Below, piece after piece: positions 1-64,000 of a stretch of DNA of 64,000 nucleotides. Within the stretch, counting starts at the first letter, position 1; every line of letters begins with the position of its first letter. A program made the position numbers and the translations under genes. Origin of the DNA: a virus; the IMG/VR virus record IMGVR_UViG_3300020048_000029, positions 32,001-96,000 of that record, one strand, 5' to 3'. The notes beneath the pieces are model-generated. The model did no database searches. It had not been told where the DNA came from and saw nothing but the letters and a program-made list of their open reading frames with translations.

Positions 1-654
1 CTGAGAGATCATGTGAGAATACTTTGTCAGTTCATACAGCCGATTAAGCGTGTGACTGATCTCAAGTATTGTAGTCTGAGAGGTTGTATCAAACTTGAAC
101 GGGTGTAGGAAGTCATCAAACTCTTCACCAAGGTTCAGGAAGACCATAAGAGAGCCGTGCGGTTTACACAGCTTGTTCTTAAAGTCTTTGCAATCCTTAT
201 ACTTGCAAAGAGTTGTACCATCTTCAAACTTACGAGGCTCGTAAGAGTAGAAGTCGGACACCTTAACCTTTTCTTCTGCAACTGTTCCAACGCCGTTTGA
301 TCTGCACATCAATCCATTGTCAGTGAATTTCCCAAGGAATGCTGAAAATACTTCTTCGGGATTTGAATGGAGCAATCTGCACGGAAGAATCGTCGGTTTG
401 TCAACACGGTTGAGCTGAACAAGTCTCGCCTGAAGTCGGTTATCAACTTCCCACTTTGGCGTGATCTTCTCGATATTGCCAACTTTTGTAACGGACGTTT
501 TCAGCTTTCTAATTTCCCAATACCCAAGAGATTTTGGGATCCCATCCTTTGTTTTGGCACCAATAGCAACTTTTCCCGCTACTTTGCGTTCAAGCTCAAT
601 TGGAGCACCATCTGGCGTATGGGTGATGCCAACGATCATAGAATTAACCATCAT
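1..654 (-). CDS. Gp3-like / recombination-directionality-factor-like phage protein, partial (runs off the window)
   Basis: Not in the ORF track because it has no stop in the window. My translation reads MMVNSMIVGITHTPDG...GKVAIG...GIPKSLGYW...LMCRSNG...C-x4-C-x7-CKPHGSLMV...FKFDTTSQTTI, which matches the remembered Gp3-like pattern. Confidence 0.55.
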   Translation of the reverse strand, partial: MMVNSMIVGITHTPDGAPIELERKVAGKVAIGAKTKDGIPKSLGYWEIRKLKTSVTKVGNIEKITPKWEVDNRLQARLVQLNRVDKPTILPCRLLHSNPEEVFSAFLGKFTDNGLMCRSNGVGTVAEEKVKVSDFYSYEPRKFEDGTTLCKYKDCKDFKNKLCKPHGSLMVFLNLGEEFDDFLHPFKFDTTSQTTILEISHTLNRLYELTKYSHMISQ

Positions 655-676
655 AACAACTTTCTTAAAATGAAAA

Positions 677-701
677 GGCCCAGCAACATAATTGCCGGGC
701 C
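677..701 (-). terminator. Intrinsic terminator after the SSB gene
   Basis: Minus strand GGCCCGGCAA-TTATG-TTGCTGGGCC followed by TTTT. Confidence 0.65.
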
Positions 702-723
702 AGGTACGGTATCTGCATTAAGA

Positions 724-1500
724 CTAGAACGGAAGATCGTCCTCTACAGGTGTTCCACCAGCTTCGTTAGAACTACTTTCAGTCTTTGGTGCATCACCGA
801 ATCCAGAACTACTTGAAGAGCCGTCGTTTTCAGCTTCGGCTTTTTCACGAGTTTTGAACTCATTGTAAGAAATCATGTCAACAACAGATTTGGAGTCGGC
901 GGTCGCGCGAACAATTTTGCTCATGTTTACTTCAGGGTCACCACTTTTACTGATGCCATCGGTAAGAGTCACAAGAACTGTTTCGGTCAAGCCATGGCTC
1001 GAAACGATTTCAACGGTGTCAGCAGTAGGCTTTTTCAGTTTAGACTGGAGTTTTGACAAAACCCATTCTTGATCTGTAAGCTTAATTTCTGCACCTTCTG
1101 GGAGCATAGCCATGATACGCGGCTTTGCCATGTTCATGAGTTTTTCCTGATCAACCTGTGAAGATCCGGCTTTCGCAATGAAAGGGATATAAACAGTAAA
1201 TGTTGATCCAGCGCGAATGTCAAGCACATCTTCAACCAGTTCAAGCCGAACTACAACCATGAGGTTGTCATTCTTTGAAAGCTTTACTTCTGGGTATCGA
1301 ACGAGCTTGTTGTTATCTTTCTTGACGATGTATGCCTCGTCGATGGCACGCATCAAGAAATTACCAGCGCATTTAATCTGAGAACGTTTAGTAAATCCAC
1401 CTTCATCAACTTCTTTTGCAGCAGTTTGTGCAGCAGCAGCAGCTTTTACGTCTTCTTCACTAAGCGTACCGAAAAACCCATTAACGTCACTTGTAGCCAT
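724..1500 (-). CDS. Putative single-stranded DNA-binding protein
   Basis: 258 aa with a Ser/Gly-rich linker and acidic C-terminal EDDLPF tail, like the SSB-Ct DDDIPF; lies in the replication cluster. Confidence 0.6.
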   Translation of the reverse strand: MATSDVNGFFGTLSEEDVKAAAAAQTAAKEVDEGGFTKRSQIKCAGNFLMRAIDEAYIVKKDNNKLVRYPEVKLSKNDNLMVVVRLELVEDVLDIRAGSTFTVYIPFIAKAGSSQVDQEKLMNMAKPRIMAMLPEGAEIKLTDQEWVLSKLQSKLKKPTADTVEIVSSHGLTETVLVTLTDGISKSGDPEVNMSKIVRATADSKSVVDMISYNEFKTREKAEAENDGSSSSSGFGDAPKTESSSNEAGGTPVEDDLPF

Positions 1501-2149
1501 TTTGTCTCCTCATTTTTAACACTGGGTACTTTTTTAAGAAATCCACAATAGAAACATTCACATTCACATGCCAACGGGTGTCAATAACCTCGCACGGCTG
1601 TTTACGGAAATCATCTTTGGGATACAGACAAAATGCAACACGGACAGGTTCGACGTCAACCTTTATTTCATCCGCATTAAACATTTTTAAAAATACACCA
1701 ACTCCCTCTTTTGGGAGCAGGAGAAAATCAATATCCTCTTGATCCGGAGTGAGAGCGCCTGCCACGGCTCTCTCAAGTGGATCAAAAGATTTACACATAA
1801 AACAAGAGTGAAACATAAGGAATCTCTTGACTTCCCTATTCGCATTCAAGTTCTTTTCCATCACCTTATTAAGGTTCAATTCATAATAAGATGCAAGCGT
1901 AAGCAACCTGCTTATCTTGAGTCGGATAGTGGGCTCTTTCGAGCACCACCCTTCAGCATCCAACTCAAGAACAAAAGCATAAGTGTACTTTACACTATCG
2001 TTATTACACAAATCATGGTCCGATATCACCGTGTCAGGCTTATTCCAAAGACGAAGCAGCTCTCGCAATTTCTTCTGCCGTCTTATCAGATTTCCTATCA
2101 GGTTGACTTGCCTTGACCACTCCTGCATCAAGTTTATTGTTCGGTTCAA
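1487..2149 (-). CDS. Hypothetical protein (true start probably downstream of 2149)
   Basis: 220-aa ORF between primase-helicase and SSB, overlapping both. Confidence 0.55.
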   Translation of the reverse strand: MNRTINLMQEWSRQVNLIGNLIRRQKKLRELLRLWNKPDTVISDHDLCNNDSVKYTYAFVLELDAEGWCSKEPTIRLKISRLLTLASYYELNLNKVMEKNLNANREVKRFLMFHSCFMCKSFDPLERAVAGALTPDQEDIDFLLLPKEGVGVFLKMFNADEIKVDVEPVRVAFCLYPKDDFRKQPCEVIDTRWHVNVNVSIVDFLKKYPVLKMRRQNGYK

Positions 2150-5100
2150 ATGAGTCCCCTACCTCTTTGTAGTAAGTCCTCAGCCATTCAGAGAACGCTT
2201 TTGTCTTTATGTACTTCCGTCTGAGCGGTTGGAAACATCTTGCAAGAAGCAAGGTGTTAAACAATAGTCCGCCGCTGTCCGCCATTCTGATAGCAGTCTT
2301 GTACTTACACGAGAACGGGTCGTACATGTACTTTTCAGAAGACTGGACTTCAAGAAGATATGTAGAGAACATGCGAATGATATCCTTTTCGGAAAAGTCA
2401 TTCGTATTCATAAGCATCTTCAAAAGTTGAGGGTTCAATATAGATTTAAGGAATTCAATGTTGCCGACACTCGACTCCTCGATTTTCATCTTGGAGAACT
2501 CGTCAAGCTTCATGTTAGGAGAAGAGTAAAGCTTATCGATGTACAAAGCCATGTATTCAACAAAGACCTTCCTTACGTAGATCTTGTTGCAATCCTCTGT
2601 TGTAGAGTAAAGCATACCGGCAAGAGATAGAGGAAGCCTTATCAGCTTCGACATCATCTCAATGTTCACCATCAAAGTTTCAGACACATACTTTCCTGTA
2701 AGCCACGTTACCCATTTATCGACCTCTTCACGATATCCTTCTTCGTAAACAACATCAGAAACGCTTCTGGACCAAGCCCATTTAATAAGCGTTCTACACT
2801 GGTAAGAAGTGTACTCGGTACCAATGGGTCTGTAAACGCTTTTGGGGGCGTCAACGTCTCCCTGTCGAATCAGAATACCAATATCAAACCTGGTAATAAC
2901 TCGGTCAGATACGAACAAGTCTCTTGCAAACGGTATCAGCCCAACATCGGAGTTTGTTCCATGGTCAGAGTCGTCTCTTGCATTTGATATGAAAATCTTT
3001 CTAACTCTCGCAAGAGTCTTTCCTGATTTGATCGTATCAACAGCAACTTCTCCACCACTTCTCATCTCTGTCATGTCAGACATCACCTCTGGATGGATCT
3101 TGGACGCTTCGTCGAGTGTAATTATGCTTCCGTGGTTCTTTGGGAGTTTACCCCAAACAACTACAGACTTACCATTCGACGCTTTACCCATACCACCGAG
3201 AAGCCCTGATCGAGTCATAGCAGATGATCCTCCAGCAATCTCTCCAACTTGATAATGCTTGTGCATCCATCTTGTCGCTTGAGATTTTCCGCATCGAGAG
3301 TCACCAAGGATAAATATCTCAACCCACCCTCTACTAACACCAGGAGCCACAACAGGATTGTCAATGACAAGCTGGGAGTGGAAAGCTAGGTCACTCAAAA
3401 AGAACAGGTCGTCTCGACTCACAATTCCGGCGTCCCCCGAAAGGATCGCGTACTTATGATCAAGCTTTTCCTTTATCGCATTAACTGTCCACTCTTCTGG
3501 ACTGAATATGTCAGAAAGCATCTCGTCATACTGTGCATTCATCTTGAACTTCTCAGTGCTTGTTTCAAGAGCTCTTACGTTGTTCGTGAAAATCACATTA
3601 TGTCCGAAATCCCATGACTTAACGATGTTCCCGGTTATAACGTATGACTTGTTTTCCTTGATGTCAGGACTGTCATCGTTATGAACGTAAACAACATCCA
3701 TCGAACAGTCAGTGAAAGATGTCACCTCAGACTCAGACTTTTCACTTGGAGCCGTATCCTTGTAGCCGGTAGTATCATTTGACACAGACATAATCGTTAT
3801 CCGTCTGATATCATTTTCAACAAAGCTACATCTTGTACAGTGCTGCGGTATGTCCATTATCATCTTGATATTGTCCATATATGCTCGCTGGCGCTGACCA
3901 ATGAGGCCCATTATCTCACCTGGCTTTATCACGGTGCGCTCAATGGTACTCTTCCCGAAACCAACTGTGAAGTTTATAATAAGACTGCTCGCGTCCGGAT
4001 CTGTAAACTCAGATCTTTTCAGCATTGAACACTCTTTACACTTCGCGTTGTTGTAATCGTCGTCTTCAAGCTTTGGGCAAGTAAACGTGACACTGTCAGG
4101 GATGTTGTAGGAAGTAGGATCCATAGATGTAACCTGAGCAATAATCTCAAGAGTTTTTGTCCCATCACTTGTAAAGTACGTGCTCTTGTTAGCTTCAACG
4201 AGAGACACCTTATAAGTCATGTCTGACGCTCTATCCTCATTTTCAGAGTAGACATCAGTAAGCTCTATGAGCTCCTCAAAAGCTTTTGTTGCACGCTCTC
4301 CGAACCCTTGCTTTTTAAACCAGTCAGTCAAGTCTGATTCAACTCGCTTAGTTTTCTTTGTACCTGCAATTTTTTCGACATTTTCAGGATCGAGACCGTT
4401 CGGGTTTATTTCAGATTTGTCAAAGTCAATGATCTTAATCTGCTTCGCATACTTGTAGAGATTCCCTGCAAGTTTTAAAGCTCCTTCTCTTCCGGCTTTA
4501 TCCGGGTCAAAGGCTATGACTATGCTCTTCCCAGAGAATATCTGGTCAGCTTCATACTCACCAAAAATCTTATCAATATCAACATTTGAACATGACCCAA
4601 AAGTTCCTATGCCACCAATATTGTGAGAGTATGCGGTTATCATGTCTGGCTCGCCCTCGGTGATAATTATCCTGTCACAAGAAAAGCTTTCCATCGGTAT
4701 CGGGTACATAGTCTTGTAACCAGCATAAGGATACACCCATTTTTCGGCCTTATTGACCGCAACAGGATTGTAGTGCTTTATGTTCATTACTTTTCCGGTT
4801 CCGTCGAGAAGAGGTATTGTAAAACACTTCAAATCTTCGGTTATTCCGATTCCAAGACGGCTCAAATGCTGAGGCGTAGCGTGCCGGTTTTCCTTCCAGT
4901 ACGAAAGCCCAAGCTCGTAGTTCATAAGTCTTTCACAAGCGTCTTTTACAATCTCTTCGCCATTTGGAATTGGCGTGTCAGATGCATTTCCTGAGAATTT
5001 CGCGTAATCCTCAAACTCTTTTTTCTTTTTAGACAAGATTGCAGCGATTGCCCCGTCAGCCTTGTAAGTCTCAGGGTCAGTGTACATGCTCTTGCTTATT

Positions 5101-5411
5101 CCAACATGAGTTTCAATGAAATCATAGATCTTCATGTTAGGATATTTGGTTGCAACAAACTTATAAAAAAAAGATTCTAAGTGACCGCGTGTTCCGCAGG
5201 TGTGACACTTGTAAGCCCCTGTGTAATTATCCACGCTGCATGAAGGGTGGACATCTTTTCCGCCAAGATGCTCTCCGTCATTAGGACAAGGAATGTTGCC
5301 TGATGGCTTAGCTCCTACGATCCCCGCATGCTGAATGTAGAAATCTCTAAACCGCCCGGACAGCATTGCTTTGGCATCTTCGCACATCCGTGCTATTTGC
5401 TCATTAGTCAT
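2040..5411 (-). CDS. DnaG-type primase (Zn-finger + TOPRIM) fused to an MCM-like AAA+ helicase
   Basis: N-terminal CPND...H...CHTC Zn finger; TOPRIM ITEGEPD and FDPDKAG; central Cys clusters (CPK, CKEC, HCTRC); Walker A GDSRCGKSQ; MCM-like SSAMTRSGLLGG; Walker B ITLDEASK; Arg-finger-like ITRFD. Confidence 0.85.
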   Translation of the reverse strand: MTNEQIARMCEDAKAMLSGRFRDFYIQHAGIVGAKPSGNIPCPNDGEHLGGKDVHPSCSVDNYTGAYKCHTCGTRGHLESFFYKFVATKYPNMKIYDFIETHVGISKSMYTDPETYKADGAIAAILSKKKKEFEDYAKFSGNASDTPIPNGEEIVKDACERLMNYELGLSYWKENRHATPQHLSRLGIGITEDLKCFTIPLLDGTGKVMNIKHYNPVAVNKAEKWVYPYAGYKTMYPIPMESFSCDRIIITEGEPDMITAYSHNIGGIGTFGSCSNVDIDKIFGEYEADQIFSGKSIVIAFDPDKAGREGALKLAGNLYKYAKQIKIIDFDKSEINPNGLDPENVEKIAGTKKTKRVESDLTDWFKKQGFGERATKAFEELIELTDVYSENEDRASDMTYKVSLVEANKSTYFTSDGTKTLEIIAQVTSMDPTSYNIPDSVTFTCPKLEDDDYNNAKCKECSMLKRSEFTDPDASSLIINFTVGFGKSTIERTVIKPGEIMGLIGQRQRAYMDNIKMIMDIPQHCTRCSFVENDIRRITIMSVSNDTTGYKDTAPSEKSESEVTSFTDCSMDVVYVHNDDSPDIKENKSYVITGNIVKSWDFGHNVIFTNNVRALETSTEKFKMNAQYDEMLSDIFSPEEWTVNAIKEKLDHKYAILSGDAGIVSRDDLFFLSDLAFHSQLVIDNPVVAPGVSRGWVEIFILGDSRCGKSQATRWMHKHYQVGEIAGGSSAMTRSGLLGGMGKASNGKSVVVWGKLPKNHGSIITLDEASKIHPEVMSDMTEMRSGGEVAVDTIKSGKTLARVRKIFISNARDDSDHGTNSDVGLIPFARDLFVSDRVITRFDIGILIRQGDVDAPKSVYRPIGTEYTSYQCRTLIKWAWSRSVSDVVYEEGYREEVDKWVTWLTGKYVSETLMVNIEMMSKLIRLPLSLAGMLYSTTEDCNKIYVRKVFVEYMALYIDKLYSSPNMKLDEFSKMKIEESSVGNIEFLKSILNPQLLKMLMNTNDFSEKDIIRMFSTYLLEVQSSEKYMYDPFSCKYKTAIRMADSGGLLFNTLLLARCFQPLRRKYIKTKAFSEWLRTYYKEVGDSFEPNNKLDAGVVKASQPDRKSDKTAEEIARAASSLE

Positions 5412-5431
5412 TACTTTTTTCTCCGGTTAAA

Positions 5432-5457
5432 GGGGGCGGTACTTTCGTACCACCCCC
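5432..5457 (-). terminator. Intrinsic terminator-like hairpin
   Basis: Minus strand GGGGGTGGTAC-GAAA-GTACCGCCCCC followed by TTT, just after the stop of 5464..5820. Confidence 0.6.
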
Positions 5458-5463
5458 ATAGTT

Positions 5464-5820
5464 TTAGAGCTCTTCTTCAGCTTCTTCATCGGCAGCGACA
5501 TCTTCAGACCATGCTGGAGAATCGTCTTCTTCAGTAGCCGGAGTAGCCGGAGTAGCCTTAGCAGCAGGAGCAGCAGGAGCAGCTTCTTCCGCAGCAACTG
5601 GTTCTGTTACGATTGTGCTTACAACAGGTTTAATTACAGTTGCTTTCACAACACTAGGGCGGATCGCAATGGCACCAGTTTTCTTCGCTGTAAGTGTAGC
5701 TCCACACACAACATCTTCACCGATCATGAAAGCGACATCTTTGTTTCCGCTGATGCCTGACGACTGTTCAACAATAGTAATTTCGTGGCCGTGGAACTGG
5801 GTTTTAGCAAGAACGTTCAT
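5464..5820 (-). CDS. Hypothetical protein with Ala/Pro/Thr-rich and acidic tail
   Basis: ATG at 5820 preceded by GGAGG; short tandem repeats AGTAGCCGG encode TPA repeats. Confidence 0.7.
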   Translation of the reverse strand: MNVLAKTQFHGHEITIVEQSSGISGNKDVAFMIGEDVVCGATLTAKKTGAIAIRPSVVKATVIKPVVSTIVTEPVAAEEAAPAAPAAKATPATPATEEDDSPAWSEDVAADEEAEEEL

Positions 5821-5906
5821 TTTTCCTCCAAAGGAAATAGTTGTTAAGGAAGAGCTCACCTCTTGGTAAACTCTCTATCAATATTGTTATTACATTTTGA
5901 TGCGCG

Positions 5907-6230
5907 TTATAACTTAGATTTTATCGCATTGAACAGAGATTTCAAAGAACCTCTAACTCCGAGAGGTTTTGCCTCTTTGATAAAATCTCCTGTGACTGCT
6001 CTGGTCAAGTAGTTTATCGATTTCTGAAGCTCTTTGCGCCAGTCCTCTCCAGCTTTCTCGCCAGCTCTGTTCATGTGTTTCATTGCAAGAACCACATTTG
6101 TCCGAGGGATTGTTGGGATTGCAGTGTTGAGAGCAATCGATTCCATCATCTTGATGGTTTCAATTTTTCCACTTCCAGCAGCCTCAGCAGCTCTTTGAGC
6201 TGCATAGTGGTCGTCACTCTTATTCATCAT
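5907..6230 (-). CDS. DUF3310-like (T7 gp1.7-like nucleotide kinase family) protein
   Basis: HY...IETI...AMKHMNRAGEK...KELQKSINYL resembles the DUF3310 pattern HY..IE.ID..KY..RA..K..EDL.KA.WYL; adjacent to thyX. Confidence 0.55.
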   Translation of the reverse strand: MMNKSDDHYAAQRAAEAAGSGKIETIKMMESIALNTAIPTIPRTNVVLAMKHMNRAGEKAGEDWRKELQKSINYLTRAVTGDFIKEAKPLGVRGSLKSLFNAIKSKL

Positions 6231-7549
6231 TCTGGCTCAGCCTTTCCGAGTATTATGTACTCACCAATGTTAAAACCTTCTTTAGCGTAAATTCTGTCAA
6301 TAAGACTAGATGCAACTCTTGTCATAATGTCAGAGTACACAAAGTGTGCTCCGAGACCTGTACGAAGTTCGATCTCATAAATGATCTTATCAAGGGATGA
6401 CATGTGTGTAAAGTCAACAGTATTCCCAAGAAGTCTCGTGTAAACACTGTGAACTTTTTCATTAAACAGTGACAGTCTTTCGATAAAGTCTTCACTGAAC
6501 GAAACTTCTTCCGGTACGTAGAATCCATTAGAATATGAGAACTCAGCTATCTTAGATCCGCTTCTGTGCCGGTTAAGATCGCGAAGCTCAGCTATTGGAA
6601 GTCCTGTAATCTTGTACGACGCTGTTGAAAGAGAAAGAGATCTTTCTGTAAAGCTGTATCTGTCTTTCTTCCCTACAAACGACGCATGCACCAATGGGAA
6701 GAATGGGGAGTTGAAATCGGTGTCGATTTCAATGTCTTTCGTATCAACCTTATGTGTAGCCATGTGGTCGCTATAGTCTGAAGTTTCACCTTCTGCAACA
6801 GTAAGAGACGCTTCGTCTGGGAACGTGTGCTTAACAAGGCGAGGAGCGAACTTAGAAAGCTCTTTGCGACATTCATCCGCGATTTGAACAAGCTCTGGGA
6901 ACTCTGTAAAAGACGCCAACATCTTGATAACTCTCGACCATTCACGGGCGTTCATTATGTAAGCCGCAGATGTTTTTGTAGCGAAAGGAATGTAGTACCT
7001 GGCACGGTCAAGTGCGTAGTTCTTAAGCATTCTCTCTCTGACCTTAGGACTTACATCTTCAGGAATTCTTGTGAGCTCAGGATGGTTTGTCGCAAGCCTG
7101 TCGAGCTTGTTGTACTCATTGTTGTAAATCGAGAACGCCTCTGTCATAAGAGAGGTCCACTCTTCACAATGCTCTTCAGGAATTCCGATCTCTCTCGGGT
7201 CAGGAAGCGATGTTGCATCAAGTTTGATGTAACGAGTGCTTGATTCCTGTCCGTCAACGAGCTGGGCAATATCGAAGATTTTGTAAGCAGCGAACATTGT
7301 CAACCCATCGATCGCGATCGGAATTGACCCCGTCAAACCTCCGATTGAAGCATGGCCATAATCGATCATTTTGAAAATCGCGTCAACTGACTTATCCGGG
7401 TTATCCCAGTCGATTTTACCCATGATTGTTTCGAGGCCTTCGTTTGATCTGCTGTACTTGGCAAGGCAGCTTGCAAGGAGCTCTGGCGTGGCCTTTGGGG
7501 AGTCCTCAGCAGATGTTGGTGGCACGATAGCAATTGCTGTAATTTTCAT
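6227..7549 (-). CDS. thyX: FAD-dependent thymidylate synthase (long ThyX-like form)
   Basis: YGHASI, QESSTRY, DRARYYIPFATKT, MNAREW and RDLNRHR motifs; GGAGG RBS. Confidence 0.8.
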   Translation of the reverse strand: MKITAIAIVPPTSAEDSPKATPELLASCLAKYSRSNEGLETIMGKIDWDNPDKSVDAIFKMIDYGHASIGGLTGSIPIAIDGLTMFAAYKIFDIAQLVDGQESSTRYIKLDATSLPDPREIGIPEEHCEEWTSLMTEAFSIYNNEYNKLDRLATNHPELTRIPEDVSPKVRERMLKNYALDRARYYIPFATKTSAAYIMNAREWSRVIKMLASFTEFPELVQIADECRKELSKFAPRLVKHTFPDEASLTVAEGETSDYSDHMATHKVDTKDIEIDTDFNSPFFPLVHASFVGKKDRYSFTERSLSLSTASYKITGLPIAELRDLNRHRSGSKIAEFSYSNGFYVPEEVSFSEDFIERLSLFNEKVHSVYTRLLGNTVDFTHMSSLDKIIYEIELRTGLGAHFVYSDIMTRVASSLIDRIYAKEGFNIGEYIILGKAEPE

Positions 7550-7605
7550 TTTTCCTCCGAGTTTGGAATATAGGTTGGGTTACATTATAACCGCAACCCA
7601 CTTGT

Positions 7606-7890
7606 TTATTTGATACGTTTTTTGAATTCTTCAGAGTTTCCGTACTTTGCTGTAATCAAAGACTTAACTCTGATATTGTCCTTGAAAATAATAGCTCTGA
7701 TGAGCTCTTCACAGAACTCTTTGAGATCGAGATTATCTGCCGGAAACAGCATTGTATTTTCGCACTTTAGATAGAGAGTAACTATCTCATCAAAATGGTC
7801 TTCTCTTTTAGAATCGACGCATTTATTGAAATAGTCCATTACAAGTCTGACCCTATGCAGGGTCTCAAATTTCCCTTTGTCATGTTGCAT
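7606..7890 (-). CDS. Hypothetical protein
   Basis: 94-aa ORF in a tightly packed minus-strand operon, AGGAG RBS. Confidence 0.65.
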   Translation of the reverse strand: MQHDKGKFETLHRVRLVMDYFNKCVDSKREDHFDEIVTLYLKCENTMLFPADNLDLKEFCEELIRAIIFKDNIRVKSLITAKYGNSEEFKKRIK

Positions 7891-7891
7891 T

Positions 7892-8449
7892 TTATCTCCT
7901 TAAAAGAATCACAGTTCTGTCATCATAATCAATCCAAAATTTGTTGCCATCTCCAACAACTTTGAATGCTTTTGTGTATCTGAAAATATCTCTCAAATCA
8001 AGATTAATTGAATTGAAATTGTACTCGGTATCTGACACTTTGTACCCGTTAATTCTAACTTCATTGTTTGAAATAACGACGTAGTAATTTGAGTTCTCCC
8101 ACAAATCATATCTTCCAGTTGCGTCAATACTAAAAGACATATCTTCAACTCTTTTAGGTATGTGGCGCATCTCAAACGAAAGGCTTGACTCCTTGTTCTC
8201 AAAAGTAAACCCTTTTGTGGTGTATAAGCTCCCATCAAATTTACCTTCGCAAGACACTACCTGAACTATGCCATTTGGCATCCAGACATCTTCATAAAGC
8301 TCAAGGCCGTGCTTGAAAATCTTTACGAAGTAATCAGATGCTGCGTAAGCATATCCATCGGTGTTGAAGATAATTCCTCTTTCAGTATCGCGACACCACC
8401 TAATGTTCTTCGCAGCTCTCTTTGAAATTTGGATATTCAACTTCACCAT
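7892..8449 (-). CDS. Hypothetical protein
   Basis: 185-aa ORF, GGAGG RBS, abuts neighbours. Confidence 0.65.
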   Translation of the reverse strand: MVKLNIQISKRAAKNIRWCRDTERGIIFNTDGYAYAASDYFVKIFKHGLELYEDVWMPNGIVQVVSCEGKFDGSLYTTKGFTFENKESSLSFEMRHIPKRVEDMSFSIDATGRYDLWENSNYYVVISNNEVRINGYKVSDTEYNFNSINLDLRDIFRYTKAFKVVGDGNKFWIDYDDRTVILLRR

Positions 8450-8762
8450 CCTCCCACTTTATCACAGGGACGCCTTTTTTCCATGACAGAATCCCTTTTA
8501 CGCCGTCAATTTCGAACAACCCGGTAGGTTCATCAACTTCAAAGTCTTCATCAACGATGTAGTCGCTGCACAGCTTTTCGAGATCTTCGTCCTTCATAGA
8601 AGGGAAAATCTCTCTTGCGCTGTGAATAAGGTTTGAGAGCCTTAGGGCTCTCTTGCCTTCTGAGTTGTTAAAGTAGACTGCATTGTAAATCCTATTCTTC
8701 AATAGCCCTCCAGAATAATCCAAACTTACTTGCCATCTTGTGACCTCCACTGTACTCAACAA
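8400..8762 (-). CDS. Hypothetical protein
   Basis: About 120-aa ORF in the operon; start uncertain. Confidence 0.55.
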   Translation of the reverse strand: MLSTVEVTRWQVSLDYSGGLLKNRIYNAVYFNNSEGKRALRLSNLIHSAREIFPSMKDEDLEKLCSDYIVDEDFEVDEPTGLFEIDGVKGILSWKKGVPVIKWEDGEVEYPNFKESCEEH

Positions 8763-9240
8763 CTTTGTCTGCCGGTCTGATAGTGTTCATCACATTGTGA
8801 AGTCCAGTACTTCTTATCCCGTTGTACCCGTAAACATGTCTACTGCTAGACCAGTTTATCACAATCCTGATATCAAAGCTGTATATGTCAACCCAGAAGC
8901 AAATTCCTTTGTACATAAACCTGATGTAAACCCAGTCTTTTTGGACCGACATTTTTAACAGGAGGCCTTTGAAACTCTTTCCGTCTAAACTGTCTTTAGG
9001 AAACTCTTCTGCATTCAAAAGAGCCCAATTGACAATATCCTCTGGCTTTGATAATGTCTTACAGTTGACGTACCAAGGATCTGCTCCTGGCCTGATATCA
9101 GTTACGAAAGGAACATTGTAAGATCTTGCGATTTTAGCCTGCTCCTCCTTTTTAATATCAAGCTCCTTAGCTTTCTCAGCTCGGCTTACTATCACATCGA
9201 GTTCTTCACTTGTCAGGATGGAATTTCCATTCATTGCCAA
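8692..9240 (-). CDS. Hypothetical protein
   Basis: 182-aa ORF overlapping neighbours. Confidence 0.6.
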   Translation of the reverse strand: MAMNGNSILTSEELDVIVSRAEKAKELDIKKEEQAKIARSYNVPFVTDIRPGADPWYVNCKTLSKPEDIVNWALLNAEEFPKDSLDGKSFKGLLLKMSVQKDWVYIRFMYKGICFWVDIYSFDIRIVINWSSSRHVYGYNGIRSTGLHNVMNTIRPADKVVEYSGGHKMASKFGLFWRAIEE

Positions 9241-9700
9241 CTACCTTGTAATATCCGTTTATGTTTCCAAAACCTTTTACAGGAATAACTTCTCCTGTGG
9301 CGAATTCAACGAAAGCTGTGCCATTTCTTCCTTCTACTCGGATAACTTTGCAGTTAAACATGTCAAGAAATTCTCCGAGCTTCCGGTTGACATGGATGAA
9401 CTTCTTGTTGAACTCATCTACGTCTCTGACGTAGTATTTACCATCTCTTTCGTAGATAACCATTTTCGAACTTTCGTCCAAGTTAACAATTCTGTACAAA
9501 GAGTTGTTTTTGATATTCATTGCGCAGCCTGCTATTAGGCTCTTAAGGAATTTCTTTGATATGATGGCAGAGTAGCAAGTGTCAACTTCAACTTCAACTT
9601 CTCTGTTGCGATCATTGTACACGATCGTTACAAGTTCTCCGCAGCCATTCGTAGCATTTATAGCATCATCTGCAATAAGGTAATTCATGAGCATCTCCAA
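9206..9700 (-). CDS. Hypothetical protein
   Basis: 164-aa ORF; includes MVIYERDGKYYVRDVDEF segment. Confidence 0.6.
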   Translation of the reverse strand: MEMLMNYLIADDAINATNGCGELVTIVYNDRNREVEVEVDTCYSAIISKKFLKSLIAGCAMNIKNNSLYRIVNLDESSKMVIYERDGKYYVRDVDEFNKKFIHVNRKLGEFLDMFNCKVIRVEGRNGTAFVEFATGEVIPVKGFGNINGYYKVVGNEWKFHPDK

Positions 9701-10035
9701 ATCATTCCGGTTGAAAGTTCGATTAAGTACTTTGTTTTGACATGTCTTATTTCAATATCAGCAGACACGAATCCGTTTATCTCAGGGCCCCACTCAATAT
9801 CCCACAGCTCTCTGAGAGTTACCATTGCATCTTCATGCCCGATGCATTCAACCCACGCTTGATACGCACTGGTAAAAACGTCCTTTGTGTAGACAAGTTT
9901 TATGAGTGAGTCATTGCAGATCACGCTTGTGTTGTAGTACTCTTCAGGGCTGTTTCCGTGTTTTTCTTTAAAGGCTTCCTCTGACATTGAGAGGAAGTCT
10001 TTCATGATTGATTCGCTATGCAAATAATTATTCAT
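9685..10035 (-). CDS. Hypothetical protein
   Basis: 116-aa ORF in the operon. Confidence 0.6.
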   Translation of the reverse strand: MNNYLHSESIMKDFLSMSEEAFKEKHGNSPEEYYNTSVICNDSLIKLVYTKDVFTSAYQAWVECIGHEDAMVTLRELWDIEWGPEINGFVSADIEIRHVKTKYLIELSTGMIWRCS

Positions 10036-10562
10036 TTTAAGCCTAATTTCTTATTGAGTTCATTATTGTTAAGTGCAGGCAAGTACGGGTTTGGAGCGTC
10101 TTTGTCGCAGATTGATTTTACAACGTCAGATATTTCTGGCCACGCATCGATAAGAGATTTGTCAGTTTGGAAGGCGTTAAGTCTCGATCTTACTTCTTGC
10201 CTTGTTCTTATAATTTCTTGGTTAAGATTATCGATATGAAGAGTTATTGCTTCAAGCTCTTTTGTAAGAGCTTTGTTGCATCTTATTACAGTTACATTTC
10301 TTGGGAGCAAGAGGCCTTTTGAAACTGTAATTGTGAACCCTCTATTGCCATGCTCGTCTCTTATCTGAATGCCGCGGAGAACTGAGTACCACTTGTCACC
10401 GATAGCTTCAACAGCTTCGGTTTCACTTTTAGGATACACCGACTCGTAGACTTTTATCGCGAACTTATCTTTAATTCCATCGATAATCCGCTCGTTCTCT
10501 TCTACAATAGGACTCATTAACTTTTTCTGTATCAAGTCTTTTTTCACTTGAGAAATTTTCAT
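10032..10562 (-). CDS. Nmad5-like (nucleotide-modification-associated domain 5) protein
   Basis: Helical 176-aa protein with C-terminal LNAFQTDKSLIDAWPE, resembling the Nmad5 T.K.L..aWPE motif (recognised from memory). Confidence 0.45.
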   Translation of the reverse strand: MKISQVKKDLIQKKLMSPIVEENERIIDGIKDKFAIKVYESVYPKSETEAVEAIGDKWYSVLRGIQIRDEHGNRGFTITVSKGLLLPRNVTVIRCNKALTKELEAITLHIDNLNQEIIRTRQEVRSRLNAFQTDKSLIDAWPEISDVVKSICDKDAPNPYLPALNNNELNKKLGLK

Positions 10563-10907
10563 CTATTCAACCATTCTGTAGTATTCTACTCTTAAACCAA
10601 CAACTTCTTTTTCAACTTTTACAATTTGCCCACTTCGAAAGACTCTTGCGACTGAGTACAGCGTGTCATCGATTGCAACCAAGTCCCATTCAGGCAGATC
10701 GATTTTGCATGTGTGAATGAGCTTTGACTTTACACATCTTTCAAGTATTTCATCAGCTCTTTCCATCAGGTCTGTGTCCATGTGGGAACCAACAATTCTT
10801 ACGATGTAATCAACAGCGTCTTGAATTATTGGGATGCCTTTACTCTCGACTCTAAGCTCTAATCCTGAAGCGAATTTAACGTCATGGAATGATCTTAGTA
10901 TCTCCAT
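10563..10907 (-). CDS. Hypothetical protein
   Basis: 114 aa, GGAGG RBS. Confidence 0.65.
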   Translation of the reverse strand: MEILRSFHDVKFASGLELRVESKGIPIIQDAVDYIVRIVGSHMDTDLMERADEILERCVKSKLIHTCKIDLPEWDLVAIDDTLYSVARVFRSGQIVKVEKEVVGLRVEYYRMVE

Positions 10908-11169
10908 GGTACACCTCCAGATTGTCCTTATTGGAGAGGTTGATATAACTCTCGTCTACACACCCCATAGGCTTTCTTCCGCTTGAAACGAAAGATGCGT
11001 ATCTGAACGCGGAAAGGACATTGTAAATGTCAGTATCAAGCCTGGTGTTAACCTCTACATCCGACTTGATTATGTCATACTGCCCCATTTGGGCTCGCAT
11101 GTATATATCAAGAGCCTTCGCGACTATTGCCGATTGACCAGGAGTCATTTTTACTGTTATCAATTTCAT
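10882..11169 (-). CDS. Hypothetical protein
   Basis: 95-aa ORF in the operon. Confidence 0.6.
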   Translation of the reverse strand: MKLITVKMTPGQSAIVAKALDIYMRAQMGQYDIIKSDVEVNTRLDTDIYNVLSAFRYASFVSSGRKPMGCVDESYINLSNKDNLEVYHGDTKIIP

Positions 11170-11725
11170 ACTTTTCCATCTCCTTCTTTGTCTTCTTGAA
11201 CACCCTGCCCTTCTCTGAGACTATTGTGTAAACTCCACTAAGGATGCTTGTCACCTTGAACTTAGCTGTTTTACTCTTTACAATAGATCCTATAGGGAAC
11301 TCGTCGTATGGTATCACGACAAGCTTAACGGTACCGGTCTGCTGACCACCTTTGTCGAATTTGAAGTCGTACCACTTGCTCAAATTATCAACTTCAGGAT
11401 TTACCGAAGTCTCATAATCCCACCCGATAGATTCGCAGATGATCTTGAACTTCTCCTTCTCTTCCCCGAGTCTTCCTAACTCTGCCGCAGCCTCGAGCAG
11501 TAGCTGGGCAAACAGAACTTTAAACCAGTTATCCGCGAGTCTGTACCCAGGGATTATGTCTCTGCTGTGCTTTGAGAACTTCGTAGCTTTCGCATCACAT
11601 TCAACAAGTGAATCGAAGCTTCGGTACTTAAAAAAGTCCGCTGCCATATCGTATCCCATCTCATTACAAGCATACTGAATACTATGCTTTTTTAACATAG
11701 CAAGATATCCACTAACCTTCTTCAT
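11108..11725 (-). CDS. Hypothetical protein
   Basis: ATG at 11725 with AAGGAG RBS (track start 11764 lies inside the terminator hairpin). Confidence 0.65.
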   Translation of the reverse strand: MKKVSGYLAMLKKHSIQYACNEMGYDMAADFFKYRSFDSLVECDAKATKFSKHSRDIIPGYRLADNWFKVLFAQLLLEAAAELGRLGEEKEKFKIICESIGWDYETSVNPEVDNLSKWYDFKFDKGGQQTGTVKLVVIPYDEFPIGSIVKSKTAKFKVTSILSGVYTIVSEKGRVFKKTKKEMEKYEIDNSKNDSWSIGNSREGS

Positions 11726-11737
11726 GTTTCTCCTTTT

Positions 11738-11762
11738 AAAAAGCCCGGATTTTACACCGGGC
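11738..11762 (-). terminator. Intrinsic terminator, near-identical to the one at 38105-38126
   Basis: Minus strand GCCCGG-TGTAAAAT-CCGGGC followed by TTTTT. Confidence 0.7.
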
Positions 11763-11766
11763 AATA

Positions 11767-12351
11767 TTACAGTTCAGACGCAAACTCAGACAATGCAGTT
11801 AACTCTGCCGGAGTGAAAAAGTTTTTCATATCGATATACGACTTGTTGACAACTCTATAAAGATCAAGGTGCTTTATCGAGTCATTATCGTACCCGAACT
11901 CTGAGCAGAAGTCTTCGAATTTACCGGGATCCAAGTACTGTAAGCACGACACAATATCTCTAAGGCCTGGCGTCTTAGGCGGTATTCTGACCATCTCTCC
12001 AATCGCTGTACCCCAGTTTCTCAACCTCTTATTTGAGTCACAGAGCATATCTCCATTAAGCTTGAAGATCTTTCCGAAGTACCTGCTTTTTCTGAATTTC
12101 CCAGCATCAATAAGTCTTCTGATCGCTGAGCCATCGAAAAGATCAATCATCTTCATGTAGAACAAGCTACCATCATTAATACTTTGCCCAAATTCAATCG
12201 AGAAGGTCTTTGTGTTACCTCTCGTGAACCTTATGTGAAAAATATCTCGGAACGTTTCCTCTTCCCTCCTAAGAAAAGGGCTGCTTATGTCAATATTGAC
12301 ATCAGGCGGCATTGGAACTGTTTGGTCCATGTCTTTGCATTTCATCGACAA
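11767..12351 (-). CDS. Hypothetical phage protein
   Basis: 194 aa with C-terminal FEDFCSEFGYDNDS segment. Confidence 0.65.
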   Translation of the reverse strand: MSMKCKDMDQTVPMPPDVNIDISSPFLRREEETFRDIFHIRFTRGNTKTFSIEFGQSINDGSLFYMKMIDLFDGSAIRRLIDAGKFRKSRYFGKIFKLNGDMLCDSNKRLRNWGTAIGEMVRIPPKTPGLRDIVSCLQYLDPGKFEDFCSEFGYDNDSIKHLDLYRVVNKSYIDMKNFFTPAELTALSEFASEL

Positions 12352-12781
12352 CTTCCTTTACGAAACAAATTACTTGCCCACACTTATGCTTGTGGCCAGC
12401 CCAGTCGTCCCAGTCTCTTATATCGTTCGAGTAATACGATGCGAACCCGTCACAACTTGTGTACCGCTCTTTAATAAAAAAAGACCAAGCACTTTCGTGC
12501 TCGGCCAATATTTTATCAATAGCTTCTTCATCAAATCTTACCGTAACATAGATCTCATCTCCACAAACGCTATAATCCTTTGATCGGACTATCTTTTCGA
12601 GTCTAACTGATATCAGGCCAGGGATTGAAGCCTGGCTACAAGCTTCTACCGCCTGCCTTCTCGTTACCTGCAGCCCATAATCCCCTGGCAGCCAGGTTTT
12701 CAATACTGGACCAAGCATGTGACACCTCCATGTCGCTACAATCAACAACTGAACCATCTGGGCAAATGACCTTGTCTTCAC
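12302..12781 (-). CDS. Hypothetical protein (true start probably downstream of 12781)
   Basis: C-terminal ERYTSCDGFASYYSNDIRDW looks like real protein; the 5' part overlaps the next ORF. Confidence 0.5.
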   Translation of the reverse strand: MKTRSFAQMVQLLIVATWRCHMLGPVLKTWLPGDYGLQVTRRQAVEACSQASIPGLISVRLEKIVRSKDYSVCGDEIYVTVRFDEEAIDKILAEHESAWSFFIKERYTSCDGFASYYSNDIRDWDDWAGHKHKCGQVICFVKEVVDEMQRHGPNSSNAA

Positions 12782-12998
12782 CCTTTTTAGCTATGTACAT
12801 TCCTTTTCCAACTCTTAGAAGGTCGAGGAAGAACGAGAGTGATCCACCGAGTTCGGCACGCTTCTTTACCAGGTAAAGCCGCGCTTTGATGTTCGGGATT
12901 ATCGACATTATTTCGTCATGGTGCATTACCATGTCTGGGTACAAAAGGTAGTCTTTACCTGTGTAACCTTCAGGTCGCTTGATACGGGTTAGCTCCAT
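12636..12998 (-). CDS. Hypothetical protein
   Basis: 120 aa, GAGG RBS. Confidence 0.6.
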   Translation of the reverse strand: MELTRIKRPEGYTGKDYLLYPDMVMHHDEIMSIIPNIKARLYLVKKRAELGGSLSFFLDLLRVGKGMYIAKKGEDKVICPDGSVVDCSDMEVSHAWSSIENLAARGLWAAGNEKAGGRSL

Positions 12999-13264
12999 AT
13001 AATTTCCTCGTAGTCTTCCTCGATATGGGATTTTACCTTTCCATGAAGTGGAAGAGGGCTTGACTCTAATTCTTCAATACAATCTTCTTCTTCGACTATG
13101 ATTGCATTTGAGTGAATGACGATATTCATCGGAAGCCCATCTCTGTAGAACTTCTTTCCGAAAAGGAAACATTTTTTTGTTGTTGTAAATGCTCTCGTTC
13201 TTATCACTGCCTCATCAGTGTGAAGTACGGAGTTGACACCATTCATCGTTACAATAACATTCAT
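12989..13264 (-). CDS. Hypothetical protein
   Basis: 91 aa, GGAGG RBS. Confidence 0.65.
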   Translation of the reverse strand: MNVIVTMNGVNSVLHTDEAVIRTRAFTTTKKCFLFGKKFYRDGLPMNIVIHSNAIIVEEEDCIEELESSPLPLHGKVKSHIEEDYEEIIWS

Positions 13265-13316
13265 CTTAATCCTCCATGGATTTTTTTAATAGTTTAAAAA
13301 GTAGCCTTCATAATAG

Positions 13317-13847
13317 TTATTCCTGCATATTGCTTTCAATAACAGAAACCACATTTCTTGCAGAGTATGATAGATTGTTCAAAGTTCTCAAAAGCTCCTC
13401 ATTTTCCTTGAGGAGTCTTTCGTTTTCAGTCGTAAGCATTGCTATCGATTCCATGTAAATTGCATAGTCTTTATCGACCATCTTGATAGCATTCGCCGAT
13501 CTCTTTGTAAGGATTTCTTCGGCAGCGTCAGGGTTAAGGATTAGGCCTACGAATAGATCTCGCAATCCACCTGATGTGTCGATAGTAATCGAAAGGAACG
13601 GGAGTGTTATCATTCTGTAGTTAACTCCGTACACATTTGTGAAGACTCTGTTGTTGAACGCTATCTTCGGGATGAATTCAAAGAAGACCTTCTTACCCAA
13701 AGATAACCTCATTGAATAAGTGAATTTGCATACAAGTGTCAAGCACCTCAGAGTCCCAACTACAAGGGTCTTCGTAGTCATAATTTCCGTACAAGAAGAT
13801 TTGGTCTGTTTCCACCATCTCAATGAACTTTTCAACTGTTTTTGCAA
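13317..13847 (-). CDS. Hypothetical protein with C-terminal coiled coil (true start near 13712)
   Basis: The 3' part fills the gap between neighbours; ENERLLKENEELL heptads. Confidence 0.5.
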   Translation of the reverse strand: MQKQLKSSLRWWKQTKSSCTEIMTTKTLVVGTLRCLTLVCKFTYSMRLSLGKKVFFEFIPKIAFNNRVFTNVYGVNYRMITLPFLSITIDTSGGLRDLFVGLILNPDAAEEILTKRSANAIKMVDKDYAIYMESIAMLTTENERLLKENEELLRTLNNLSYSARNVVSVIESNMQE

Positions 13848-14028
13848 ACTCTTTAGCAGTAACTGTTGCGTCTACAATAACACCTTCCCGGTTTTCGTGA
13901 CGGAAATCGTAAGAGCCATTTTCGTAATCGTAACCAACGCACCGGATCCAATGGCTTGAATATTCCGGGTAGTTTTGCAAAACCTCAGTAGCAAGTGATA
14001 TGGTATCCATCTTCATCCACCTCATCAT
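13693..14028 (-). CDS. Hypothetical protein
   Basis: 111-aa acidic ORF in the operon. Confidence 0.6.
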   Translation of the reverse strand: MMRWMKMDTISLATEVLQNYPEYSSHWIRCVGYDYENGSYDFRHENREGVIVDATVTAKEFAKTVEKFIEMVETDQIFLYGNYDYEDPCSWDSEVLDTCMQIHLFNEVIFG

Positions 14029-14136
14029 TAAGTAAAAGTTTTTCGTAAATGTGCTCAGGTAAAATATCTTTCAACTGTGTCAAGCTGAAGTCACCACACG
14101 AGTCAGGACAATCATAGTCATCGTGCCATGTGTATG

Positions 14137-14505
14137 TCAGCCAACAATCCTTGTCAAACTCGCCCAACATACGTCCTCTATCTTTTCGTAGTACTTCTTA
14201 CCCTCGATACCGAAGTTCGGGTCAAACACTTTTATCTCGGAATCTCTAGCATCGATCGCGATACAATGAAGGCCTCCATGATTGTTCAATGAAGGAACAG
14301 TGGCAACGTACTTGTAGCCATAGTTAAGTTCATTGTATTCCTCTTGCTGACTGAAGAACCCAAGTTTGTCAAGAGCTTCAACTTCATCACGCTTGTTTGC
14401 CGGAGACGGGCAGATCTTTAGAACTGTCTCAATATCTTTACCGGTTACCATTGCAATGCTTGCTGCAACACATGATGAGTCACAGATTTGATTTACAAGT
14501 CTCAT
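14137..14505 (-). CDS. Peptidase C39-like (papain-fold) protein
   Basis: Q-x5-C (QICDSSCVAASIAM), H (LHCIAID) and D (VFDP) spaced as in C39-like peptidases. Confidence 0.6.
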   Translation of the reverse strand: MRLVNQICDSSCVAASIAMVTGKDIETVLKICPSPANKRDEVEALDKLGFFSQQEEYNELNYGYKYVATVPSLNNHGGLHCIAIDARDSEIKVFDPNFGIEGKKYYEKIEDVCWASLTRIVG

Positions 14506-14777
14506 ACTCTTTCCATCCAGTGATAAAGGTCGATAAAAAGCTGTCCTCTCTGCAATCCGGGAACACTTTTGCAGATGTTGAAGTCGTAATCCTCATCTAC
14601 AATAAAGCTAGAGCATAGCGTCTCTATCTTGTTTGAGCCTTCTCTTTTTACAACAAGGAATGGAGCAGTTTTAACATCTCCTGCTATCCCAACAATAGTC
14701 AGACCATCACTTGTAACCGCACCTCTGAATGCATCCATGACCCCAACTGATTGAGGGCAGATATCAATCTTAACCAT
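14502..14777 (-). CDS. Hypothetical protein
   Basis: 91-aa ORF with 4-nt overlap to the next gene. Confidence 0.6.
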   Translation of the reverse strand: MVKIDICPQSVGVMDAFRGAVTSDGLTIVGIAGDVKTAPFLVVKREGSNKIETLCSSFIVDEDYDFNICKSVPGLQRGQLFIDLYHWMERV

Positions 14778-14930
14778 TCACTTCCTCTACTTTCGCTCCG
14801 TTTTTATTTAGGCACACAGCATTCGCTGATTCAACATCATCAAACCTGTGTGCCTCGCCTTTGTTCAAAGTTACAACTGTAAAATTTCTTTCGCTTGTTA
14901 CATAATAAGGGCCGATGCTTACAATGTGCT

Positions 14931-15416
14931 TCATTCAAGCCACCTTTTTACAAATCCATTAGAAGTCTTTTTAACGTGCTTTCCGCAGAATGGACAGAAC
15001 GAAATAGGAACTGTTTCAATAGAATCCTGTTGAGATCCATCGAACAAAGTTCCTTCCAATGTAACAGTTGACAAGAACCCGAGTTTTTCAAATTCATCGC
15101 AAGAACAGTATTCTGTTCTGTGAATCTCTTTACCGCAATCAGGACAGAATTTCCACTGTTTATCACTATGTCCATGACTTGTGCATTTGAAAGCTTTTAT
15201 GTTGTTGGCTTCGATCTCACTGTCACTAACGCCGTCTTCAATGTACTTGTAAATAAGGCCTCTTTCGTCTATGAACATATCTGACGAAGCTATTTTAATC
15301 TTAGTTCCGTCAGAAGTCTTGTATCCAGACTTAAGAACACAAGCTATCCTTACCTTGCACACTGGGAGGTCTTTTGACATCAGATATATAACGCTTCCAA
15401 CTTTTAGTTCCATCAC
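14931..15416 (-). CDS. Zinc-ribbon protein
   Basis: FCPDCG and FCPFCG knuckles plus further Cys/His. Confidence 0.6.
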   Translation of the reverse strand: MMELKVGSVIYLMSKDLPVCKVRIACVLKSGYKTSDGTKIKIASSDMFIDERGLIYKYIEDGVSDSEIEANNIKAFKCTSHGHSDKQWKFCPDCGKEIHRTEYCSCDEFEKLGFLSTVTLEGTLFDGSQQDSIETVPISFCPFCGKHVKKTSNGFVKRWLE

Positions 15417-15475
15417 TAACCTCGTATCTCTTTCTTAATCTTTTGTCTCTTATTACGAATACTTCGTGAGACATT

Positions 15476-15655
15476 TTAACTGCGTTTTCGCTTAACATTC
15501 TTCCTTCTCAACACCCAATACTTTACTGTTAAATCGTTTGGCGCTTTGTATACCTATGGAATTGCACCACTCAGAAAAAACTCGCCCTTTTTTGGTAGCC
15601 CGAAGCGATCCACAACATACTCAATACCTTTGGCGTCTTTGTACGTCTTATACAT
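15476..15655 (-). pseudogene. Small ORF interrupted by a single TAG (15554-15556)
   Basis: MYKTY...LPKKGEFFLSGAIP*VYKAPNDLTVKYWVLR...; the reading frame stays open on both sides and fills the gap between genes. Confidence 0.35.
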
Positions 15656-15884
15656 GCTCAAGCTCTCCAGGGTAAATAGTTCCGATGGTATCAACAAGCA
15701 CCATCATACCTCTTACATCTACAACAGTGCCTTCTGTGTCACTGTTTCTGCAAAGTACTTTATCACCAACTTTAAATGTTGTAAAAATTGCATGTTTATC
15801 GATAGTGTCTCTTATCAATCTCTCTGCAAATTCTACGGAGTTGGCCTTCATATAAACAACAGTGACGCTATCTAAAACTGCCAT
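15648..15884 (-). CDS. Hypothetical protein, possible SH3/KOW-like C-terminus
   Basis: FKVGDKV...GTVVDV pattern. Confidence 0.55.
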   Translation of the reverse strand: MAVLDSVTVVYMKANSVEFAERLIRDTIDKHAIFTTFKVGDKVLCRNSDTEGTVVDVRGMMVLVDTIGTIYPGELEHV

Positions 15885-16276
15885 TTGTTCACATCTCTTT
15901 CCATCATAGATTTAATGTTGTGCTTAGTGTAATACGGAGTAGAACACTCCTTCTCAAGAGCCATGTGAATAGCCGCGGTTATCGAGTGGCCGATAGCCTT
16001 TGGCCTTTCACCTACCCATGAGTCTCCGTCAAACACGACTTCGAGAGTAAAGTCGCTTTCCAACCTGTAGACAACCACTTTGTACCCGTCACTTGCTGTA
16101 ACATGGAACCCAGGGTTGAAAGGAAGAAGAGCGTGCCTACCATTAACACTATCGAACACAGAAATGGCAGGCAGCGCGAAGCCGCCTCCATTCGATATTA
16201 TGATTGCCTGGCCATTGCCACCAAATTCATAAGCGGCAGACCCGCCATTATGAGTTTGGATTATCTCTAAGCGCAT
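15872..16276 (-). CDS. Hypothetical protein
   Basis: 134-aa ORF in the operon. Confidence 0.6.
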   Translation of the reverse strand: MRLEIIQTHNGGSAAYEFGGNGQAIIISNGGGFALPAISVFDSVNGRHALLPFNPGFHVTASDGYKVVVYRLESDFTLEVVFDGDSWVGERPKAIGHSITAAIHMALEKECSTPYYTKHNIKSMMERDVNKWQF

Positions 16277-16940
16277 TTATGATAGACCTTCCCAGCCCTT
16301 CGACCATTTCAATGTCTTTAAAAGGAGGCAAGAGACTTGCGCCGGCACCTCCAGGAAGAGTAAGGAAATTTTCACACACTCTTGGACCAATTGACGACGT
16401 TATCATACATTTTGCAATGTAACCAGCGCTCTCAACCGGTGAAATCCCGTACTCCATAACCATGCTGTTAAGGAACTCTTCAATTACAGCTTCAATCGAC
16501 TCGACTGCTTCATCATAGTTAGTGGAAGGGCCTTCTGGTTTAGTCTTAGACACAAAATCGAGCAGCTTCTCGTTAATGAACTTCTGATCTCTGTATCTTG
16601 TTATCTTCTTCCCAATCTCTGTATTAACCGGGAAGTTAGAATCCTTGCTTGACATAAGATCAGTAAGCATAGTATGGTTATCAGAAGCTATGTAAGATGC
16701 CATTCTAACGAGCTCGATTGGTCTAACGCTGCCTAATTGTGGAATCTCTGATGCTATGAATAACATCGCAGCACACTCATCAGACATAGCTTCTACATTC
16801 CAGTCAACTATCGCGTTGGCGTTTCTTCCATCGAGCAACATCATTTCACAGACATACTCAGTCTGGTCGATCATTAGTGCATTAGCAATAGCAGCTCTAA
16901 CGCTAAGATCTTCTTTAAGTTTTCCAATAAACTCTTTCAT
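16248..16940 (-). CDS. Hypothetical protein
   Basis: 230 aa, GGAGG RBS, overlaps the helicase stop. Confidence 0.7.
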   Translation of the reverse strand: MKEFIGKLKEDLSVRAAIANALMIDQTEYVCEMMLLDGRNANAIVDWNVEAMSDECAAMLFIASEIPQLGSVRPIELVRMASYIASDNHTMLTDLMSSKDSNFPVNTEIGKKITRYRDQKFINEKLLDFVSKTKPEGPSTNYDEAVESIEAVIEEFLNSMVMEYGISPVESAGYIAKCMITSSIGPRVCENFLTLPGGAGASLLPPFKDIEMVEGLGRSIINALRDNPNS

Positions 16941-19186
16941 ACCAAACCCTCCATAAAATACTTGAGATTAAATTTTTTAATAAACTCAGGATCCTTGCTC
17001 TTCTTAATCAAATCAATGAGCTTGACATCCTGTATAATTGTAAGACCACTATCATCATCTGACCGCATCACACGACCGTACATCTGAATCACATTCATCC
17101 AGATTATCCTGTCAAGGAATGTTGGATCATTCGATAGACGCTTCTTCACATACGGATCGCCCATATAAGGTATCGGGCTTTTAACTATGATCTGGGCTCT
17201 CGCGCGATCGCCTTTGAAGTCAACTCCCTCGGTAAGAGACGGAGAGAATATCACAACACCTTTACCGAGCGACTGGTTCAGAGCAGCCTCTTTTGTAAAA
17301 GGCTTTATGAACTGCTTAGTCGGGCCATTTCTCAATGGAGAGTTGTCGTTCAAGTGGAAGACAAATTTACCTGGAACATAGTTAGGTAAATTCTCCGCGA
17401 GCAGCTTCACGATTTTAAAACTATTGCAGTGAACAAGCACGTTGCCATGTGTCATAGCTTCGTCAATGTTTCCGGCAGTAATTTCTGCGAACTTTTTACA
17501 GTTCGACTCGTAAAGATACCTTCCATTCTGGCCCTTCCTTGACATGTCAAACGTCTTGTCCGCGGCTTTGATCGGTCGCTTTGCCTTGTCGAATGTAGAT
17601 TCGATTTTGACAACACCAATCTTCTCGCGGCTATCATCTCCGTAGAGTACGCCGATCTCTCTCAAAGTGCTCTCCCACCCAATCCAAGTACCAGTGCTTA
17701 ACACAATGATCTTTGAGCTCGAGTAGAAGAACTTGTTCATCAGCTTCCCAATATTGTAAGGAGTAAACCTAATACAATCCACCAGGTCACCACGCTTACC
17801 GCTAAGATAATTGAGTCTGAGCTCTTCATACTTTGCTTTGTTATGGCTGACAATGTAATCCCCTTTGTCTGAGTAATTGAAAATCGTTTTGCTCATCGAT
17901 TCAAACACTTCGTTAATGTGAGGAAGGTTGTCCATCTCAACATGGTGAAGCATTTTAGAAATCTCTTTTCTATGAATAGGTTCGACACCATCGAAGAACG
18001 CTTTACTGAACATGTTCGGGCTACCGTTCAAATGATCCTCGATATACTCTCTTGGCATTTTCCCGTTAAGAGTTCCCGCAAGCTTTGCATCGCCAGAAAG
18101 CAGGTTCATCAGAAGAGACCCTTGATCTTTTGCTGTGAACAGCTTGTACATTGCTGCCTCAGCCATTCTCGATGTCACCTTGTAAAGCTCTGTTGCAAGC
18201 TCAGGATGGATTGACCCATGGAAAACATCTACACCAAGCTTTTCAGTGAACTCCTTGTAAGGAACGTCAACTGTGAAGATTCTATGAATCACGTCAGTTA
18301 TCTTATGAGCTTCGTCATAAACGAGAATCTCATGATTTCTTACCTCATCATACACCTTTCCAAGAAGCAGCATGACATCAGGATTCATCACCTTCACATT
18401 AGAGTTTCTCAGGATCGCACGATGAGATTTGATAGGACATTCGCACTCAGAGTGAGAGCACCCAATCTCGGCGTAAAGATCGTTGTCACCTGACAATATC
18501 TCCTTGAAAATGTCTGGCCGCTCTTTAATGAGCTTGTCCGAGAATCCGCTCACTTTTTCAAGCTCGACCGGATTGAACCCATACTTCTTGATAACACCTT
18601 TTATGATGTTCTCAAGCTCTTTCGAATCGCCCACTGTTTTCGTCGTGTCATCGTTTCTACACATTTGAATATCGTACCCATCATACCCGCAAGAGATATC
18701 AGGACGACCAAGACTCTTCGCGTGATTACATGTATAGGCATTTCTGCCTTTAATGTTGTGGAGAGTTGGCCACTCCTCACGCATTAACTGGTCTTGTAGC
18801 TGTTTGAATGGGGTGATATAAGCACCGCCGCCAAACGTTTTGAGAAGAGCGTAGTTAATAGCTGACTTACCTGATCCTACAGGGCCATCTATAATGATGA
18901 ACTTCTTACCTTTGTAAACAAGGTCGATCGCCTCATTAATAGCCTTTACCTGGTTCGGTCTAGGAGTGTGCTTAGGGAAACTCTTTAGAGCAAGCTCCTT
19001 TGCTTCTTCTATAGGGATTCTTTCCTGCTCATCCTTTACCTGCCTTTTGCTTTCGATAAACTTCTGAAAAGCATTTTTTTGGCCTTCTTCTTTTGACACT
19101 ATTACCCTCAATCCTGGTCTTTCAGACCCGTAAATTTTGTAAACCTTATCATTGTTGTTGTTCCAATAAACTTCAAAAAAGAACAT
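16937..19186 (-). CDS. DinG/Rad3-like SF2 helicase
   Basis: Q motif PRPNQ; GPVGSGKS; KGRNAYTC with Cys cluster; DEAH; STGT; EGVDF; QMYGRVMRS. ATG at 19186 preferred over the track start at 19237. Confidence 0.85.
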   Translation of the reverse strand: MFFFEVYWNNNNDKVYKIYGSERPGLRVIVSKEEGQKNAFQKFIESKRQVKDEQERIPIEEAKELALKSFPKHTPRPNQVKAINEAIDLVYKGKKFIIIDGPVGSGKSAINYALLKTFGGGAYITPFKQLQDQLMREEWPTLHNIKGRNAYTCNHAKSLGRPDISCGYDGYDIQMCRNDDTTKTVGDSKELENIIKGVIKKYGFNPVELEKVSGFSDKLIKERPDIFKEILSGDNDLYAEIGCSHSECECPIKSHRAILRNSNVKVMNPDVMLLLGKVYDEVRNHEILVYDEAHKITDVIHRIFTVDVPYKEFTEKLGVDVFHGSIHPELATELYKVTSRMAEAAMYKLFTAKDQGSLLMNLLSGDAKLAGTLNGKMPREYIEDHLNGSPNMFSKAFFDGVEPIHRKEISKMLHHVEMDNLPHINEVFESMSKTIFNYSDKGDYIVSHNKAKYEELRLNYLSGKRGDLVDCIRFTPYNIGKLMNKFFYSSSKIIVLSTGTWIGWESTLREIGVLYGDDSREKIGVVKIESTFDKAKRPIKAADKTFDMSRKGQNGRYLYESNCKKFAEITAGNIDEAMTHGNVLVHCNSFKIVKLLAENLPNYVPGKFVFHLNDNSPLRNGPTKQFIKPFTKEAALNQSLGKGVVIFSPSLTEGVDFKGDRARAQIIVKSPIPYMGDPYVKKRLSNDPTFLDRIIWMNVIQMYGRVMRSDDDSGLTIIQDVKLIDLIKKSKDPEFIKKFNLKYFMEGLV

Positions 19187-19216
19187 GTGTGACCTAATGT
19201 AACTATTGTACAATTG

Positions 19217-19267
19217 AAAGTGTGATTGTAATATCACGCAAATTGAGTGATATTACCGTCACACTTT
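19217..19267. repeat. Long imperfect inverted repeat
   Basis: AAAGTGTGA-TT-GTAATATCAC-(9 nt)-GTGATATTAC-CG-TCACACTTT. Confidence 0.85.
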
Positions 19268-19295
19268 TTAAGTATACCAAAATAGTGTCGGTTAT

Positions 19296-19409
19296 AAAAA
19301 GTACTGTACAGGTAAAAATTGGGTATACTGTACAATACTGTACAAGCAAAAATAAATGACCGAAAACGGGGTTTTTCAAAAATAGGAAAAACGCAAAAAG
19401 TACTGTACA
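19296..19409. repeat. Iteron-like direct repeats TACTGTACA x4
   Basis: Copies at 19302, 19326, 19336 and 19401; the first and last extend to AAAAAGTACTGTACA; variant TACTGTATA at 19630. Confidence 0.8.
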
Positions 19410-19523
19410 TTTGTATAGAAAAATCTTTTTTGGCCATTTTTTCAATAAAATCGAGAAAATGGACACCGAGAAGGTTAAGTGTTTTAATAGAAAAAAGTCG
19501 TTTTCAAATCACAAAACAGCACC

Positions 19524-19536
19524 TAAGTCGTTGATT
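19524..19536 (-). promoter_or_regulatory. IHF-binding consensus
   Basis: Minus strand AATCAACGACTTA matches WATCAANNNNTTR. Confidence 0.55.
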
Positions 19537-19543
19537 ATTTTTT

Positions 19544-19559
19544 TGGCATGGATTTTGCT
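19544..19559 (+). promoter_or_regulatory. Sigma54-type -24/-12 promoter
   Basis: TGGCATGGATTTTGCT with exact GG-N10-GC spacing and TGGCA/TTGC cores. Confidence 0.55.
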
Positions 19560-19577
19560 ATAGACATCATAAGAAGT

Positions 19578-19720
19578 TCTTATATATAATATATAGATAT
19601 CTACATAGTAATATATAATATATAATATATACTGTATATCTATGCTTACATGGTGCATAACATTACACATCCGCATCGCCTCACACACATACACACCCAT
19701 CCACACACCGCCACACAAAC
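19578..19720. other. AT-rich tract followed by a CA-rich tract (candidate origin unwinding element)
   Basis: About 60 nt of almost pure A/T (TATATATAATATATAG...ATATATAATATATAATATAT), then CACACACATACACACCCATCCACACACC. Confidence 0.5.
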
Positions 19721-19791
19721 TTTTAAAAACCGTGCACACGATAAGCAGATAAACTGTATGTTTCGTAATTTACGCCTTCATTGACAGCGCA

Positions 19792-20067
19792 TTAGCTATA
19801 AAACATTTTTAGGTAATCAACAAAATCGCCACTCAGACCGTCAAAATCGGATTCGACAAACCCAAACAGGATCGCTGACTTGACCATCTCGTAAAAATCG
19901 AAATGTTCTCCAGACGCAATCGACTGCATGATCGTTGCGGCGTTGAACAGGTCTGCCGGGCTCATGATGGCCTCGTTCGTTGCCAAGCAGTGTCGAACTA
20001 GCTCTGTGACCTGTTCACGAGTTCCTGACAACGATACGAGCTCTGCGTATTTCTTTTTAAAATTCAT
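19792..20067 (-). CDS. Hypothetical protein
   Basis: About 91-aa ORF starting MNFKKKYAELV. Confidence 0.55.
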   Translation of the reverse strand: MNFKKKYAELVSLSGTREQVTELVRHCLATNEAIMSPADLFNAATIMQSIASGEHFDFYEMVKSAILFGFVESDFDGLSGDFVDYLKMFYS

Positions 20068-20240
20068 TTTGTCCATCCCTTGAGACACTCGCAAACACTC
20101 TCAGGCTTCGAGAGAGGGCCGTGAGCATCGGTTAAAGTAAAAACACATACCTAGGCAGCAAAAAATAAAATCAAGGGCCTTAAACAGCCTCTTTCGCGTT
20201 CGAAACTAAAATCAAATACTGTTTCTCATTTTTTGAATAT

Positions 20241-20423
20241 TTAGTAATTAAACCTGTTCCCAACACTGTTAAAAAACTTGTATTCAGGAACTTTTGGAAC
20301 CGGTTCAAAAACCTTTGCAACGACACGTTTATTGAACGCATCTTCAACCAAAACTTTATCGATGTCAACTCCGTACTTCTCGTACAAAGAAAGTATCTCT
20401 TTTCTCACTGGCAACAATCTCAT
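20241..20423 (-). CDS. Hypothetical small protein
   Basis: 60-aa ORF downstream of a terminator; no clear RBS. Confidence 0.4.
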   Translation of the reverse strand: MRLLPVRKEILSLYEKYGVDIDKVLVEDAFNKRVVAKVFEPVPKVPEYKFFNSVGNRFNY

Positions 20424-20439
20424 TTACGGGTAAAAAAAT

Positions 20440-20465
20440 AGCGCCACACGATTAAGTGTGACGCT
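20440..20465 (-). terminator. Intrinsic terminator
   Basis: Minus strand AGCGTCACAC-TTAATC-GTGTGGCGCT followed by ATTTTTTT. Confidence 0.7.
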
Positions 20466-20487
20466 GTTTGAGTGCGGTGATGTTGCC

Positions 20488-20523
20488 TTAGTTAATCGCA
20501 ATTGCGATATCCTCTAGTGGCAT
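20488..20523 (-). CDS. Candidate 11-aa micropeptide MPLEDIAIAIN
   Basis: Perfect SD AAAGGAGGT ending 6 nt before the ATG; own terminator downstream. Confidence 0.4.
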   Translation of the reverse strand: MPLEDIAIAIN

Positions 20524-20556
20524 AGCATCACCTCCTTTTCTGTTGGGAAACACGCT

Positions 20557-20979
20557 CTAATCATTGGTACAAAACTCAGTTTGGTAGTATTTTTCAGCGT
20601 CCTTTTTGTACATGAATATTGCAATCCCGGAACTATGTGGAACCGGATCTGTACCCCAGTCACCAGCCCCAAACACACCGTCGAAACCGACTGACCACCA
20701 CTTCTCCTCTTCAGAATGGAGCTTGAACATCTCTCTTACCGCATCTCTTAGCGTGGCAGCGTCAAGATTACCAGGGTCTGTCATTTCGCTACAACCACTC
20801 TTCCGGTCTATCTCCCCAAGGACGCTCCACCAATCTTTGTCGAACAGTGGCGTGCTCTTGGTTGTCCACGAGTACAATCGTGGTTGTAATCCGTCAAGGA
20901 AAAGCTGGCAAAAAGTGCCATCATATTTCAATGTGACATTAATTTTCCGGTTCGGTAATGCTACTACTGCTGTATTCAT
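20557..20979 (-). CDS. Hypothetical protein
   Basis: ATG at 20979 with AGGAG RBS; first gene of the leftward arm. Confidence 0.65.
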   Translation of the reverse strand: MNTAVVALPNRKINVTLKYDGTFCQLFLDGLQPRLYSWTTKSTPLFDKDWWSVLGEIDRKSGCSEMTDPGNLDAATLRDAVREMFKLHSEEEKWWSVGFDGVFGAGDWGTDPVPHSSGIAIFMYKKDAEKYYQTEFCTND

Positions 20980-21097
20980 ACAAGCTCCTTGATAGAAGAA
21001 TAACACCATGTAATCCCTCTTCATTGTAGTTATACCAGAAATTCGAGAAACATAACGCTTATGCAGATTGTATTTTAGGTCATACTTGGAGGTAAAT

Positions 21098-24000
21098 ATG
21101 CAAGATAAGATCTTAGCGCAACTCGCCCAGATGAGCTACGACAAGCGTCAGAACACAATGATGAACGCTACAGTGTCAACCACTGTTAATCATGTTTTAA
21201 ATAATGTTGAAAATGATAAAATTAAGCTTGTTGCAGATAATGTAGAAGTAGTTAAAAAATACGAGCATGACGATCTGGCTAAGCAAAAAGACATCGCAGA
21301 CAAGCAGCAAGTTTTTTCTGACGAAATCAGAGCTGACCTGAAGCTTATCAGCAAAGAGACCGGTGAAGTTATTGACACTGCACTCGGCGTTAAGATCGCA
21401 GAAATACCGAAGGTGACCGATCGAATGACTTACTTGATCAAAGGTAACGAATACCAGACAAGTATGCAGCCTCGACTCAAGTCCGGAGTTTATACAAAGA
21501 CTCAAAGCAATGGTGAGATCAGTTCTTATTTCAACGTTGATAAAACCGTTGACTTTGACCGCGGTTTCAATAACGACTTCAGAATCGACTTTGAACCAGA
21601 GTCGAAGATTTTCAGCATGAGATACGGCGGGAAGAAGATACCCCTTCTGAGCACGTTAAAAGCTCTAGGCGTATCATCGCGTGACCTTGAGGCTAAATGG
21701 GGCAAGGAAGTGCTAGATGAGAACGAGAGAATGTACGGACGCCATGAAGAGAGAGATATCAAAAAGCTTTACAGCGCGGTGTTCGGGAAAGAGCCTGGTA
21801 AAGACGAAAAGCTTGCCGACCTTTCAGCCACAATAAAAGAGCGACTTTTTGACACGAGACTCAATCCAGAGGTAACATCGATCACTCTTGGAAAAGCTTA
21901 TGACAAAGTGAACGGAAGCGCAATACTCGATGCGTCAAAGAAAATCATCGATATCAACCGCGGTGTTGAAGATGAAGACGACCGCGAGTCTCTCATGTTC
22001 AAGAACATCGTAGGGATCGAAACTCATATCAAAGAGCGACTCGTAAAAAGCTCGAAACAAATCGCGAATAATATCGCTCACAAGCTCGGGAAGACAGGGA
22101 AGATCAACTCTTCCATCTCATCTCAGATGTTCCGCCCTTACATCGAGGGAGTGATCACAGGGTCTCAGATCTCCAACCCGCCAAACCAGACGAACATCAT
22201 GTCGATCATTGGCGAGTCAACTAAAATCACTCCTATGGGAGAAGGCGGTATTGGATCGGCAAACGCGATCACAGATAGTATGCGTGTTCTGTCGAACACC
22301 GAAGCCGGATTTGTCGATCCTTTGCACACACCTGAAGGTGGAGGAATCGGTATTTCTAAGCACCTTTCCAATGGTACTGTCGTTGTAGAAGGTACACCTT
22401 ACAGTACTTTTATCAACCGCAAGAGCGGGAAGAAAGAGATGAAATCTCCTTCTGAGTTGTACAGCAAGTACCTCTCATTCCCGGACCAGTTCGACTCTAA
22501 TGGTAAGCCGAAGAATAAAAAAGTGTCTGTAATCCATAAGGGTAAAATGACCACTGTTGACGCTTCTGAAGTTGACTACGTGATCCCTTCATCTGAGTTC
22601 ATGTTTGATACCGCTGCCGCATCCATCCCTTTCCTTGACTCAATCCAAGGTAACCGTGGTCTTACCGCTTCGAAAATGCAGGAGCAGTCAGTGTCTCTTA
22701 CGAACAGAGAGAAACCACTGTTCAACATCATGGCAGGGAACGGGAAGTCGCTTTCAAAAGCTCTCGGATCTTCGATAGCGGTCCCAAAGTCTCCGGTTGA
22801 TGGAGTCGTAGAGAACTTGACTGATGAGCTTATGGTGATAAAAGGAAAAGACGGTAAGAGTCATGAGATTCAACTGTACCACAACTTCTCACTTAACTCA
22901 GAGTCGTTCCTGAACAATGATCCACTCGTTAAGATTGGTGACAAAGTTGAAAAGGGCCAGATCCTTGCAGACAATAACTTCACGAAAGATGGTCACGTTG
23001 CCCTTGGAGCAAACCTTCGAGTTGCTTACATGCCTTACCGCGGATGGAACTATGAAGACTCAGCAGTGATAAGTGAGTCTGGAGCTAAAAAGCTTCAGTC
23101 GCAGCACATGTATGACTTCAAAGCAAGAAGAAGCTCTGGTGGTACTTTTGACAAGAAGAAATTTGCAGCTTACTATCCTGAAGAGACTTCTTCAAAGACA
23201 ATGGCAAAGCTCGATGCAAACGGAATTATCAAAGTAGGCCAAAAGGTTGAACACGGAGACATTCTCATTGCTCACATGGAACCAGTAGCTCCAACTGCTG
23301 ACGATATCGCTGTAGGAAGACTTGATAAGCAGCTCAAAAGAGACATGGCCAACAACTCAGTAAAATGGGATAAAGGCCACGTTGGAATTGTTACAAGCGT
23401 GACCAAGCACGGTAACAATGTCGTTGTGAACGTAAAGACAAAAGAGGATATGAAGAAGGCTGACAAGATCGCCGGACTCCACGGTAACAAGCACATCATC
23501 TCGGAAATTCTTCCTGATGACCAGATGCCTTTTGATCCGGTTACCGGTAAGCACATTGAGCTTACAATGTCACCGATCGGGGTGTCTAACCGAATTAACA
23601 CCTCTCAGCTCCTTGAGAATGCTGCTGGTAAAATTGCCGAGAAAACCGGTAAGCAGTATGAGATTCACAACTTCGAAGACACAGATAACTCAAGAAAAGT
23701 TATGAGAGCTCTAAAGGCGAACGGTCTTTCAGATAAAGACAAGTTGATCAACCCAGAGACAGGGAAACCTTTCAAGAGTGAGATCGCTAATGGTGTGTCT
23801 CACATCCTCAAGCTTGAACACACTATCGATCACAAGTTCTCATCTCGATACAGAGGTGGGTACGACTCAAATGAACAGGCATCAAGCGGAGGGCATCATG
23901 GTGGTAAAAACGTCGGAAGAATGGAATCAGCGGCTCTCCTTGCCCGAGGTGCAACTGCAAACCTTGAGGAGATATTCGGAGTTAAAGGACAGCGGAATGA

Positions 24001-27000
24001 TGAGTATTGGCGAAACATGGAAATGGGCATACCTACCCCTACTCCTAAGAGCCCTGCTTTCGTATGGGATAAATTCCTTGCGATGTCGAAAGGTGCGGGG
24101 GTAAATATCGAGCGTAAAGGCAAGTCTTTCACGATGAAGCCTATGACCGACGAAGATATCATGAAGATCTCTGCCGGCGAGCTTACTCGTCCAACTGAGA
24201 CTTATCGTAAAAAGAACTTTGAACCTGTAAATGGCGGATTGTTCGATCCGAAAATTGTAGGGGGTATGAGAGGTGACAAGTATTCTCACATCCAACTTCC
24301 TGAGAGTATTCTTAATCCGATAACAGCGAAAGCAGTTGCCGGGATTCTTGAGATGCCAGAGAGCAGACTCGAAGCAATCGCTGAAGGAACTCAGTTCATA
24401 AGCAAGAAGACCGGTGAAAATGTCTCAAAAGGACACGCTGATGGGTACACTGCAAACGAAGCTATTAAGAGCTTGTTGAAAAACATAGATCTTGATAAGG
24501 AGTATGAACAGGCTAAAAAACAGTCTGAGTTAACCCATAGCACTGCTGATCTCAATAAGCTCAACCGTAAGATGAATTACATCAAAGGGCTTAAAAAGAA
24601 CGGTCTTGAAGCAAAAGACCTTATGATAAGCAAAGTGCTTGTCACTCCTTCAAAGTTCAGACCAATGATCCAGATGGGAGCGGATGGTACCGTTATCATC
24701 GCTGATGAGAATGAACTGTACCAGCAGGTTGCTCAGACTTCTAAAGCTCTCGAAGACCATAAAGATGCTATGAATGATCTACCTAAAAGCGTTCTTGGTA
24801 TTACAGCAGCTGAAGGACGCGGACAACTGTACAAAGACGTTCGCGCTCTTCAAGGGTTGTCTGAGCCAACTGCATACCTTCACAAGATCAAAAAGAAAAA
24901 AGGGTTCCTTGCTCAGATTGACGGTGGAGACAAGCAGACAAAAGAAGGGTACTACCAGAACAAGGTGATGGAGCGTCGTCAAGACTTGGTTGGCCGTTCT
25001 ACTATCACTCTTAACCCATCTCTTGGTGGTGACCAGATGGGTATTCCAGAAGAAATGGCGACAGACATTTTCCGTCCATTTATCATGCAGAAACTCGTAT
25101 CTTGGGGGTACAAGCCTCTTGATGCTAAAAAACAAGTTGACGATGATAGCAGTGTGTTCAAAAAGGCTCGCGAAGTTGTCGCTGGAGAGAGACTGATAAT
25201 TGCAAACAGAGCTCCTTCTCTTCACAAATGGAACATGACAGCTTTCCATCCTGTTCTTACAAAAGGAAAGTCAATTGAGACTCCAGCTGTTGTGATCTCA
25301 AAGAACTTTGATGGTGACTTTGATGGTGACACATTTCAGATCCATGTCCCTGTAAGCAAGAAAGCCCTTGAAGAAGCCTACACAATGCTTCCGTCTGTAA
25401 ACATGCTTAAGACCGGGTACGGATCTGTTCTTAACATGCCTGACATGGACATGATTGCAGGAGCGTACCTTGCATCAAAAGGCGAGGGTAGCGACGGGAA
25501 AGTTCACGAGTTCAAAACTCTTGAAGAGATGCAGAAGGCTATAAAAAGCCATAAGATCGATCACTCTGACATGGTAAAAATAGGAAAGAGAACCGACAAT
25601 GCAATCATGCATGATATCAACAGCACTCTTCCTGAAAAATTCCATAAATGGGGCCATGATCTCAACAAGAAAAATGTTGAGAAGTGGATTGCCGATGTCA
25701 GTGAGAACGGACCAAAAGGAACAGGCTTAGACCTTGCGGACAAGATTAAGGAAGTCGGTAATGATTACATTACGAAATTCGGACTCACACTTGGCGTCTC
25801 AGACACGCTTGTTGACACTGAAAAGAGAGACGATATTGTCAAAAAAGCATGGGAGAAAGCAAAAACAGAAGGTGTGGTATCTGCATTCTCATGGGCAAAA
25901 GAAGAAGCTAAAAATGAACTTGCTTCTAAGCACGGGATCAAGTCGCAAGTTGGGATTCCACTTATCTCAGGAGCAGGTAAAGGCATTGGAAACACGTCTG
26001 ACATCGCAATGTTCCCAGGAATCCTTGCCGACGCAAATGACAATCCTATCGAAATACCGATCCTTCGTTCTTATTCTGAAGGTCTCGATACTTTTGGTTA
26101 CTGGGCGGCTGCTCACGGAGCACGAGGTGGTAACATCAAAAAATCTGTCCAATCGTTCAAGCCAGGGTACCTGACAAAGAAGATGATCAACACAATGTAC
26201 GAAACTCGTATCGCGAGCGAAGTTCCGATGGATACTGAAGGTGTTGAGTACAAAGTGTCAGATAAGAAAGGTATTGTAAACAGATACCTTGCTCAGGATG
26301 CAGTTGATAAAAAAGGCAAAGTTGTTGCGAAGAGAAACGATCTGATCGATGCTGCTCTTATCAATAAATTCCACATTACAGGAACGAAGAAGATCTATGT
26401 TCAGTCACCTTTAACAGACCCTACTCCTGGAGAAGGGTTCTCAGCTTGGTCGTATGGAGTTTCTGACAACAATCGTAGAATGAACCGCGGTGACCATGTC
26501 GGGGTGATATCTGCACACACAATCACGCAGCCATCTCTTAACCTTGCGATGAAATCGTTCCACTCAGGTGGTAAGATAGATGCAAAAAGCGCGAAGAGAA
26601 AGGTGAATACCGGTTCTGCGTTTGACGAGATGGACAGAGTATTCAGCTTTGTTCAAACACCTCCAGACAAAGCAACTTTGGCAAAAATTGACGGTGTTGT
26701 CGAAAGTGTGAACCAGTCCGGAGTTGGCGGATTTGATGTCGTGATAAGTGGCACCAAACACTACGTTTCTAAAAATGTTGACACCGAAGTAAAAGTTGGT
26801 GACAAAGTTAAGAAAGGCCAGCAGATATCAACTGGCACTCCTAACCCTCACGAAGTTCTAAGCCTTCGTGGAATGAAAGAGACCCAGAAGTATCTCGTTG
26901 AAAAGCTTAGTGATATTAACGAAGGGAACCTCGATAAGAGAAACATCGAGACGATCGTAAGAAGTATCACGAATACAACAAGAATTACCGATCCAGGTAA

Positions 27001-27265
27001 AAGTGATTACGTTAAAGGTGACACAGTAGCTCTTACAACTGTTGAGCATCTCAATAAGAATGGACTTGGGATTAAACACTCTCCATTCCTTGTTGCGATG
27101 GGTATCGGTGGTAAGCCAGCGTTGTCAAAAGACTTTATTGGAAGACTTGGCCACAACAGACTTAAAGACGTGTTCCAAGACGGTTCTGTGATGGGTTACG
27201 AAAGCAAAATTGATAGAGACTCTGGCAACCCTATGACAAGACTTGTCAGCGGCGTTTACGAATAA
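21098..27265 (+). CDS. Single-chain (fused beta-beta') multisubunit-type DNA-directed RNA polymerase
   Basis: Beta motifs HTPEG, NRGLTASKMQEQ, GWNYEDS, DKIAGLHGNK, GGKNVGRME; beta' motifs GLFDPKI, NRAPSLH, catalytic DFDGD (NFDGDFDGD), GARGG, trigger loop LAMKSFHSGG; GGAGG RBS before ATG 21098. Confidence 0.92.
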   Translation: MQDKILAQLAQMSYDKRQNTMMNATVSTTVNHVLNNVENDKIKLVADNVEVVKKYEHDDLAKQKDIADKQQVFSDEIRADLKLISKETGEVIDTALGVKIAEIPKVTDRMTYLIKGNEYQTSMQPRLKSGVYTKTQSNGEISSYFNVDKTVDFDRGFNNDFRIDFEPESKIFSMRYGGKKIPLLSTLKALGVSSRDLEAKWGKEVLDENERMYGRHEERDIKKLYSAVFGKEPGKDEKLADLSATIKERLFDTRLNPEVTSITLGKAYDKVNGSAILDASKKIIDINRGVEDEDDRESLMFKNIVGIETHIKERLVKSSKQIANNIAHKLGKTGKINSSISSQMFRPYIEGVITGSQISNPPNQTNIMSIIGESTKITPMGEGGIGSANAITDSMRVLSNTEAGFVDPLHTPEGGGIGISKHLSNGTVVVEGTPYSTFINRKSGKKEMKSPSELYSKYLSFPDQFDSNGKPKNKKVSVIHKGKMTTVDASEVDYVIPSSEFMFDTAAASIPFLDSIQGNRGLTASKMQEQSVSLTNREKPLFNIMAGNGKSLSKALGSSIAVPKSPVDGVVENLTDELMVIKGKDGKSHEIQLYHNFSLNSESFLNNDPLVKIGDKVEKGQILADNNFTKDGHVALGANLRVAYMPYRGWNYEDSAVISESGAKKLQSQHMYDFKARRSSGGTFDKKKFAAYYPEETSSKTMAKLDANGIIKVGQKVEHGDILIAHMEPVAPTADDIAVGRLDKQLKRDMANNSVKWDKGHVGIVTSVTKHGNNVVVNVKTKEDMKKADKIAGLHGNKHIISEILPDDQMPFDPVTGKHIELTMSPIGVSNRINTSQLLENAAGKIAEKTGKQYEIHNFEDTDNSRKVMRALKANGLSDKDKLINPETGKPFKSEIANGVSHILKLEHTIDHKFSSRYRGGYDSNEQASSGGHHGGKNVGRMESAALLARGATANLEEIFGVKGQRNDEYWRNMEMGIPTPTPKSPAFVWDKFLAMSKGAGVNIERKGKSFTMKPMTDEDIMKISAGELTRPTETYRKKNFEPVNGGLFDPKIVGGMRGDKYSHIQLPESILNPITAKAVAGILEMPESRLEAIAEGTQFISKKTGENVSKGHADGYTANEAIKSLLKNIDLDKEYEQAKKQSELTHSTADLNKLNRKMNYIKGLKKNGLEAKDLMISKVLVTPSKFRPMIQMGADGTVIIADENELYQQVAQTSKALEDHKDAMNDLPKSVLGITAAEGRGQLYKDVRALQGLSEPTAYLHKIKKKKGFLAQIDGGDKQTKEGYYQNKVMERRQDLVGRSTITLNPSLGGDQMGIPEEMATDIFRPFIMQKLVSWGYKPLDAKKQVDDDSSVFKKAREVVAGERLIIANRAPSLHKWNMTAFHPVLTKGKSIETPAVVISKNFDGDFDGDTFQIHVPVSKKALEEAYTMLPSVNMLKTGYGSVLNMPDMDMIAGAYLASKGEGSDGKVHEFKTLEEMQKAIKSHKIDHSDMVKIGKRTDNAIMHDINSTLPEKFHKWGHDLNKKNVEKWIADVSENGPKGTGLDLADKIKEVGNDYITKFGLTLGVSDTLVDTEKRDDIVKKAWEKAKTEGVVSAFSWAKEEAKNELASKHGIKSQVGIPLISGAGKGIGNTSDIAMFPGILADANDNPIEIPILRSYSEGLDTFGYWAAAHGARGGNIKKSVQSFKPGYLTKKMINTMYETRIASEVPMDTEGVEYKVSDKKGIVNRYLAQDAVDKKGKVVAKRNDLIDAALINKFHITGTKKIYVQSPLTDPTPGEGFSAWSYGVSDNNRRMNRGDHVGVISAHTITQPSLNLAMKSFHSGGKIDAKSAKRKVNTGSAFDEMDRVFSFVQTPPDKATLAKIDGVVESVNQSGVGGFDVVISGTKHYVSKNVDTEVKVGDKVKKGQQISTGTPNPHEVLSLRGMKETQKYLVEKLSDINEGNLDKRNIETIVRSITNTTRITDPGKSDYVKGDTVALTTVEHLNKNGLGIKHSPFLVAMGIGGKPALSKDFIGRLGHNRLKDVFQDGSVMGYESKIDRDSGNPMTRLVSGVYE

Positions 27266-27279
27266 TTAAGGAGGATTGT

Positions 27280-28539
27280 ATGAATGATATTGATGAAGCA
27301 GCGCTTGGATTTACACTTGGGGTTGCACCTATGGGGTACATTGCTGCAAAAAAGGTTCCTGAGTTTATCCATTCAAGACAAAGGCTTGCGCTTGAAGAGG
27401 CCAGATTACCTAAGGCAAAATCATTTGCAGCAAAATCTAAAGCGACTGCTGCAGTTATGATGGCTGCCGCAGGATTAGGCACTGTAAATTTGCTTAAAAA
27501 ATATGCAAATGACGACGCTTTTGTAGGCGCTGGAATTGCTGGAGCTGCTGGAGCTATAGGAGCAAATGAATACATTAAAAGAAAGACGAAAGCAAATGAT
27601 ATTCAAGCTAGTGCGATAGCAGATAAGCTTAAGTATGTTGACAGATCGAGAAGGGCTATTGGATTAGGTATGGCATCACTTTTAGCTTATGGTGCGATTT
27701 CTAAGGTGGAACCATTCGCAAGATTACTCCTGAAGAAGGCGTCAGACAACACTCCTGCTTCTCCTAGCATAATTCTTGGAGCCGCTGCCGCTGGAGCCGC
27801 AGGGTCAGCATACGCAGTGAAAAGCGTAAATAATGAGGTGAAATCAATAATAGACAAGTACAACAGCGACTATTCAAAAAAGCTAAGCGGTTCCGAAAGA
27901 AGAGCAGTTAACAAGGTTCTAAAGAGTGAGGGCTTGAAAATTTACAATGATGCACACAAGCAGTTTAAGGCGTCAAAAGCCAAAGACGTCAGCATTTCAG
28001 ATATCATAAAAGACAACAAGCTTAATATGAGAAACAATTTTGCAACAGATATACCGAGCAAATTCGGAACGGGCCCAGCTCAAGTTGTGCAAGGTGGTAT
28101 TATGCTTGTTCCTAAAAAAGTACCAGTTGCAGTTTTTGCGCATGAGTTCGGACATTATCTTAGTGGGGAAAGAGGGACAGGAGGACCTGTAGATTTCGCT
28201 AAAAGGCAACGTAAAAACTCAAGCCCAGAGGGAACGCTTAAGGAAGAGTTTAGAGCCTCTTTTAGTAAAGAAAGTAGAAATGCAATACCTTTGCACAAAA
28301 GAGGTGTAGAAGGTCTTAAGCTAGACTTGCACGCAAAAAGGACTTATATAGGTTCATATCTTGCTAAAGGAAGAATTAAAGGATCAAAAGGTGTAGCACT
28401 GCTAAATGCTCATAATAGCGTAATCGGCATTAAGCCTAGACTTGTATCCATTGCAAAAAGATCTGGAGTAATAGGTGCTGGAGCAGGCTTAGGTGCCGGT
28501 GCATTATCTGCAGTAATGTTTGCCAAAAACAATTCTTGA
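27280..28539 (+). CDS. Gly/Ala-rich protein with a zincin-type HExxH metallopeptidase motif
   Basis: VFAHEFGHY and downstream EEFRAS; several hydrophobic GxxxG segments; AAGGAGG RBS. Confidence 0.6.
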   Translation: MNDIDEAALGFTLGVAPMGYIAAKKVPEFIHSRQRLALEEARLPKAKSFAAKSKATAAVMMAAAGLGTVNLLKKYANDDAFVGAGIAGAAGAIGANEYIKRKTKANDIQASAIADKLKYVDRSRRAIGLGMASLLAYGAISKVEPFARLLLKKASDNTPASPSIILGAAAAGAAGSAYAVKSVNNEVKSIIDKYNSDYSKKLSGSERRAVNKVLKSEGLKIYNDAHKQFKASKAKDVSISDIIKDNKLNMRNNFATDIPSKFGTGPAQVVQGGIMLVPKKVPVAVFAHEFGHYLSGERGTGGPVDFAKRQRKNSSPEGTLKEEFRASFSKESRNAIPLHKRGVEGLKLDLHAKRTYIGSYLAKGRIKGSKGVALLNAHNSVIGIKPRLVSIAKRSGVIGAGAGLGAGALSAVMFAKNNS

Positions 28540-28574
28540 GCGCAATATATTTTTGCTTAAAAGGCTGGTGAAAT

Positions 28575-29111
28575 ATGAATAGTTTTGTTTCCGGGGCTCT
28601 CCCCGGTTTTTACACATACGATGATGCAAAAGACAACCCGTACTCTAGCAGGGCTGGGAATGTTGCAGGAGCGTTCGTATCTGGGGCTGTAGTGCCTGTT
28701 GCAACAACCGGATTAATAGCAGCGGCAGCAGCTAAAATGCTAAAAGATAAGAATCCTGTAGTAGCCAAAAACCTGAAAGACGCAGCTCTTTCTCAGGTTG
28801 ATATTCTCAACCCTTCAATGATGACTAAGCATGTCAAAAGTATTCCACTGATGACTAAGGCGACATTAAACATGAGCAAGGCTGAGACAGCTAAGAATAT
28901 CTTCGCCAAAGCTCACGCCTACTCAAAAACAATGAAGAGCGCGAAAGACATTTCCAAACTCTACGGCATTGGTATTACGAAAGTAGCTCCAATGTCGGCA
29001 AGAAGTATCGGTGCTCTCACCGGAGTAGTCGGAGGAGTTTCTGCTGGAGTTGCCAACGCAATGCTGGTTAATGGAAATTACACCCGCGGAAAAAGAGATG
29101 GGATGTTATAA
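28575..29111 (+). CDS. Gly/Ala-rich hypothetical protein (possible virion/membrane protein)
   Basis: 178 aa with two hydrophobic Gly-rich segments; preceded by TATATTTTT. Confidence 0.65.
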   Translation: MNSFVSGALPGFYTYDDAKDNPYSSRAGNVAGAFVSGAVVPVATTGLIAAAAAKMLKDKNPVVAKNLKDAALSQVDILNPSMMTKHVKSIPLMTKATLNMSKAETAKNIFAKAHAYSKTMKSAKDISKLYGIGITKVAPMSARSIGALTGVVGGVSAGVANAMLVNGNYTRGKRDGML

Positions 29112-30436
29112 TGGAATTGCAAGATCACCAAAAGGAAGCTATAAAGAGACTTGATGGTGGAATGATCTATTACCATGGTCTCGGAACAGGTAAGACCTTT
29201 ACGTCTATTGCGGCGACAGGCAAGTACGACAAAGTGAATGTTGTAACTCCTGCATCTCTTCGAGAGAACTACAAAAAAGAGATCGTAAAAGCCGGTGTAA
29301 AAGCTGAAAACTACAATGTCGGGTCATACGACCAGGCGCAGAAAAAAGCTCCTCCAACAGCCGACGCGATCATAGTTGATGAGGTTCACAGAATTTCTGA
29401 GCCTTCAAGCAAAAGATCGAGAGCGATACTTGACATAGCAAAATCGCACAAAACAAGAATCGGTCTTACAGCGACTCCAATCGTGAACAGGCCATCAGAC
29501 CTCGCCCCGCTTGCCCACTTCGTTGACCCGAACTCCGACATCCCAATGTCAAGAAAAGAGTTTGACAAGCGGTACATTGGGACGCACAAGCCTAATGTTG
29601 TTGCAAAGCTATTTGGAGCGAGAGACTCTAATTTTGTAAGCAACAAAAAGGAGTTGAAGAAGGCGTTCAAAGGAAGAATGCACTACGTTCCAGGTGGAGA
29701 GAAAGACTTTCCTGAAGTGAAGACTGAGTATGTTGATGTTAGAATGACAAAGCCTCAAGAGCGTCTTTACAAGACACTTGCTCACACGGCAAACCCGTTG
29801 GTAGCATTCAAAGTAAGGCACATGATCCCTCTGTCTTCACAAGAGCTCAAGACTGCAAACTCTTTCATGTCTGCAACAAGACAGGCATCGAATGACCCTC
29901 AGAAATTCGGGAATCATGGAGAAGGGTCGAAAGTCAAAAGAGCTGTAAGAGACATGGTTGAAGCGAGTAAAAAGGATCCTAACTACAAAGGTCTTGTCTA
30001 CTCGAATTACATCAAAAGTGGTACGTCTCTCATGACTAAAGAGCTTGATGCAAATGGGATTCCGTATCGAATATTCAACGGATCTCTCGGAGATGAAGTT
30101 CGTAAAAAGGCTGTTGCTGACTACAATAGCGGAGCCGCTAAAGCCTTGTTGATTTCATCTGCCGGAGCAGAAGGACTTGACTTGAAAGGCACCAAGATGG
30201 TTCAGGTTCTTGAGCCTCACTGGAACAATAACCGTATCAGACAGGTTATCGGAAGAGCTGCTCGATACAAGTCTCACGATGCTCTCCCGGAAAAAGAGCG
30301 TAAAGTTGTTGTAAGAAGATACCAAAGCACACTCCGTAGAGGTGCAAGTGCTGATGTATATTTGAACGACATGGCGAAGAAAAAAGACGAGCTTAATGAT
30401 AAGTTCCTCGAAGTTTTGAAAGAGGTTGGCAAATGA
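29111..30436 (+). CDS. SNF2-family (SF2) helicase/ATPase
   Basis: HGLGTGKT, DEVH, TATP, EGLDL and QVIGRAAR motifs. Confidence 0.88.
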   Translation: MELQDHQKEAIKRLDGGMIYYHGLGTGKTFTSIAATGKYDKVNVVTPASLRENYKKEIVKAGVKAENYNVGSYDQAQKKAPPTADAIIVDEVHRISEPSSKRSRAILDIAKSHKTRIGLTATPIVNRPSDLAPLAHFVDPNSDIPMSRKEFDKRYIGTHKPNVVAKLFGARDSNFVSNKKELKKAFKGRMHYVPGGEKDFPEVKTEYVDVRMTKPQERLYKTLAHTANPLVAFKVRHMIPLSSQELKTANSFMSATRQASNDPQKFGNHGEGSKVKRAVRDMVEASKKDPNYKGLVYSNYIKSGTSLMTKELDANGIPYRIFNGSLGDEVRKKAVADYNSGAAKALLISSAGAEGLDLKGTKMVQVLEPHWNNNRIRQVIGRAARYKSHDALPEKERKVVVRRYQSTLRRGASADVYLNDMAKKKDELNDKFLEVLKEVGK

Positions 30437-30903
30437 GTAAGGCGTCTGAATATATTCTCCAAAAGATTGCCGAAGACAGGGAGTACACTTACAGAGGTGA
30501 GATTGTAAGAAGTGTTCCATTTGTTGGCGCTGGAGTCGCAGGAGGAGCTGTTGCTGAGTGGGCAAAGACTCATGTTCCAGTTAAAGCTGTTGGAAGAAAA
30601 GCAGTTCTTGGAGCTGCTGCTGCCATCGGAGGTTACGGTGTGTCAAATGCGGTTGTAGGTGGAAAATTCGACAACAACACAATTCCAGTTGCAATAGGCC
30701 TCGGTACCGGAGCTATAGGAAACGGAGTTTATGAAGCTGTAAATATGAAGCAGTATGTCAAGAAGCACCCGCTTATTTTGCCTAAAAACGTACCAGTCAA
30801 TAATTATCACAAGGGGATAGCTGGTGCGACATCAGCTCTTCTTGGAGGCCTTGCGTCAGTTGCAGTAATGAAAGGAATTAAAAAAGATGAACGAGAATCT
30901 TGA
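30433..30903 (+). CDS. Gly-rich putative virion protein with N-terminal LQKIAE motif
   Basis: MSKASEYILQKIAE followed by several GxxxG hydrophobic segments. Confidence 0.6.
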   Translation: MSKASEYILQKIAEDREYTYRGEIVRSVPFVGAGVAGGAVAEWAKTHVPVKAVGRKAVLGAAAAIGGYGVSNAVVGGKFDNNTIPVAIGLGTGAIGNGVYEAVNMKQYVKKHPLILPKNVPVNNYHKGIAGATSALLGGLASVAVMKGIKKDERES

Positions 30904-31531
30904 AAACACGATCGCTTTAACAGGCGCTGGAGCACTTGGGTACGGAGCGTACAAAACCGATGGCTTTAAAAATGTCAGAGACAGAGCGTCTGTGTTGATG
31001 AACAACATGGCTAATACCGTTGAATCAAACCAACTGTTCAAGAGCAGACAAGCCGCAATAGCAGCGCAAGAACTCAAAAGAGCATCTGCTCAAAAGATTG
31101 CGTCAAGAGCAATTGCTGCGGCGTCTATCCTTGGCACAATAGGAGCCGGCAACAGTCTCTACAGAAGTGTTGCAGCAACCAAAGACACTGTAGCTGCCAA
31201 CAAGTCGAACATCAATAATATCTTCAGTAATGTGTCGTCTGCAACTGGAGCCGTCAAGGATATGGCTGCAAACGCAGGTGCTGGGTCAAGGAAGATTTTT
31301 GACAACCTTGTGTCAGCAAGTGACGCTGTAGTTGAAGCGGCTAAAGATACAAAAACCGGAGTTGGCAGCATTGTTGACAATGCTATCGGAGCGTCTAAAA
31401 ATGTTGCTGACACGACTGGAAGTGTCGCTTCAGGCGCCAAAAGCGTAGCAGGAGTCATGTCCAAAGGCTCAAGCCTTGCCGGAATTGTTAAAATGGTAAA
31501 CGGGGTCGCAAGACCTATGTTCAGAAAGTAG
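30887..31531 (+). CDS. Ala/Ser-rich helical putative virion protein
   Basis: 214 aa; amphipathic repeats such as NIFSNV..A / KIFDNL..A / SIVDNA. Confidence 0.6.
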   Translation: MNENLENTIALTGAGALGYGAYKTDGFKNVRDRASVLMNNMANTVESNQLFKSRQAAIAAQELKRASAQKIASRAIAAASILGTIGAGNSLYRSVAATKDTVAANKSNINNIFSNVSSATGAVKDMAANAGAGSRKIFDNLVSASDAVVEAAKDTKTGVGSIVDNAIGASKNVADTTGSVASGAKSVAGVMSKGSSLAGIVKMVNGVARPMFRK

Positions 31532-31538
31532 GAATACT

Positions 31539-32078
31539 ATGGAAGCTATGTTTTATGAATCTCTCAAGGATGTCCTGGCGTTTGAAGGAGGGTATTCAAA
31601 CGACCCTAAAGACCCAGGTGGAGAGACGAACCTTGGAATTACAAAAGCTGTTTACGATGCGTACCGTAAAAGCAAAAAGATTGCGGTAAGATCTGTTAAG
31701 TTCATCGATAAAAAAGAGGTTGAAGACATTTACTACAACCTCTACTGGTTGAAAACTGGATGTGACAAGGTGCCTGCAAAATGGGGATACATGATGTTTG
31801 ACACTGCTGTTAACTGCGGAGTGTCAAGATCTGTCAAAATTGCTCAAGAATCACTGGTTCGTCTAGGTGTAAAAACTACTGTTGATGGCAAGATTGGTCC
31901 AAATACGATCAAAAGCATTAACTCTGTAGTTGACGTTGATAACTCATCGGTGAAGACTTATATTAAGGTCAGAAACGAATTTTATGACTCGATTTGCGTT
32001 CGTAATTCGAACCTTCTCAGGTTCATAAAAGGGTGGAAAATCCGTACTAAAAAGATCGAGGACAAACTTTGCAAGTAG
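31539..32078 (+). CDS. Glycoside hydrolase family 108 lysozyme with peptidoglycan-binding C-terminus
   Basis: EGGYSNDPKDPGGETNLGIT, FDTAVNCG, VDGKIGPNT and FIKGW motifs. Confidence 0.9.
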   Translation: MEAMFYESLKDVLAFEGGYSNDPKDPGGETNLGITKAVYDAYRKSKKIAVRSVKFIDKKEVEDIYYNLYWLKTGCDKVPAKWGYMMFDTAVNCGVSRSVKIAQESLVRLGVKTTVDGKIGPNTIKSINSVVDVDNSSVKTYIKVRNEFYDSICVRNSNLLRFIKGWKIRTKKIEDKLCK

Positions 32079-33364
32079 TTCATACAATAGTTCCTTCTAT
32101 ATGCTTTGGGAAGATCGTTAAAATTGTTGACAGTGCTACTGTTGACGTCAATCTTTCTACAACACCAGTAGGCGGAATTATTGGGAACACGAGAATGCAA
32201 TTTCTCCAAGATAACAAGTACCGTGTAGGGGATGCTGTTGCTGCCCTATGCGGTTTTCTTTTTGATGCGACAAGAGGCAGATATGTTGATATCGACACTG
32301 CCTACAAGATGATGGTGATCGGTCACCGTACAGGATCCGTCCTCGATGGAGACGACTTCAAAGACGGTAACGCTCTCACAAAAGATCGGTACGATGAAGA
32401 CAACGTCTCCTACACGAACAGAAGGAATGGGGCAGGAACTATTGTCTATGACAGTGGAAAGGTAAGAACTGCAACTTCTGATGTCGTCTTCTCAGACATG
32501 ATCCCTGGCGGGATGAAGTCTTACCAGAACTACAAGTTTGACCATGCTCAAAACTACCATAAGGTCGTCGCTTGTGACGCTCCTCTGATAGCAACAAGGG
32601 AGCACTTCGGGTTTGACGGCAGTAATTTCGTCTATAGAAGATTTGTGTCAACAGATCTGAAAATGACAAAGTACACCGCGGTATGCGAAGGAGCATTTGC
32701 ACCTTTCGTAGGAGGCAATGGCGACTCAGACACTCTTCCGAAACCTGCAAGAGACACGATTTATTACAGAACTGTTCAAAGCGGATTGAACAGAGTCACT
32801 ATCGATATTGGTAAAGACTATGTGATCAGAACTGACAAGGTTATCACAGATGAGATGTGCCCGGGTGGGTTTGCAACGCCAGCAGTCGTCGGAAACATCT
32901 CAATGATATCAATGGGTGCCGACGGGTCATTCTCAATCAAGGCTGATGCCGCTGGGACTCCAGGAGTAGCTCTTCATAAGATGGTGATCGATTACGATCC
33001 TACTAATGGATTGAGTGTCATGTGTGGTGGGAAGATTACACTTGCCCACGGAACCGGATCTGAGTCTATCAACTCGATAGTAATCGATCCGAATGCAGGA
33101 GTCGATGTTACTGCAATGAACGGGTTCAGGGTTAATGGGAAAGCAGTTGTGACAGAGGATTTCCTTGCATGGCTCGATACCAATAAGACAAACCTTTGCA
33201 TGGTAACACAGATCGGTGGACCTGCACCAATATTCCCATCAGCGCTTGCAACACTTGCTATTGGGGCAGAGTCTCCACAGATAGCAGGTGGATTCACAAC
33301 TATGAACGCCGGCGCTCCTGCGATCGGGATAAATACAACGCCAGATGTTTACGCTACGGCATAA
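32069..33364 (+). CDS. Putative baseplate hub/spike-type structural protein
   Basis: Beta-rich 431 aa with an OB-like start, next to the lysozyme; assignment by context only. Confidence 0.35.
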   Translation: MQVVHTIVPSICFGKIVKIVDSATVDVNLSTTPVGGIIGNTRMQFLQDNKYRVGDAVAALCGFLFDATRGRYVDIDTAYKMMVIGHRTGSVLDGDDFKDGNALTKDRYDEDNVSYTNRRNGAGTIVYDSGKVRTATSDVVFSDMIPGGMKSYQNYKFDHAQNYHKVVACDAPLIATREHFGFDGSNFVYRRFVSTDLKMTKYTAVCEGAFAPFVGGNGDSDTLPKPARDTIYYRTVQSGLNRVTIDIGKDYVIRTDKVITDEMCPGGFATPAVVGNISMISMGADGSFSIKADAAGTPGVALHKMVIDYDPTNGLSVMCGGKITLAHGTGSESINSIVIDPNAGVDVTAMNGFRVNGKAVVTEDFLAWLDTNKTNLCMVTQIGGPAPIFPSALATLAIGAESPQIAGGFTTMNAGAPAIGINTTPDVYATA

Positions 33365-33375
33365 AAGGAGATTTT

Positions 33376-34221
33376 GTGAGTTTTGTAAAAGAAGCAGCTA
33401 ACAGATTAATGAAAGAGTTTTGGAAGCTTAAGCCTGAGACAAGAGCCAGTCTGCACGAAATTCCAGGCATGTTCAGACCAATGGAAAGATATTCCGAAGG
33501 GTTTATAACTAGAGCTTACAAGAATGCTAAAAAACACAATATCCCTATAGAAGTAAGCAAAAAAGGCGAAGGAAGTCATCTTAATACAAACCTAAAAAAA
33601 GATGGGACTCTTGACTTAAAATCAACTAAAATGATTTTGGAGCCAGCAAAAACATCGCAAAGTAATGATGTATTAAACGCAGCTGCTGGTGCAGCACATG
33701 AGTCTGATGAGCTGAGCGCAATTATGAAGCTTGATGGTAAAATTTATAATCCACCAACCGTAAAAATGCAGGTTCCAGAAGGGTACATTCCTCTTTCAAA
33801 AAAAATTGAGGTAAATGAAAAAGCTATATCAATGGTTGAATCTGCAAGAAATAGAATCAAAAAAATTCCTGTTGTTAATAAGCTTGATAAATTTATGGGT
33901 GCAGTTTCAGGAAGAATTAAAGATAAGAATGACGAAGTAAAAAAAATCAGTTTAAAAATTTTGTCAGACGGAATGTCAACATCTTCACATGCAAACTTCG
34001 GAATTCTTGGTAAAGAGTCGAACTTGCAGGCTAGAACTCCATACAAACTTTCTAATGGAGACTTTAGAATGGGTTCTGGAGAAGCTGAAATGGTAAAATC
34101 AATTACAGGAGCTAGATACGGAATTGACTACATAAAGCCTAAAGATATGAAAAAGTTGATAAACAGAAAAGAGCACTTTCAAGTAGAGTTGAATAAAACA
34201 TTCTGGGATAACTGGAGTTAA
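33376..34221 (+). CDS. Hypothetical protein, apparent paralog of 45605..46582
   Basis: GTG start after AAGGAG; starts FVKEAA; HESDE...SH...E motif. Confidence 0.6.
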   Translation: MSFVKEAANRLMKEFWKLKPETRASLHEIPGMFRPMERYSEGFITRAYKNAKKHNIPIEVSKKGEGSHLNTNLKKDGTLDLKSTKMILEPAKTSQSNDVLNAAAGAAHESDELSAIMKLDGKIYNPPTVKMQVPEGYIPLSKKIEVNEKAISMVESARNRIKKIPVVNKLDKFMGAVSGRIKDKNDEVKKISLKILSDGMSTSSHANFGILGKESNLQARTPYKLSNGDFRMGSGEAEMVKSITGARYGIDYIKPKDMKKLINRKEHFQVELNKTFWDNWS

Positions 34222-34224
34222 CAA

Positions 34225-34494
34225 ATGGCAGTTCAATCATACGTTGAAAGCATGCTTAAGCCTATCCTGGTTGCCAAAGCGTCCGCTGCATCCGCTAAGA
34301 CAAGTGCAACTGCAATGGACGGAATTGACGACCTTGCAGAGGCGATCGCATACGGTGTAACCATGGCTCTAACTGATCCGGGCTTACACGCTTCAATATC
34401 TTCTGTAGTCGTTACTCCGCTCGGTGGTCCAGTTGGAACACTTTTAAGTGCGGCCATTATGGGTCAATCAACAGCCGTTCCTCCAACCCCGTGA
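34225..34494 (+). CDS. Small hydrophobic structural protein (paralog of the next gene)
   Basis: LAEAIAYGV...LHASI...LSAAIMG. Confidence 0.6.
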   Translation: MAVQSYVESMLKPILVAKASAASAKTSATAMDGIDDLAEAIAYGVTMALTDPGLHASISSVVVTPLGGPVGTLLSAAIMGQSTAVPPTP

Positions 34495-34503
34495 TATATT
34501 TTT

Positions 34504-34755
34504 ATGATTAAAGAAGCAGTAAAAGCATTTCTTGTCCAGTACACAACGGCGCACGCCGGTGATGCACTTGACTCGAGTGACATGATATCTAAAGCTGTTG
34601 CGTATGCAATGGCGCTTGCCTTGTCGAATGTCTCAATGCATTCACAGATGGCATCAATAATTGTGCCTCCTCCAGTGCCTCCCGCGACTGGTACAGTGGG
34701 TCTTCCTACTTTCGGGGTTCAACTTTCAGCAATAATTATGGGGAGCGCTAAATGA
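34504..34755 (+). CDS. Small hydrophobic structural protein (paralog of the previous gene)
   Basis: ISKAVAYAM...MHSQM...LSAIIMG. Confidence 0.6.
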   Translation: MIKEAVKAFLVQYTTAHAGDALDSSDMISKAVAYAMALALSNVSMHSQMASIIVPPPVPPATGTVGLPTFGVQLSAIIMGSAK

Positions 34756-36632
34756 AAAGTGTTATCGCAAAGCCGGTCTTCGAGAAGATCGCAGGAATCA
34801 AAGTGTCAAAGAACTCCGCAGAGTGGAAGGAAGCTATCATTAAGAGCTTCATTGAAACTGTCGGAGAGAAGCTTCCTCAAAACGTGTCTTATGACGCGGT
34901 TGTTGACAATAATGACGAAAACCAAGGCTTCGCAGCTGGAAGTATCGTTGTTTGGAACGGGAACAAGAAAATAAACTTCCCTGTGATCATCAGAGATTAC
35001 GAGCTGTGCCCATTCGACACGTTCATAATCAGAAGCAATGGTAAGACTGTTTACAGCCATGCAAACAAGGACAGCATTGCAAAAGCTCTCATGACTCAAG
35101 AACTCTTCGGAGAGTACAAGAAGGAAGACCTTTCAAACAAGTTCATAAAACTGCCAGGCGGAATGCCAATGGCAAATGCCGTAATGGTTGAAAAACTTGC
35201 GAGCGAGCTGACTCCTGAAGTTCTTTCGAATTTCGCTGTGAACAGTGGATCGGCTATCAACACTTTCGTCAACAGCAATCTCTCGCTTTATGAGACTCAG
35301 AAAGCTCCTGTTGTAATGGCGAATCAGATGTCAACAATGTTTGAATCTGAGATCCTTGATCCAAATGAACTCACCCCAATCCCGATCGGGTTCCCTGGAG
35401 AAGTTCGAATCAAGACTTACCCGACACTCGAGGATTTCTCTGGAGACCCAACAAACGGCGTGATAGCTAAAAAAATTGGGAAGTCTTCAATTGGTCTTTC
35501 TGTTATTGCAAAGAGACTCCCTTCAGACAGAGATAGAGATTACAACGAGGTTCAATACTCTTTCATCTCTGTTGACGGTTTCTACTCTGGAATGATGTGG
35601 GATGGTGAAGGAATGCCTTTCGGTACCACTATGAGCAAAGAAGTTATCCCAACGATAATGGAAGCTCTTAAAAAGTACGAAATAACATCTTACGGCTACA
35701 ACCAGTACAGCAGTTACAAGCGATCAAGAGATGGTTACTCTTCTTCAGAATACCAGTGCGACAGAGACGATGACATTGTGATCGTAACAAGCAGTGGAGA
35801 GATCTATAAAAATCACATGCACAAACTTAAGACCATTCACTCTGGAAATGATAAGATTTTCATTTTGAATGAAAGTATTGCGTTCATCCCTGCTGACACT
35901 GAAAGCATTATTCGAATCGAAGGTGTGAAGGACGCAACTTTGAAATCTCTTATTGGTAACATGAAGAGTACTTATGTCTACCCAAGAAATTCACTGTTTC
36001 TTAAAATGTATCAGAAGAATGATTTCATAACTCCTTCAACTGATATCAAGCGCGATCTCATAAATCTTGAGCGTATCAAAGTCGAAGTGTCAATTGGAGA
36101 CTCCGGCCTCTCAATCAAAGGGTACAGCGCAAAAGAGATCAACAATTTAATGGGCGGCGTTTACACTGTTGAAAGCATGAAGAATGCGATCAAGATGCTT
36201 GGGTTCAGCGAAGCTAATTACAAAAAGATCGCTTCAGAGCTTATTTCAAAAGGGTCATGTACAGTCTATGGAGCATGCCCACCTGACTTTAGCAAGGTTG
36301 CATCTGAGTTTAACAATGTTGATGAAATTGACGAAGCTCTCGGAACGCTTGCGAAATTTGTTGAGAGAAACCTCATCAAAGAAGCGAGTGAGATCCAGGA
36401 TCCTAGATCGGTCGAAGCTGTCTTAAGCCTCAACACTGTCAACAAGGATACTGTTCTCAATGTTGTCGAGAATATCGACCTCTACAAAGAGACGGCTGAT
36501 AAAATTGCAGAGATGCTTGTAATGTCTCGCATGGGGATGACAACAGTAAATGAAGACGCGCTCAAACGTGTCATGGAGAATCTTACAGATGTCATAAATG
36601 GCGTCGAAAAGGTTAAATCGATTATTGGCTAA
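34752..36632 (+). CDS. Putative head/virion protein with multiple K-x-A motifs
   Basis: 626 aa; FEKIAG, VEKLAS, KKIAS, FSKVAS, LIKEAS. Confidence 0.6.
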   Translation: MKSVIAKPVFEKIAGIKVSKNSAEWKEAIIKSFIETVGEKLPQNVSYDAVVDNNDENQGFAAGSIVVWNGNKKINFPVIIRDYELCPFDTFIIRSNGKTVYSHANKDSIAKALMTQELFGEYKKEDLSNKFIKLPGGMPMANAVMVEKLASELTPEVLSNFAVNSGSAINTFVNSNLSLYETQKAPVVMANQMSTMFESEILDPNELTPIPIGFPGEVRIKTYPTLEDFSGDPTNGVIAKKIGKSSIGLSVIAKRLPSDRDRDYNEVQYSFISVDGFYSGMMWDGEGMPFGTTMSKEVIPTIMEALKKYEITSYGYNQYSSYKRSRDGYSSSEYQCDRDDDIVIVTSSGEIYKNHMHKLKTIHSGNDKIFILNESIAFIPADTESIIRIEGVKDATLKSLIGNMKSTYVYPRNSLFLKMYQKNDFITPSTDIKRDLINLERIKVEVSIGDSGLSIKGYSAKEINNLMGGVYTVESMKNAIKMLGFSEANYKKIASELISKGSCTVYGACPPDFSKVASEFNNVDEIDEALGTLAKFVERNLIKEASEIQDPRSVEAVLSLNTVNKDTVLNVVENIDLYKETADKIAEMLVMSRMGMTTVNEDALKRVMENLTDVINGVEKVKSIIG

Positions 36633-36637
36633 AAAAA

Positions 36638-36656
36638 GGGGAAGTTAATCTTCCCC
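36638..36656. terminator. Hairpin at the convergence of plus and minus genes (probably bidirectional terminator)
   Basis: A7-GGGGAAG-TTAAT-CTTCCCC-GATTTT. Confidence 0.65.
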
Positions 36657-37262
36657 GATTTTAAGCAGTCTTCCGAGGCGGGCTTTTATAAGTCCGCCTC
36701 TTTCAGATCTAACACTATCAATTTCGAATATCGCATATACCCCTTTACCTTTCCCAGCTTGAATCTTGACTATCTTCGGATCCCTCATCCATCGCTTAGA
36801 CCAATACGCCTTGTCAGCAGTAGCTACAGAGCCTTCAAGCCCACACACCGCAGACTTGACGAAGCGTTTATTGGCAGGGATTATTATCTTGTAAGTGTTT
36901 TCTATGTAGCAGTCTATGAGCCCTGCAACATCGTTAAGCCTACCATCAACTTGAAAACGGCCTGAAATTAACCGAGTCCTTCCCCCGACGTGTACAATCC
37001 TGAACCATTTGAAATTGCGATTGCTGCTCATTATATCGCTTGTTACCGCAAAATTGTCCCACCCGCCATGCTGAATCATATTCCTAACGGAATCACTTGC
37101 CGGAATGAAGAATTCCCCCAAAATATTATTGGAGAAGCTCTCAAAAATATTTCTGGCAGACCTAGGAGTTGAAGCGTATACTTGGGTCGCATACGCAACA
37201 GCATCAGCAGCATCTCTCCAGTTATGATTCAAAAGTGTACCCGTCACTTCTGATGTAATCAT
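36645..37262 (-). CDS. Hypothetical protein
   Basis: About 200-aa ORF ending at the convergent hairpin. Confidence 0.6.
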   Translation of the reverse strand: MITSEVTGTLLNHNWRDAADAVAYATQVYASTPRSARNIFESFSNNILGEFFIPASDSVRNMIQHGGWDNFAVTSDIMSSNRNFKWFRIVHVGGRTRLISGRFQVDGRLNDVAGLIDCYIENTYKIIIPANKRFVKSAVCGLEGSVATADKAYWSKRWMRDPKIVKIQAGKGKGVYAIFEIDSVRSERGGLIKARLGRLLKIGED

Positions 37263-37590
37263 CTGTGTGCTTGTCTCTCATGAGAGCATACACACTTACT
37301 GAAGATCCAGAGAACCATTTAAACTCTGTACCAACAAACGCAGGGCAGAACGTCTCGGAGAAGTCATCTTCGCTTATTGGGCCATCTTCGCCGCACATCT
37401 CCCAAAGCTTGTCTTTTACAATTATTGAATCGACATTGCCAAGTATCTCTGCGTGCTTCATAATATCAACAGCGCGGTTTCTTATCACACTTTCATCAAA
37501 CCTGAACTCATAGTGGTCAGGAAGATCGTGATACTCGTTACTTGAAAACCCTGGTCTAATCTCCATTTTCAATCCACCCTTCAATTGCAT
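37222..37590 (-). CDS. Hypothetical protein
   Basis: About 115-122-aa acidic ORF in the operon. Confidence 0.6.
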   Translation of the reverse strand: MQLKGGLKMEIRPGFSSNEYHDLPDHYEFRFDESVIRNRAVDIMKHAEILGNVDSIIVKDKLWEMCGEDGPISEDDFSETFCPAFVGTEFKWFSGSSVSVYALMRDKHTDDYIRSDGYTFES

Positions 37591-37816
37591 CTTTTGTCAC
37601 TTCCCAGTTCAAAATCATTCCAGTGTCGATATCGACAGTCAGCCTGAGATCGTCTCCGCCTCCACCTGGTAGGAATGATGGCAGATACCCATCTCTTTCA
37701 AACAGCGTCTTCCCGCTGCTGTCCTTCAGCTCGATCACATTCATGTCTCTCGAGTGAGACGTTATTTCCATCGTCTTTACGTTCAGCATTTCCGGTACGT
37801 TCATTTGAACCATCAT
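37556..37816 (-). CDS. Hypothetical phage protein
   Basis: DGYLPSFLPGGGGDDLRLTVDIDTGMILNW; AAGGA RBS. Confidence 0.65.
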   Translation of the reverse strand: MMVQMNVPEMLNVKTMEITSHSRDMNVIELKDSSGKTLFERDGYLPSFLPGGGGDDLRLTVDIDTGMILNWEVTKDAIEGWIENGD

Positions 37817-37895
37817 TCCAGTTTATCCTTTGGTGATTGTTTCTAAAATCAGAAGCAGATCCTCTTGGTCTGCTAGTCTTTCCATTCCAAGTCAT

Positions 37896-38081
37896 TTACA
37901 CCTCCTCCAGCTTCTTCAGATGCTCCCGTACTTTGGCATAATCATCTTCAGCCTCCTTCCTGAGCACTTGGATGCTCCCTTCTTTTTTTCTCAAAATTCT
38001 CTCGATAGCTCTGTGAGCTTCTTTTCCTGAAATGAGACCGATCTCTTTAAGAGCGTAAACTCTTCTTGTTTCTTCAAACAT
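37896..38081 (-). CDS. Hypothetical small helical protein
   Basis: 61 aa, GAGGTG RBS. Confidence 0.6.
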   Translation of the reverse strand: MFEETRRVYALKEIGLISGKEAHRAIERILRKKEGSIQVLRKEAEDDYAKVREHLKKLEEV

Positions 38082-38093
38082 TGAACACCTCGT

Positions 38094-38126
38094 AAAAAAA
38101 TAAAAGCCCGGTTTTTACACCGGGCT
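38094..38126 (-). terminator. Intrinsic terminator closing the RT transcription unit
   Basis: Minus strand AGCCCGG-TGTAAAAA-CCGGGCT followed by TTTATTTTTTT. Confidence 0.8.
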
Positions 38127-38130
38127 AATT

Positions 38131-38213
38131 CTGCAAACATACCTGGCGTGGCCAGGGCAGTAACTCTCCAATTCGAAACGAATTGGTTACGCTTGTTGAG
38201 CGCTTCTTTGCAG
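38131..38213 (-). ncRNA. Candidate structured RNA (closing stem plus three hairpins) associated with the RT
   Basis: CTGCAAA/TTTGCAG closing stem enclosing GCT/AGC, GTAA-CCAATTCG/CGAATTGG-TTAC and CCTGGC/GCCAGG hairpins; fills almost the whole intergenic gap. Confidence 0.5.
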
Positions 38214-38217
38214 TAGA

Positions 38218-38400
38218 CTACTTCTTCTTCGCGCCTCGGTACTTGCGTAAAATTCTCTCGTCCTCTTTTGCTTTCCATTTCTCGTGGATTTTGTCGAACA
38301 GGTCGATTGCACCAGAGATCATGTCGGCAACCATAGGAATAATTTCAAGAGAGTTTGTCGCGACCTTGCGAAAACCATCCATAGTCGGCTTCTTCGGCAT
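38218..38400 (-). CDS. 60-aa basic/amphipathic peptide overlapping the RT 3' end
   Basis: GGAGG RBS inside the RT gene; MPKKPTMDGFRK...YRGAKKK. Confidence 0.65.
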   Translation of the reverse strand: MPKKPTMDGFRKVATNSLEIIPMVADMISGAIDLFDKIHEKWKAKEDERILRKYRGAKKK

Positions 38401-39472
38401 AAGTATCCTCCATATTAACGTTCTTAAGCCCTGGCTTGGCTGTCGCTAACATGTCCATATACTTCTTACCTTTGACCTTATCAATACTCATCAAGTAACT
38501 GCACCAGCCACGAAGTTTCATAAGTCTTTCAACTGTCAATTTCTCAGGATGTTTCACTACAGCGTGGTGAACCATTGCCCTGAACATTTTCATTTGATAC
38601 TTTGAAACTGATAGCTTATCATTCACAACAACCCCGCAAACTTCAAGTCTTGCACCGCGGTGTCTGAATCTTACCTTCTTTGGATTTACTTCAAACCCGT
38701 ATGCCCAAAGCATTGATTTAGCCTTTGGAACAACGATGTTTGCAAGCTCTGAAGAAGACATTCCATACACCTCATTTTCATCTGTCACACCTCCATGAGA
38801 GAACGAAAGGTCGTCTGCATATCTGGTGTAATTGATTTCTCTTTCTTTACACCATTTCGCAACGCGATCATCAAATCCTCTCATGATGATATTTGCAAGA
38901 ATCGGAGATGTTGGGAACCCTTGTGGAGTGTAACCCTTGTACGTCACAAGGTTCACAATCTTTGAAAGGAACGGATCATAATCGGATTTTTCGCAGAAGT
39001 CAGGAATCAACATAGCCTTGATCTCTGGGCAGACTCCGATATATTCACCGGACTGATTCTTGTACAGGGATGGACTACATTTACCGGCCTTCATACTACT
39101 GTGCATCGTACATGCTTTGCACACCTTCTTGTTTCCAAGGAGACAGTTTTTCAGGTGATCCTCATTGATCGAATCAAAGAAGTCCTTCACATCGATCGTT
39201 CCAAGAGATCTTGACCGAAGGTGAGGCTTTGCATTTGTTACGATGCTTCTGTTGATCTTGAACCCGTGAGCGGCATCGTGAGTGTTGTACTTCAAAAGGA
39301 AGAAAGAGATCGATTTTAGAATTGTCTTGTATTCACCAACAGGTTCAACAATCTTTCTAAATCCACCTCTCTTCTTAGGGATTTTTATCTCCCTGACCCA
39401 CTTGCTCTGGTCCGAGATTATCCGATCCGCCAGATCCCAGTTGATGTTCAGAAGCTTTTCCTTCGTAATCAT
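38345..39472 (-). CDS. Retron-type reverse transcriptase with a Cys-rich insertion
   Basis: IPKKRGGFRKI, AAHGF, retron region X NAKPH, DVKDFFDSI, PQGFPTSP, catalytic YTRYADD, region Y-like VCGVVVN. Confidence 0.9.
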   Translation of the reverse strand: MITKEKLLNINWDLADRIISDQSKWVREIKIPKKRGGFRKIVEPVGEYKTILKSISFFLLKYNTHDAAHGFKINRSIVTNAKPHLRSRSLGTIDVKDFFDSINEDHLKNCLLGNKKVCKACTMHSSMKAGKCSPSLYKNQSGEYIGVCPEIKAMLIPDFCEKSDYDPFLSKIVNLVTYKGYTPQGFPTSPILANIIMRGFDDRVAKWCKEREINYTRYADDLSFSHGGVTDENEVYGMSSSELANIVVPKAKSMLWAYGFEVNPKKVRFRHRGARLEVCGVVVNDKLSVSKYQMKMFRAMVHHAVVKHPEKLTVERLMKLRGWCSYLMSIDKVKGKKYMDMLATAKPGLKNVNMEDTYAEEADYGWFSQGRDKLS

Positions 39473-39532
39473 TTACAGCACTCCCTCTCTCTGATCCTTG
39501 TTTAACCATCTCTTCAACTGGGTCACATTCAT
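39473..39532 (-). CDS. 19-aa coupling peptide MNVTQLKRWLNKDQREGVL
   Basis: Start overlaps the DHH stop (TGATG); its TAA directly abuts the RT ATG. Confidence 0.45.
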   Translation of the reverse strand: MNVTQLKRWLNKDQREGVL

Positions 39533-40440
39533 CAATCGCATACTTCTCCATCGATTCTCTCCAAGTTCATGATTATTGCCGACGTTACTTCAAATTCGTC
39601 AGCCTCATCGATCTTGCCTCCTGCAATACCTTTGTGGCCTCCGACACCTTTTTCTCCGATTACTGACCGCAGAACATCAACAGCGTCAACCTTGCTTTCG
39701 ATCCACGGACTAACGCTGAGTCTGACAGACAAGCTGTTGCCTTTTCCGTAAGTGTACCGAATGCAATATCGCATATTTCTGTAGATGTAGAACTCAGCGT
39801 ATCTTGCGATCGGAGCCTTGTCATGCTGGAAAATTACACCAACACCATTCATGATCGTAATGTCGTTCATCGCTGACTTCGCTGCATCGATATCATGATT
39901 AATGATCTTATCGATATCAACACCTGAAACAGCTTTTTCCACATCAAGATCATTGATTACAAGGCTGCCGACGATTGCGTTCATAAAATGTTTGTTTACA
40001 CCAGCATTCTGAGCAACCCATATCCGCAGGATGTTTATCGGATCTCTTGATTCAAACGGTTCAGAAGGAGACTTGTACGTTGCCGTGTCAACATCTCCGA
40101 TTGCTCTGATAAGGTCCTCGCTTATTACGCGGCCTTTCACAAGAGCATAAGACGCAAGGATCTGAAAGCAGCTTCTTGCATCAACGTTGAACAGGTCACC
40201 TTCGACTGGAACCGAGTTGGACTTGTGGTGGTCAAACCAAAGATCAACACCCGGAGCTCTGTCAATATCAATCGCAACAACTGTTGCACCTTTGATCTTT
40301 TTGATGAGCTTTGTATAGACCTGTCTGTCTGCAGAACGAACAGGCTGCAAGTTGAACTTACAGCCTGGATTTGATAATACAAATAGAGCGGCGCTCATGG
40401 CGCCGTCTACGTCGTTGTGGTAAAATACTTGATAGAACAA
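39532..40440 (-). CDS. DHH/DHHA1-family phosphoesterase
   Basis: YHNDVDG, IDID, FDHH and C-terminal GGHKGIAG motifs; GGAGG RBS before TTG. Confidence 0.85.
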   Translation of the reverse strand: MFYQVFYHNDVDGAMSAALFVLSNPGCKFNLQPVRSADRQVYTKLIKKIKGATVVAIDIDRAPGVDLWFDHHKSNSVPVEGDLFNVDARSCFQILASYALVKGRVISEDLIRAIGDVDTATYKSPSEPFESRDPINILRIWVAQNAGVNKHFMNAIVGSLVINDLDVEKAVSGVDIDKIINHDIDAAKSAMNDITIMNGVGVIFQHDKAPIARYAEFYIYRNMRYCIRYTYGKGNSLSVRLSVSPWIESKVDAVDVLRSVIGEKGVGGHKGIAGGKIDEADEFEVTSAIIMNLERIDGEVCD

Positions 40441-40505
40441 AATACCTCCAATAAGTTAAATGCTACCTTTCATAGTAGTTGTTCCTTAATTGGAGCTAGA
40501 ATAAC

Positions 40506-41195
40506 TTAGCTTCCGCCGTATTCGTCGAACGTAGAGTTCTTGATAGCACTGTTGAACGCTACACCTCCACCGATCGCTCCGGTGACTCCGACGCCAACAA
40601 CAGCATTCCCGAACTTTTTCTTTCGACTATCAAATTTCGCCTTCTTTGCAGCAAGAGCAGCGTCCCTCTCGGCGGCAGCAGCAGATATTTTCGCAGCCTC
40701 TCTTTGAGCAGCAGTACTGTAACCTTTTACACCAAGAGTCCCGCCTACTTCATGAAGGAGATTGTTAATGCCGCCAGTGATGCGATCATCTTTTACGGCA
40801 GCTTCTGCCGACCCTTTTACTTTATCAACTTCGTTGTAAAAGTTTTTAGCTTTTCCGAAAAGAGAGTCTCTACTGCCTTGGAGCTTTTTAAGATTGTTGT
40901 CGTGCCGAGCATATTGTTCAGTACCTTTTTCAAAAGCGTCTCTTGCTTGAGCGCGTTGACCAATAAGCTCATCGTAACGAGCGTTTCTCTTCTTGTTAGC
41001 ACCCCAAACACTTTTCACACCCTCAATCAACTCTTCTCCGGCACTTGTTTGTTTGATGTTATTGAATGTAGATTTTACGGCGTCTTTCAGATGGGCAGCA
41101 GTCTGTGTTCCACCAATGGCTTTACCGACTGCGTCGAACCCCTTTTTTGTGTATCCTTCAATAAACTGGCCCCAGCCCGCATTCTTCTCTATCAT
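40506..41195 (-). CDS. Putative virion protein with N-terminal IEKNAG motif and C-terminal Gly-rich hydrophobic segment
   Basis: MIEKNAG start after GGAAGG; divergent from 41244 across a near-palindromic TATATTTT motif. Confidence 0.6.
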   Translation of the reverse strand: MIEKNAGWGQFIEGYTKKGFDAVGKAIGGTQTAAHLKDAVKSTFNNIKQTSAGEELIEGVKSVWGANKKRNARYDELIGQRAQARDAFEKGTEQYARHDNNLKKLQGSRDSLFGKAKNFYNEVDKVKGSAEAAVKDDRITGGINNLLHEVGGTLGVKGYSTAAQREAAKISAAAAERDAALAAKKAKFDSRKKKFGNAVVGVGVTGAIGGGVAFNSAIKNSTFDEYGGS

Positions 41196-41214
41196 GTGTC
41201 CACCTTCCATTAGT

Positions 41215-41231
41215 TATATTTTAAAAATATA
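41215..41231. promoter_or_regulatory. Back-to-back copies of the candidate late-promoter motif
   Basis: TATATTTT-AAAAATATA between divergent genes. Confidence 0.45.
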
Positions 41232-41243
41232 TCTGGGAGGGAC

Positions 41244-42236
41244 ATGGTTCCGTTCAAACGTTTTATTATAGCCCATCTTTTTAGAGGTGATAGCGCACAG
41301 CAAGTTGTTGTGCGGTTAAACACGCTCGGCTACAGGGTTGTAGAAAGCGAAGTGATATCAATCTTTAGAGATGTGAAAGAACTCCTTCCAGAATCGATCA
41401 TGGACTATGTAAAGCTAGATAAGCCTGTACCTTGTGAAGCAGGGTCTGCATGGTTCAAGCATTATGACATTCTTGATTACATGGAATTTCTTGAGCTCGG
41501 AAGCCATGCTGACAGGTTCAACTCAATACTATGGCCTCACACATATAGTGAGGTTGCAGTCATAATAAACACACTTCTTTACAACAATGAAGATCACAAA
41601 GTTATATCAAGCGTTCTTGACTACAAGTACCATCACAATATGAGTCAAATTGCAATTGAGTGGTACAAGAAAATATTCTGGGAGACATACGGAATCCAGG
41701 CTCAGGAGATTCTCAAGAGATTTAAGCCTTTCGAGAACAATACACTCGTGTTGTCTGAGGAGGGCCAGGAAGAGTCTGACGACAGATCGAGCATGGCAAT
41801 AATCTTCAGAGACAACGAGTACATAAAGTGGAAGGTTGGCTACAATGTGAAGCCTCCAAAAGCTCGTGACTTCATGGACAAAGTGAAGGCTGATGCGTCG
41901 TTCATGTACGAGGAAGCCAAGACTATTGTTCAAAGCGTGAGCCGATCAATATCTCGAGGAACAGTCATAAACCCAGAGACCGGCGAGCCTATGGAGACAG
42001 AAGGGTTTAGTAAGTCATTCAAGAACCTTCGCTCTGCACAGATGTCAAACATGAAAGCCGCTGTCGATCTTTACATCAAAGCTGACCGCGCAATACCTGA
42101 AGAAAGCGACAGCTCAGAGGTCGATCGCTTCTTTGAAAGAATTGAGCAGATGAACTTAACATACGACGTTAACGAAAGAGACAAAGTTGTCTCTGGAGAA
42201 GACGCAAAAAATATTTTATCCGAACTTGTGAGGTAG
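41244..42236 (+). CDS. Hypothetical protein (possible terminase small subunit, by context only)
   Basis: 330 aa, GGGAGG RBS, upstream of the terminase. Confidence 0.5.
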   Translation: MVPFKRFIIAHLFRGDSAQQVVVRLNTLGYRVVESEVISIFRDVKELLPESIMDYVKLDKPVPCEAGSAWFKHYDILDYMEFLELGSHADRFNSILWPHTYSEVAVIINTLLYNNEDHKVISSVLDYKYHHNMSQIAIEWYKKIFWETYGIQAQEILKRFKPFENNTLVLSEEGQEESDDRSSMAIIFRDNEYIKWKVGYNVKPPKARDFMDKVKADASFMYEEAKTIVQSVSRSISRGTVINPETGEPMETEGFSKSFKNLRSAQMSNMKAAVDLYIKADRAIPEESDSSEVDRFFERIEQMNLTYDVNERDKVVSGEDAKNILSELVR

Positions 42237-42240
42237 AAAA

Positions 42241-42489
42241 ATGTATCATTCGATTGCCCTTGAGAAAATCGCTTCAAGCGGATCAGCAATGCTTCTTGCA
42301 GCTGTAGAAAAAGACCACAGTCTTATATCAAGAGCTAAAAAAATGGCTTCAGCTTCTGTAATGCGAAGATTGAAGCAGGATGGCGCCGGTGACATGGTTA
42401 ACGCTGGGAAGCGATTGACTGACATAATGGACACAAGAAACTCCATCAACCGTCTTTCAGCAAACATTTTAAATGGAACTATTAAATAG
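42241..42489 (+). CDS. Small LEKIA-leader protein
   Basis: MYHSIALEKIASS. Confidence 0.6.
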   Translation: MYHSIALEKIASSGSAMLLAAVEKDHSLISRAKKMASASVMRRLKQDGAGDMVNAGKRLTDIMDTRNSINRLSANILNGTIK

Positions 42490-42497
42490 GAGTTGTT

Positions 42498-43244
42498 ATG
42501 AATCAGTATTACGAGGCGGCGTACATTAACGCTCTTGAGAAAATTGCTGAAGATGGCGAAGGGTTCAACCCTATGCCACTTGTAGGAGTTGGTCTTGCTG
42601 GTGCAGGTGGATACGCCGCTTACAAGCACTTTAAACCAGGTGCTGCTGTACCAGTTGCTGAAGTTGCTAAAGCTGCACCTAGAATCTCAGGGAAAGCTGG
42701 AGCAATCGCTGCCGGAGTTACCGGAGTTGCAGGAATCGGAGCTATTGCTGCAAGAGCGATTATGAAGTCGAGAGCTGCATCTAAAGTAGCTACAAGAGGA
42801 ACTGCAAGACAGGACATCATGGCTACCGCAAGAAGCGGAGCGCAGGCTCCATCTGTTGTGAAGTCATTCGACGGAGCTGAACAGGTTAGAGCTGGCACAA
42901 GAGACAAGCTTGTGGCAATGGCTAAGGCAACACTTGACCAGCCTAGTGTAGTTACATCATTTGACAAAGCTCCAGTATCACAAAAGGCTGTTGAAATTGT
43001 AAAAGCAAGATCAAACGCAACTGCTCAAGCAACTGCTGCAAACAAGTCTGTCGATTACGCTAAGTACCTTCGCGGACTCCACGCTGATGGCGCTGTTGAG
43101 CCTGCAACTCTTAAGAGGTTTAGCGATGAAGCTATCGATAATGTTCGTGGATACAATGCAGCTCGAATTAGTTCTGCAAACGTAAAAGAAAGATTCCGTG
43201 GAGCGGACGCTGCACAGAGATTTGAAAATAAGATGGGAGCTTAA
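42498..43244 (+). CDS. LEKIA-leader Gly/Ala-rich putative head-packaged protein
   Basis: MNQYYEAAYINALEKIAE then two GxxxG hydrophobic segments and an internal repeat (PSVVKSFD/PSVVTSFD). Confidence 0.7.
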   Translation: MNQYYEAAYINALEKIAEDGEGFNPMPLVGVGLAGAGGYAAYKHFKPGAAVPVAEVAKAAPRISGKAGAIAAGVTGVAGIGAIAARAIMKSRAASKVATRGTARQDIMATARSGAQAPSVVKSFDGAEQVRAGTRDKLVAMAKATLDQPSVVTSFDKAPVSQKAVEIVKARSNATAQATAANKSVDYAKYLRGLHADGAVEPATLKRFSDEAIDNVRGYNAARISSANVKERFRGADAAQRFENKMGA

Positions 43245-43245
43245 A

Positions 43246-43647
43246 ATGAATCAGTATTACGAAGCTGCGTATATCAATACGCTTGAAAAAATTGCATCTG
43301 AAGGTGGAAACAACACCGCAGTAGGTCTTGGTCTTACAGGTCTTGGTCTTGCAGGCGCAGGTGCAGGAGCTTACGCTTACAATCGCAAGAAAGCCGCTAC
43401 AGTAGCACCTGAAATCGTTCAGGAAGTTGCTGAGGCTATCAAAGCGAACAAGATGGGTACCGCTGGTAAAGCCGGACTCGCTGCTGCTGGTCTTGCCGGC
43501 CTTGCAGGACTTGGGTATGCCGGAGTAAAATCAATGGGCGCAAAAGGGATGGCTGAAGCTGCTAAGATGGATGGGATTTCAAAAATCATCAAAAAAGTAG
43601 AATCTGACTTTATGTCGAAAACTCACTCGAACATTAAGCCGCATTAA
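43246..43647 (+). CDS. LEKIA-leader Gly/Ala-rich putative head-packaged protein
   Basis: MNQYYEAAYINTLEKIASE; ATG 43246 with GGAG RBS. Confidence 0.7.
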   Translation: MNQYYEAAYINTLEKIASEGGNNTAVGLGLTGLGLAGAGAGAYAYNRKKAATVAPEIVQEVAEAIKANKMGTAGKAGLAAAGLAGLAGLGYAGVKSMGAKGMAEAAKMDGISKIIKKVESDFMSKTHSNIKPH

Positions 43648-43654
43648 TCAAAAA

Positions 43655-43680
43655 CTCCCGTCAGAGTTTTCTGGCGGGAG
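43655..43680. terminator. Stable intergenic hairpin
   Basis: CTCCCGTCAGA-GTTT-TCTGGCGGGAG. Confidence 0.5.
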
Positions 43681-43697
43681 ATATATTCGGAGGAATA

Positions 43698-43919
43698 ATG
43701 AATCAGTTTTATGTTGCTGCATACGAAAGAACTATCGAAAAGATTGCTTCTGGAGAGATGACTAAAGAAGCCGGACTTCCTGAGATTACTGCAAAAGTAC
43801 TTGCAAGTGTAAGATCTCATGCGAACAAGGTTACAAGCCCAGCAAAAGAAAAGAGCCTTATTGAGATGATCGCAAGATCAGGAGATTTCATGGGGACTCT
43901 AGGTAAAAGAGGACACTAA
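43698..43919 (+). CDS. Small EKIA-leader protein
   Basis: MNQFYVAAYERTIEKIASGEMTKEAG; GGAGG RBS. Confidence 0.7.
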   Translation: MNQFYVAAYERTIEKIASGEMTKEAGLPEITAKVLASVRSHANKVTSPAKEKSLIEMIARSGDFMGTLGKRGH

Positions 43920-45608
43920 GTGAAAATTACCCCGTTCGATGTAGCTCAGTTACTTTTCTATCTCGACGGGTCTCCTCTTGAAATGCCAAGAGAGAAGATG
44001 CGACACCTCGTACCTATTTATGACGCTCCGGACAATGAGATGCTTCTCATGTTCGGTCGTCAAACTCACAAATCAACTACAGTTGGTTTCAAGCTTGTAA
44101 CACCAGGCTTGATGATTCCAAGTTACAGATCTCTTTATGTTGCTCCAACGATGCAGCAAGTTTCTGTATTCTCAACAGACAAGCTTGACGGAACCCTTAG
44201 GGAATCTCCGATCATCAAGCAGATGTTCCTAAGCAATAAAATCGCAAGCCAAGTTTTCTACAAAGAGCTTCGTAACGGTTCGAAAATCTACCTTCGATCC
44301 GCTTATAGAAACGCTGACTCAATTCGAGGTATCTCAGCTGACCAAGTCTTCTTTGACGAGGTGCAAGATATTATGCGTGACAACATCCCTGTTATCCAGC
44401 AGTGTATGGGTCACTCAATGGAGCATGGAGAAGCTCTTCGTAGAAAATTCCCGAACATCCCGGTCTCGCTGTTCAGAAGAACTTTGTACGCCGGAACCCC
44501 GAAGACAATGGAGAACACTCTTACCGGACTGTGGAACAAGAGTTCGCAGAATGAGTTCGTTGTAAAGTGCGAGTATTGCAACAAGCATAACTACATCGAT
44601 GAACAGAATATTGGTGCAACCGGAGCAATCTGTAGAGTCTGCGGGAAACCTATTTGGTACCATAATGGCCAATGGGTTGCCACAAAATTCGACATGCCTA
44701 TCAATGGATTCAGACTTCCTCAAATCATTCTTCCTTGGATCAACAATCCAAAGAGACCCGATGCTTGGAAGGTGAACGTAATCAACACTCAGATGCTTTA
44801 TAGTGTCGAGAAGTATTACAACGAAATCCTCGCTCTTCCGTATGCTAATGCTCGCCATCCAATCAATGAAGAGCACATTGTATCATGCTGTGTTCCTGAC
44901 TTGACATGTGCAAGGGAAGATACTGGGCTGGCAAGTATTGGCATTAAGCCTGGAGCGGTAACTTGCGTTGCCGGAATCGACTGGGGTAAAGGAGATACTG
45001 CATCGGGAACATCTTACTCAGTGATATCAATAGGTGCATTCATCAATGGTAAATTCACCACGATATTCATGAAAAGATACACAGGTCGCCAAAACTCAGA
45101 GGCGCTGTACCAATTGCAAGATATGATCACTTTGATCAAAAGGTTCAATTGCAAGCTTGTCATTGCCGACACCGGTGACGGAAGAACATCGAACGCTCAC
45201 CTTGTTAAAGCTCTTGGTCCACAAAGGTTCACAGAGATCTACGAGAATGGAGTTCAGAAGACTTTGATCAAATGGTCAACTGATGGTAAATATGTGATCT
45301 CAAGAACTCAGATGATGACCAATCTTTTCATGGAGATCCAGCGCCAACAAGTGAGATTCTTCAGATTTGATGAGTTCAAAAACTTCATGCCTGACTTCAC
45401 AGGTATCTACACAGAGTACAGCGATCGCACTCGATTGACTATGTACGACCATAATATCCCTGACGATGCATTTCATGCCTATATGTACTCTCGTATCGCA
45501 TCAGGTATATTAAGAGGAGAATTTGACCGAATGCTCGGTGGTGGCGAACAGTCTAACGAGCCGGAAATCGACTTTGGTAATTACAATGTAAATGAGGGGT
45601 TCTTATGA
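43920..45608 (+). CDS. terL: Terminase large subunit
   Basis: Walker A FGRQTHKST, YVAPT, IRGISAD, Walker B FFDEVQD, motif C GTPK, CEYC/CRVC Zn finger, nuclease AGIDWG and PDDAFHA. Confidence 0.88.
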   Translation: MKITPFDVAQLLFYLDGSPLEMPREKMRHLVPIYDAPDNEMLLMFGRQTHKSTTVGFKLVTPGLMIPSYRSLYVAPTMQQVSVFSTDKLDGTLRESPIIKQMFLSNKIASQVFYKELRNGSKIYLRSAYRNADSIRGISADQVFFDEVQDIMRDNIPVIQQCMGHSMEHGEALRRKFPNIPVSLFRRTLYAGTPKTMENTLTGLWNKSSQNEFVVKCEYCNKHNYIDEQNIGATGAICRVCGKPIWYHNGQWVATKFDMPINGFRLPQIILPWINNPKRPDAWKVNVINTQMLYSVEKYYNEILALPYANARHPINEEHIVSCCVPDLTCAREDTGLASIGIKPGAVTCVAGIDWGKGDTASGTSYSVISIGAFINGKFTTIFMKRYTGRQNSEALYQLQDMITLIKRFNCKLVIADTGDGRTSNAHLVKALGPQRFTEIYENGVQKTLIKWSTDGKYVISRTQMMTNLFMEIQRQQVRFFRFDEFKNFMPDFTGIYTEYSDRTRLTMYDHNIPDDAFHAYMYSRIASGILRGEFDRMLGGGEQSNEPEIDFGNYNVNEGFL

Positions 45609-46582
45609 TGTTCATAAAAGAAGCTGCAAGCAAAATACAGAAAATGCTTTCCACACTATCTATTGAAGATGTGAACAGATGGGTAAGGTCAGGAGCCGAA
45701 GGAGGGGTTAGATCTAAGTCTACTCTCGCAATAGGACAATCAAAAGGGCTGCAAGAACTGTATCGCAAACGCGGTATAAAAGTGAACCACATAGAAGGCG
45801 GAGCATTAGGGTCTCACGCGGACGCCGGCGGGATTCATATCTCACCTTCGTCAAATAAAAAAGACAGGCTTTTGAAAAACCTTATAAAATTCCATGAGGT
45901 TGATGAATTTGCAGCTTTGTCAAAAGGAGTAGAAAAAAGCCCATTTGTGACAGCGAATCCCGGTTCGATAGATTATGCGATATCAGCAATGAAGTCAGAC
46001 AAGATTCAAACAAGAACAAGAGCGGTAAGAAATGCTTACTTTAATGCTAAGTTGACAGGTGCCTCTCAAGATGATTTAAAGAGAGCTGTCTCTAAAGCTA
46101 AGTCTGATTCGAAAAAATCAATGCACCATTTGCACAATGGTAGTGGGCAAGCTTTCCTTGGGAGTGCGTCAATGTCTCACCTGAGTACAAGAGTTCTTAC
46201 AAATGAAGCAAGGAACATCAACAATATCGGGATACATGCACAGTTTAATAAGTCTGGTCTTGGGAGGATGTTTAAGAAGTCAAGGATTGATGAGTACAGT
46301 GCGATCGGGATTGATCGACCTATAACGACAAGAGCAGAGTCGGTTGCAGCATCAAAGGTTAAGCCTTATGCAGAATACTCTGGTACGAAATTCTACGGGA
46401 ACACGTATGGCGGACAATTCGGCGGAAACGAGTTGAAGACATATATCGGAAGTTCAATACCAGCCAGAATGAGTCACAATAACATTGTGAGAAACACTGC
46501 GTTTTACAAAAAGATTGATTACCCAAATCTTAGTGCAATCATAGACAAACATTACAACAAGAGACTTGTTAAAGAGGTATAA
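45605..46582 (+). CDS. Hypothetical protein, apparent paralog of 33376..34221
   Basis: Starts MMFIKEAAS; HEVDE...SH...E motif. Confidence 0.6.
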   Translation: MMFIKEAASKIQKMLSTLSIEDVNRWVRSGAEGGVRSKSTLAIGQSKGLQELYRKRGIKVNHIEGGALGSHADAGGIHISPSSNKKDRLLKNLIKFHEVDEFAALSKGVEKSPFVTANPGSIDYAISAMKSDKIQTRTRAVRNAYFNAKLTGASQDDLKRAVSKAKSDSKKSMHHLHNGSGQAFLGSASMSHLSTRVLTNEARNINNIGIHAQFNKSGLGRMFKKSRIDEYSAIGIDRPITTRAESVAASKVKPYAEYSGTKFYGNTYGGQFGGNELKTYIGSSIPARMSHNNIVRNTAFYKKIDYPNLSAIIDKHYNKRLVKEV

Positions 46583-46583
46583 A

Positions 46584-47063
46584 ATGTCACTATTTGATAA
46601 CGAAAAAGAACCGCTTCCTAGCCCTGAAGATGCGCTTCAGTCAGCTATAAACGATGCAAAGTCAGAACACTTAAGTGGTGGAAGTAGAATTGCACAAAGA
46701 AATGCTCTTACAGCAAGAACAAAGGGGATTGTAAACGTGAATAAAAACACAGAGAAAATTGCGTATGATGAGACTGGGATCAGTCCTATTGTTATGGCCG
46801 GCGGAGCTGGGCTAGTTGGGGCTGGCGGAGTCGCAGCTTACTCTAATCACATGAAGCAAAAAGCTGCTAAAGCTGCTGCGGCTGCTGAGCTACTCAAGGT
46901 TACAAGAATCAGAAATGGTGCGATCGCTGGAGTTGCATTAGGCGGAACTGCTTTGACTGCAAATGCAATTAGAAATGCTGTCAGAAACAGAGGGCCTCTT
47001 AAAGGTGTTGCTCTCGATGCTTATAACAAAGCGGTTGTCGAGAACAGAATGTACCACATTTAA
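46584..47063 (+). CDS. Gly/Ala-rich protein with internal EKIA motif
   Basis: ATG 46584 with GAGG RBS; TEKIAY followed by hydrophobic Gly-rich segments. Confidence 0.6.
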   Translation: MSLFDNEKEPLPSPEDALQSAINDAKSEHLSGGSRIAQRNALTARTKGIVNVNKNTEKIAYDETGISPIVMAGGAGLVGAGGVAAYSNHMKQKAAKAAAAAELLKVTRIRNGAIAGVALGGTALTANAIRNAVRNRGPLKGVALDAYNKAVVENRMYHI

Positions 47064-47068
47064 GATGA

Positions 47069-47094
47069 GCGGGATTTCTCCCGCCTTTATTTTT
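47069..47094 (+). terminator. Intrinsic terminator
   Basis: GCGGGA-TTTC-TCCCGC followed by CTTTATTTTT. Confidence 0.65.
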
Positions 47095-47458
47095 AGAGTC
47101 TTTGTCCGTTGAGATCAACCAGAGTGTTGCTACCGCAGGTTACCAGGTTCCCACCGCCGTGGCGAGATCCGCAGAACTCAAGAATAGACTTGATTTCATC
47201 TTCAAAAATGCTCTCGTACTCTTCTACGGAATGTTGGCCATCTCCAAGACTTGCTGCTCTGAACGCTGCTATCATTACATTTTTAGATTCTGTGTAAGCG
47301 TCGAACTCTAGGCCATCTTCTTTTTCACTATTACGCTTCATCGCAATAATAGTATCGACGACACCCATTCTGAAAATGTCTTTTACCATTTCTCTTTTAT
47401 CGCCTTCGTATCCTTTGATTGCTTTTTCAACCATTGTCTTTACTTCATCATAAATCAT
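47093..47458 (-). CDS. Hypothetical protein (lone minus-strand insert)
   Basis: 121 aa, AGGAGG RBS. Confidence 0.7.
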   Translation of the reverse strand: MIYDEVKTMVEKAIKGYEGDKREMVKDIFRMGVVDTIIAMKRNSEKEDGLEFDAYTESKNVMIAAFRAASLGDGQHSVEEYESIFEDEIKSILEFCGSRHGGGNLVTCGSNTLVDLNGQRL

Positions 47459-47509
47459 GGAATCCTCCTATTGTTTGCAGTAATATATTTTAATGAAGGA
47501 GGATATACA

Positions 47510-48295
47510 ATGAAAGAGACTATTGATAAAATTGCCTATGCAGTATCGTCATTATTTATTAATGGCAAAATCAATCTCAATGACTCTATCAGGCTGAGTT
47601 TTCAGCAGGGTCTTATTGAGAATCAAGAGGTCCTTAAGAGAGTTTGCGAAGAGTCAAACAAGCAAGTTTACCTTGCTCTCTTTCATGGGTCCGAAGATAA
47701 AAGTAACATCAATTTCGACCTTGCGTCGCCGGAGAAAGTTATGTCAACACCAAATTCAACTTTGGACTACCAGAAGGCTCCGGCAAATTTCAACGCCAGT
47801 GTCGTACCGGTGGCTACCGAGATGTCAAAGGTTGCAAGCGATGACGAATATCGCGTTGCTGTTAGCGGGATGGCTGACCAAGCTCGTCGCTTTGCTTACT
47901 ACACAAACAGCGAAAAACTCGCAAGTTATCAGCGTGCTGAAAAGCTCATGGATAAAGTTGCTTCGCTTGCAGAATCTATGGCTATTGTAGACCACGACTC
48001 TGCATTCGATATCTGCAAAATCGCTTCAGATGTTTTCATGGAAGAGACCGGAAGTCCGGTGGTATCACTTGGAATCGTAAGCCATATCTCTGAGCATCTC
48101 GAGAAAAAAGCTTCTGAAGGTCACAAGATCGAAACAATGGCAACGAAGCTTGCAAGCTCATATCAGCTCAATGATAATGACCCGTTCGTAACTGGTCTTA
48201 GAAAACTTGCACAGGAAATTATATTGACAAGCGCATTTAATGACATTGAAGGCTCGTATAACCAGCTTTCAAAGGAAATCGCAAATGCCAAGTAA
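47510..48295 (+). CDS. Putative prohead core protein with many K-x-A-S motifs
   Basis: DKIAY, SKVAS, EKLAS, DKVAS, CKIAS, EKKAS, TKLAS; AAGGAGG RBS. Confidence 0.6.
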   Translation: MKETIDKIAYAVSSLFINGKINLNDSIRLSFQQGLIENQEVLKRVCEESNKQVYLALFHGSEDKSNINFDLASPEKVMSTPNSTLDYQKAPANFNASVVPVATEMSKVASDDEYRVAVSGMADQARRFAYYTNSEKLASYQRAEKLMDKVASLAESMAIVDHDSAFDICKIASDVFMEETGSPVVSLGIVSHISEHLEKKASEGHKIETMATKLASSYQLNDNDPFVTGLRKLAQEIILTSAFNDIEGSYNQLSKEIANAK

Positions 48296-48992
48296 TTTCG
48301 ACAGAGCGTCCAAGATAGTTAGAGGGCTCGACGAGTCCTTTAACGGGTACGTTAGCAAGATCCGCGGAACTCCAGAAAAAGTGGTTGAAAAGGTCAAGCC
48401 TGTCAGGAATAAGTCGGTGGCAAAAGCTGTCGTTAAAGGCGCTGTTTCTGGAACTGCGGGAATGCTCGAATCTGGATCCGGTCTCCTTGGGGCTGGCGGA
48501 GAAATCTTGGGCCACATTGGCAATGGCGTAACTCAGATCGGTAGAGCTGTCAGAAGTGGCCTTGGCCCCGCTGGAAACACAGTCGGAGAAAAGGTCTGGG
48601 GAGCAACAGTTAAGACAGGTGTTGTCGGAGGAGCTATTGCAACAGGGTTAAGTCTTTCAGGTGGGATGAACAGCCTTGTTTCAAGGTACTACGTCTCTCC
48701 TACATATAGGAACCAGGTCAGAAACCAAGTCATAAAGAATGAGCGTCCATTTGAAACTCTTTCTGCCGAAGACAAAGCTATGCTTAACAAGACGGCTAGT
48801 CTAGGTTCTATGGTTGGCGGAGCTGTTGGCCCTGCCCTTACATTCGCATTTATCCCTGGTGATAAGAAGGCGATTGCAGGGAAGTTGTCGGCAACTAAGC
48901 TTACAAATGGCGGAAGACCTTTACCTTCCAATCTCAATCCGGCAGAGAAGATGAATAGTTTTACAAACAGCGGAAGCAACAACTTTTTTTAG
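48285..48992 (+). CDS. Gly-rich putative virion protein
   Basis: ATG 48285; LNKTAS motif; Gly-rich helices. Confidence 0.6.
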   Translation: MPSNFDRASKIVRGLDESFNGYVSKIRGTPEKVVEKVKPVRNKSVAKAVVKGAVSGTAGMLESGSGLLGAGGEILGHIGNGVTQIGRAVRSGLGPAGNTVGEKVWGATVKTGVVGGAIATGLSLSGGMNSLVSRYYVSPTYRNQVRNQVIKNERPFETLSAEDKAMLNKTASLGSMVGGAVGPALTFAFIPGDKKAIAGKLSATKLTNGGRPLPSNLNPAEKMNSFTNSGSNNFF

Positions 48993-49000
48993 GAGAATAT

Positions 49001-49696
49001 ATGAATTTCAACAGAGGTTTTGACAGGGCTAACGACGTCCTTGGAAATCTTATGACAAATCTAAAAGGTCATAGCGCGGCTTCTATAAAAGAAGCAATTG
49101 TCATTGGAAAAGGTCTTAATGATCTTGCTCCTGGCACATCCCTCAAAGATGGATTGTCTATGGCTCAGTCTGCGGCTGGAGCTCTCAACTCTGGAGCAGG
49201 TGCTCTTCAGACTCTTACAGGAACTTTGTTCGGGAAGAAAGTTCTCGACAACGGTATCGTAAATGCTATCAAAAACCGGAACGCTAAACCAAGCAAACTC
49301 CAGAGCATTATTGACGGCGTCAAGACTTACGCTCTCCCAGTTGCTGCACTTGGCGCAGGCGCAACGCTTCTTAGCGATGCTGCAAGCCCAGCAAAACAAG
49401 CTATGGTTGAGCTTGGCACGTATCATGGAATGATCAAGAAGTTCGGTCTTCCTGATGATGCTGAGACTCGGGACTACTTCAATGTGGTTAAGACATACTC
49501 ACCAATGGCTGCTCGCAACCCAATCGTTGCAGGCACAATGGTTAGCCGTATGAGAGAGTTCAACGGAATCGATCCAAACATGGTTACCGCGCTTGGAAAT
49601 ATCAAAGACAACTCTAAACCAACAATGTCAAGCACACTTGTAAACAGTGCTATCAGAGACGTTGTAGGAATTTCTTCAGGAGCTTACAATGGATAA
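49001..49696 (+). CDS. Putative virion protein
   Basis: 231 aa, AGGAG RBS; YSPMAARNPIVAG segment. Confidence 0.65.
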   Translation: MNFNRGFDRANDVLGNLMTNLKGHSAASIKEAIVIGKGLNDLAPGTSLKDGLSMAQSAAGALNSGAGALQTLTGTLFGKKVLDNGIVNAIKNRNAKPSKLQSIIDGVKTYALPVAALGAGATLLSDAASPAKQAMVELGTYHGMIKKFGLPDDAETRDYFNVVKTYSPMAARNPIVAGTMVSRMREFNGIDPNMVTALGNIKDNSKPTMSSTLVNSAIRDVVGISSGAYNG

Positions 49697-49913
49697 GGTT
49701 GCGCAACCAGCAGCATTCATGGCTGCAAAAGCTGGATTGAAAAATGAATCAACTCTCAACAGAGCCATGGATATCTTGGCTCGCGCGAGAGATCGCCGTA
49801 TGCAGGCTGTACAGTTTACTAATACTCCTAAAGCGAACTACAGAGCTATTGCTGCTCAGCAAGCTTTGAGTAACATTTCTCACTATAAGTTAAACCAAAT
49901 TCTAGGACGGTAA
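49689..49913 (+). CDS. Small protein starting MDKVAQ
   Basis: 74 aa, AGGAG RBS. Confidence 0.55.
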   Translation: MDKVAQPAAFMAAKAGLKNESTLNRAMDILARARDRRMQAVQFTNTPKANYRAIAAQQALSNISHYKLNQILGR

Positions 49914-49914
49914 A

Positions 49915-50727
49915 ATGTTACAGAAAATCGCAGAAGAAGCGTATATCAACACGCTTGAAAAAATCGCAGGACAAGAAGAAATGGGCATTCTTCCAGGAAT
50001 GTATGCACAAGCTGCTGGCCCTGGAGCCGGCGCTGGCCTTGGAGCATTAACTGGCGGAGCTCTCGGGGCTTCAGCAGGAGCAATCCTCGGAAGAATCGCT
50101 TCAATTGGAATGAAGAAGGCTCACGTCCCTTATGCTGCTGCAATCGGTGCAGGAGCTCTCGGACTTGCTGGATTGTCTGCCGGTGGTATCTATGGAGAGA
50201 TGAAAGGTACAAATGCTCTTATCGAGCATCGTACAGGGAAAACTCCTAAAAACACAATTGGAGCGTATGCTTCATACAAAGGCAACACCACCGGCTCTGC
50301 TCTTGGAACCGGAATTCTAGGAGGTCTTGGTGGAGCTGCCGGAGCTGCTGGCGCTGCTGGACTTGCAGGAGCTGGTATCATGGCTGCACTTAAACACAAA
50401 GACACTAAAGGTGCCGTAAAAGCATTAAAAGACATTGCCGAAGCTTACAGAGCAAGAGCTGGAGAAAAAGCTGGCATTCTTGAAAATGTCTTTACTCTTG
50501 GTCAGGCTAGTAAGATCAGAAATACTCAAGCAACAGGCGCTGAGTTTGCCAGTGAAGCTGCAAAGATTCTTGCGAAAAAAGAAATTAAAGATTCTGCGTT
50601 ACTAGGTCTCGCTTACGGGGCTGGTGGTGGAGCTGCTATCGGAGGAGGCCTCGGTCTTGCTGCTGGTGCAATCGCAGGTAATAATCGCGGACTTAACAGA
50701 ACTCTTCGCGAAGAAGCTGGCAAATAG
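49915..50727 (+). CDS. LEKIA-leader glycine-zipper protein
   Basis: MLQKIAEEAYINTLEKIAG followed by long GxxxG runs. Confidence 0.7.
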   Translation: MLQKIAEEAYINTLEKIAGQEEMGILPGMYAQAAGPGAGAGLGALTGGALGASAGAILGRIASIGMKKAHVPYAAAIGAGALGLAGLSAGGIYGEMKGTNALIEHRTGKTPKNTIGAYASYKGNTTGSALGTGILGGLGGAAGAAGAAGLAGAGIMAALKHKDTKGAVKALKDIAEAYRARAGEKAGILENVFTLGQASKIRNTQATGAEFASEAAKILAKKEIKDSALLGLAYGAGGGAAIGGGLGLAAGAIAGNNRGLNRTLREEAGK

Positions 50728-50755
50728 TATTTTTTAGGGAATCAAGGAGATTGTG

Positions 50756-52537
50756 ATGATAAAATATTTTGAAGTAGACTCGTTCGATGACAGTATGGGG
50801 CAGAGAATCGTATCAATTAATGACGACAGTCTCACCAAAACTGCCAGCTTAGGATTTGCTCCTGATATCTTGTCATACATCTCCAAGATGACCAAACGCG
50901 AAGATCGCTACTATGTAGTGATCAACGCTGTTGGGGCATTTGAGTCTTGGGGAGCCAACAATAATGGCGACTCATTCCCTAGAGAGAGTCTCAGCCACGT
51001 ATCTCTTAGAAGTGCAATGGGCACTCCTAATGACTACGGGTACAAGACGTTCGAGTACTACGCAAAGCTCTTCAAACACCATGCAAATAAAAACCACCAT
51101 CCTTCTTTTGGAGAGGTATTGTATGCGTATTGGAACGCTGATATGGACCGTGTCGAACTTATTGTTGCTATCGATGTTGTTAGCGGTAGCGACATTGTGG
51201 TGGCTCTTGAGGCGGGTGAGGCTGTTGCCGTAAGTATGGGGTGTCGAGTAGTTGCTGATGAGTGTTCAATTTGTGGCAAGCAAGCAAAAACTCGAGCTGA
51301 GTACTGTACCCACCTTACAAGTCATTTGAGATCTGTTGTCACACATGAACAGGCTAAGCTGTGGTCTACACAGGTTGGTAGACAGGTTCTCCCAGGAGAA
51401 AAGGTCTATGCAAGAAACATTAAGCCTAAGTTCTTTGACATTTCAAGAGTTCGTATCGGTGCTGACCGCACTGCTTTCGTTCTTGGGAAAGTCGCGAGTG
51501 AAAACAGTTTTATCGGGTCAGCTGACCTAGGAGAGGTTTACGGTGTTACAGATTCGCAAATTGATAAATTGGCTGAAATTGACAAGGAGATCGGGACTTC
51601 TGTTGGCGATACAGACGGTAGCGTTATATCCGCTGATATGCTTGAAAGATCCGTTAACGGGCACGCGCTGGCTGCTATTGAAAGCGAGCGGGAAATTCCA
51701 CAGAATATCCTTGAATCAATATCAGCATTTGGCGCTCGTAATTGCATCGATTCTCTTTTGGGCCTTGGTATCCATCCTAGTCCTCGTGAGTTTCAGTATG
51801 TAATGCTTGCGAGCAATGGGGAAGGAGCTCTTGCAAAAAGACTTCTCGATTCGAACATTTGTTTTGATCCGAAAAGCTCTGATGCTATTGATGTGAAAGC
51901 TGAGCCGTCTATAAACGGGTCAATCTTCAGCATCATAAAAGATCTCATGATCGAAAGATCTTCAAACTCTCCTTTCATTCTCAACAGAATGAATCCGGTT
52001 ATCATAAAAACTGCTGCTGAAATAAACCAGCCGGCTATTCCGGTTCCAATGGCAATGTCTCCTTTCTATGACCAAGCAATGATCTTCGGAGCACTTGCTG
52101 GATTGTACCAAGGTCTCAAGCTTAAAGCCACAGGGATGACAGGCGGACAGATATCAAGAGCAATTATAAAGAATCCTGCCGTTGTACTTATGATTGGTGG
52201 AGGTGCTCTTGCTAAGCTTCATGAAGCTCAAGCGAAAAACCTTATTTCATCTTCGTATGTTCCGGCTATGAGCTACGCTGGCATTTTAAAAACTCCTGAG
52301 TTTATGAAAATTGCTGGGTACAAAGAACAAGCTGCTGGCAACACAATTATAGCGGCTGCAACTTTGTTCCCTCTTGCCTATGTAGCGCATTCTTACAACA
52401 AAAGCAATATGGCAAAAGGCGGGGTGTCGTCGCCTACTGCATCTACTATTGGAAACCCAGTTGTGCCAGTTGTTGGGACAGCAGGTTTTGCAGGACTTCC
52501 GATTCTTAAAAATAAGTTGATCAAGTCGCTGCAATAG
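50756..52537 (+). CDS. Putative prohead (maturation) protease, HK97/assemblin-like, with Zn-finger insert
   Basis: NNNGDSF, LFKHH (candidate catalytic His), AVSMGC (candidate catalytic Ser), CSIC...CTHL, FFDISRV..GAD; directly upstream of scaffold, decoration and capsid genes. Confidence 0.65.
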   Translation: MIKYFEVDSFDDSMGQRIVSINDDSLTKTASLGFAPDILSYISKMTKREDRYYVVINAVGAFESWGANNNGDSFPRESLSHVSLRSAMGTPNDYGYKTFEYYAKLFKHHANKNHHPSFGEVLYAYWNADMDRVELIVAIDVVSGSDIVVALEAGEAVAVSMGCRVVADECSICGKQAKTRAEYCTHLTSHLRSVVTHEQAKLWSTQVGRQVLPGEKVYARNIKPKFFDISRVRIGADRTAFVLGKVASENSFIGSADLGEVYGVTDSQIDKLAEIDKEIGTSVGDTDGSVISADMLERSVNGHALAAIESEREIPQNILESISAFGARNCIDSLLGLGIHPSPREFQYVMLASNGEGALAKRLLDSNICFDPKSSDAIDVKAEPSINGSIFSIIKDLMIERSSNSPFILNRMNPVIIKTAAEINQPAIPVPMAMSPFYDQAMIFGALAGLYQGLKLKATGMTGGQISRAIIKNPAVVLMIGGGALAKLHEAQAKNLISSSYVPAMSYAGILKTPEFMKIAGYKEQAAGNTIIAAATLFPLAYVAHSYNKSNMAKGGVSSPTASTIGNPVVPVVGTAGFAGLPILKNKLIKSLQ

Positions 52538-52582
52538 ATATATATTTTTTAACGAAATGATTCTTAACCAAAGGAAAATTCT

Positions 52583-53521
52583 ATGACTAACAATCTTTCT
52601 GCGCATATGGCTGCAAGATTATCAGGTGCAGGGCACACTAAGGTCGCCTCTGACACCGGCTCTCTGAGTGAGCAGATCATGGCAAAACTTGCCGCATCTC
52701 TCGAAGCGCCTATGGGTGAGCCAGCTGCTCTTCCTGAGGCTCCTAAAAGTCAAGTTGTAATTACCCCTACAGCAACGCCTGTAACCGACCCAACTGTTGT
52801 TGCGGCTACCGCTGCTGTTTCTGACCAGGGCCTTGCTGCTGCTGGCGGAAATCCTGATGTTGTTGCTGCAATGGCTGCACAGCCTGCTATGGGCGACGCT
52901 GGAACTCCTGGTGCTTATGGTACTGGTGAAAACGGCGACATGTCACGTAACAACACTGACATGAATAAAGTTGCTCTCGATGCAACAGTTGCTGCAGACA
53001 TGGAAGCTCGCGGGATTGCTCTTGCGAACGCTTACTCTAATCAGATCGAAAAAATCGCGATGGAAAAAGCTGCTGAAGATGCATTCGCAATGCTTGCTTC
53101 TGAAGGCCTTGTAAATCCTCGCTACATCGACCATGAAAAAGTTGCAAGTGACAACGATGGTTACGTATTCGGTGAGACTCTTGAAAAACTTGCTTCTGGA
53201 ACTCTCGAAGCTCCTACAGCATACGATTTCATCGTTGCTCATAATGAGTATGTAAAAATCGCTACTGATATCGCTGAAGCAGAAGCTGCTGGCGAAGCAC
53301 AGGCTATCGCAGATGTTGAAAAACTTGCTGCTGAAGCTGAAGCTGAAGCAATGGCTCAGGAGAACACTTCTACAATGGAAGCACAGATCGCTGCTGCAAT
53401 TGAAGAAGCTTACGCTCTTGGAGTATCAGAAGCTCAACAGGCTCCTGACGCATCTCTTGCTGCTCTCAAAAAAGATCCTGACTTCCTTAAGCTTCTTGCG
53501 AAGCACGGAATTGCTGGTTAA
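52583..53521 (+). CDS. Putative scaffold/prohead core protein
   Basis: Ala/Glu-rich with at least eight K-x-A motifs; between protease and capsid. Confidence 0.6.
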   Translation: MTNNLSAHMAARLSGAGHTKVASDTGSLSEQIMAKLAASLEAPMGEPAALPEAPKSQVVITPTATPVTDPTVVAATAAVSDQGLAAAGGNPDVVAAMAAQPAMGDAGTPGAYGTGENGDMSRNNTDMNKVALDATVAADMEARGIALANAYSNQIEKIAMEKAAEDAFAMLASEGLVNPRYIDHEKVASDNDGYVFGETLEKLASGTLEAPTAYDFIVAHNEYVKIATDIAEAEAAGEAQAIADVEKLAAEAEAEAMAQENTSTMEAQIAAAIEEAYALGVSEAQQAPDASLAALKKDPDFLKLLAKHGIAG

Positions 53522-53522
53522 T

Positions 53523-53894
53523 ATGAACGTAGCACGAATTGTACGGCTTGAAGTCGGTTTGGAAAAGATTGCTTTTGATGCGTCGGCGCTCGACGGATCA
53601 AACGATCCTCTCGTCAAACAGGCTGCCGAACTTATTCGCGCTCTTGACCGCAAAATTGAAGATATGGTTAAGGCGGCCTCTGTAACAGAGACCGTCACTG
53701 ACCTATTCAACCGGGGACTCTTGGACGATTCTGAAGTTCAAGAAAAAGTGGCTGAACTTTTTTCTTCTGGCAATATTGCCGGAGAGACGGTTAAGATCGC
53801 ATCCCACATGGGTAGTATGTTTGACGGAGTCAGTCAGAGTACCCCAGTAAAAAAAGAAATGCACGATTTTATTAACGAAAAACTCGCGAGGTAA
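53523..53894 (+). CDS. Putative scaffold protein
   Basis: ATG 53523; LEKIAF, VKQAA, VKAAS, EKVAE, VKIAS. Confidence 0.55.
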   Translation: MNVARIVRLEVGLEKIAFDASALDGSNDPLVKQAAELIRALDRKIEDMVKAASVTETVTDLFNRGLLDDSEVQEKVAELFSSGNIAGETVKIASHMGSMFDGVSQSTPVKKEMHDFINEKLAR

Positions 53895-53897
53895 CTC

Positions 53898-54341
53898 ATG
53901 GCTCTTGATATTTTTACGCCAATCGCTCTTATCGACCAGTCTTCACGACTGCTTGTAGATGTTGACACTTTCACTGGTAAAGCTGGTCAGTTCGTTGAAC
54001 TTGTCGGTGGTAAAGTTAAAAAAGTAACAACTGGATCTACAATCAAAAACGTTCGTATGCTCCGCACAACTGTGACTGGTAGCGCTTATGAAGGTTTCGA
54101 TGTAAAAGGTGGACGTGTTTCTGTAATTGAAAGTTTCATCCGTGGAACCGTTGGCGACGATTGTATCGACGCAACTGGTCTTGCTGATGGTGACTACCTT
54201 ACAGTAAGCTCTGCTGCTGACTCTGAAGGTATGATGATCAAGGCTACTGCTGGCAAAGTTGTTGTTGCTCAGCTTGTAACCATTGACGCTGCGGCATCAA
54301 CTTACGAGATTCGTACAGTTTCTCCGTTCATTGCTGCTTAA
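53898..54341 (+). CDS. Putative capsid decoration/cement protein
   Basis: 147-aa beta-rich protein (GDYLTV...G) immediately before the capsid gene. Confidence 0.55.
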   Translation: MALDIFTPIALIDQSSRLLVDVDTFTGKAGQFVELVGGKVKKVTTGSTIKNVRMLRTTVTGSAYEGFDVKGGRVSVIESFIRGTVGDDCIDATGLADGDYLTVSSAADSEGMMIKATAGKVVVAQLVTIDAAASTYEIRTVSPFIAA

Positions 54342-54351
54342 TGATTTTAGA

Positions 54352-54373
54352 CTGAGGGGAGAAATCCCCTTAG
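54352..54373 (+). promoter_or_regulatory. GAAA-tetraloop hairpin upstream of the capsid gene
   Basis: CTGAGGGGA-GAAA-TCCCCTTAG with no U-tract on the plus strand. Confidence 0.45.
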
Positions 54374-54411
54374 CCAAAAAAGAAAAAATTACTTTATTAT
54401 AGGAGCTCTTA

Positions 54412-55434
54412 ATGCTTGATATGAACAATCCTGCCCTTTTCAATGCTGAGATCGTTGATCGTATGGAAAAAAACGCTTCAGACGTATCTGAAGGTATCCG
54501 TGAGTACATCCATACAGAACTTGTAGAAGGCTCTTTTGCCCGTACAGTTCTTAAACCTGTACCAATTACAGCTGCTGACTGCCAGGTTAACCTTGCAGAC
54601 AACTCTCTGTATATGATCAAAGAAATCGAAGCTGGCGCAGCTGCTGTTGCAGTTGACAACCTCGGTGTACCTAACGGTCGTTACGTTAAGGGTGAGCGTT
54701 ATATCATTCCTATCGTAAACTTTGTTACTGACCGTTTCCAGATCACTGAAGAAGACCTTCGTGCGTATCGCCACCCGATCACCAAACGTATCCAGGAAAA
54801 ATCTGTTCCGATTCTTCATAAGCTTGAAGACACTTATTTCCTCCGTCTCGTTGGTGCTGCTCTTGCTGCTCAGTCTGCTCTCAATGCAACTGGCGTAAAA
54901 GCTGTAAAAGGCCACGCTACAAACGATCTCGAACTGAACGAACGTGACTTCATTTCTTTGAAAAACGCTCTTTCATCTGGTATCAAAGGTTCTGACGACA
55001 AACGCAAAGAAACTGCGTTGATGCTCATGACTCAGGAAGATTACGAAACTGCAGTACTGCTTCCAAACGCAGCTGATAGCTTCGGTACCGACCGTATTAT
55101 CAACGGTCTCCGTTCTGAAACTCTCTACGGTACTCGTATCGTTAAGACTATCAAATCGAACGTTCTTCCTCGTGGACACGTTATGGCATTCACTACTGAA
55201 GATTTCCTCGGACACGCTTTCACCCTTGGTGAAACTCGTTTCGAAATCAAAAAAGAGTTTGGTCTCCTTCAGTGGGAAACTAAAATGTCTGTTGGTTACG
55301 GTATCGGTAATGCTCTTTCTGTAGCCCTTCTCACGCTTCCTGGCGCGTCAATGGGTGGAAATGACATCACTGTTGCAACAGATGGTGTTCTCCCTCAGAA
55401 CATCAAGAACTACTACAAAGGTCTTACTTGTTAA
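54412..55434 (+). CDS. Major capsid protein (HK97-like fold)
   Basis: 340 aa; strongly biased codons (CGT, GGT); position after protease, scaffold and decoration genes; spine-helix-like LHKLEDTYFL; N-terminal MEKNAS; strong terminator follows. Confidence 0.7.
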   Translation: MLDMNNPALFNAEIVDRMEKNASDVSEGIREYIHTELVEGSFARTVLKPVPITAADCQVNLADNSLYMIKEIEAGAAAVAVDNLGVPNGRYVKGERYIIPIVNFVTDRFQITEEDLRAYRHPITKRIQEKSVPILHKLEDTYFLRLVGAALAAQSALNATGVKAVKGHATNDLELNERDFISLKNALSSGIKGSDDKRKETALMLMTQEDYETAVLLPNAADSFGTDRIINGLRSETLYGTRIVKTIKSNVLPRGHVMAFTTEDFLGHAFTLGETRFEIKKEFGLLQWETKMSVGYGIGNALSVALLTLPGASMGGNDITVATDGVLPQNIKNYYKGLTC

Positions 55435-55462
55435 TCAAGTAGCCTAGTAGCTGTTCAAATAA

Positions 55463-55506
55463 AAGGCTCAATCGGACACTCTTCGATTGAGCCTTAATTT
55501 ATTTTT
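55463..55506 (+). terminator. Terminator after the capsid gene
   Basis: AAGGCTCAATCG-(9 nt)-CGATTGAGCCTT followed by AATTTATTTTT. Confidence 0.75.
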
Positions 55507-55527
55507 GTAATAACCTAGGAGGGTTTT

Positions 55528-55899
55528 ATGTCATTTAATATGAAAAATATTACAGACCAAGTCCGCGAAATCTACAAAGAGAGCGGTATCGTTTCTGTAA
55601 AACCTGGAGATACTGTTCGCGTGTCTGCTACAGATATCATCAGCACAGGTAGTTCGATCGTTCACTTTGTAAGAGCTGCGAAAGATGTGATCGAAGACAT
55701 TGTTGAAGTGGTAGAAGATATCATCGATGACATCAAAGATCATCGCGATGAACGTGACGCTGAACGCGCTGCGAAAGAAGCTGAAGAAGCTGCTGCAAAA
55801 GAAGCGGAAGCTGCTGCTGAAGCTGAAAAGAAAGCTGCTGAAGCTGCAGAAAAAGCTGCAAAAGCTGCTGCAAAGAAGGCTGCTAATGCTGCTGAATAA
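55528..55899 (+). CDS. Hypothetical protein with Ala/Glu/Lys-rich tail
   Basis: AGGAGG RBS; AAKEAE-type low-complexity C-terminus. Confidence 0.7.
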   Translation: MSFNMKNITDQVREIYKESGIVSVKPGDTVRVSATDIISTGSSIVHFVRAAKDVIEDIVEVVEDIIDDIKDHRDERDAERAAKEAEEAAAKEAEAAAEAEKKAAEAAEKAAKAAAKKAANAAE

Positions 55900-56164
55900 T
55901 ACTGGTGAAAGCAAGACAGTAATGCTTGATGATGGTTCTTCCGTTGTTGTTCCTCATGGGATTTCTTCTCATGGCGACAAAAACGTTTTGATCGCAACCA
56001 TCATCCATAGCTGCATCAGCGAAGTTAAACAAGATGAGGCGACAGATGACACAGACGGAGTATGTGGAGAAGCTGAGAGCGTTCCTGAAGGACAAGGAGG
56101 AGTTGAACAGACTTCTGGAGTTCAGGGAAGAAAACAGCGAGCTGGATCTAAGTCTGTATCTTGA
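55886..56164 (+). CDS. Hypothetical small protein
   Basis: MLLNNTGESK start overlapping the previous stop. Confidence 0.4.
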   Translation: MLLNNTGESKTVMLDDGSSVVVPHGISSHGDKNVLIATIIHSCISEVKQDEATDDTDGVCGEAESVPEGQGGVEQTSGVQGRKQRAGSKSVS

Positions 56165-56519
56165 TATGGCTATGGCAGAATTAAACTCTATGGCTCCGGT
56201 CGTAGGGTTTTACTCTTACGAGGGATTTCCAATCCCTCAGCTAGTCATTCTTCTTGCTACGGTACACTGTTTGATATCAAACAACATTCTCAATGCAAGA
56301 AACGACCTACAGTACAATAACGGCGGAATCACTGTTAAGTTCCAAGATGGAAACAAGTACCTTCCGCAGATTCAGCTACTTCTTAGTATGATGGAGTCTC
56401 TCAAAAAGAACTTCTATCAAATGAAATTAAGTGTAAATATTGCAAGAGGTTTCGGAGGATGTCCGTCTCCTTACGCATATATAACCGGGGGACCGTATGA
56501 ACCACCAAGTTACAGTTGA
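56034..56519 (+). CDS. Putative head-tail adaptor/neck protein
   Basis: LRAFLKD...LDMAMAELN...YNNGGITV; position after the capsid gene. Confidence 0.55.
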   Translation: MRRQMTQTEYVEKLRAFLKDKEELNRLLEFREENSELDLSLYLDMAMAELNSMAPVVGFYSYEGFPIPQLVILLATVHCLISNNILNARNDLQYNNGGITVKFQDGNKYLPQIQLLLSMMESLKKNFYQMKLSVNIARGFGGCPSPYAYITGGPYEPPSYS

Positions 56520-57123
56520 CTCTCTTGACTCTTTCATTTTGAAAGTTGCGGCAGAGTCTAAAAATACAGAAGTTTTCAATGAAGCAGTTCCTGAGGAGAA
56601 TCCTGGACAAGAGACTGGTCAACAGCCTGCTCCTGCAAAGGAAGATCCAGAAGCTATCCCTACTGAAGAAGAGATGCCACAGAGCGACCCTGTTACTGAT
56701 GCGATGCATTACGGAGCTCTCGCTGCGCAGGCATTTTTGTCAGAAGAGTTGATGCAAGCAGCATTGTCTGGCCACCCTGAAGCGATCAAGATCGTTGCAG
56801 CTACAGCCGGAGAAATCGCTGCAAAAGTGTCAAAAGGAATGCTTGAAGGTGGATCTGTTCCGGCTGCTCCAGCTGAGGCTGCTCCTGCTCCAGTAGAACA
56901 GGCCCCAGTAGAAGCTGCGCCGGAAGCTCCAGTAGCGCCGGCTGCTCCTGCTGCTCCAGGCAAAGATGGTGCCGCTGAAGAGCAGATCGCAGCTCAGATT
57001 GCTCCTGCTGTAAGCAACGAAGGAACAGCTGACGATATCAGCGCATCTGGACTCGATCCTAAAAAGCAATACACTGCCGCTGAAGTTATTCAGTTTGCGA
57101 AGTCGTATGCGAATAAAGGCTAA
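56497..57123 (+). CDS. Ala/Pro/Glu-rich protein with N-terminal LKVAA motif
   Basis: 208-aa low-complexity ORF. Confidence 0.6.
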   Translation: MNHQVTVDSLDSFILKVAAESKNTEVFNEAVPEENPGQETGQQPAPAKEDPEAIPTEEEMPQSDPVTDAMHYGALAAQAFLSEELMQAALSGHPEAIKIVAATAGEIAAKVSKGMLEGGSVPAAPAEAAPAPVEQAPVEAAPEAPVAPAAPAAPGKDGAAEEQIAAQIAPAVSNEGTADDISASGLDPKKQYTAAEVIQFAKSYANKG

Positions 57124-57901
57124 TGTAATATCTGATGGAAACGACTCCCGTGTAATATCATGGGAGCCTGTAAACACCTCGGCTTATGCTGAGGTGCTTT
57201 TCAGCTTTAACCCTGAAAGTGGTTTTTCTGTCCTTAGTCCAAATTGCACTGATACTCAGTACACAGACAACAGGATCATAAGAAACACGAACAGGACTGC
57301 TTATTATAAAATCAAGGTCTATGATGCTCTTGGTGTAATGATAGCAGACTCTGGAATAGTCCATCTCGAATCAAATTACGACGGCGTCCTCGGAACAATA
57401 ATCTATAACGAGACAACTCTTAACAGACTGTTCCAAGGGAACCCCTACTGGATTGTTAAATCTGCAAAGTCAGGAGCAAGATGCCCAGTTTGCTGGGATC
57501 ACTTCAGAGACGAAGCGAAGTTTAGCAATTGTCCAGAGTGCCACAGCACTGGGTATGTTCTTGGCACCTACGAAAAGATATCTGCTTTTATATCGGTAAG
57601 TTCTGACCCTAAGAAATCCGGTGCAATCCCGGAAGGCGAAATGGTCACCGATACGCTTCAAGGCAGGTTGTCAAACTATCCTCTTGTCGATACAAACGAC
57701 TATGCAATAGAAGAGATGACCGGGAAGAGATTCTTAATAACTTCTGTTGAAGTAACAAAATTACCGGTTATTTCAAGAGATAATTCTGGATCAACTTCAA
57801 ACCATGTTGCGAGCCAAATTATAACTATGGTTGAACTCGAGAGAGATCATGAATTCTATAAGATACATGAATTTATAACATCTCCAGAAGAGGTAATGTG
57901 A
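57107..57901 (+). CDS. Putative head-closure/neck protein with Zn finger
   Basis: RCPVCWD...CPECHSTGY; position between head and tail genes. Confidence 0.55.
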   Translation: MRIKANVISDGNDSRVISWEPVNTSAYAEVLFSFNPESGFSVLSPNCTDTQYTDNRIIRNTNRTAYYKIKVYDALGVMIADSGIVHLESNYDGVLGTIIYNETTLNRLFQGNPYWIVKSAKSGARCPVCWDHFRDEAKFSNCPECHSTGYVLGTYEKISAFISVSSDPKKSGAIPEGEMVTDTLQGRLSNYPLVDTNDYAIEEMTGKRFLITSVEVTKLPVISRDNSGSTSNHVASQIITMVELERDHEFYKIHEFITSPEEVM

Positions 57902-58830
57902 TGGAAGCTTGGTTTTTAGAAACCCTCGGAAAGGTAGATATTTCAGATACTCATAAAATGATCATCTTCCTTGTTGCATCGATAGCATACGCTATTTTCA
58001 ATGAGGTTAGAAGAAACCGGACTGTTACCGATAGAAACTCAAAGATAGGGTCAATATCTTTGGAGCTCACATCTGTAAAGTCTTCTCTTGATGCTGAAAT
58101 AAAGATCTTGAAAAACGATCTTTCTCAAGCCGAAGAGAAGCTTATTGAAAAGGAAGAGCTTCACCTTATTGAGATCATGAATCTTCAAAAGACACATGAG
58201 CGTCACATTGACAGTATCATAAAAGTTCTTTCGTACAAAACAGATCTTGTAATGCTTCAGAGAGACGCTTTCGAAGCATCTCGAAGAACTGCCACGATCG
58301 ATACTCTTACCTCGATCAGGAATACGATCAAAGGTAAGTTTAAGACTATGAAATACGACATGATGTACATCTTCAGACAGGACATGATGAAACGCCTCGG
58401 CAGCATCGATTGTCTTACCGGAGAAGGTGGAGTGTGCTCCAACAAGACCCTCGTAAACGACTCTCAGCTTAAAGGGTACGAGTCGCTTTTGATCGAATCG
58501 ATTGCTGAAGGCGAAGAACTTTGCCATGCAATAGTCGAAGACTTCAAAGACGATCTTGCTCCAGCAGCATTTGATCAGTGGTGCTCTGAGGCAAACCGGT
58601 TAATCCATCATATTGTGTGGGACGGCATGCTTTTGAAAATCCCAAGCTCATCCAATATGGCGCCTAACATCAACATGATAACAGAGAAGTACACAATTTC
58701 GTACTTCACATCTATCATGGAAAGTGTCAAGCAGATCAGGAAGAACGAGAAGGCTGCTATTGAAAAAGCAAAAGACCGATATGAATTTGAAGTGAAAAAG
58801 ATTTACGGAGACAGACGGTCTGCGCAATAA
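57898..58830 (+). CDS. Membrane-anchored coiled-coil protein
   Basis: N-terminal hydrophobic IIFLVASIAYAIF followed by heptad repeats. Confidence 0.55.
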   Translation: MMEAWFLETLGKVDISDTHKMIIFLVASIAYAIFNEVRRNRTVTDRNSKIGSISLELTSVKSSLDAEIKILKNDLSQAEEKLIEKEELHLIEIMNLQKTHERHIDSIIKVLSYKTDLVMLQRDAFEASRRTATIDTLTSIRNTIKGKFKTMKYDMMYIFRQDMMKRLGSIDCLTGEGGVCSNKTLVNDSQLKGYESLLIESIAEGEELCHAIVEDFKDDLAPAAFDQWCSEANRLIHHIVWDGMLLKIPSSSNMAPNINMITEKYTISYFTSIMESVKQIRKNEKAAIEKAKDRYEFEVKKIYGDRRSAQ

Positions 58831-58839
58831 GTATTTTAT

Positions 58840-59706
58840 TTGAACGAATGGGGGTTAATTTTGTTCGATATGCCATCTGGTAAACTGACGAGTATGCTTA
58901 TAAGCTATCTTCAGCACATCTTTTCTGATGAGGAGTTGGTGACCCCAATGTACTTGTGGAATAAGGACCAGAAGGTATCGAGAATTAGAATTAGCTCTGT
59001 ATTCGTCGTAAACAATGAGACTCCATTAAGCTCTCCTTACATAACTGTCAGAAGAGGGTCTCATAACTTTCTTCGAGTTGGTATCGACGATTTCATTGAA
59101 GGTGATAACATCACTCTCGAAAGAAAATCCGCTCCACTTGAGGGTAATGTAATGTTTACAGTTGGAGCAAGATCTTCTATCGAAGCATCTAACATTGCTC
59201 AATTCATAGCAGAGTATTTGCAGACTGAAAGACACGGGATAATCCACAAGTCAGGATTCTTGAGAAATTTCAAGATAATCGGCGTTGGAGAAGAGGTTCC
59301 AAAGGTTGTGGATTCAGTAGTTCATAGATATGAAGTGTCTGTTCCTGCATTCTCTTCTTCAATGTACATAAGCAGTCGTGACTACACCGCAGGAGACCCG
59401 TTCAATATGACCGAGTTTCTTGGATACGACAAGATATCTGACAAGAGCTCTTGCGTGTTAGATGCGAATGTCTTAACTGATTTGAACAAGACCTTTGGTG
59501 AGAGCTACTCTTACGACTACTTCCTTGAACCAGGGAAGCTTTACTACGCAAATATCGATGGAACAAGTTATGAAATAATAAGCATTTTGAGCGATCATAG
59601 CATTTTACTTAAAGATGCAACGTTCGCACCTAGTACTACGAAAAATTACAATATAATCTGGAATACCAGTGGAATTCACTGGATAGCTAAAAAGGAGAAT
59701 GTATGA
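58840..59706 (+). CDS. Putative tail terminator/completion protein
   Basis: LISYLQHIF...PYITVRRG; directly before the sheath gene. Confidence 0.5.
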   Translation: MNEWGLILFDMPSGKLTSMLISYLQHIFSDEELVTPMYLWNKDQKVSRIRISSVFVVNNETPLSSPYITVRRGSHNFLRVGIDDFIEGDNITLERKSAPLEGNVMFTVGARSSIEASNIAQFIAEYLQTERHGIIHKSGFLRNFKIIGVGEEVPKVVDSVVHRYEVSVPAFSSSMYISSRDYTAGDPFNMTEFLGYDKISDKSSCVLDANVLTDLNKTFGESYSYDYFLEPGKLYYANIDGTSYEIISILSDHSILLKDATFAPSTTKNYNIIWNTSGIHWIAKKENV

Positions 59707-62048
59707 GTAATTACCAAGGCCCTAATGTGGCCGTTGAGCAGACCTTCAGCTCTGCGCCTGGCGCGGTTGCAGTAGAAGGTCTTCCGGCGGCTATCATTGG
59801 TACTTCTTATGAAGTTTTTGAAAATGATTCCGTTGGAGAAGTTGGATCTGCTTTCGACACAATTCTTAAATACAACACTGATAAAAAAGTGGTGTTCGAT
59901 AAGACTGTTGCCGGACAGCGTGTTCTTGACTTCTATGCACCAACAGTAGTAGTATCAACAAATGGTGCTCAGTACCCTGTTGACAATGCTACATTCTCTG
60001 CCACTGGAATCAGTATTCCTAAAAACCTGTCTTATGACATTAGCGGAACAGTACTGTCTGCATCAATGCCATACTTCGGAACAGACTCAGCTGTATCTAC
60101 AGTTGTAGGTGGAAAAGTTGTTCTTACTCAGAGTATTACTGGATACGAAATCTTTGCTGGTCTCGAAGTTATTCGCGACGGAGTATCGATTGGCCGTGTC
60201 AAAACAGTATCTACTGATGGATTGACAATCGAGCTTGAAACTGCTGCTACGAACGATGCGACTGCGAAGAAGATCGTTATCGGAGCAACAAGCACTGCAC
60301 CAACTGTTGCAAACACAATTTTGCTTAACTCTCCAATCTCGTCTGTAAAAACCGGTGATATCATGAAGTTCACTTCTAATATTTCTGGCGTAAATGTTGA
60401 ATACAAAGCTTCTGTGAAGCGCGTTTTCAACAACGGATATGCAATTGAGATCAACACAGAAGCATCTTACACTACAGACGTGTCTTACTTGGACATTTCA
60501 AAAGTGTTCGGATTCACTGCAAGCTGTGGCGGATCAACTGTTGTTATCACAAGCGTAAAAGCAGCTCGACTTGCAGGTTTCGCTAAATTCATCTCCAATG
60601 TTGCTTTCACAGCAGTTGTAGGCGAAAACAAGCTTACCGTAGCGGCTGGAACAGCATCTGTTGGCGACACTGTTAAAATCGGCACTTCTTACTTCAAAGT
60701 AATTGGTGTTAACCCGGCTAGAACAAACGTGTTTATCAGCGGAGTTGCTACAGCAACCACCGGAAATTATGATCACTTTAAAACCACGGTATCTTCTCAG
60801 ATCCGCGCTTCTTATCGTGCAATTAATGTTGGAGAAGTAGAGAACGTCCGTCGCATTACAGGTCTCAACGATGTTGAAAAGTACTTCGGTACAGTTTCTC
60901 CGTTCAACGAACTTGCATTCATGGCATCTCAGGCTCTCGCTGGTAACGGCGGCAAAGTTATTTATGCGTTCAACCTGTCTTCTGCAATTGCGACAATTTC
61001 TGCTGAATATACAAAAGCTCTCGCAGCTATGAAAATGTTCGATGTTTACTCGCATGCATTCGGGACCGACTTCTCGATCGCTTCATCTGTTCTGTCTTAT
61101 GTAAGTCAGCAGTCTGAATCATATCAGGCTCATGAGCGTATCGCTCGCTTAACATACGATCAGAAGAGTTTGTACGCTCTTGGGGAAGTAAACGGGACTT
61201 ACGCTTCCGGCGTTCTTACTATGGTTGCCCCTGCTGGAACTGACATTGACGATATCGTAATCCTGAAAGACTCTGCTGGTAAAACTCTTGCAACTACAAA
61301 AGTTGTCGGAACACCAGGAGCCACATCTGTTCAGGTTAAACCTGTCACGTTCACTGGATCAGTTGCTTCTGCTGAGTTCTCTATCGGAACAGCATTTGCA
61401 AAATCTCAGCGTGTAAAAGCTCTTGGAGCTCTTTCAAACAGACGTGCGAAGATTATCTGTCCAGGATACTTCACTGGTACAGTAAACGGTAAAGAGATGA
61501 CTCTTCCTCCATACTTCATCACAGCTTACTACGCTGGTCTTGATGATGGTCAGAAGCCTTCTCAGTCGTTTACCAACCTCGGTGTTGCTATCGGTTCAAT
61601 CACGAATATTTCACTTGCAACAGACACCTACTGGGATGTTGATTTGCTTGACGAGATCGGATCTGGCGGTATCGATATTATCGTTCAGGATGGGATTACC
61701 ACTACAAACGTAGTTAAATCTCGCCATGACCTTACAACCGATATGGAAGACGTTCTCACTCGTGAGTGGTCTATCACCAAGCAGGTTGACATTAGCGCAA
61801 AAACTCTTCGCGGAGTTGCTCGCAAGTTCATCGGTGTGTACAACATTACTCCTGAGCTTATCAAGAATCTTAAAGCTTCTTTGATAATTGCAGCAGGTGC
61901 TCTTGTTGATGGTAAAAACATTTCTGGGCTTACTATCGTTAGCATTAACCGCGACGAAAAAGTAGCTGACAAAATCGTTATTGGAGTAAAAGGAACGGTA
62001 TTCGTTGCTGGTAACTACTATGACATCACAATAAATGTGGGAGTATAA
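59703..62048 (+). CDS. Contractile tail sheath protein
   Basis: 781 aa; N-terminal YQGPNVAVEQ; C-terminal QSFTN, RHDLTTD, REWSIT, FIGVYNIT and NYYDITI; followed by the tube gene. Confidence 0.8.
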   Translation: MSNYQGPNVAVEQTFSSAPGAVAVEGLPAAIIGTSYEVFENDSVGEVGSAFDTILKYNTDKKVVFDKTVAGQRVLDFYAPTVVVSTNGAQYPVDNATFSATGISIPKNLSYDISGTVLSASMPYFGTDSAVSTVVGGKVVLTQSITGYEIFAGLEVIRDGVSIGRVKTVSTDGLTIELETAATNDATAKKIVIGATSTAPTVANTILLNSPISSVKTGDIMKFTSNISGVNVEYKASVKRVFNNGYAIEINTEASYTTDVSYLDISKVFGFTASCGGSTVVITSVKAARLAGFAKFISNVAFTAVVGENKLTVAAGTASVGDTVKIGTSYFKVIGVNPARTNVFISGVATATTGNYDHFKTTVSSQIRASYRAINVGEVENVRRITGLNDVEKYFGTVSPFNELAFMASQALAGNGGKVIYAFNLSSAIATISAEYTKALAAMKMFDVYSHAFGTDFSIASSVLSYVSQQSESYQAHERIARLTYDQKSLYALGEVNGTYASGVLTMVAPAGTDIDDIVILKDSAGKTLATTKVVGTPGATSVQVKPVTFTGSVASAEFSIGTAFAKSQRVKALGALSNRRAKIICPGYFTGTVNGKEMTLPPYFITAYYAGLDDGQKPSQSFTNLGVAIGSITNISLATDTYWDVDLLDEIGSGGIDIIVQDGITTTNVVKSRHDLTTDMEDVLTREWSITKQVDISAKTLRGVARKFIGVYNITPELIKNLKASLIIAAGALVDGKNISGLTIVSINRDEKVADKIVIGVKGTVFVAGNYYDITINVGV

Positions 62049-62050
62049 TA

Positions 62051-62737
62051 ATGGCTGAAACTACTAGCATTTCAGGATGGGATTGGGATACCAATCACGT
62101 CAATACTACAGCAACAGCAACAGGTGGGACGTTCAAGCCTGAAGACTTTGTTGAAGCTGGGACTGTACTGATTCTTGCAGGCCCTTCTAAGCTTGCAGAA
62201 AATGACGTAGCAATTAAAACAACACAGCTTATCCCAATTGGTCTTGTTGACCAGTTCTCTGTTTCACAACAGAAGAACATTCAGCAGATCTTTGAGATTG
62301 GGTCTAAGTTGAACTACGTTGTGCCTGGTCGTACAGTTGGCCAGATTCAGATTGCAAGAGCATTCTTTGACGGAGCTTCTCTCATGAAGGCTCTAACAGC
62401 TCAAAGAGGCGGGACAGAAAACCCTTCAGCTGCAAATGCTGCAGGAGGAGGTTTGTACTCTATTACTGACAACTTCACTAAAGCAGACGTGGCTCAGGTT
62501 GGTTCAGGTAATTTCTATGCAAACCTTGCTTCTTCTTTCTTTGATATCTCTCATGGGATTTGTCTCATGTTCAGAGATCAGAAGAAGGATAACGTTGCAA
62601 TGTTGTACTTCGAAGACTGTCTGATCTCAGCACACAACTTCGGCATTAGTGCTCAGCAGAATATTATTCAAGAAGCGTGTTCAATCACGTACTCTCGAAT
62701 CGTACCTGTTGCAGTTGCGGCGACTGCGCTTAAGTAA
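62051..62737 (+). CDS. Tail tube protein
   Basis: PIGLVDQFSVSQ...QIFEIGS...PGR, YFEDCLI; follows the sheath gene. Confidence 0.75.
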   Translation: MAETTSISGWDWDTNHVNTTATATGGTFKPEDFVEAGTVLILAGPSKLAENDVAIKTTQLIPIGLVDQFSVSQQKNIQQIFEIGSKLNYVVPGRTVGQIQIARAFFDGASLMKALTAQRGGTENPSAANAAGGGLYSITDNFTKADVAQVGSGNFYANLASSFFDISHGICLMFRDQKKDNVAMLYFEDCLISAHNFGISAQQNIIQEACSITYSRIVPVAVAATALK

Positions 62738-62749
62738 ATAGCTAAAAAA

Positions 62750-62775
62750 ATGGGAGTAGATTAATCTACTCCCAT
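62750..62775. terminator. Convergent terminator hairpin
   Basis: A-tract then ATGGGAGTAGA-TTAA-TCTACTCCCAT-CACTTTT. Confidence 0.7.
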
Positions 62776-62870
62776 CACTTTTGCTTTGAACGCCGGATCT
62801 CCGGCGTTTTTTATTGCATTGAAGTTGCCTACGAGATTTATGAACTTGTCATAAAAATCCTCGTGAACTT

Positions 62871-63353
62871 CTACTGTAACCACTCTCCGTCTACCATGGA
62901 CGCGATCTTCTTCCCGTGGTGTACCACCGTCGGATTCCCTTCCAGGATTTTGCATAGCTTCATCCCCCCTCCAGGAGTTATCGCGAGATACTTCCCGTCG
63001 GTGAACCGCGCTTTGACCGACTCAAGGTTGTGAGCGGTGTTATCATTGACAGGAGTGTAGTTCCCGTCAATTTCTACAGCGAAACCAGACAAGTTCATTC
63101 CAGTATCGATTACCGCTTTTTGCGGAAGTCTTGGACCTCTTTGCGACCCCGTCGAAAGAACCCCGCCGAAGTTTCCGCCGACTTCGTCTTCGTGATCTCT
63201 TGTTCTTTGGACATAGACCGACTCTGAAACTTCCAGATCAGCTCCGCCGTAGCCGAGATCGCTAAGATCACTGTCGTTACCATCTTTATTGCGTTCAACC
63301 GCTGCTCCTTCAGTTTTGAGTTCTTCAAGAACTCCCATTTCTTCATAATTCAT
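62871..63353 (-). CDS. Hypothetical acidic protein
   Basis: ATG 63353 with GGAG RBS. Confidence 0.6.
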   Translation of the reverse strand: MNYEEMGVLEELKTEGAAVERNKDGNDSDLSDLGYGGADLEVSESVYVQRTRDHEDEVGGNFGGVLSTGSQRGPRLPQKAVIDTGMNLSGFAVEIDGNYTPVNDNTAHNLESVKARFTDGKYLAITPGGGMKLCKILEGNPTVVHHGKKIASMVDGEWLQ

Positions 63354-63969
63354 AATTTCTCCGTATCTTCGTGCAATCAAGACCTTCAATTTTGAGGGAC
63401 TTGTTCACGGTATTGTTAAGGGTAATTGACGCAACAATATCAGATAATGAGTTGTGCGCTTCGATAGGGATTCCGTAGTGTTTGCACACTGTTCCAAGTT
63501 GCAAGTTCTCGATGTCCTGCGGGATCACTCCAGCGGCCCAAAGATACTTTACAGGAGCAAAGATATCAAGGTCGTATGTTTTAACATAAGCCCCAGATCC
63601 ATACCCAGTAAGTCTGTGGAACCAATTCCATAAAACATCTTTATCAAACCCGCTGTTGTAACCCATCGGGATGAAGAACTGGTCTTTCTTGAACTTTGAC
63701 ACATACTTCCCAAGCATAGGGACGAGATGGTCGTTAAGCACTTCCAAAGGGTCAGGCCAAGTAAGACACTCGTCCTTGTTGATTCCTGTAACTTCAAAAG
63801 CCTTGTCATTCATTGAGCATCCTTCGTGAGGTCTCATTCTGAAGTCAAAGAACTCTTGTATCACTTTATCAATTACGATTGCTCCGGATATTGTGAGAAG
63901 ACCACAAGTCGCAGCATTTGAATCTGTTGTTTCCGTGTCAAACGGAAGAATTCTGCTCGGCATTTGCAT
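63343..63969 (-). CDS. DEDDh 3'-5' exonuclease (DnaQ/epsilon-like)
   Basis: ExoI FDTETT, ExoII GYNSGFD, ExoIII AHNSLSD. Confidence 0.88.
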   Translation of the reverse strand: MQMPSRILPFDTETTDSNAATCGLLTISGAIVIDKVIQEFFDFRMRPHEGCSMNDKAFEVTGINKDECLTWPDPLEVLNDHLVPMLGKYVSKFKKDQFFIPMGYNSGFDKDVLWNWFHRLTGYGSGAYVKTYDLDIFAPVKYLWAAGVIPQDIENLQLGTVCKHYGIPIEAHNSLSDIVASITLNNTVNKSLKIEGLDCTKIRRNYEL

Positions 63970-64000
63970 ACTCCATGAGTATCTCAGCGTGACACTTTAC

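Follow-up and report, generated by a model that had tools for sequence, protein, structure and literature searches.

A cysteine-free, single-chain bacterial-type RNA polymerase, and candidate virion enzyme, in a lineage of large uncultured phages

A single gene in an uncultured phage genome encodes a bacterial-type RNA polymerase (RNAP) core in which beta and beta' form one cysteine-free chain, with catalytic elements that are intact as judged by alignment and predicted to be competent. On balance we favor, with modest confidence, the view that this is a virion-carried, sigma-dependent, zinc-free enzyme that starts phage transcription without the host polymerase. The gene was found in a window of 64,000 nucleotides (positions 32,001 to 96,000 of IMG/VR record IMGVR_UViG_3300020048_000029; coordinates are those of the window unless stated otherwise), part of a 152.7-kb genome estimated to be 84% complete. 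In the favored scheme, the RNAP core would pair with a sigma-70-family factor of its own (g209), be packed into the virion late in infection, and be delivered into the next host with the DNA, there to read the first phage genes with no need of the host enzyme. Newly made enzyme would probably serve later transcription too, since this is the only RNAP gene found in the genome.

The open reading frame (protein P0001) begins with ATG and runs without an internal stop over 2055 amino acids. As the initial annotation had described, it is one reading frame with the motifs of beta preceding those of beta', an order now borne out by Pfam: Rpb2_3 (residues 363-425) and Rpb2_6 (581-926, E 2e-55) are followed by Rpb1_1, Rpb1_2, Rpb1_3 and Rpb1_5 within residues 1122-1970. 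Its layout is as follows.

21088..21092, plus strand: Shine-Dalgarno sequence GGAGG, 5 nt upstream of the ATG at 21098 (read off the sequence)
21098..27265, plus strand: single-chain beta-beta' RNAP gene, 2055 aa, cysteine-free (ORF, Pfam, composition, AlphaFold2)
21098..24118, plus strand: beta module, residues 1-1007, with lobes, fork, NYEDS, flap, K..GLHGNK and a C-terminal clamp piece ending GAGVNIE (Pfam Rpb2_3 and Rpb2_6, motif alignment, Foldseek)
24119..24145, plus strand: junction RKGKSFTMK (about residues 1008-1016), a short link of about 10 residues that is structured (local alignments; model pLDDT 92-95)
24146..27262, plus strand: beta' module, residues 1017-2055, with clamp helices, lid, rudder, catalytic DPBB, bridge helix and trigger loop (Pfam, Foldseek, motif alignment)

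Structure prediction, proposed earlier as a check, gave confident AlphaFold2 models with the full bacterial beta and beta' fold (pLDDT 84.6 for residues 1-1010 and 88.6 for residues 880-2055). The best Foldseek matches of the beta module are cyanobacterial and other bacterial beta subunits (TM 0.73-0.75), and the beta' module matches bacterial beta' (TM 0.73-0.78 over about 1180 columns); for both modules the match extends nearly from end to end. By local alignment, the junction connects the C-terminus of beta (aligned to residues 1000-1006) to about residue 14 of beta', and it is conserved among relatives. The earlier description of the enzyme as minimised or streamlined was correct in part: its length is about 5-12% below that of the smallest bacterial beta plus beta', and it has neither the zinc ribbon nor the beta' C-terminal tail nor the lineage-specific inserts of E. 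coli, and only part of the rim helices, but what remains is essentially the conserved bacterial core. Those E. coli inserts are missing from many bacteria too.

The catalytic loop likewise departs from the bacterial form as first reported, with DGDFDGD in place of NADFDGD.

25310..25330, plus strand: catalytic loop DGDFDGD, residues 1405-1411 (motif alignment)

The change, within the context NFDGDFDGD at residues 1403-1411, is confined to the first residues of the loop: the position of N458 in NADFDGD holds D in this protein and G in most family members (consensus GGDFDGD), some members retain NADFDGD, and DFDGD itself is unchanged throughout, with D1407, D1409 and D1411 invariant. This substitution, together with the absence of both zinc sites described below, could suggest that the protein is a relic, inactive or put to another use, such as a structural or DNA-binding component of the virion that polymerizes no RNA. 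We regard that as highly improbable, since the three metal-binding aspartates, R1371 (NRAP), the beta lysines and the bridge-helix and trigger-loop residues are invariant or nearly so among sequences only about 30% identical, which argues for purifying selection on catalysis, and since the former zinc regions are modelled at pLDDT of about 93. Also kept in the alignment are the beta-barrel lysine motif (KIAGLHGNK, at about residues 790-798), NYEDS, the bridge helix and the M, K and H residues of the trigger loop.

The enzyme belongs to a sizeable family. More than 430 relatives, mostly single ORFs of 2000-2200 aa, were found in IMG/VR by an alignment-based scan (a single-protein pattern scan of IMG/VR gave none). 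In a tree of 28 family rows and 15 bacterial RpoB/RpoC rows from at least seven phyla, built without Helicobacter, Wolbachia, archaeal or eukaryotic sequences, the family is one clade (SH-aLRT 100) separate from the bacteria, with no nesting in cellular rpoBC among the rows included. Scores against the NCBIfam fused-RpoBC models are far below cut-off (470 bits against 5372 for the Helicobacter-type model, 382 against 4632 for the Wolbachia-type), and the earlier suggestion of a distinct phage RNAP lineage is thus upheld. Cellular fused RpoBC proteins of these two types (PRK09603 and PRK14844) share the head-to-tail join and the order of subunits, but are full-size (model lengths of about 2840-2890 aa).

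That the fusion arose from faulty assembly or gene calling, or that the gene is a cellular rpoBC from a contaminating contig, can for practical purposes be discounted. The same single ORF recurs in 80 loci from many samples and in independent 90%-identity clusters that number well over 100; the junction is conserved and structured; genes for portal, terminase, protease, capsid and tail proteins lie on the same contig; and cellular RpoB/RpoC sequences are at most 28% identical, across a branch with support of 100. When 185,579 species genomes were screened, a single mis-binned phage contig was all that turned up. The lineage spans uncultured phages of about 140-210 kb, its only cultured members being Salmonella phage Arash and Vibrio phages D69, D148 and D181. 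All of these fall within a sub-clade with a split beta', which is nested and derived in this tree and in a second one. With bacteria as outgroup, this suggests that the fused form is ancestral in the lineage and the split form of the cultured phages derived.

The most distinctive property of the chain is its composition. By the usual view, bacterial RNAP depends on the alpha dimer to assemble and on a pair of structural zinc ions in beta'; cellular enzymes use alpha and omega and retain both zinc sites, which are stabilising. Here both sites have gone.

24236..24298, plus strand: point at which the beta' zinc ribbon is missing, residues 1047-1067, GLFDPKIVGGMRGDKYSHIQL (aligned locally with Salmonella beta')
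26225..26452, plus strand: former second zinc site, where E. coli C814, C888, C895 and C898 correspond to P1710, D1774, S1782 and S1785

The initial annotation had placed the loss of the N-terminal zinc-binding Cys cluster between GLFDPKIVGG and YSHIQL, and alignment with Salmonella beta' confirms this exact site: GLFDPKIVGG (1047-1056) passes into YSHIQL (1062-1067), leaving a gap of 32 residues across from beta' 66-98. All of the family shares this deletion, with no conserved Cys column there. Missed at that stage was the absence of cysteine from the whole RNAP, so that the second beta' site is lost as well; about 31 cysteines would be expected in its 2055 residues from the 1.5% found in the rest of the proteome (P ~3e-14). 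Elsewhere in the family, the four Zn2 cysteines are retained in the same columns in 25 of the 75 members aligned, and the RNAP cysteines of relatives are either these four ligands only or none; the tree, with bacteria as outgroup, suggests several separate losses of this last zinc site within the lineage.

Cysteine is also absent from the products of the five genes that follow the polymerase (g90-g94).

27280..28539, plus strand: g90, 419 aa, cysteine-free, with Gly/Ala-rich hydrophobic segments and an HEFGH motif (from the sequence)
28575..29111, plus strand: g91, 178 aa, cysteine-free, no family match (Pfam, PHROGs, NCBIfam)
29111..30436, plus strand: g92, SNF2/SF2 ATPase, 441 aa, cysteine-free, with motifs GTGKT, DEVH and QVIGRAAR (Pfam SNF2-rel_dom and Helicase_C, phrog_62)
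30433..31531, plus strand: g93 (156 aa) and g94 (214 aa), cysteine-free, the end of the six-gene cysteine-free run (composition)

RNAP and these five amount to 3463 aa; with the sigma factor g209 and the 1322-aa g205, which likewise have none, the count is zero over 5015 residues. Helicases, terminase and a reductase homologue of the same genome contain 1.2-2% cysteine, the capsid protein 0.6% and tail proteins 0.3-0.4%. As capsid and tail proteins are also poor in cysteine, a low content marks proteins that reside in the particle, not ejected ones in particular. Among sigma homologues, 10 of 11 are cysteine-free. The total absence of cysteine and the loss of the second zinc site point to a virion-carried enzyme, and zinc and cysteine loss may represent an adaptation to particle life and envelope passage. 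No matches in PHROGs, Pfam or NCBIfam were obtained for g90, g91, g93, g94 or g205, and an ESM Atlas search with g90 yielded sub-threshold leads only.

The SNF2 ATPase had been proposed as a possible cofactor of the polymerase. In favor of some connection, it is a recurrent neighbor, with g90 and g91 lying between it and RNAP, and an orthologue of Arash gp217 (35% identity, E 1e-76). An obligatory role was rejected: no homologue is present in three complete relatives, and it adjoins RNAP in only 5 of 80 loci. Because of its absence from those three relatives, it is accessory at most.

The first reading also found neither alpha nor sigma and considered promoter recognition open. This is true of the window; the rest of the genome, however, contains a sigma-70-family gene.

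Genome positions 134122-134814 (outside the window): g209, sigma-70-family gene (Pfam Sigma70_r3, phrog_351)

The assignment of g209 is based on Pfam Sigma70_r3 (29 bits, cut-off 25.3), phrog_351 (7e-14) and an alignment with RpoS spanning regions 2-3. It is orthologous to the Arash virion sigma gp10 (E 4e-15), within a conserved gp6-gp8-gp10 neighborhood, and a sigma homologue occurs in nine of ten relatives at least 90% complete. Since the genome encodes such a conserved sigma-70-family protein, promoter recognition is not fully open, and g209 is proposed as the specificity factor of the single-chain RNAP. No promoter can be proposed from these data, a point against the favored scheme: a search of 84 upstream regions for enriched k-mers, exact or with one mismatch, returned T-runs only, and within 19000-35000 the sigma-70 consensus occurs at 25 sites, where 24.7 are expected by chance. 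The search for alpha produced no match; neither PF01000 and PF01193 nor PF01192 (alpha and omega) matched the 152.7-kb genome, whereas controls matched in 14 of 14 genomes. Since the genome is estimated to be 84% complete, alpha, omega or a second RNAP, also sought and not found, could lie in the missing part. In the favored scheme the fusion itself would substitute for assembly driven by the alpha dimer, though the phage RNAP may instead use host alpha.

The closest experimental view of such a system is provided by Arash. Relatives of this polymerase are already in the literature, as the Arash study shows (PMC10585845), though the fused zinc-less form is not. Arash RNAP (gp206 and gp216) and its counterparts in D69, D148 and D181 lie in the same clade in both trees, with beta joined to the first, N-terminal half of beta' and no zinc ribbon; P0001 is 30.6% identical over 1499 aa and 24% over 613 aa to gp206 and gp216, and the orthologues of these pieces, of gp217 and of gp10 are P0001, g92 and g209, respectively. 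The near-absence of cysteine also falls on the same set of proteins: the Arash virion sigma gp10, gp217 and gp4 have none, whereas a second sigma, gp196, which has no detectable homologue here, has three. Arash and D69 differ in that beta' is cut at about residue 1500, with the second gene several kb away, and in keeping the four Zn2 cysteines; the phage described here has an uninterrupted chain and has lost Zn2 as well. In Arash virions gp206 was the most-detected protein (128 unique peptides), and gp216, the SNF2 protein gp217 and sigma gp10 were present at structural-protein levels (PMC10585845). Virion proteomics come from Arash only; by analogy, its fused RNAP may also be packaged in the virion.

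These findings must be weighed against an alternative that we consider unlikely, namely that a working phage RNAP is made only after infection, as are T7 RNAP and the non-virion enzyme of phiKZ, in which case the early genes would be transcribed by host RNAP and the middle and late ones by the phage enzyme together with its sigma, cysteine having been lost for other reasons and the Arash signal being carry-over. The Arash authors leave carry-over open, and non-structural enzymes do occur in their preparation, such as ribonucleotide reductase with 11 peptides (PMC10585845). Yet the peptide density of the Arash RNAP set (6.6-10 unique peptides per 100 aa) is that of capsid proteins, against 1.4 for the reductase. 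Consistent with synthesis after infection alone, the genome has a single RNAP gene, unlike phages of the phiKZ type, which pair their virion enzyme with a further, non-virion set (PMC7824862), and the head-protein motif K-x-A-[SAGE] is not enriched in RNAP, sigma, SNF2 or g205, lending no support to proteolytic processing of the module. On the other hand, the complete lack of cysteine over the 5015 residues counted above, maintained in hundreds of relatives, is difficult to account for if the enzymes are cytoplasmic, and the RNAP gene heads the structural block, opening a plus-strand run into terminase, protease, capsid and tail genes, and not the small-gene early arm. The K-x-A-[SAGE] motif is enriched in g6, g102, g119, g124 and g125.

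A virion-carried, sigma-dependent RNAP would join the short list of phage-injected polymerases, and would explain how infection starts in a large, almost uncultured phage lineage represented by hundreds of IMG/VR contigs. In its most complete version, which we advance tentatively and at slightly less than even confidence, an entire holoenzyme (single-chain beta-beta', a small sigma and sometimes the SNF2 translocase) would travel in the capsid, be threaded down the tail and refold once in the host, without zinc, alpha dimer or omega. If true, this would be the simplest self-assembling cellular-type RNAP known, and a fourth, independent way of achieving virion-borne transcription alongside those of N4, phiKZ/AR9 and crAss/P23-45, the sole one to depend on sigma. 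A zinc-less, cysteine-free, one-chain bacterial-like enzyme, with no alpha or omega gene detected, would be a minimal model for assembly, folding and sigma recognition; likely insensitive to rifampicin, it might also provide a compact polymerase for biotechnology.

The N4 and DEV enzymes, from podophages, have an unrelated T7-like single-subunit fold, in contrast to the two-barrel bacterial-type fold here, and the resemblance is a functional analogy only. N4 gp50 and DEV gp71 are similarly very large cysteine-free polymerases beside other cysteine-free genes; their ejection is known, and the authors link the cysteine-free virion RNAPs and ejection operon to passage through the periplasm (PMC11445570). 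The phage-encoded, cellular-type RNAPs of phiKZ and AR9 have one set that is packaged and injected, with a genomically linked Snf2-type helicase, but beta and beta' are each split into at least two proteins and no sigma is encoded (PMC7824862), unlike the one chain and sigma-70-family gene of the present phage. PHROG matches of the RNAP to phiKZ/AR9 families are weak (1e-22 to 1e-8). The phiKZ and AR9 enzymes are also much more divergent. The mReC, Caudovirales that encode a multi-subunit RNAP (Weinheimer and Aylward 2020, PMC7481178), have small RNAPs related to bacterial beta/beta' that, as here, branch outside Bacteria. In the portions of that source considered, however, every entry comprises two proteins (about 1000-1400 and 900-1300 aa) and capsids match T4 gp23 (PF07068), whereas our gene is fused and its genome has no PF07068 match; membership in the published set, as represented there, was rejected on these grounds. 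Fusion is mentioned in that paper only for crAssphage (PMC7481178). Cobetia phage Carin-5, a cultured look-alike of the mReC, has a sigma gene beside its RNAP, but the enzyme is only about 24% identical and contains 14 cysteines.

The source is a single linear IMG/VR virus contig of 152,686 bp (CheckV 84% complete), with the window at 32001-96000, and the polymerase gene lies as follows:

21098-27265, + strand, P0001 ORF, 2055 residues, ATG five bases 3' of GGAGG

The initial annotation had placed beta and beta' motifs in bacterial order within this one ORF, an arrangement borne out by Pfam, which matches Rpb2_3 and Rpb2_6 to the N-terminal half and Rpb1_1, Rpb1_2, Rpb1_3 and Rpb1_5 to the C-terminal half; in sequence, the most similar solved structures are those of bacterial beta and beta' (E about 1e-75). 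In local alignment with the Salmonella subunits, the beta C-terminal motif GAGVNIE (residues 1000-1006; LGINIE in Salmonella) is separated by ~10 residues from the counterpart of beta' residue 14, which defines the chain junction. The catalytic loop does read DGDFDGD (residues 1405-1411), as first described, and the deletion claimed for the beta' N-terminal Zn cluster, with GLFDPKIVGG running into YSHIQL, is confirmed in the alignment with Salmonella beta' as a clean 32-residue gap (GLFDPKIVG to ..YSHIQL) replacing the zinc ribbon. Structure prediction, suggested at that stage as a check, yielded AlphaFold2 models matching whole bacterial subunits: beta for residues 1-1010 (pLDDT 84.6, pTM 0.78; TM 0.75) and beta' for residues 880-2055 (pLDDT 88.6, pTM 0.85; TM 0.78), with pLDDT of ~89-95 where the two chains join, where the ribbon is missing and at the former second zinc site.

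The description of the enzyme as "minimised" holds only in part. When a profile of 75 family members was compared with Salmonella and Staphylococcus beta and beta', the large gaps relative to E. coli-type subunits (beta ~230-420, 934-1048 and 1129-1191; beta' 948-1133) proved to be known lineage-specific inserts, missing from many bacteria as well. True losses relative to the compact Staphylococcus subunits comprise the beta' N-terminal region including the zinc ribbon (~55-60 aa), three beta' stretches of 16, 37 and 16 aa and part of the C-terminal tail; by E. coli numbering, one of the three stretches appears to sit in the secondary-channel rim helices. P0001 is thus a bacterial core on a single chain, modestly trimmed. 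Retained in the alignment are the three aspartates, NRAPSLH (R1371), the beta motifs NYEDS and K..GLHGNK, the bridge helix, and a trigger loop with M, K and H as equivalents of E. coli M932, R933 and H936; many catalytic elements are invariant across a family whose members are merely ~31-65% identical. The asparagine of bacterial NADFDGD touches the ribose of the incoming NTP, and the position ahead of the aspartates is variable in the family: most members read GGDFDGD, some NADFDGD and P0001 DGDFDGD. The aligned rifampicin pocket differs at E. coli D516 (N), H526 (E), S531 (T), Q513 (N) and F514 (P). Because these are sites of resistance mutations in bacteria, P0001 is likely to be insensitive to rifampicin.

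A feature that went unremarked in the initial annotation is the complete absence of cysteine from P0001, where ~31 would be expected at the 1.5% found in the rest of the 235-ORF set (P about 3e-14). This also removes the second beta' zinc site, whose ligands are replaced by P1710, D1774, S1782 and S1785. Among 75 relatives, 25 keep four Cys in exactly the columns of this site without any others, and throughout 80 IMG/VR loci the polymerase carries either these four or none, extra Cys occurring only in intein-bearing genes. The five genes 3' of P0001 (g90-g94, 27280-31531) likewise lack Cys, giving with P0001 a run of 3463 consecutive Cys-free residues, as do the sigma-like gene g209 and the 1322-aa g205 elsewhere in this genome. 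Cys content is 1.2-2% in its helicases, terminase, 1123-aa g60 and homologue of a reductase of the cultured Salmonella phage Arash, and 0.3-1% in its portal, capsid and tail proteins. A 766-aa DEAD/Helicase_C_2 (XPD/DinG-like) helicase upstream of P0001 on the opposite strand (16937-19237, - strand; phrog_2488), separate from the SNF2 gene, has a normal content of 9 Cys.

The fusion is not an assembly artefact, since a protein search recovered fused proteins of 2000-2140 aa in well over 100 clusters, on contigs as long as 195 kb and many with inteins, and an alignment-based scan found more than 430 relatives in IMG/VR. Inteins or homing-endonuclease domains (PF14528, PF05204, PF14890) extend many family polymerase genes to ORFs of 2400-3000 aa (for example in loci L014, L040, L069, L091 and L111, and proteins P0005, P0008 and P0012); the P0001 gene has none. 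Across 185,579 species genomes the sole family member was on a phage-sized 204-kb contig binned in a Bacteroidales MAG (L111, DAOQAF010000001.1), a placement that is either mis-binning or a hint of host for that relative, and all other matches were ordinary rpoB-rpoC at <=28% identity. The proposal of a distinct phage lineage is upheld by trees built with simple models (FastTree, 55 rows; IQ-TREE LG+G4, 44 rows including 15 bacteria of at least 7 phyla) and without archaeal, eukaryotic, Helicobacter or Wolbachia sequences: in both, a branch with support of 100 sets the family apart, and in the second it lies outside the 15 bacteria. Arash, Vibrio phage D69 and the other split forms group in a single clade (support 99-100) that falls within the fused ones, and P0001 belongs to a well-supported sub-clade of fused, Cys-free enzymes of 52-58% identity. 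Complete Cys loss seems to have occurred at least four times within the family.

Phage beta/beta' genes branching outside Bacteria have been reported by Weinheimer & Aylward (PMC7481178), from phages with T4-like capsids; fusion is mentioned there only for crAssphage, and every entry in the portion of their table considered here comprises two separate proteins. P0001, in contrast, is one fused gene, in a genome with no match to the PF07068 capsid. The replication region of the cultured 155-kb Cobetia phage Carin-5 (PV155638.1) carries three adjacent genes, for sigma, for a beta of 1083 aa and for a beta' of 927 aa. Its polymerase is separate, small and of the mReC type (that of Weinheimer & Aylward), with 14 cysteines where P0001 has none, and its long branch in the tree is unreliable. 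We found no description in the literature of a fully fused, Cys-free, zinc-less form.

No Pfam-model match to alpha or omega, nor any second RNAP copy, was detected in the 152,686 bp of this 84% complete genome, but BLAST with Arash proteins identified g209 (genome positions 134122-134814, outside the window) as homologous to Arash sigma gp10. Besides exceeding the Pfam Sigma70_r3 cut-off, g209 hits phrog_351 "RNA polymerase sigma factor" at 7e-14; regions 2-3 of RpoS can be aligned with it, and so, weakly, can the whole SigB/F/G model. Its neighbourhood is also conserved, Arash gp6, gp8 and gp10 corresponding to g206, g207 and g209. Of the 10 relatives with completeness of 90% or more, 9 carry a sigma homologue, and all but one of 11 such homologues are Cys-free. 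The SNF2 ATPase (g92), earlier offered as a possible cofactor, has intact helicase motifs and is the orthologue (35% identity, E 1e-76) of Arash gp217, which lies directly 3' of the beta' C-terminal gene; RapA-like action of such helicases has been proposed for phiKZ-type phages (PMC7824862). Of 80 loci, only 5 have an SNF2 gene next to the polymerase, and none is detectable in three complete relatives, which rules out a required cofactor and leaves it accessory at most.

The Arash orthologues were detected in virion preparations. The RNAP piece gp206 tops the list of proteins from sucrose-gradient virions, with 128 unique peptides and 3516 spectra, and the other piece, gp216, is likewise abundant together with gp217 and gp10; packaging for early transcription or carry-over were the explanations offered (PMC10585845). 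Arash gp10, gp217 and gp4 are Cys-free; its second sigma, gp196, has three Cys and does not appear in the portion of the virion table considered here (PMC10585845). The virion polymerases and ejection operon of N4 and DEV also lack cysteine, a trait tied to passage through the periplasm (PMC11445570); P0001 resembles them in pairing a Cys-free polymerase with Cys-free neighbours. The coherent reading is that P0001 is probably a virion-carried, sigma-dependent, single-chain polymerase, perhaps paired with g209 and ejected into the host: fusion of beta and beta' would make assembly independent of alpha, and loss of Cys and zinc would be fitting for an enzyme that is outside the cell for a time and has to cross the envelope. 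The direct findings comprise its anatomy, its conservation and its orthology with the Arash virion set; packaging, ejection, sigma pairing and insensitivity to rifampicin are inferred. The main rival, an enzyme made only after infection, is weakened both by the Cys pattern and by the Arash peptide densities. The P0001 gene opens the late, structural strand block.

Other genes of this virus that bear on the Cys-free set or the virion are:

27280-28539, + strand, g90, 419 aa, Cys-free, directly 3' of P0001
127010-130978 on the whole genome (G000:C1; 1011-4979 of fetched locus L005), outside the window, g205, 1322 aa, no Cys, no family match
50753-52537, + strand, head maturation protease, phrog_18299, homologue of Arash gp222
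54412-55434, + strand, major capsid protein, homologue of Arash gp226

The position of g205 is that of Arash gp4, the second most-detected protein in Arash virions, and g205 is a candidate internal or ejected protein. In the g90 product, five hydrophobic segments rich in Gly/Ala accompany an HEFGH motif, which resembles the HExxH of metallopeptidases; the protein matches no family, and none of the 80 related loci has a homologue close to the polymerase. A K-x-A-[SAGE] motif shows no enrichment in the polymerase module and is significantly enriched in g6, g102, g119, g124 and g125. At the g90/g91 boundary, inside the Cys-free run, a perfect 6-bp GC stem (CCGGGG/CCCCGG) followed by TTTTT (28591-28606, + strand) is a possible terminator or attenuator.
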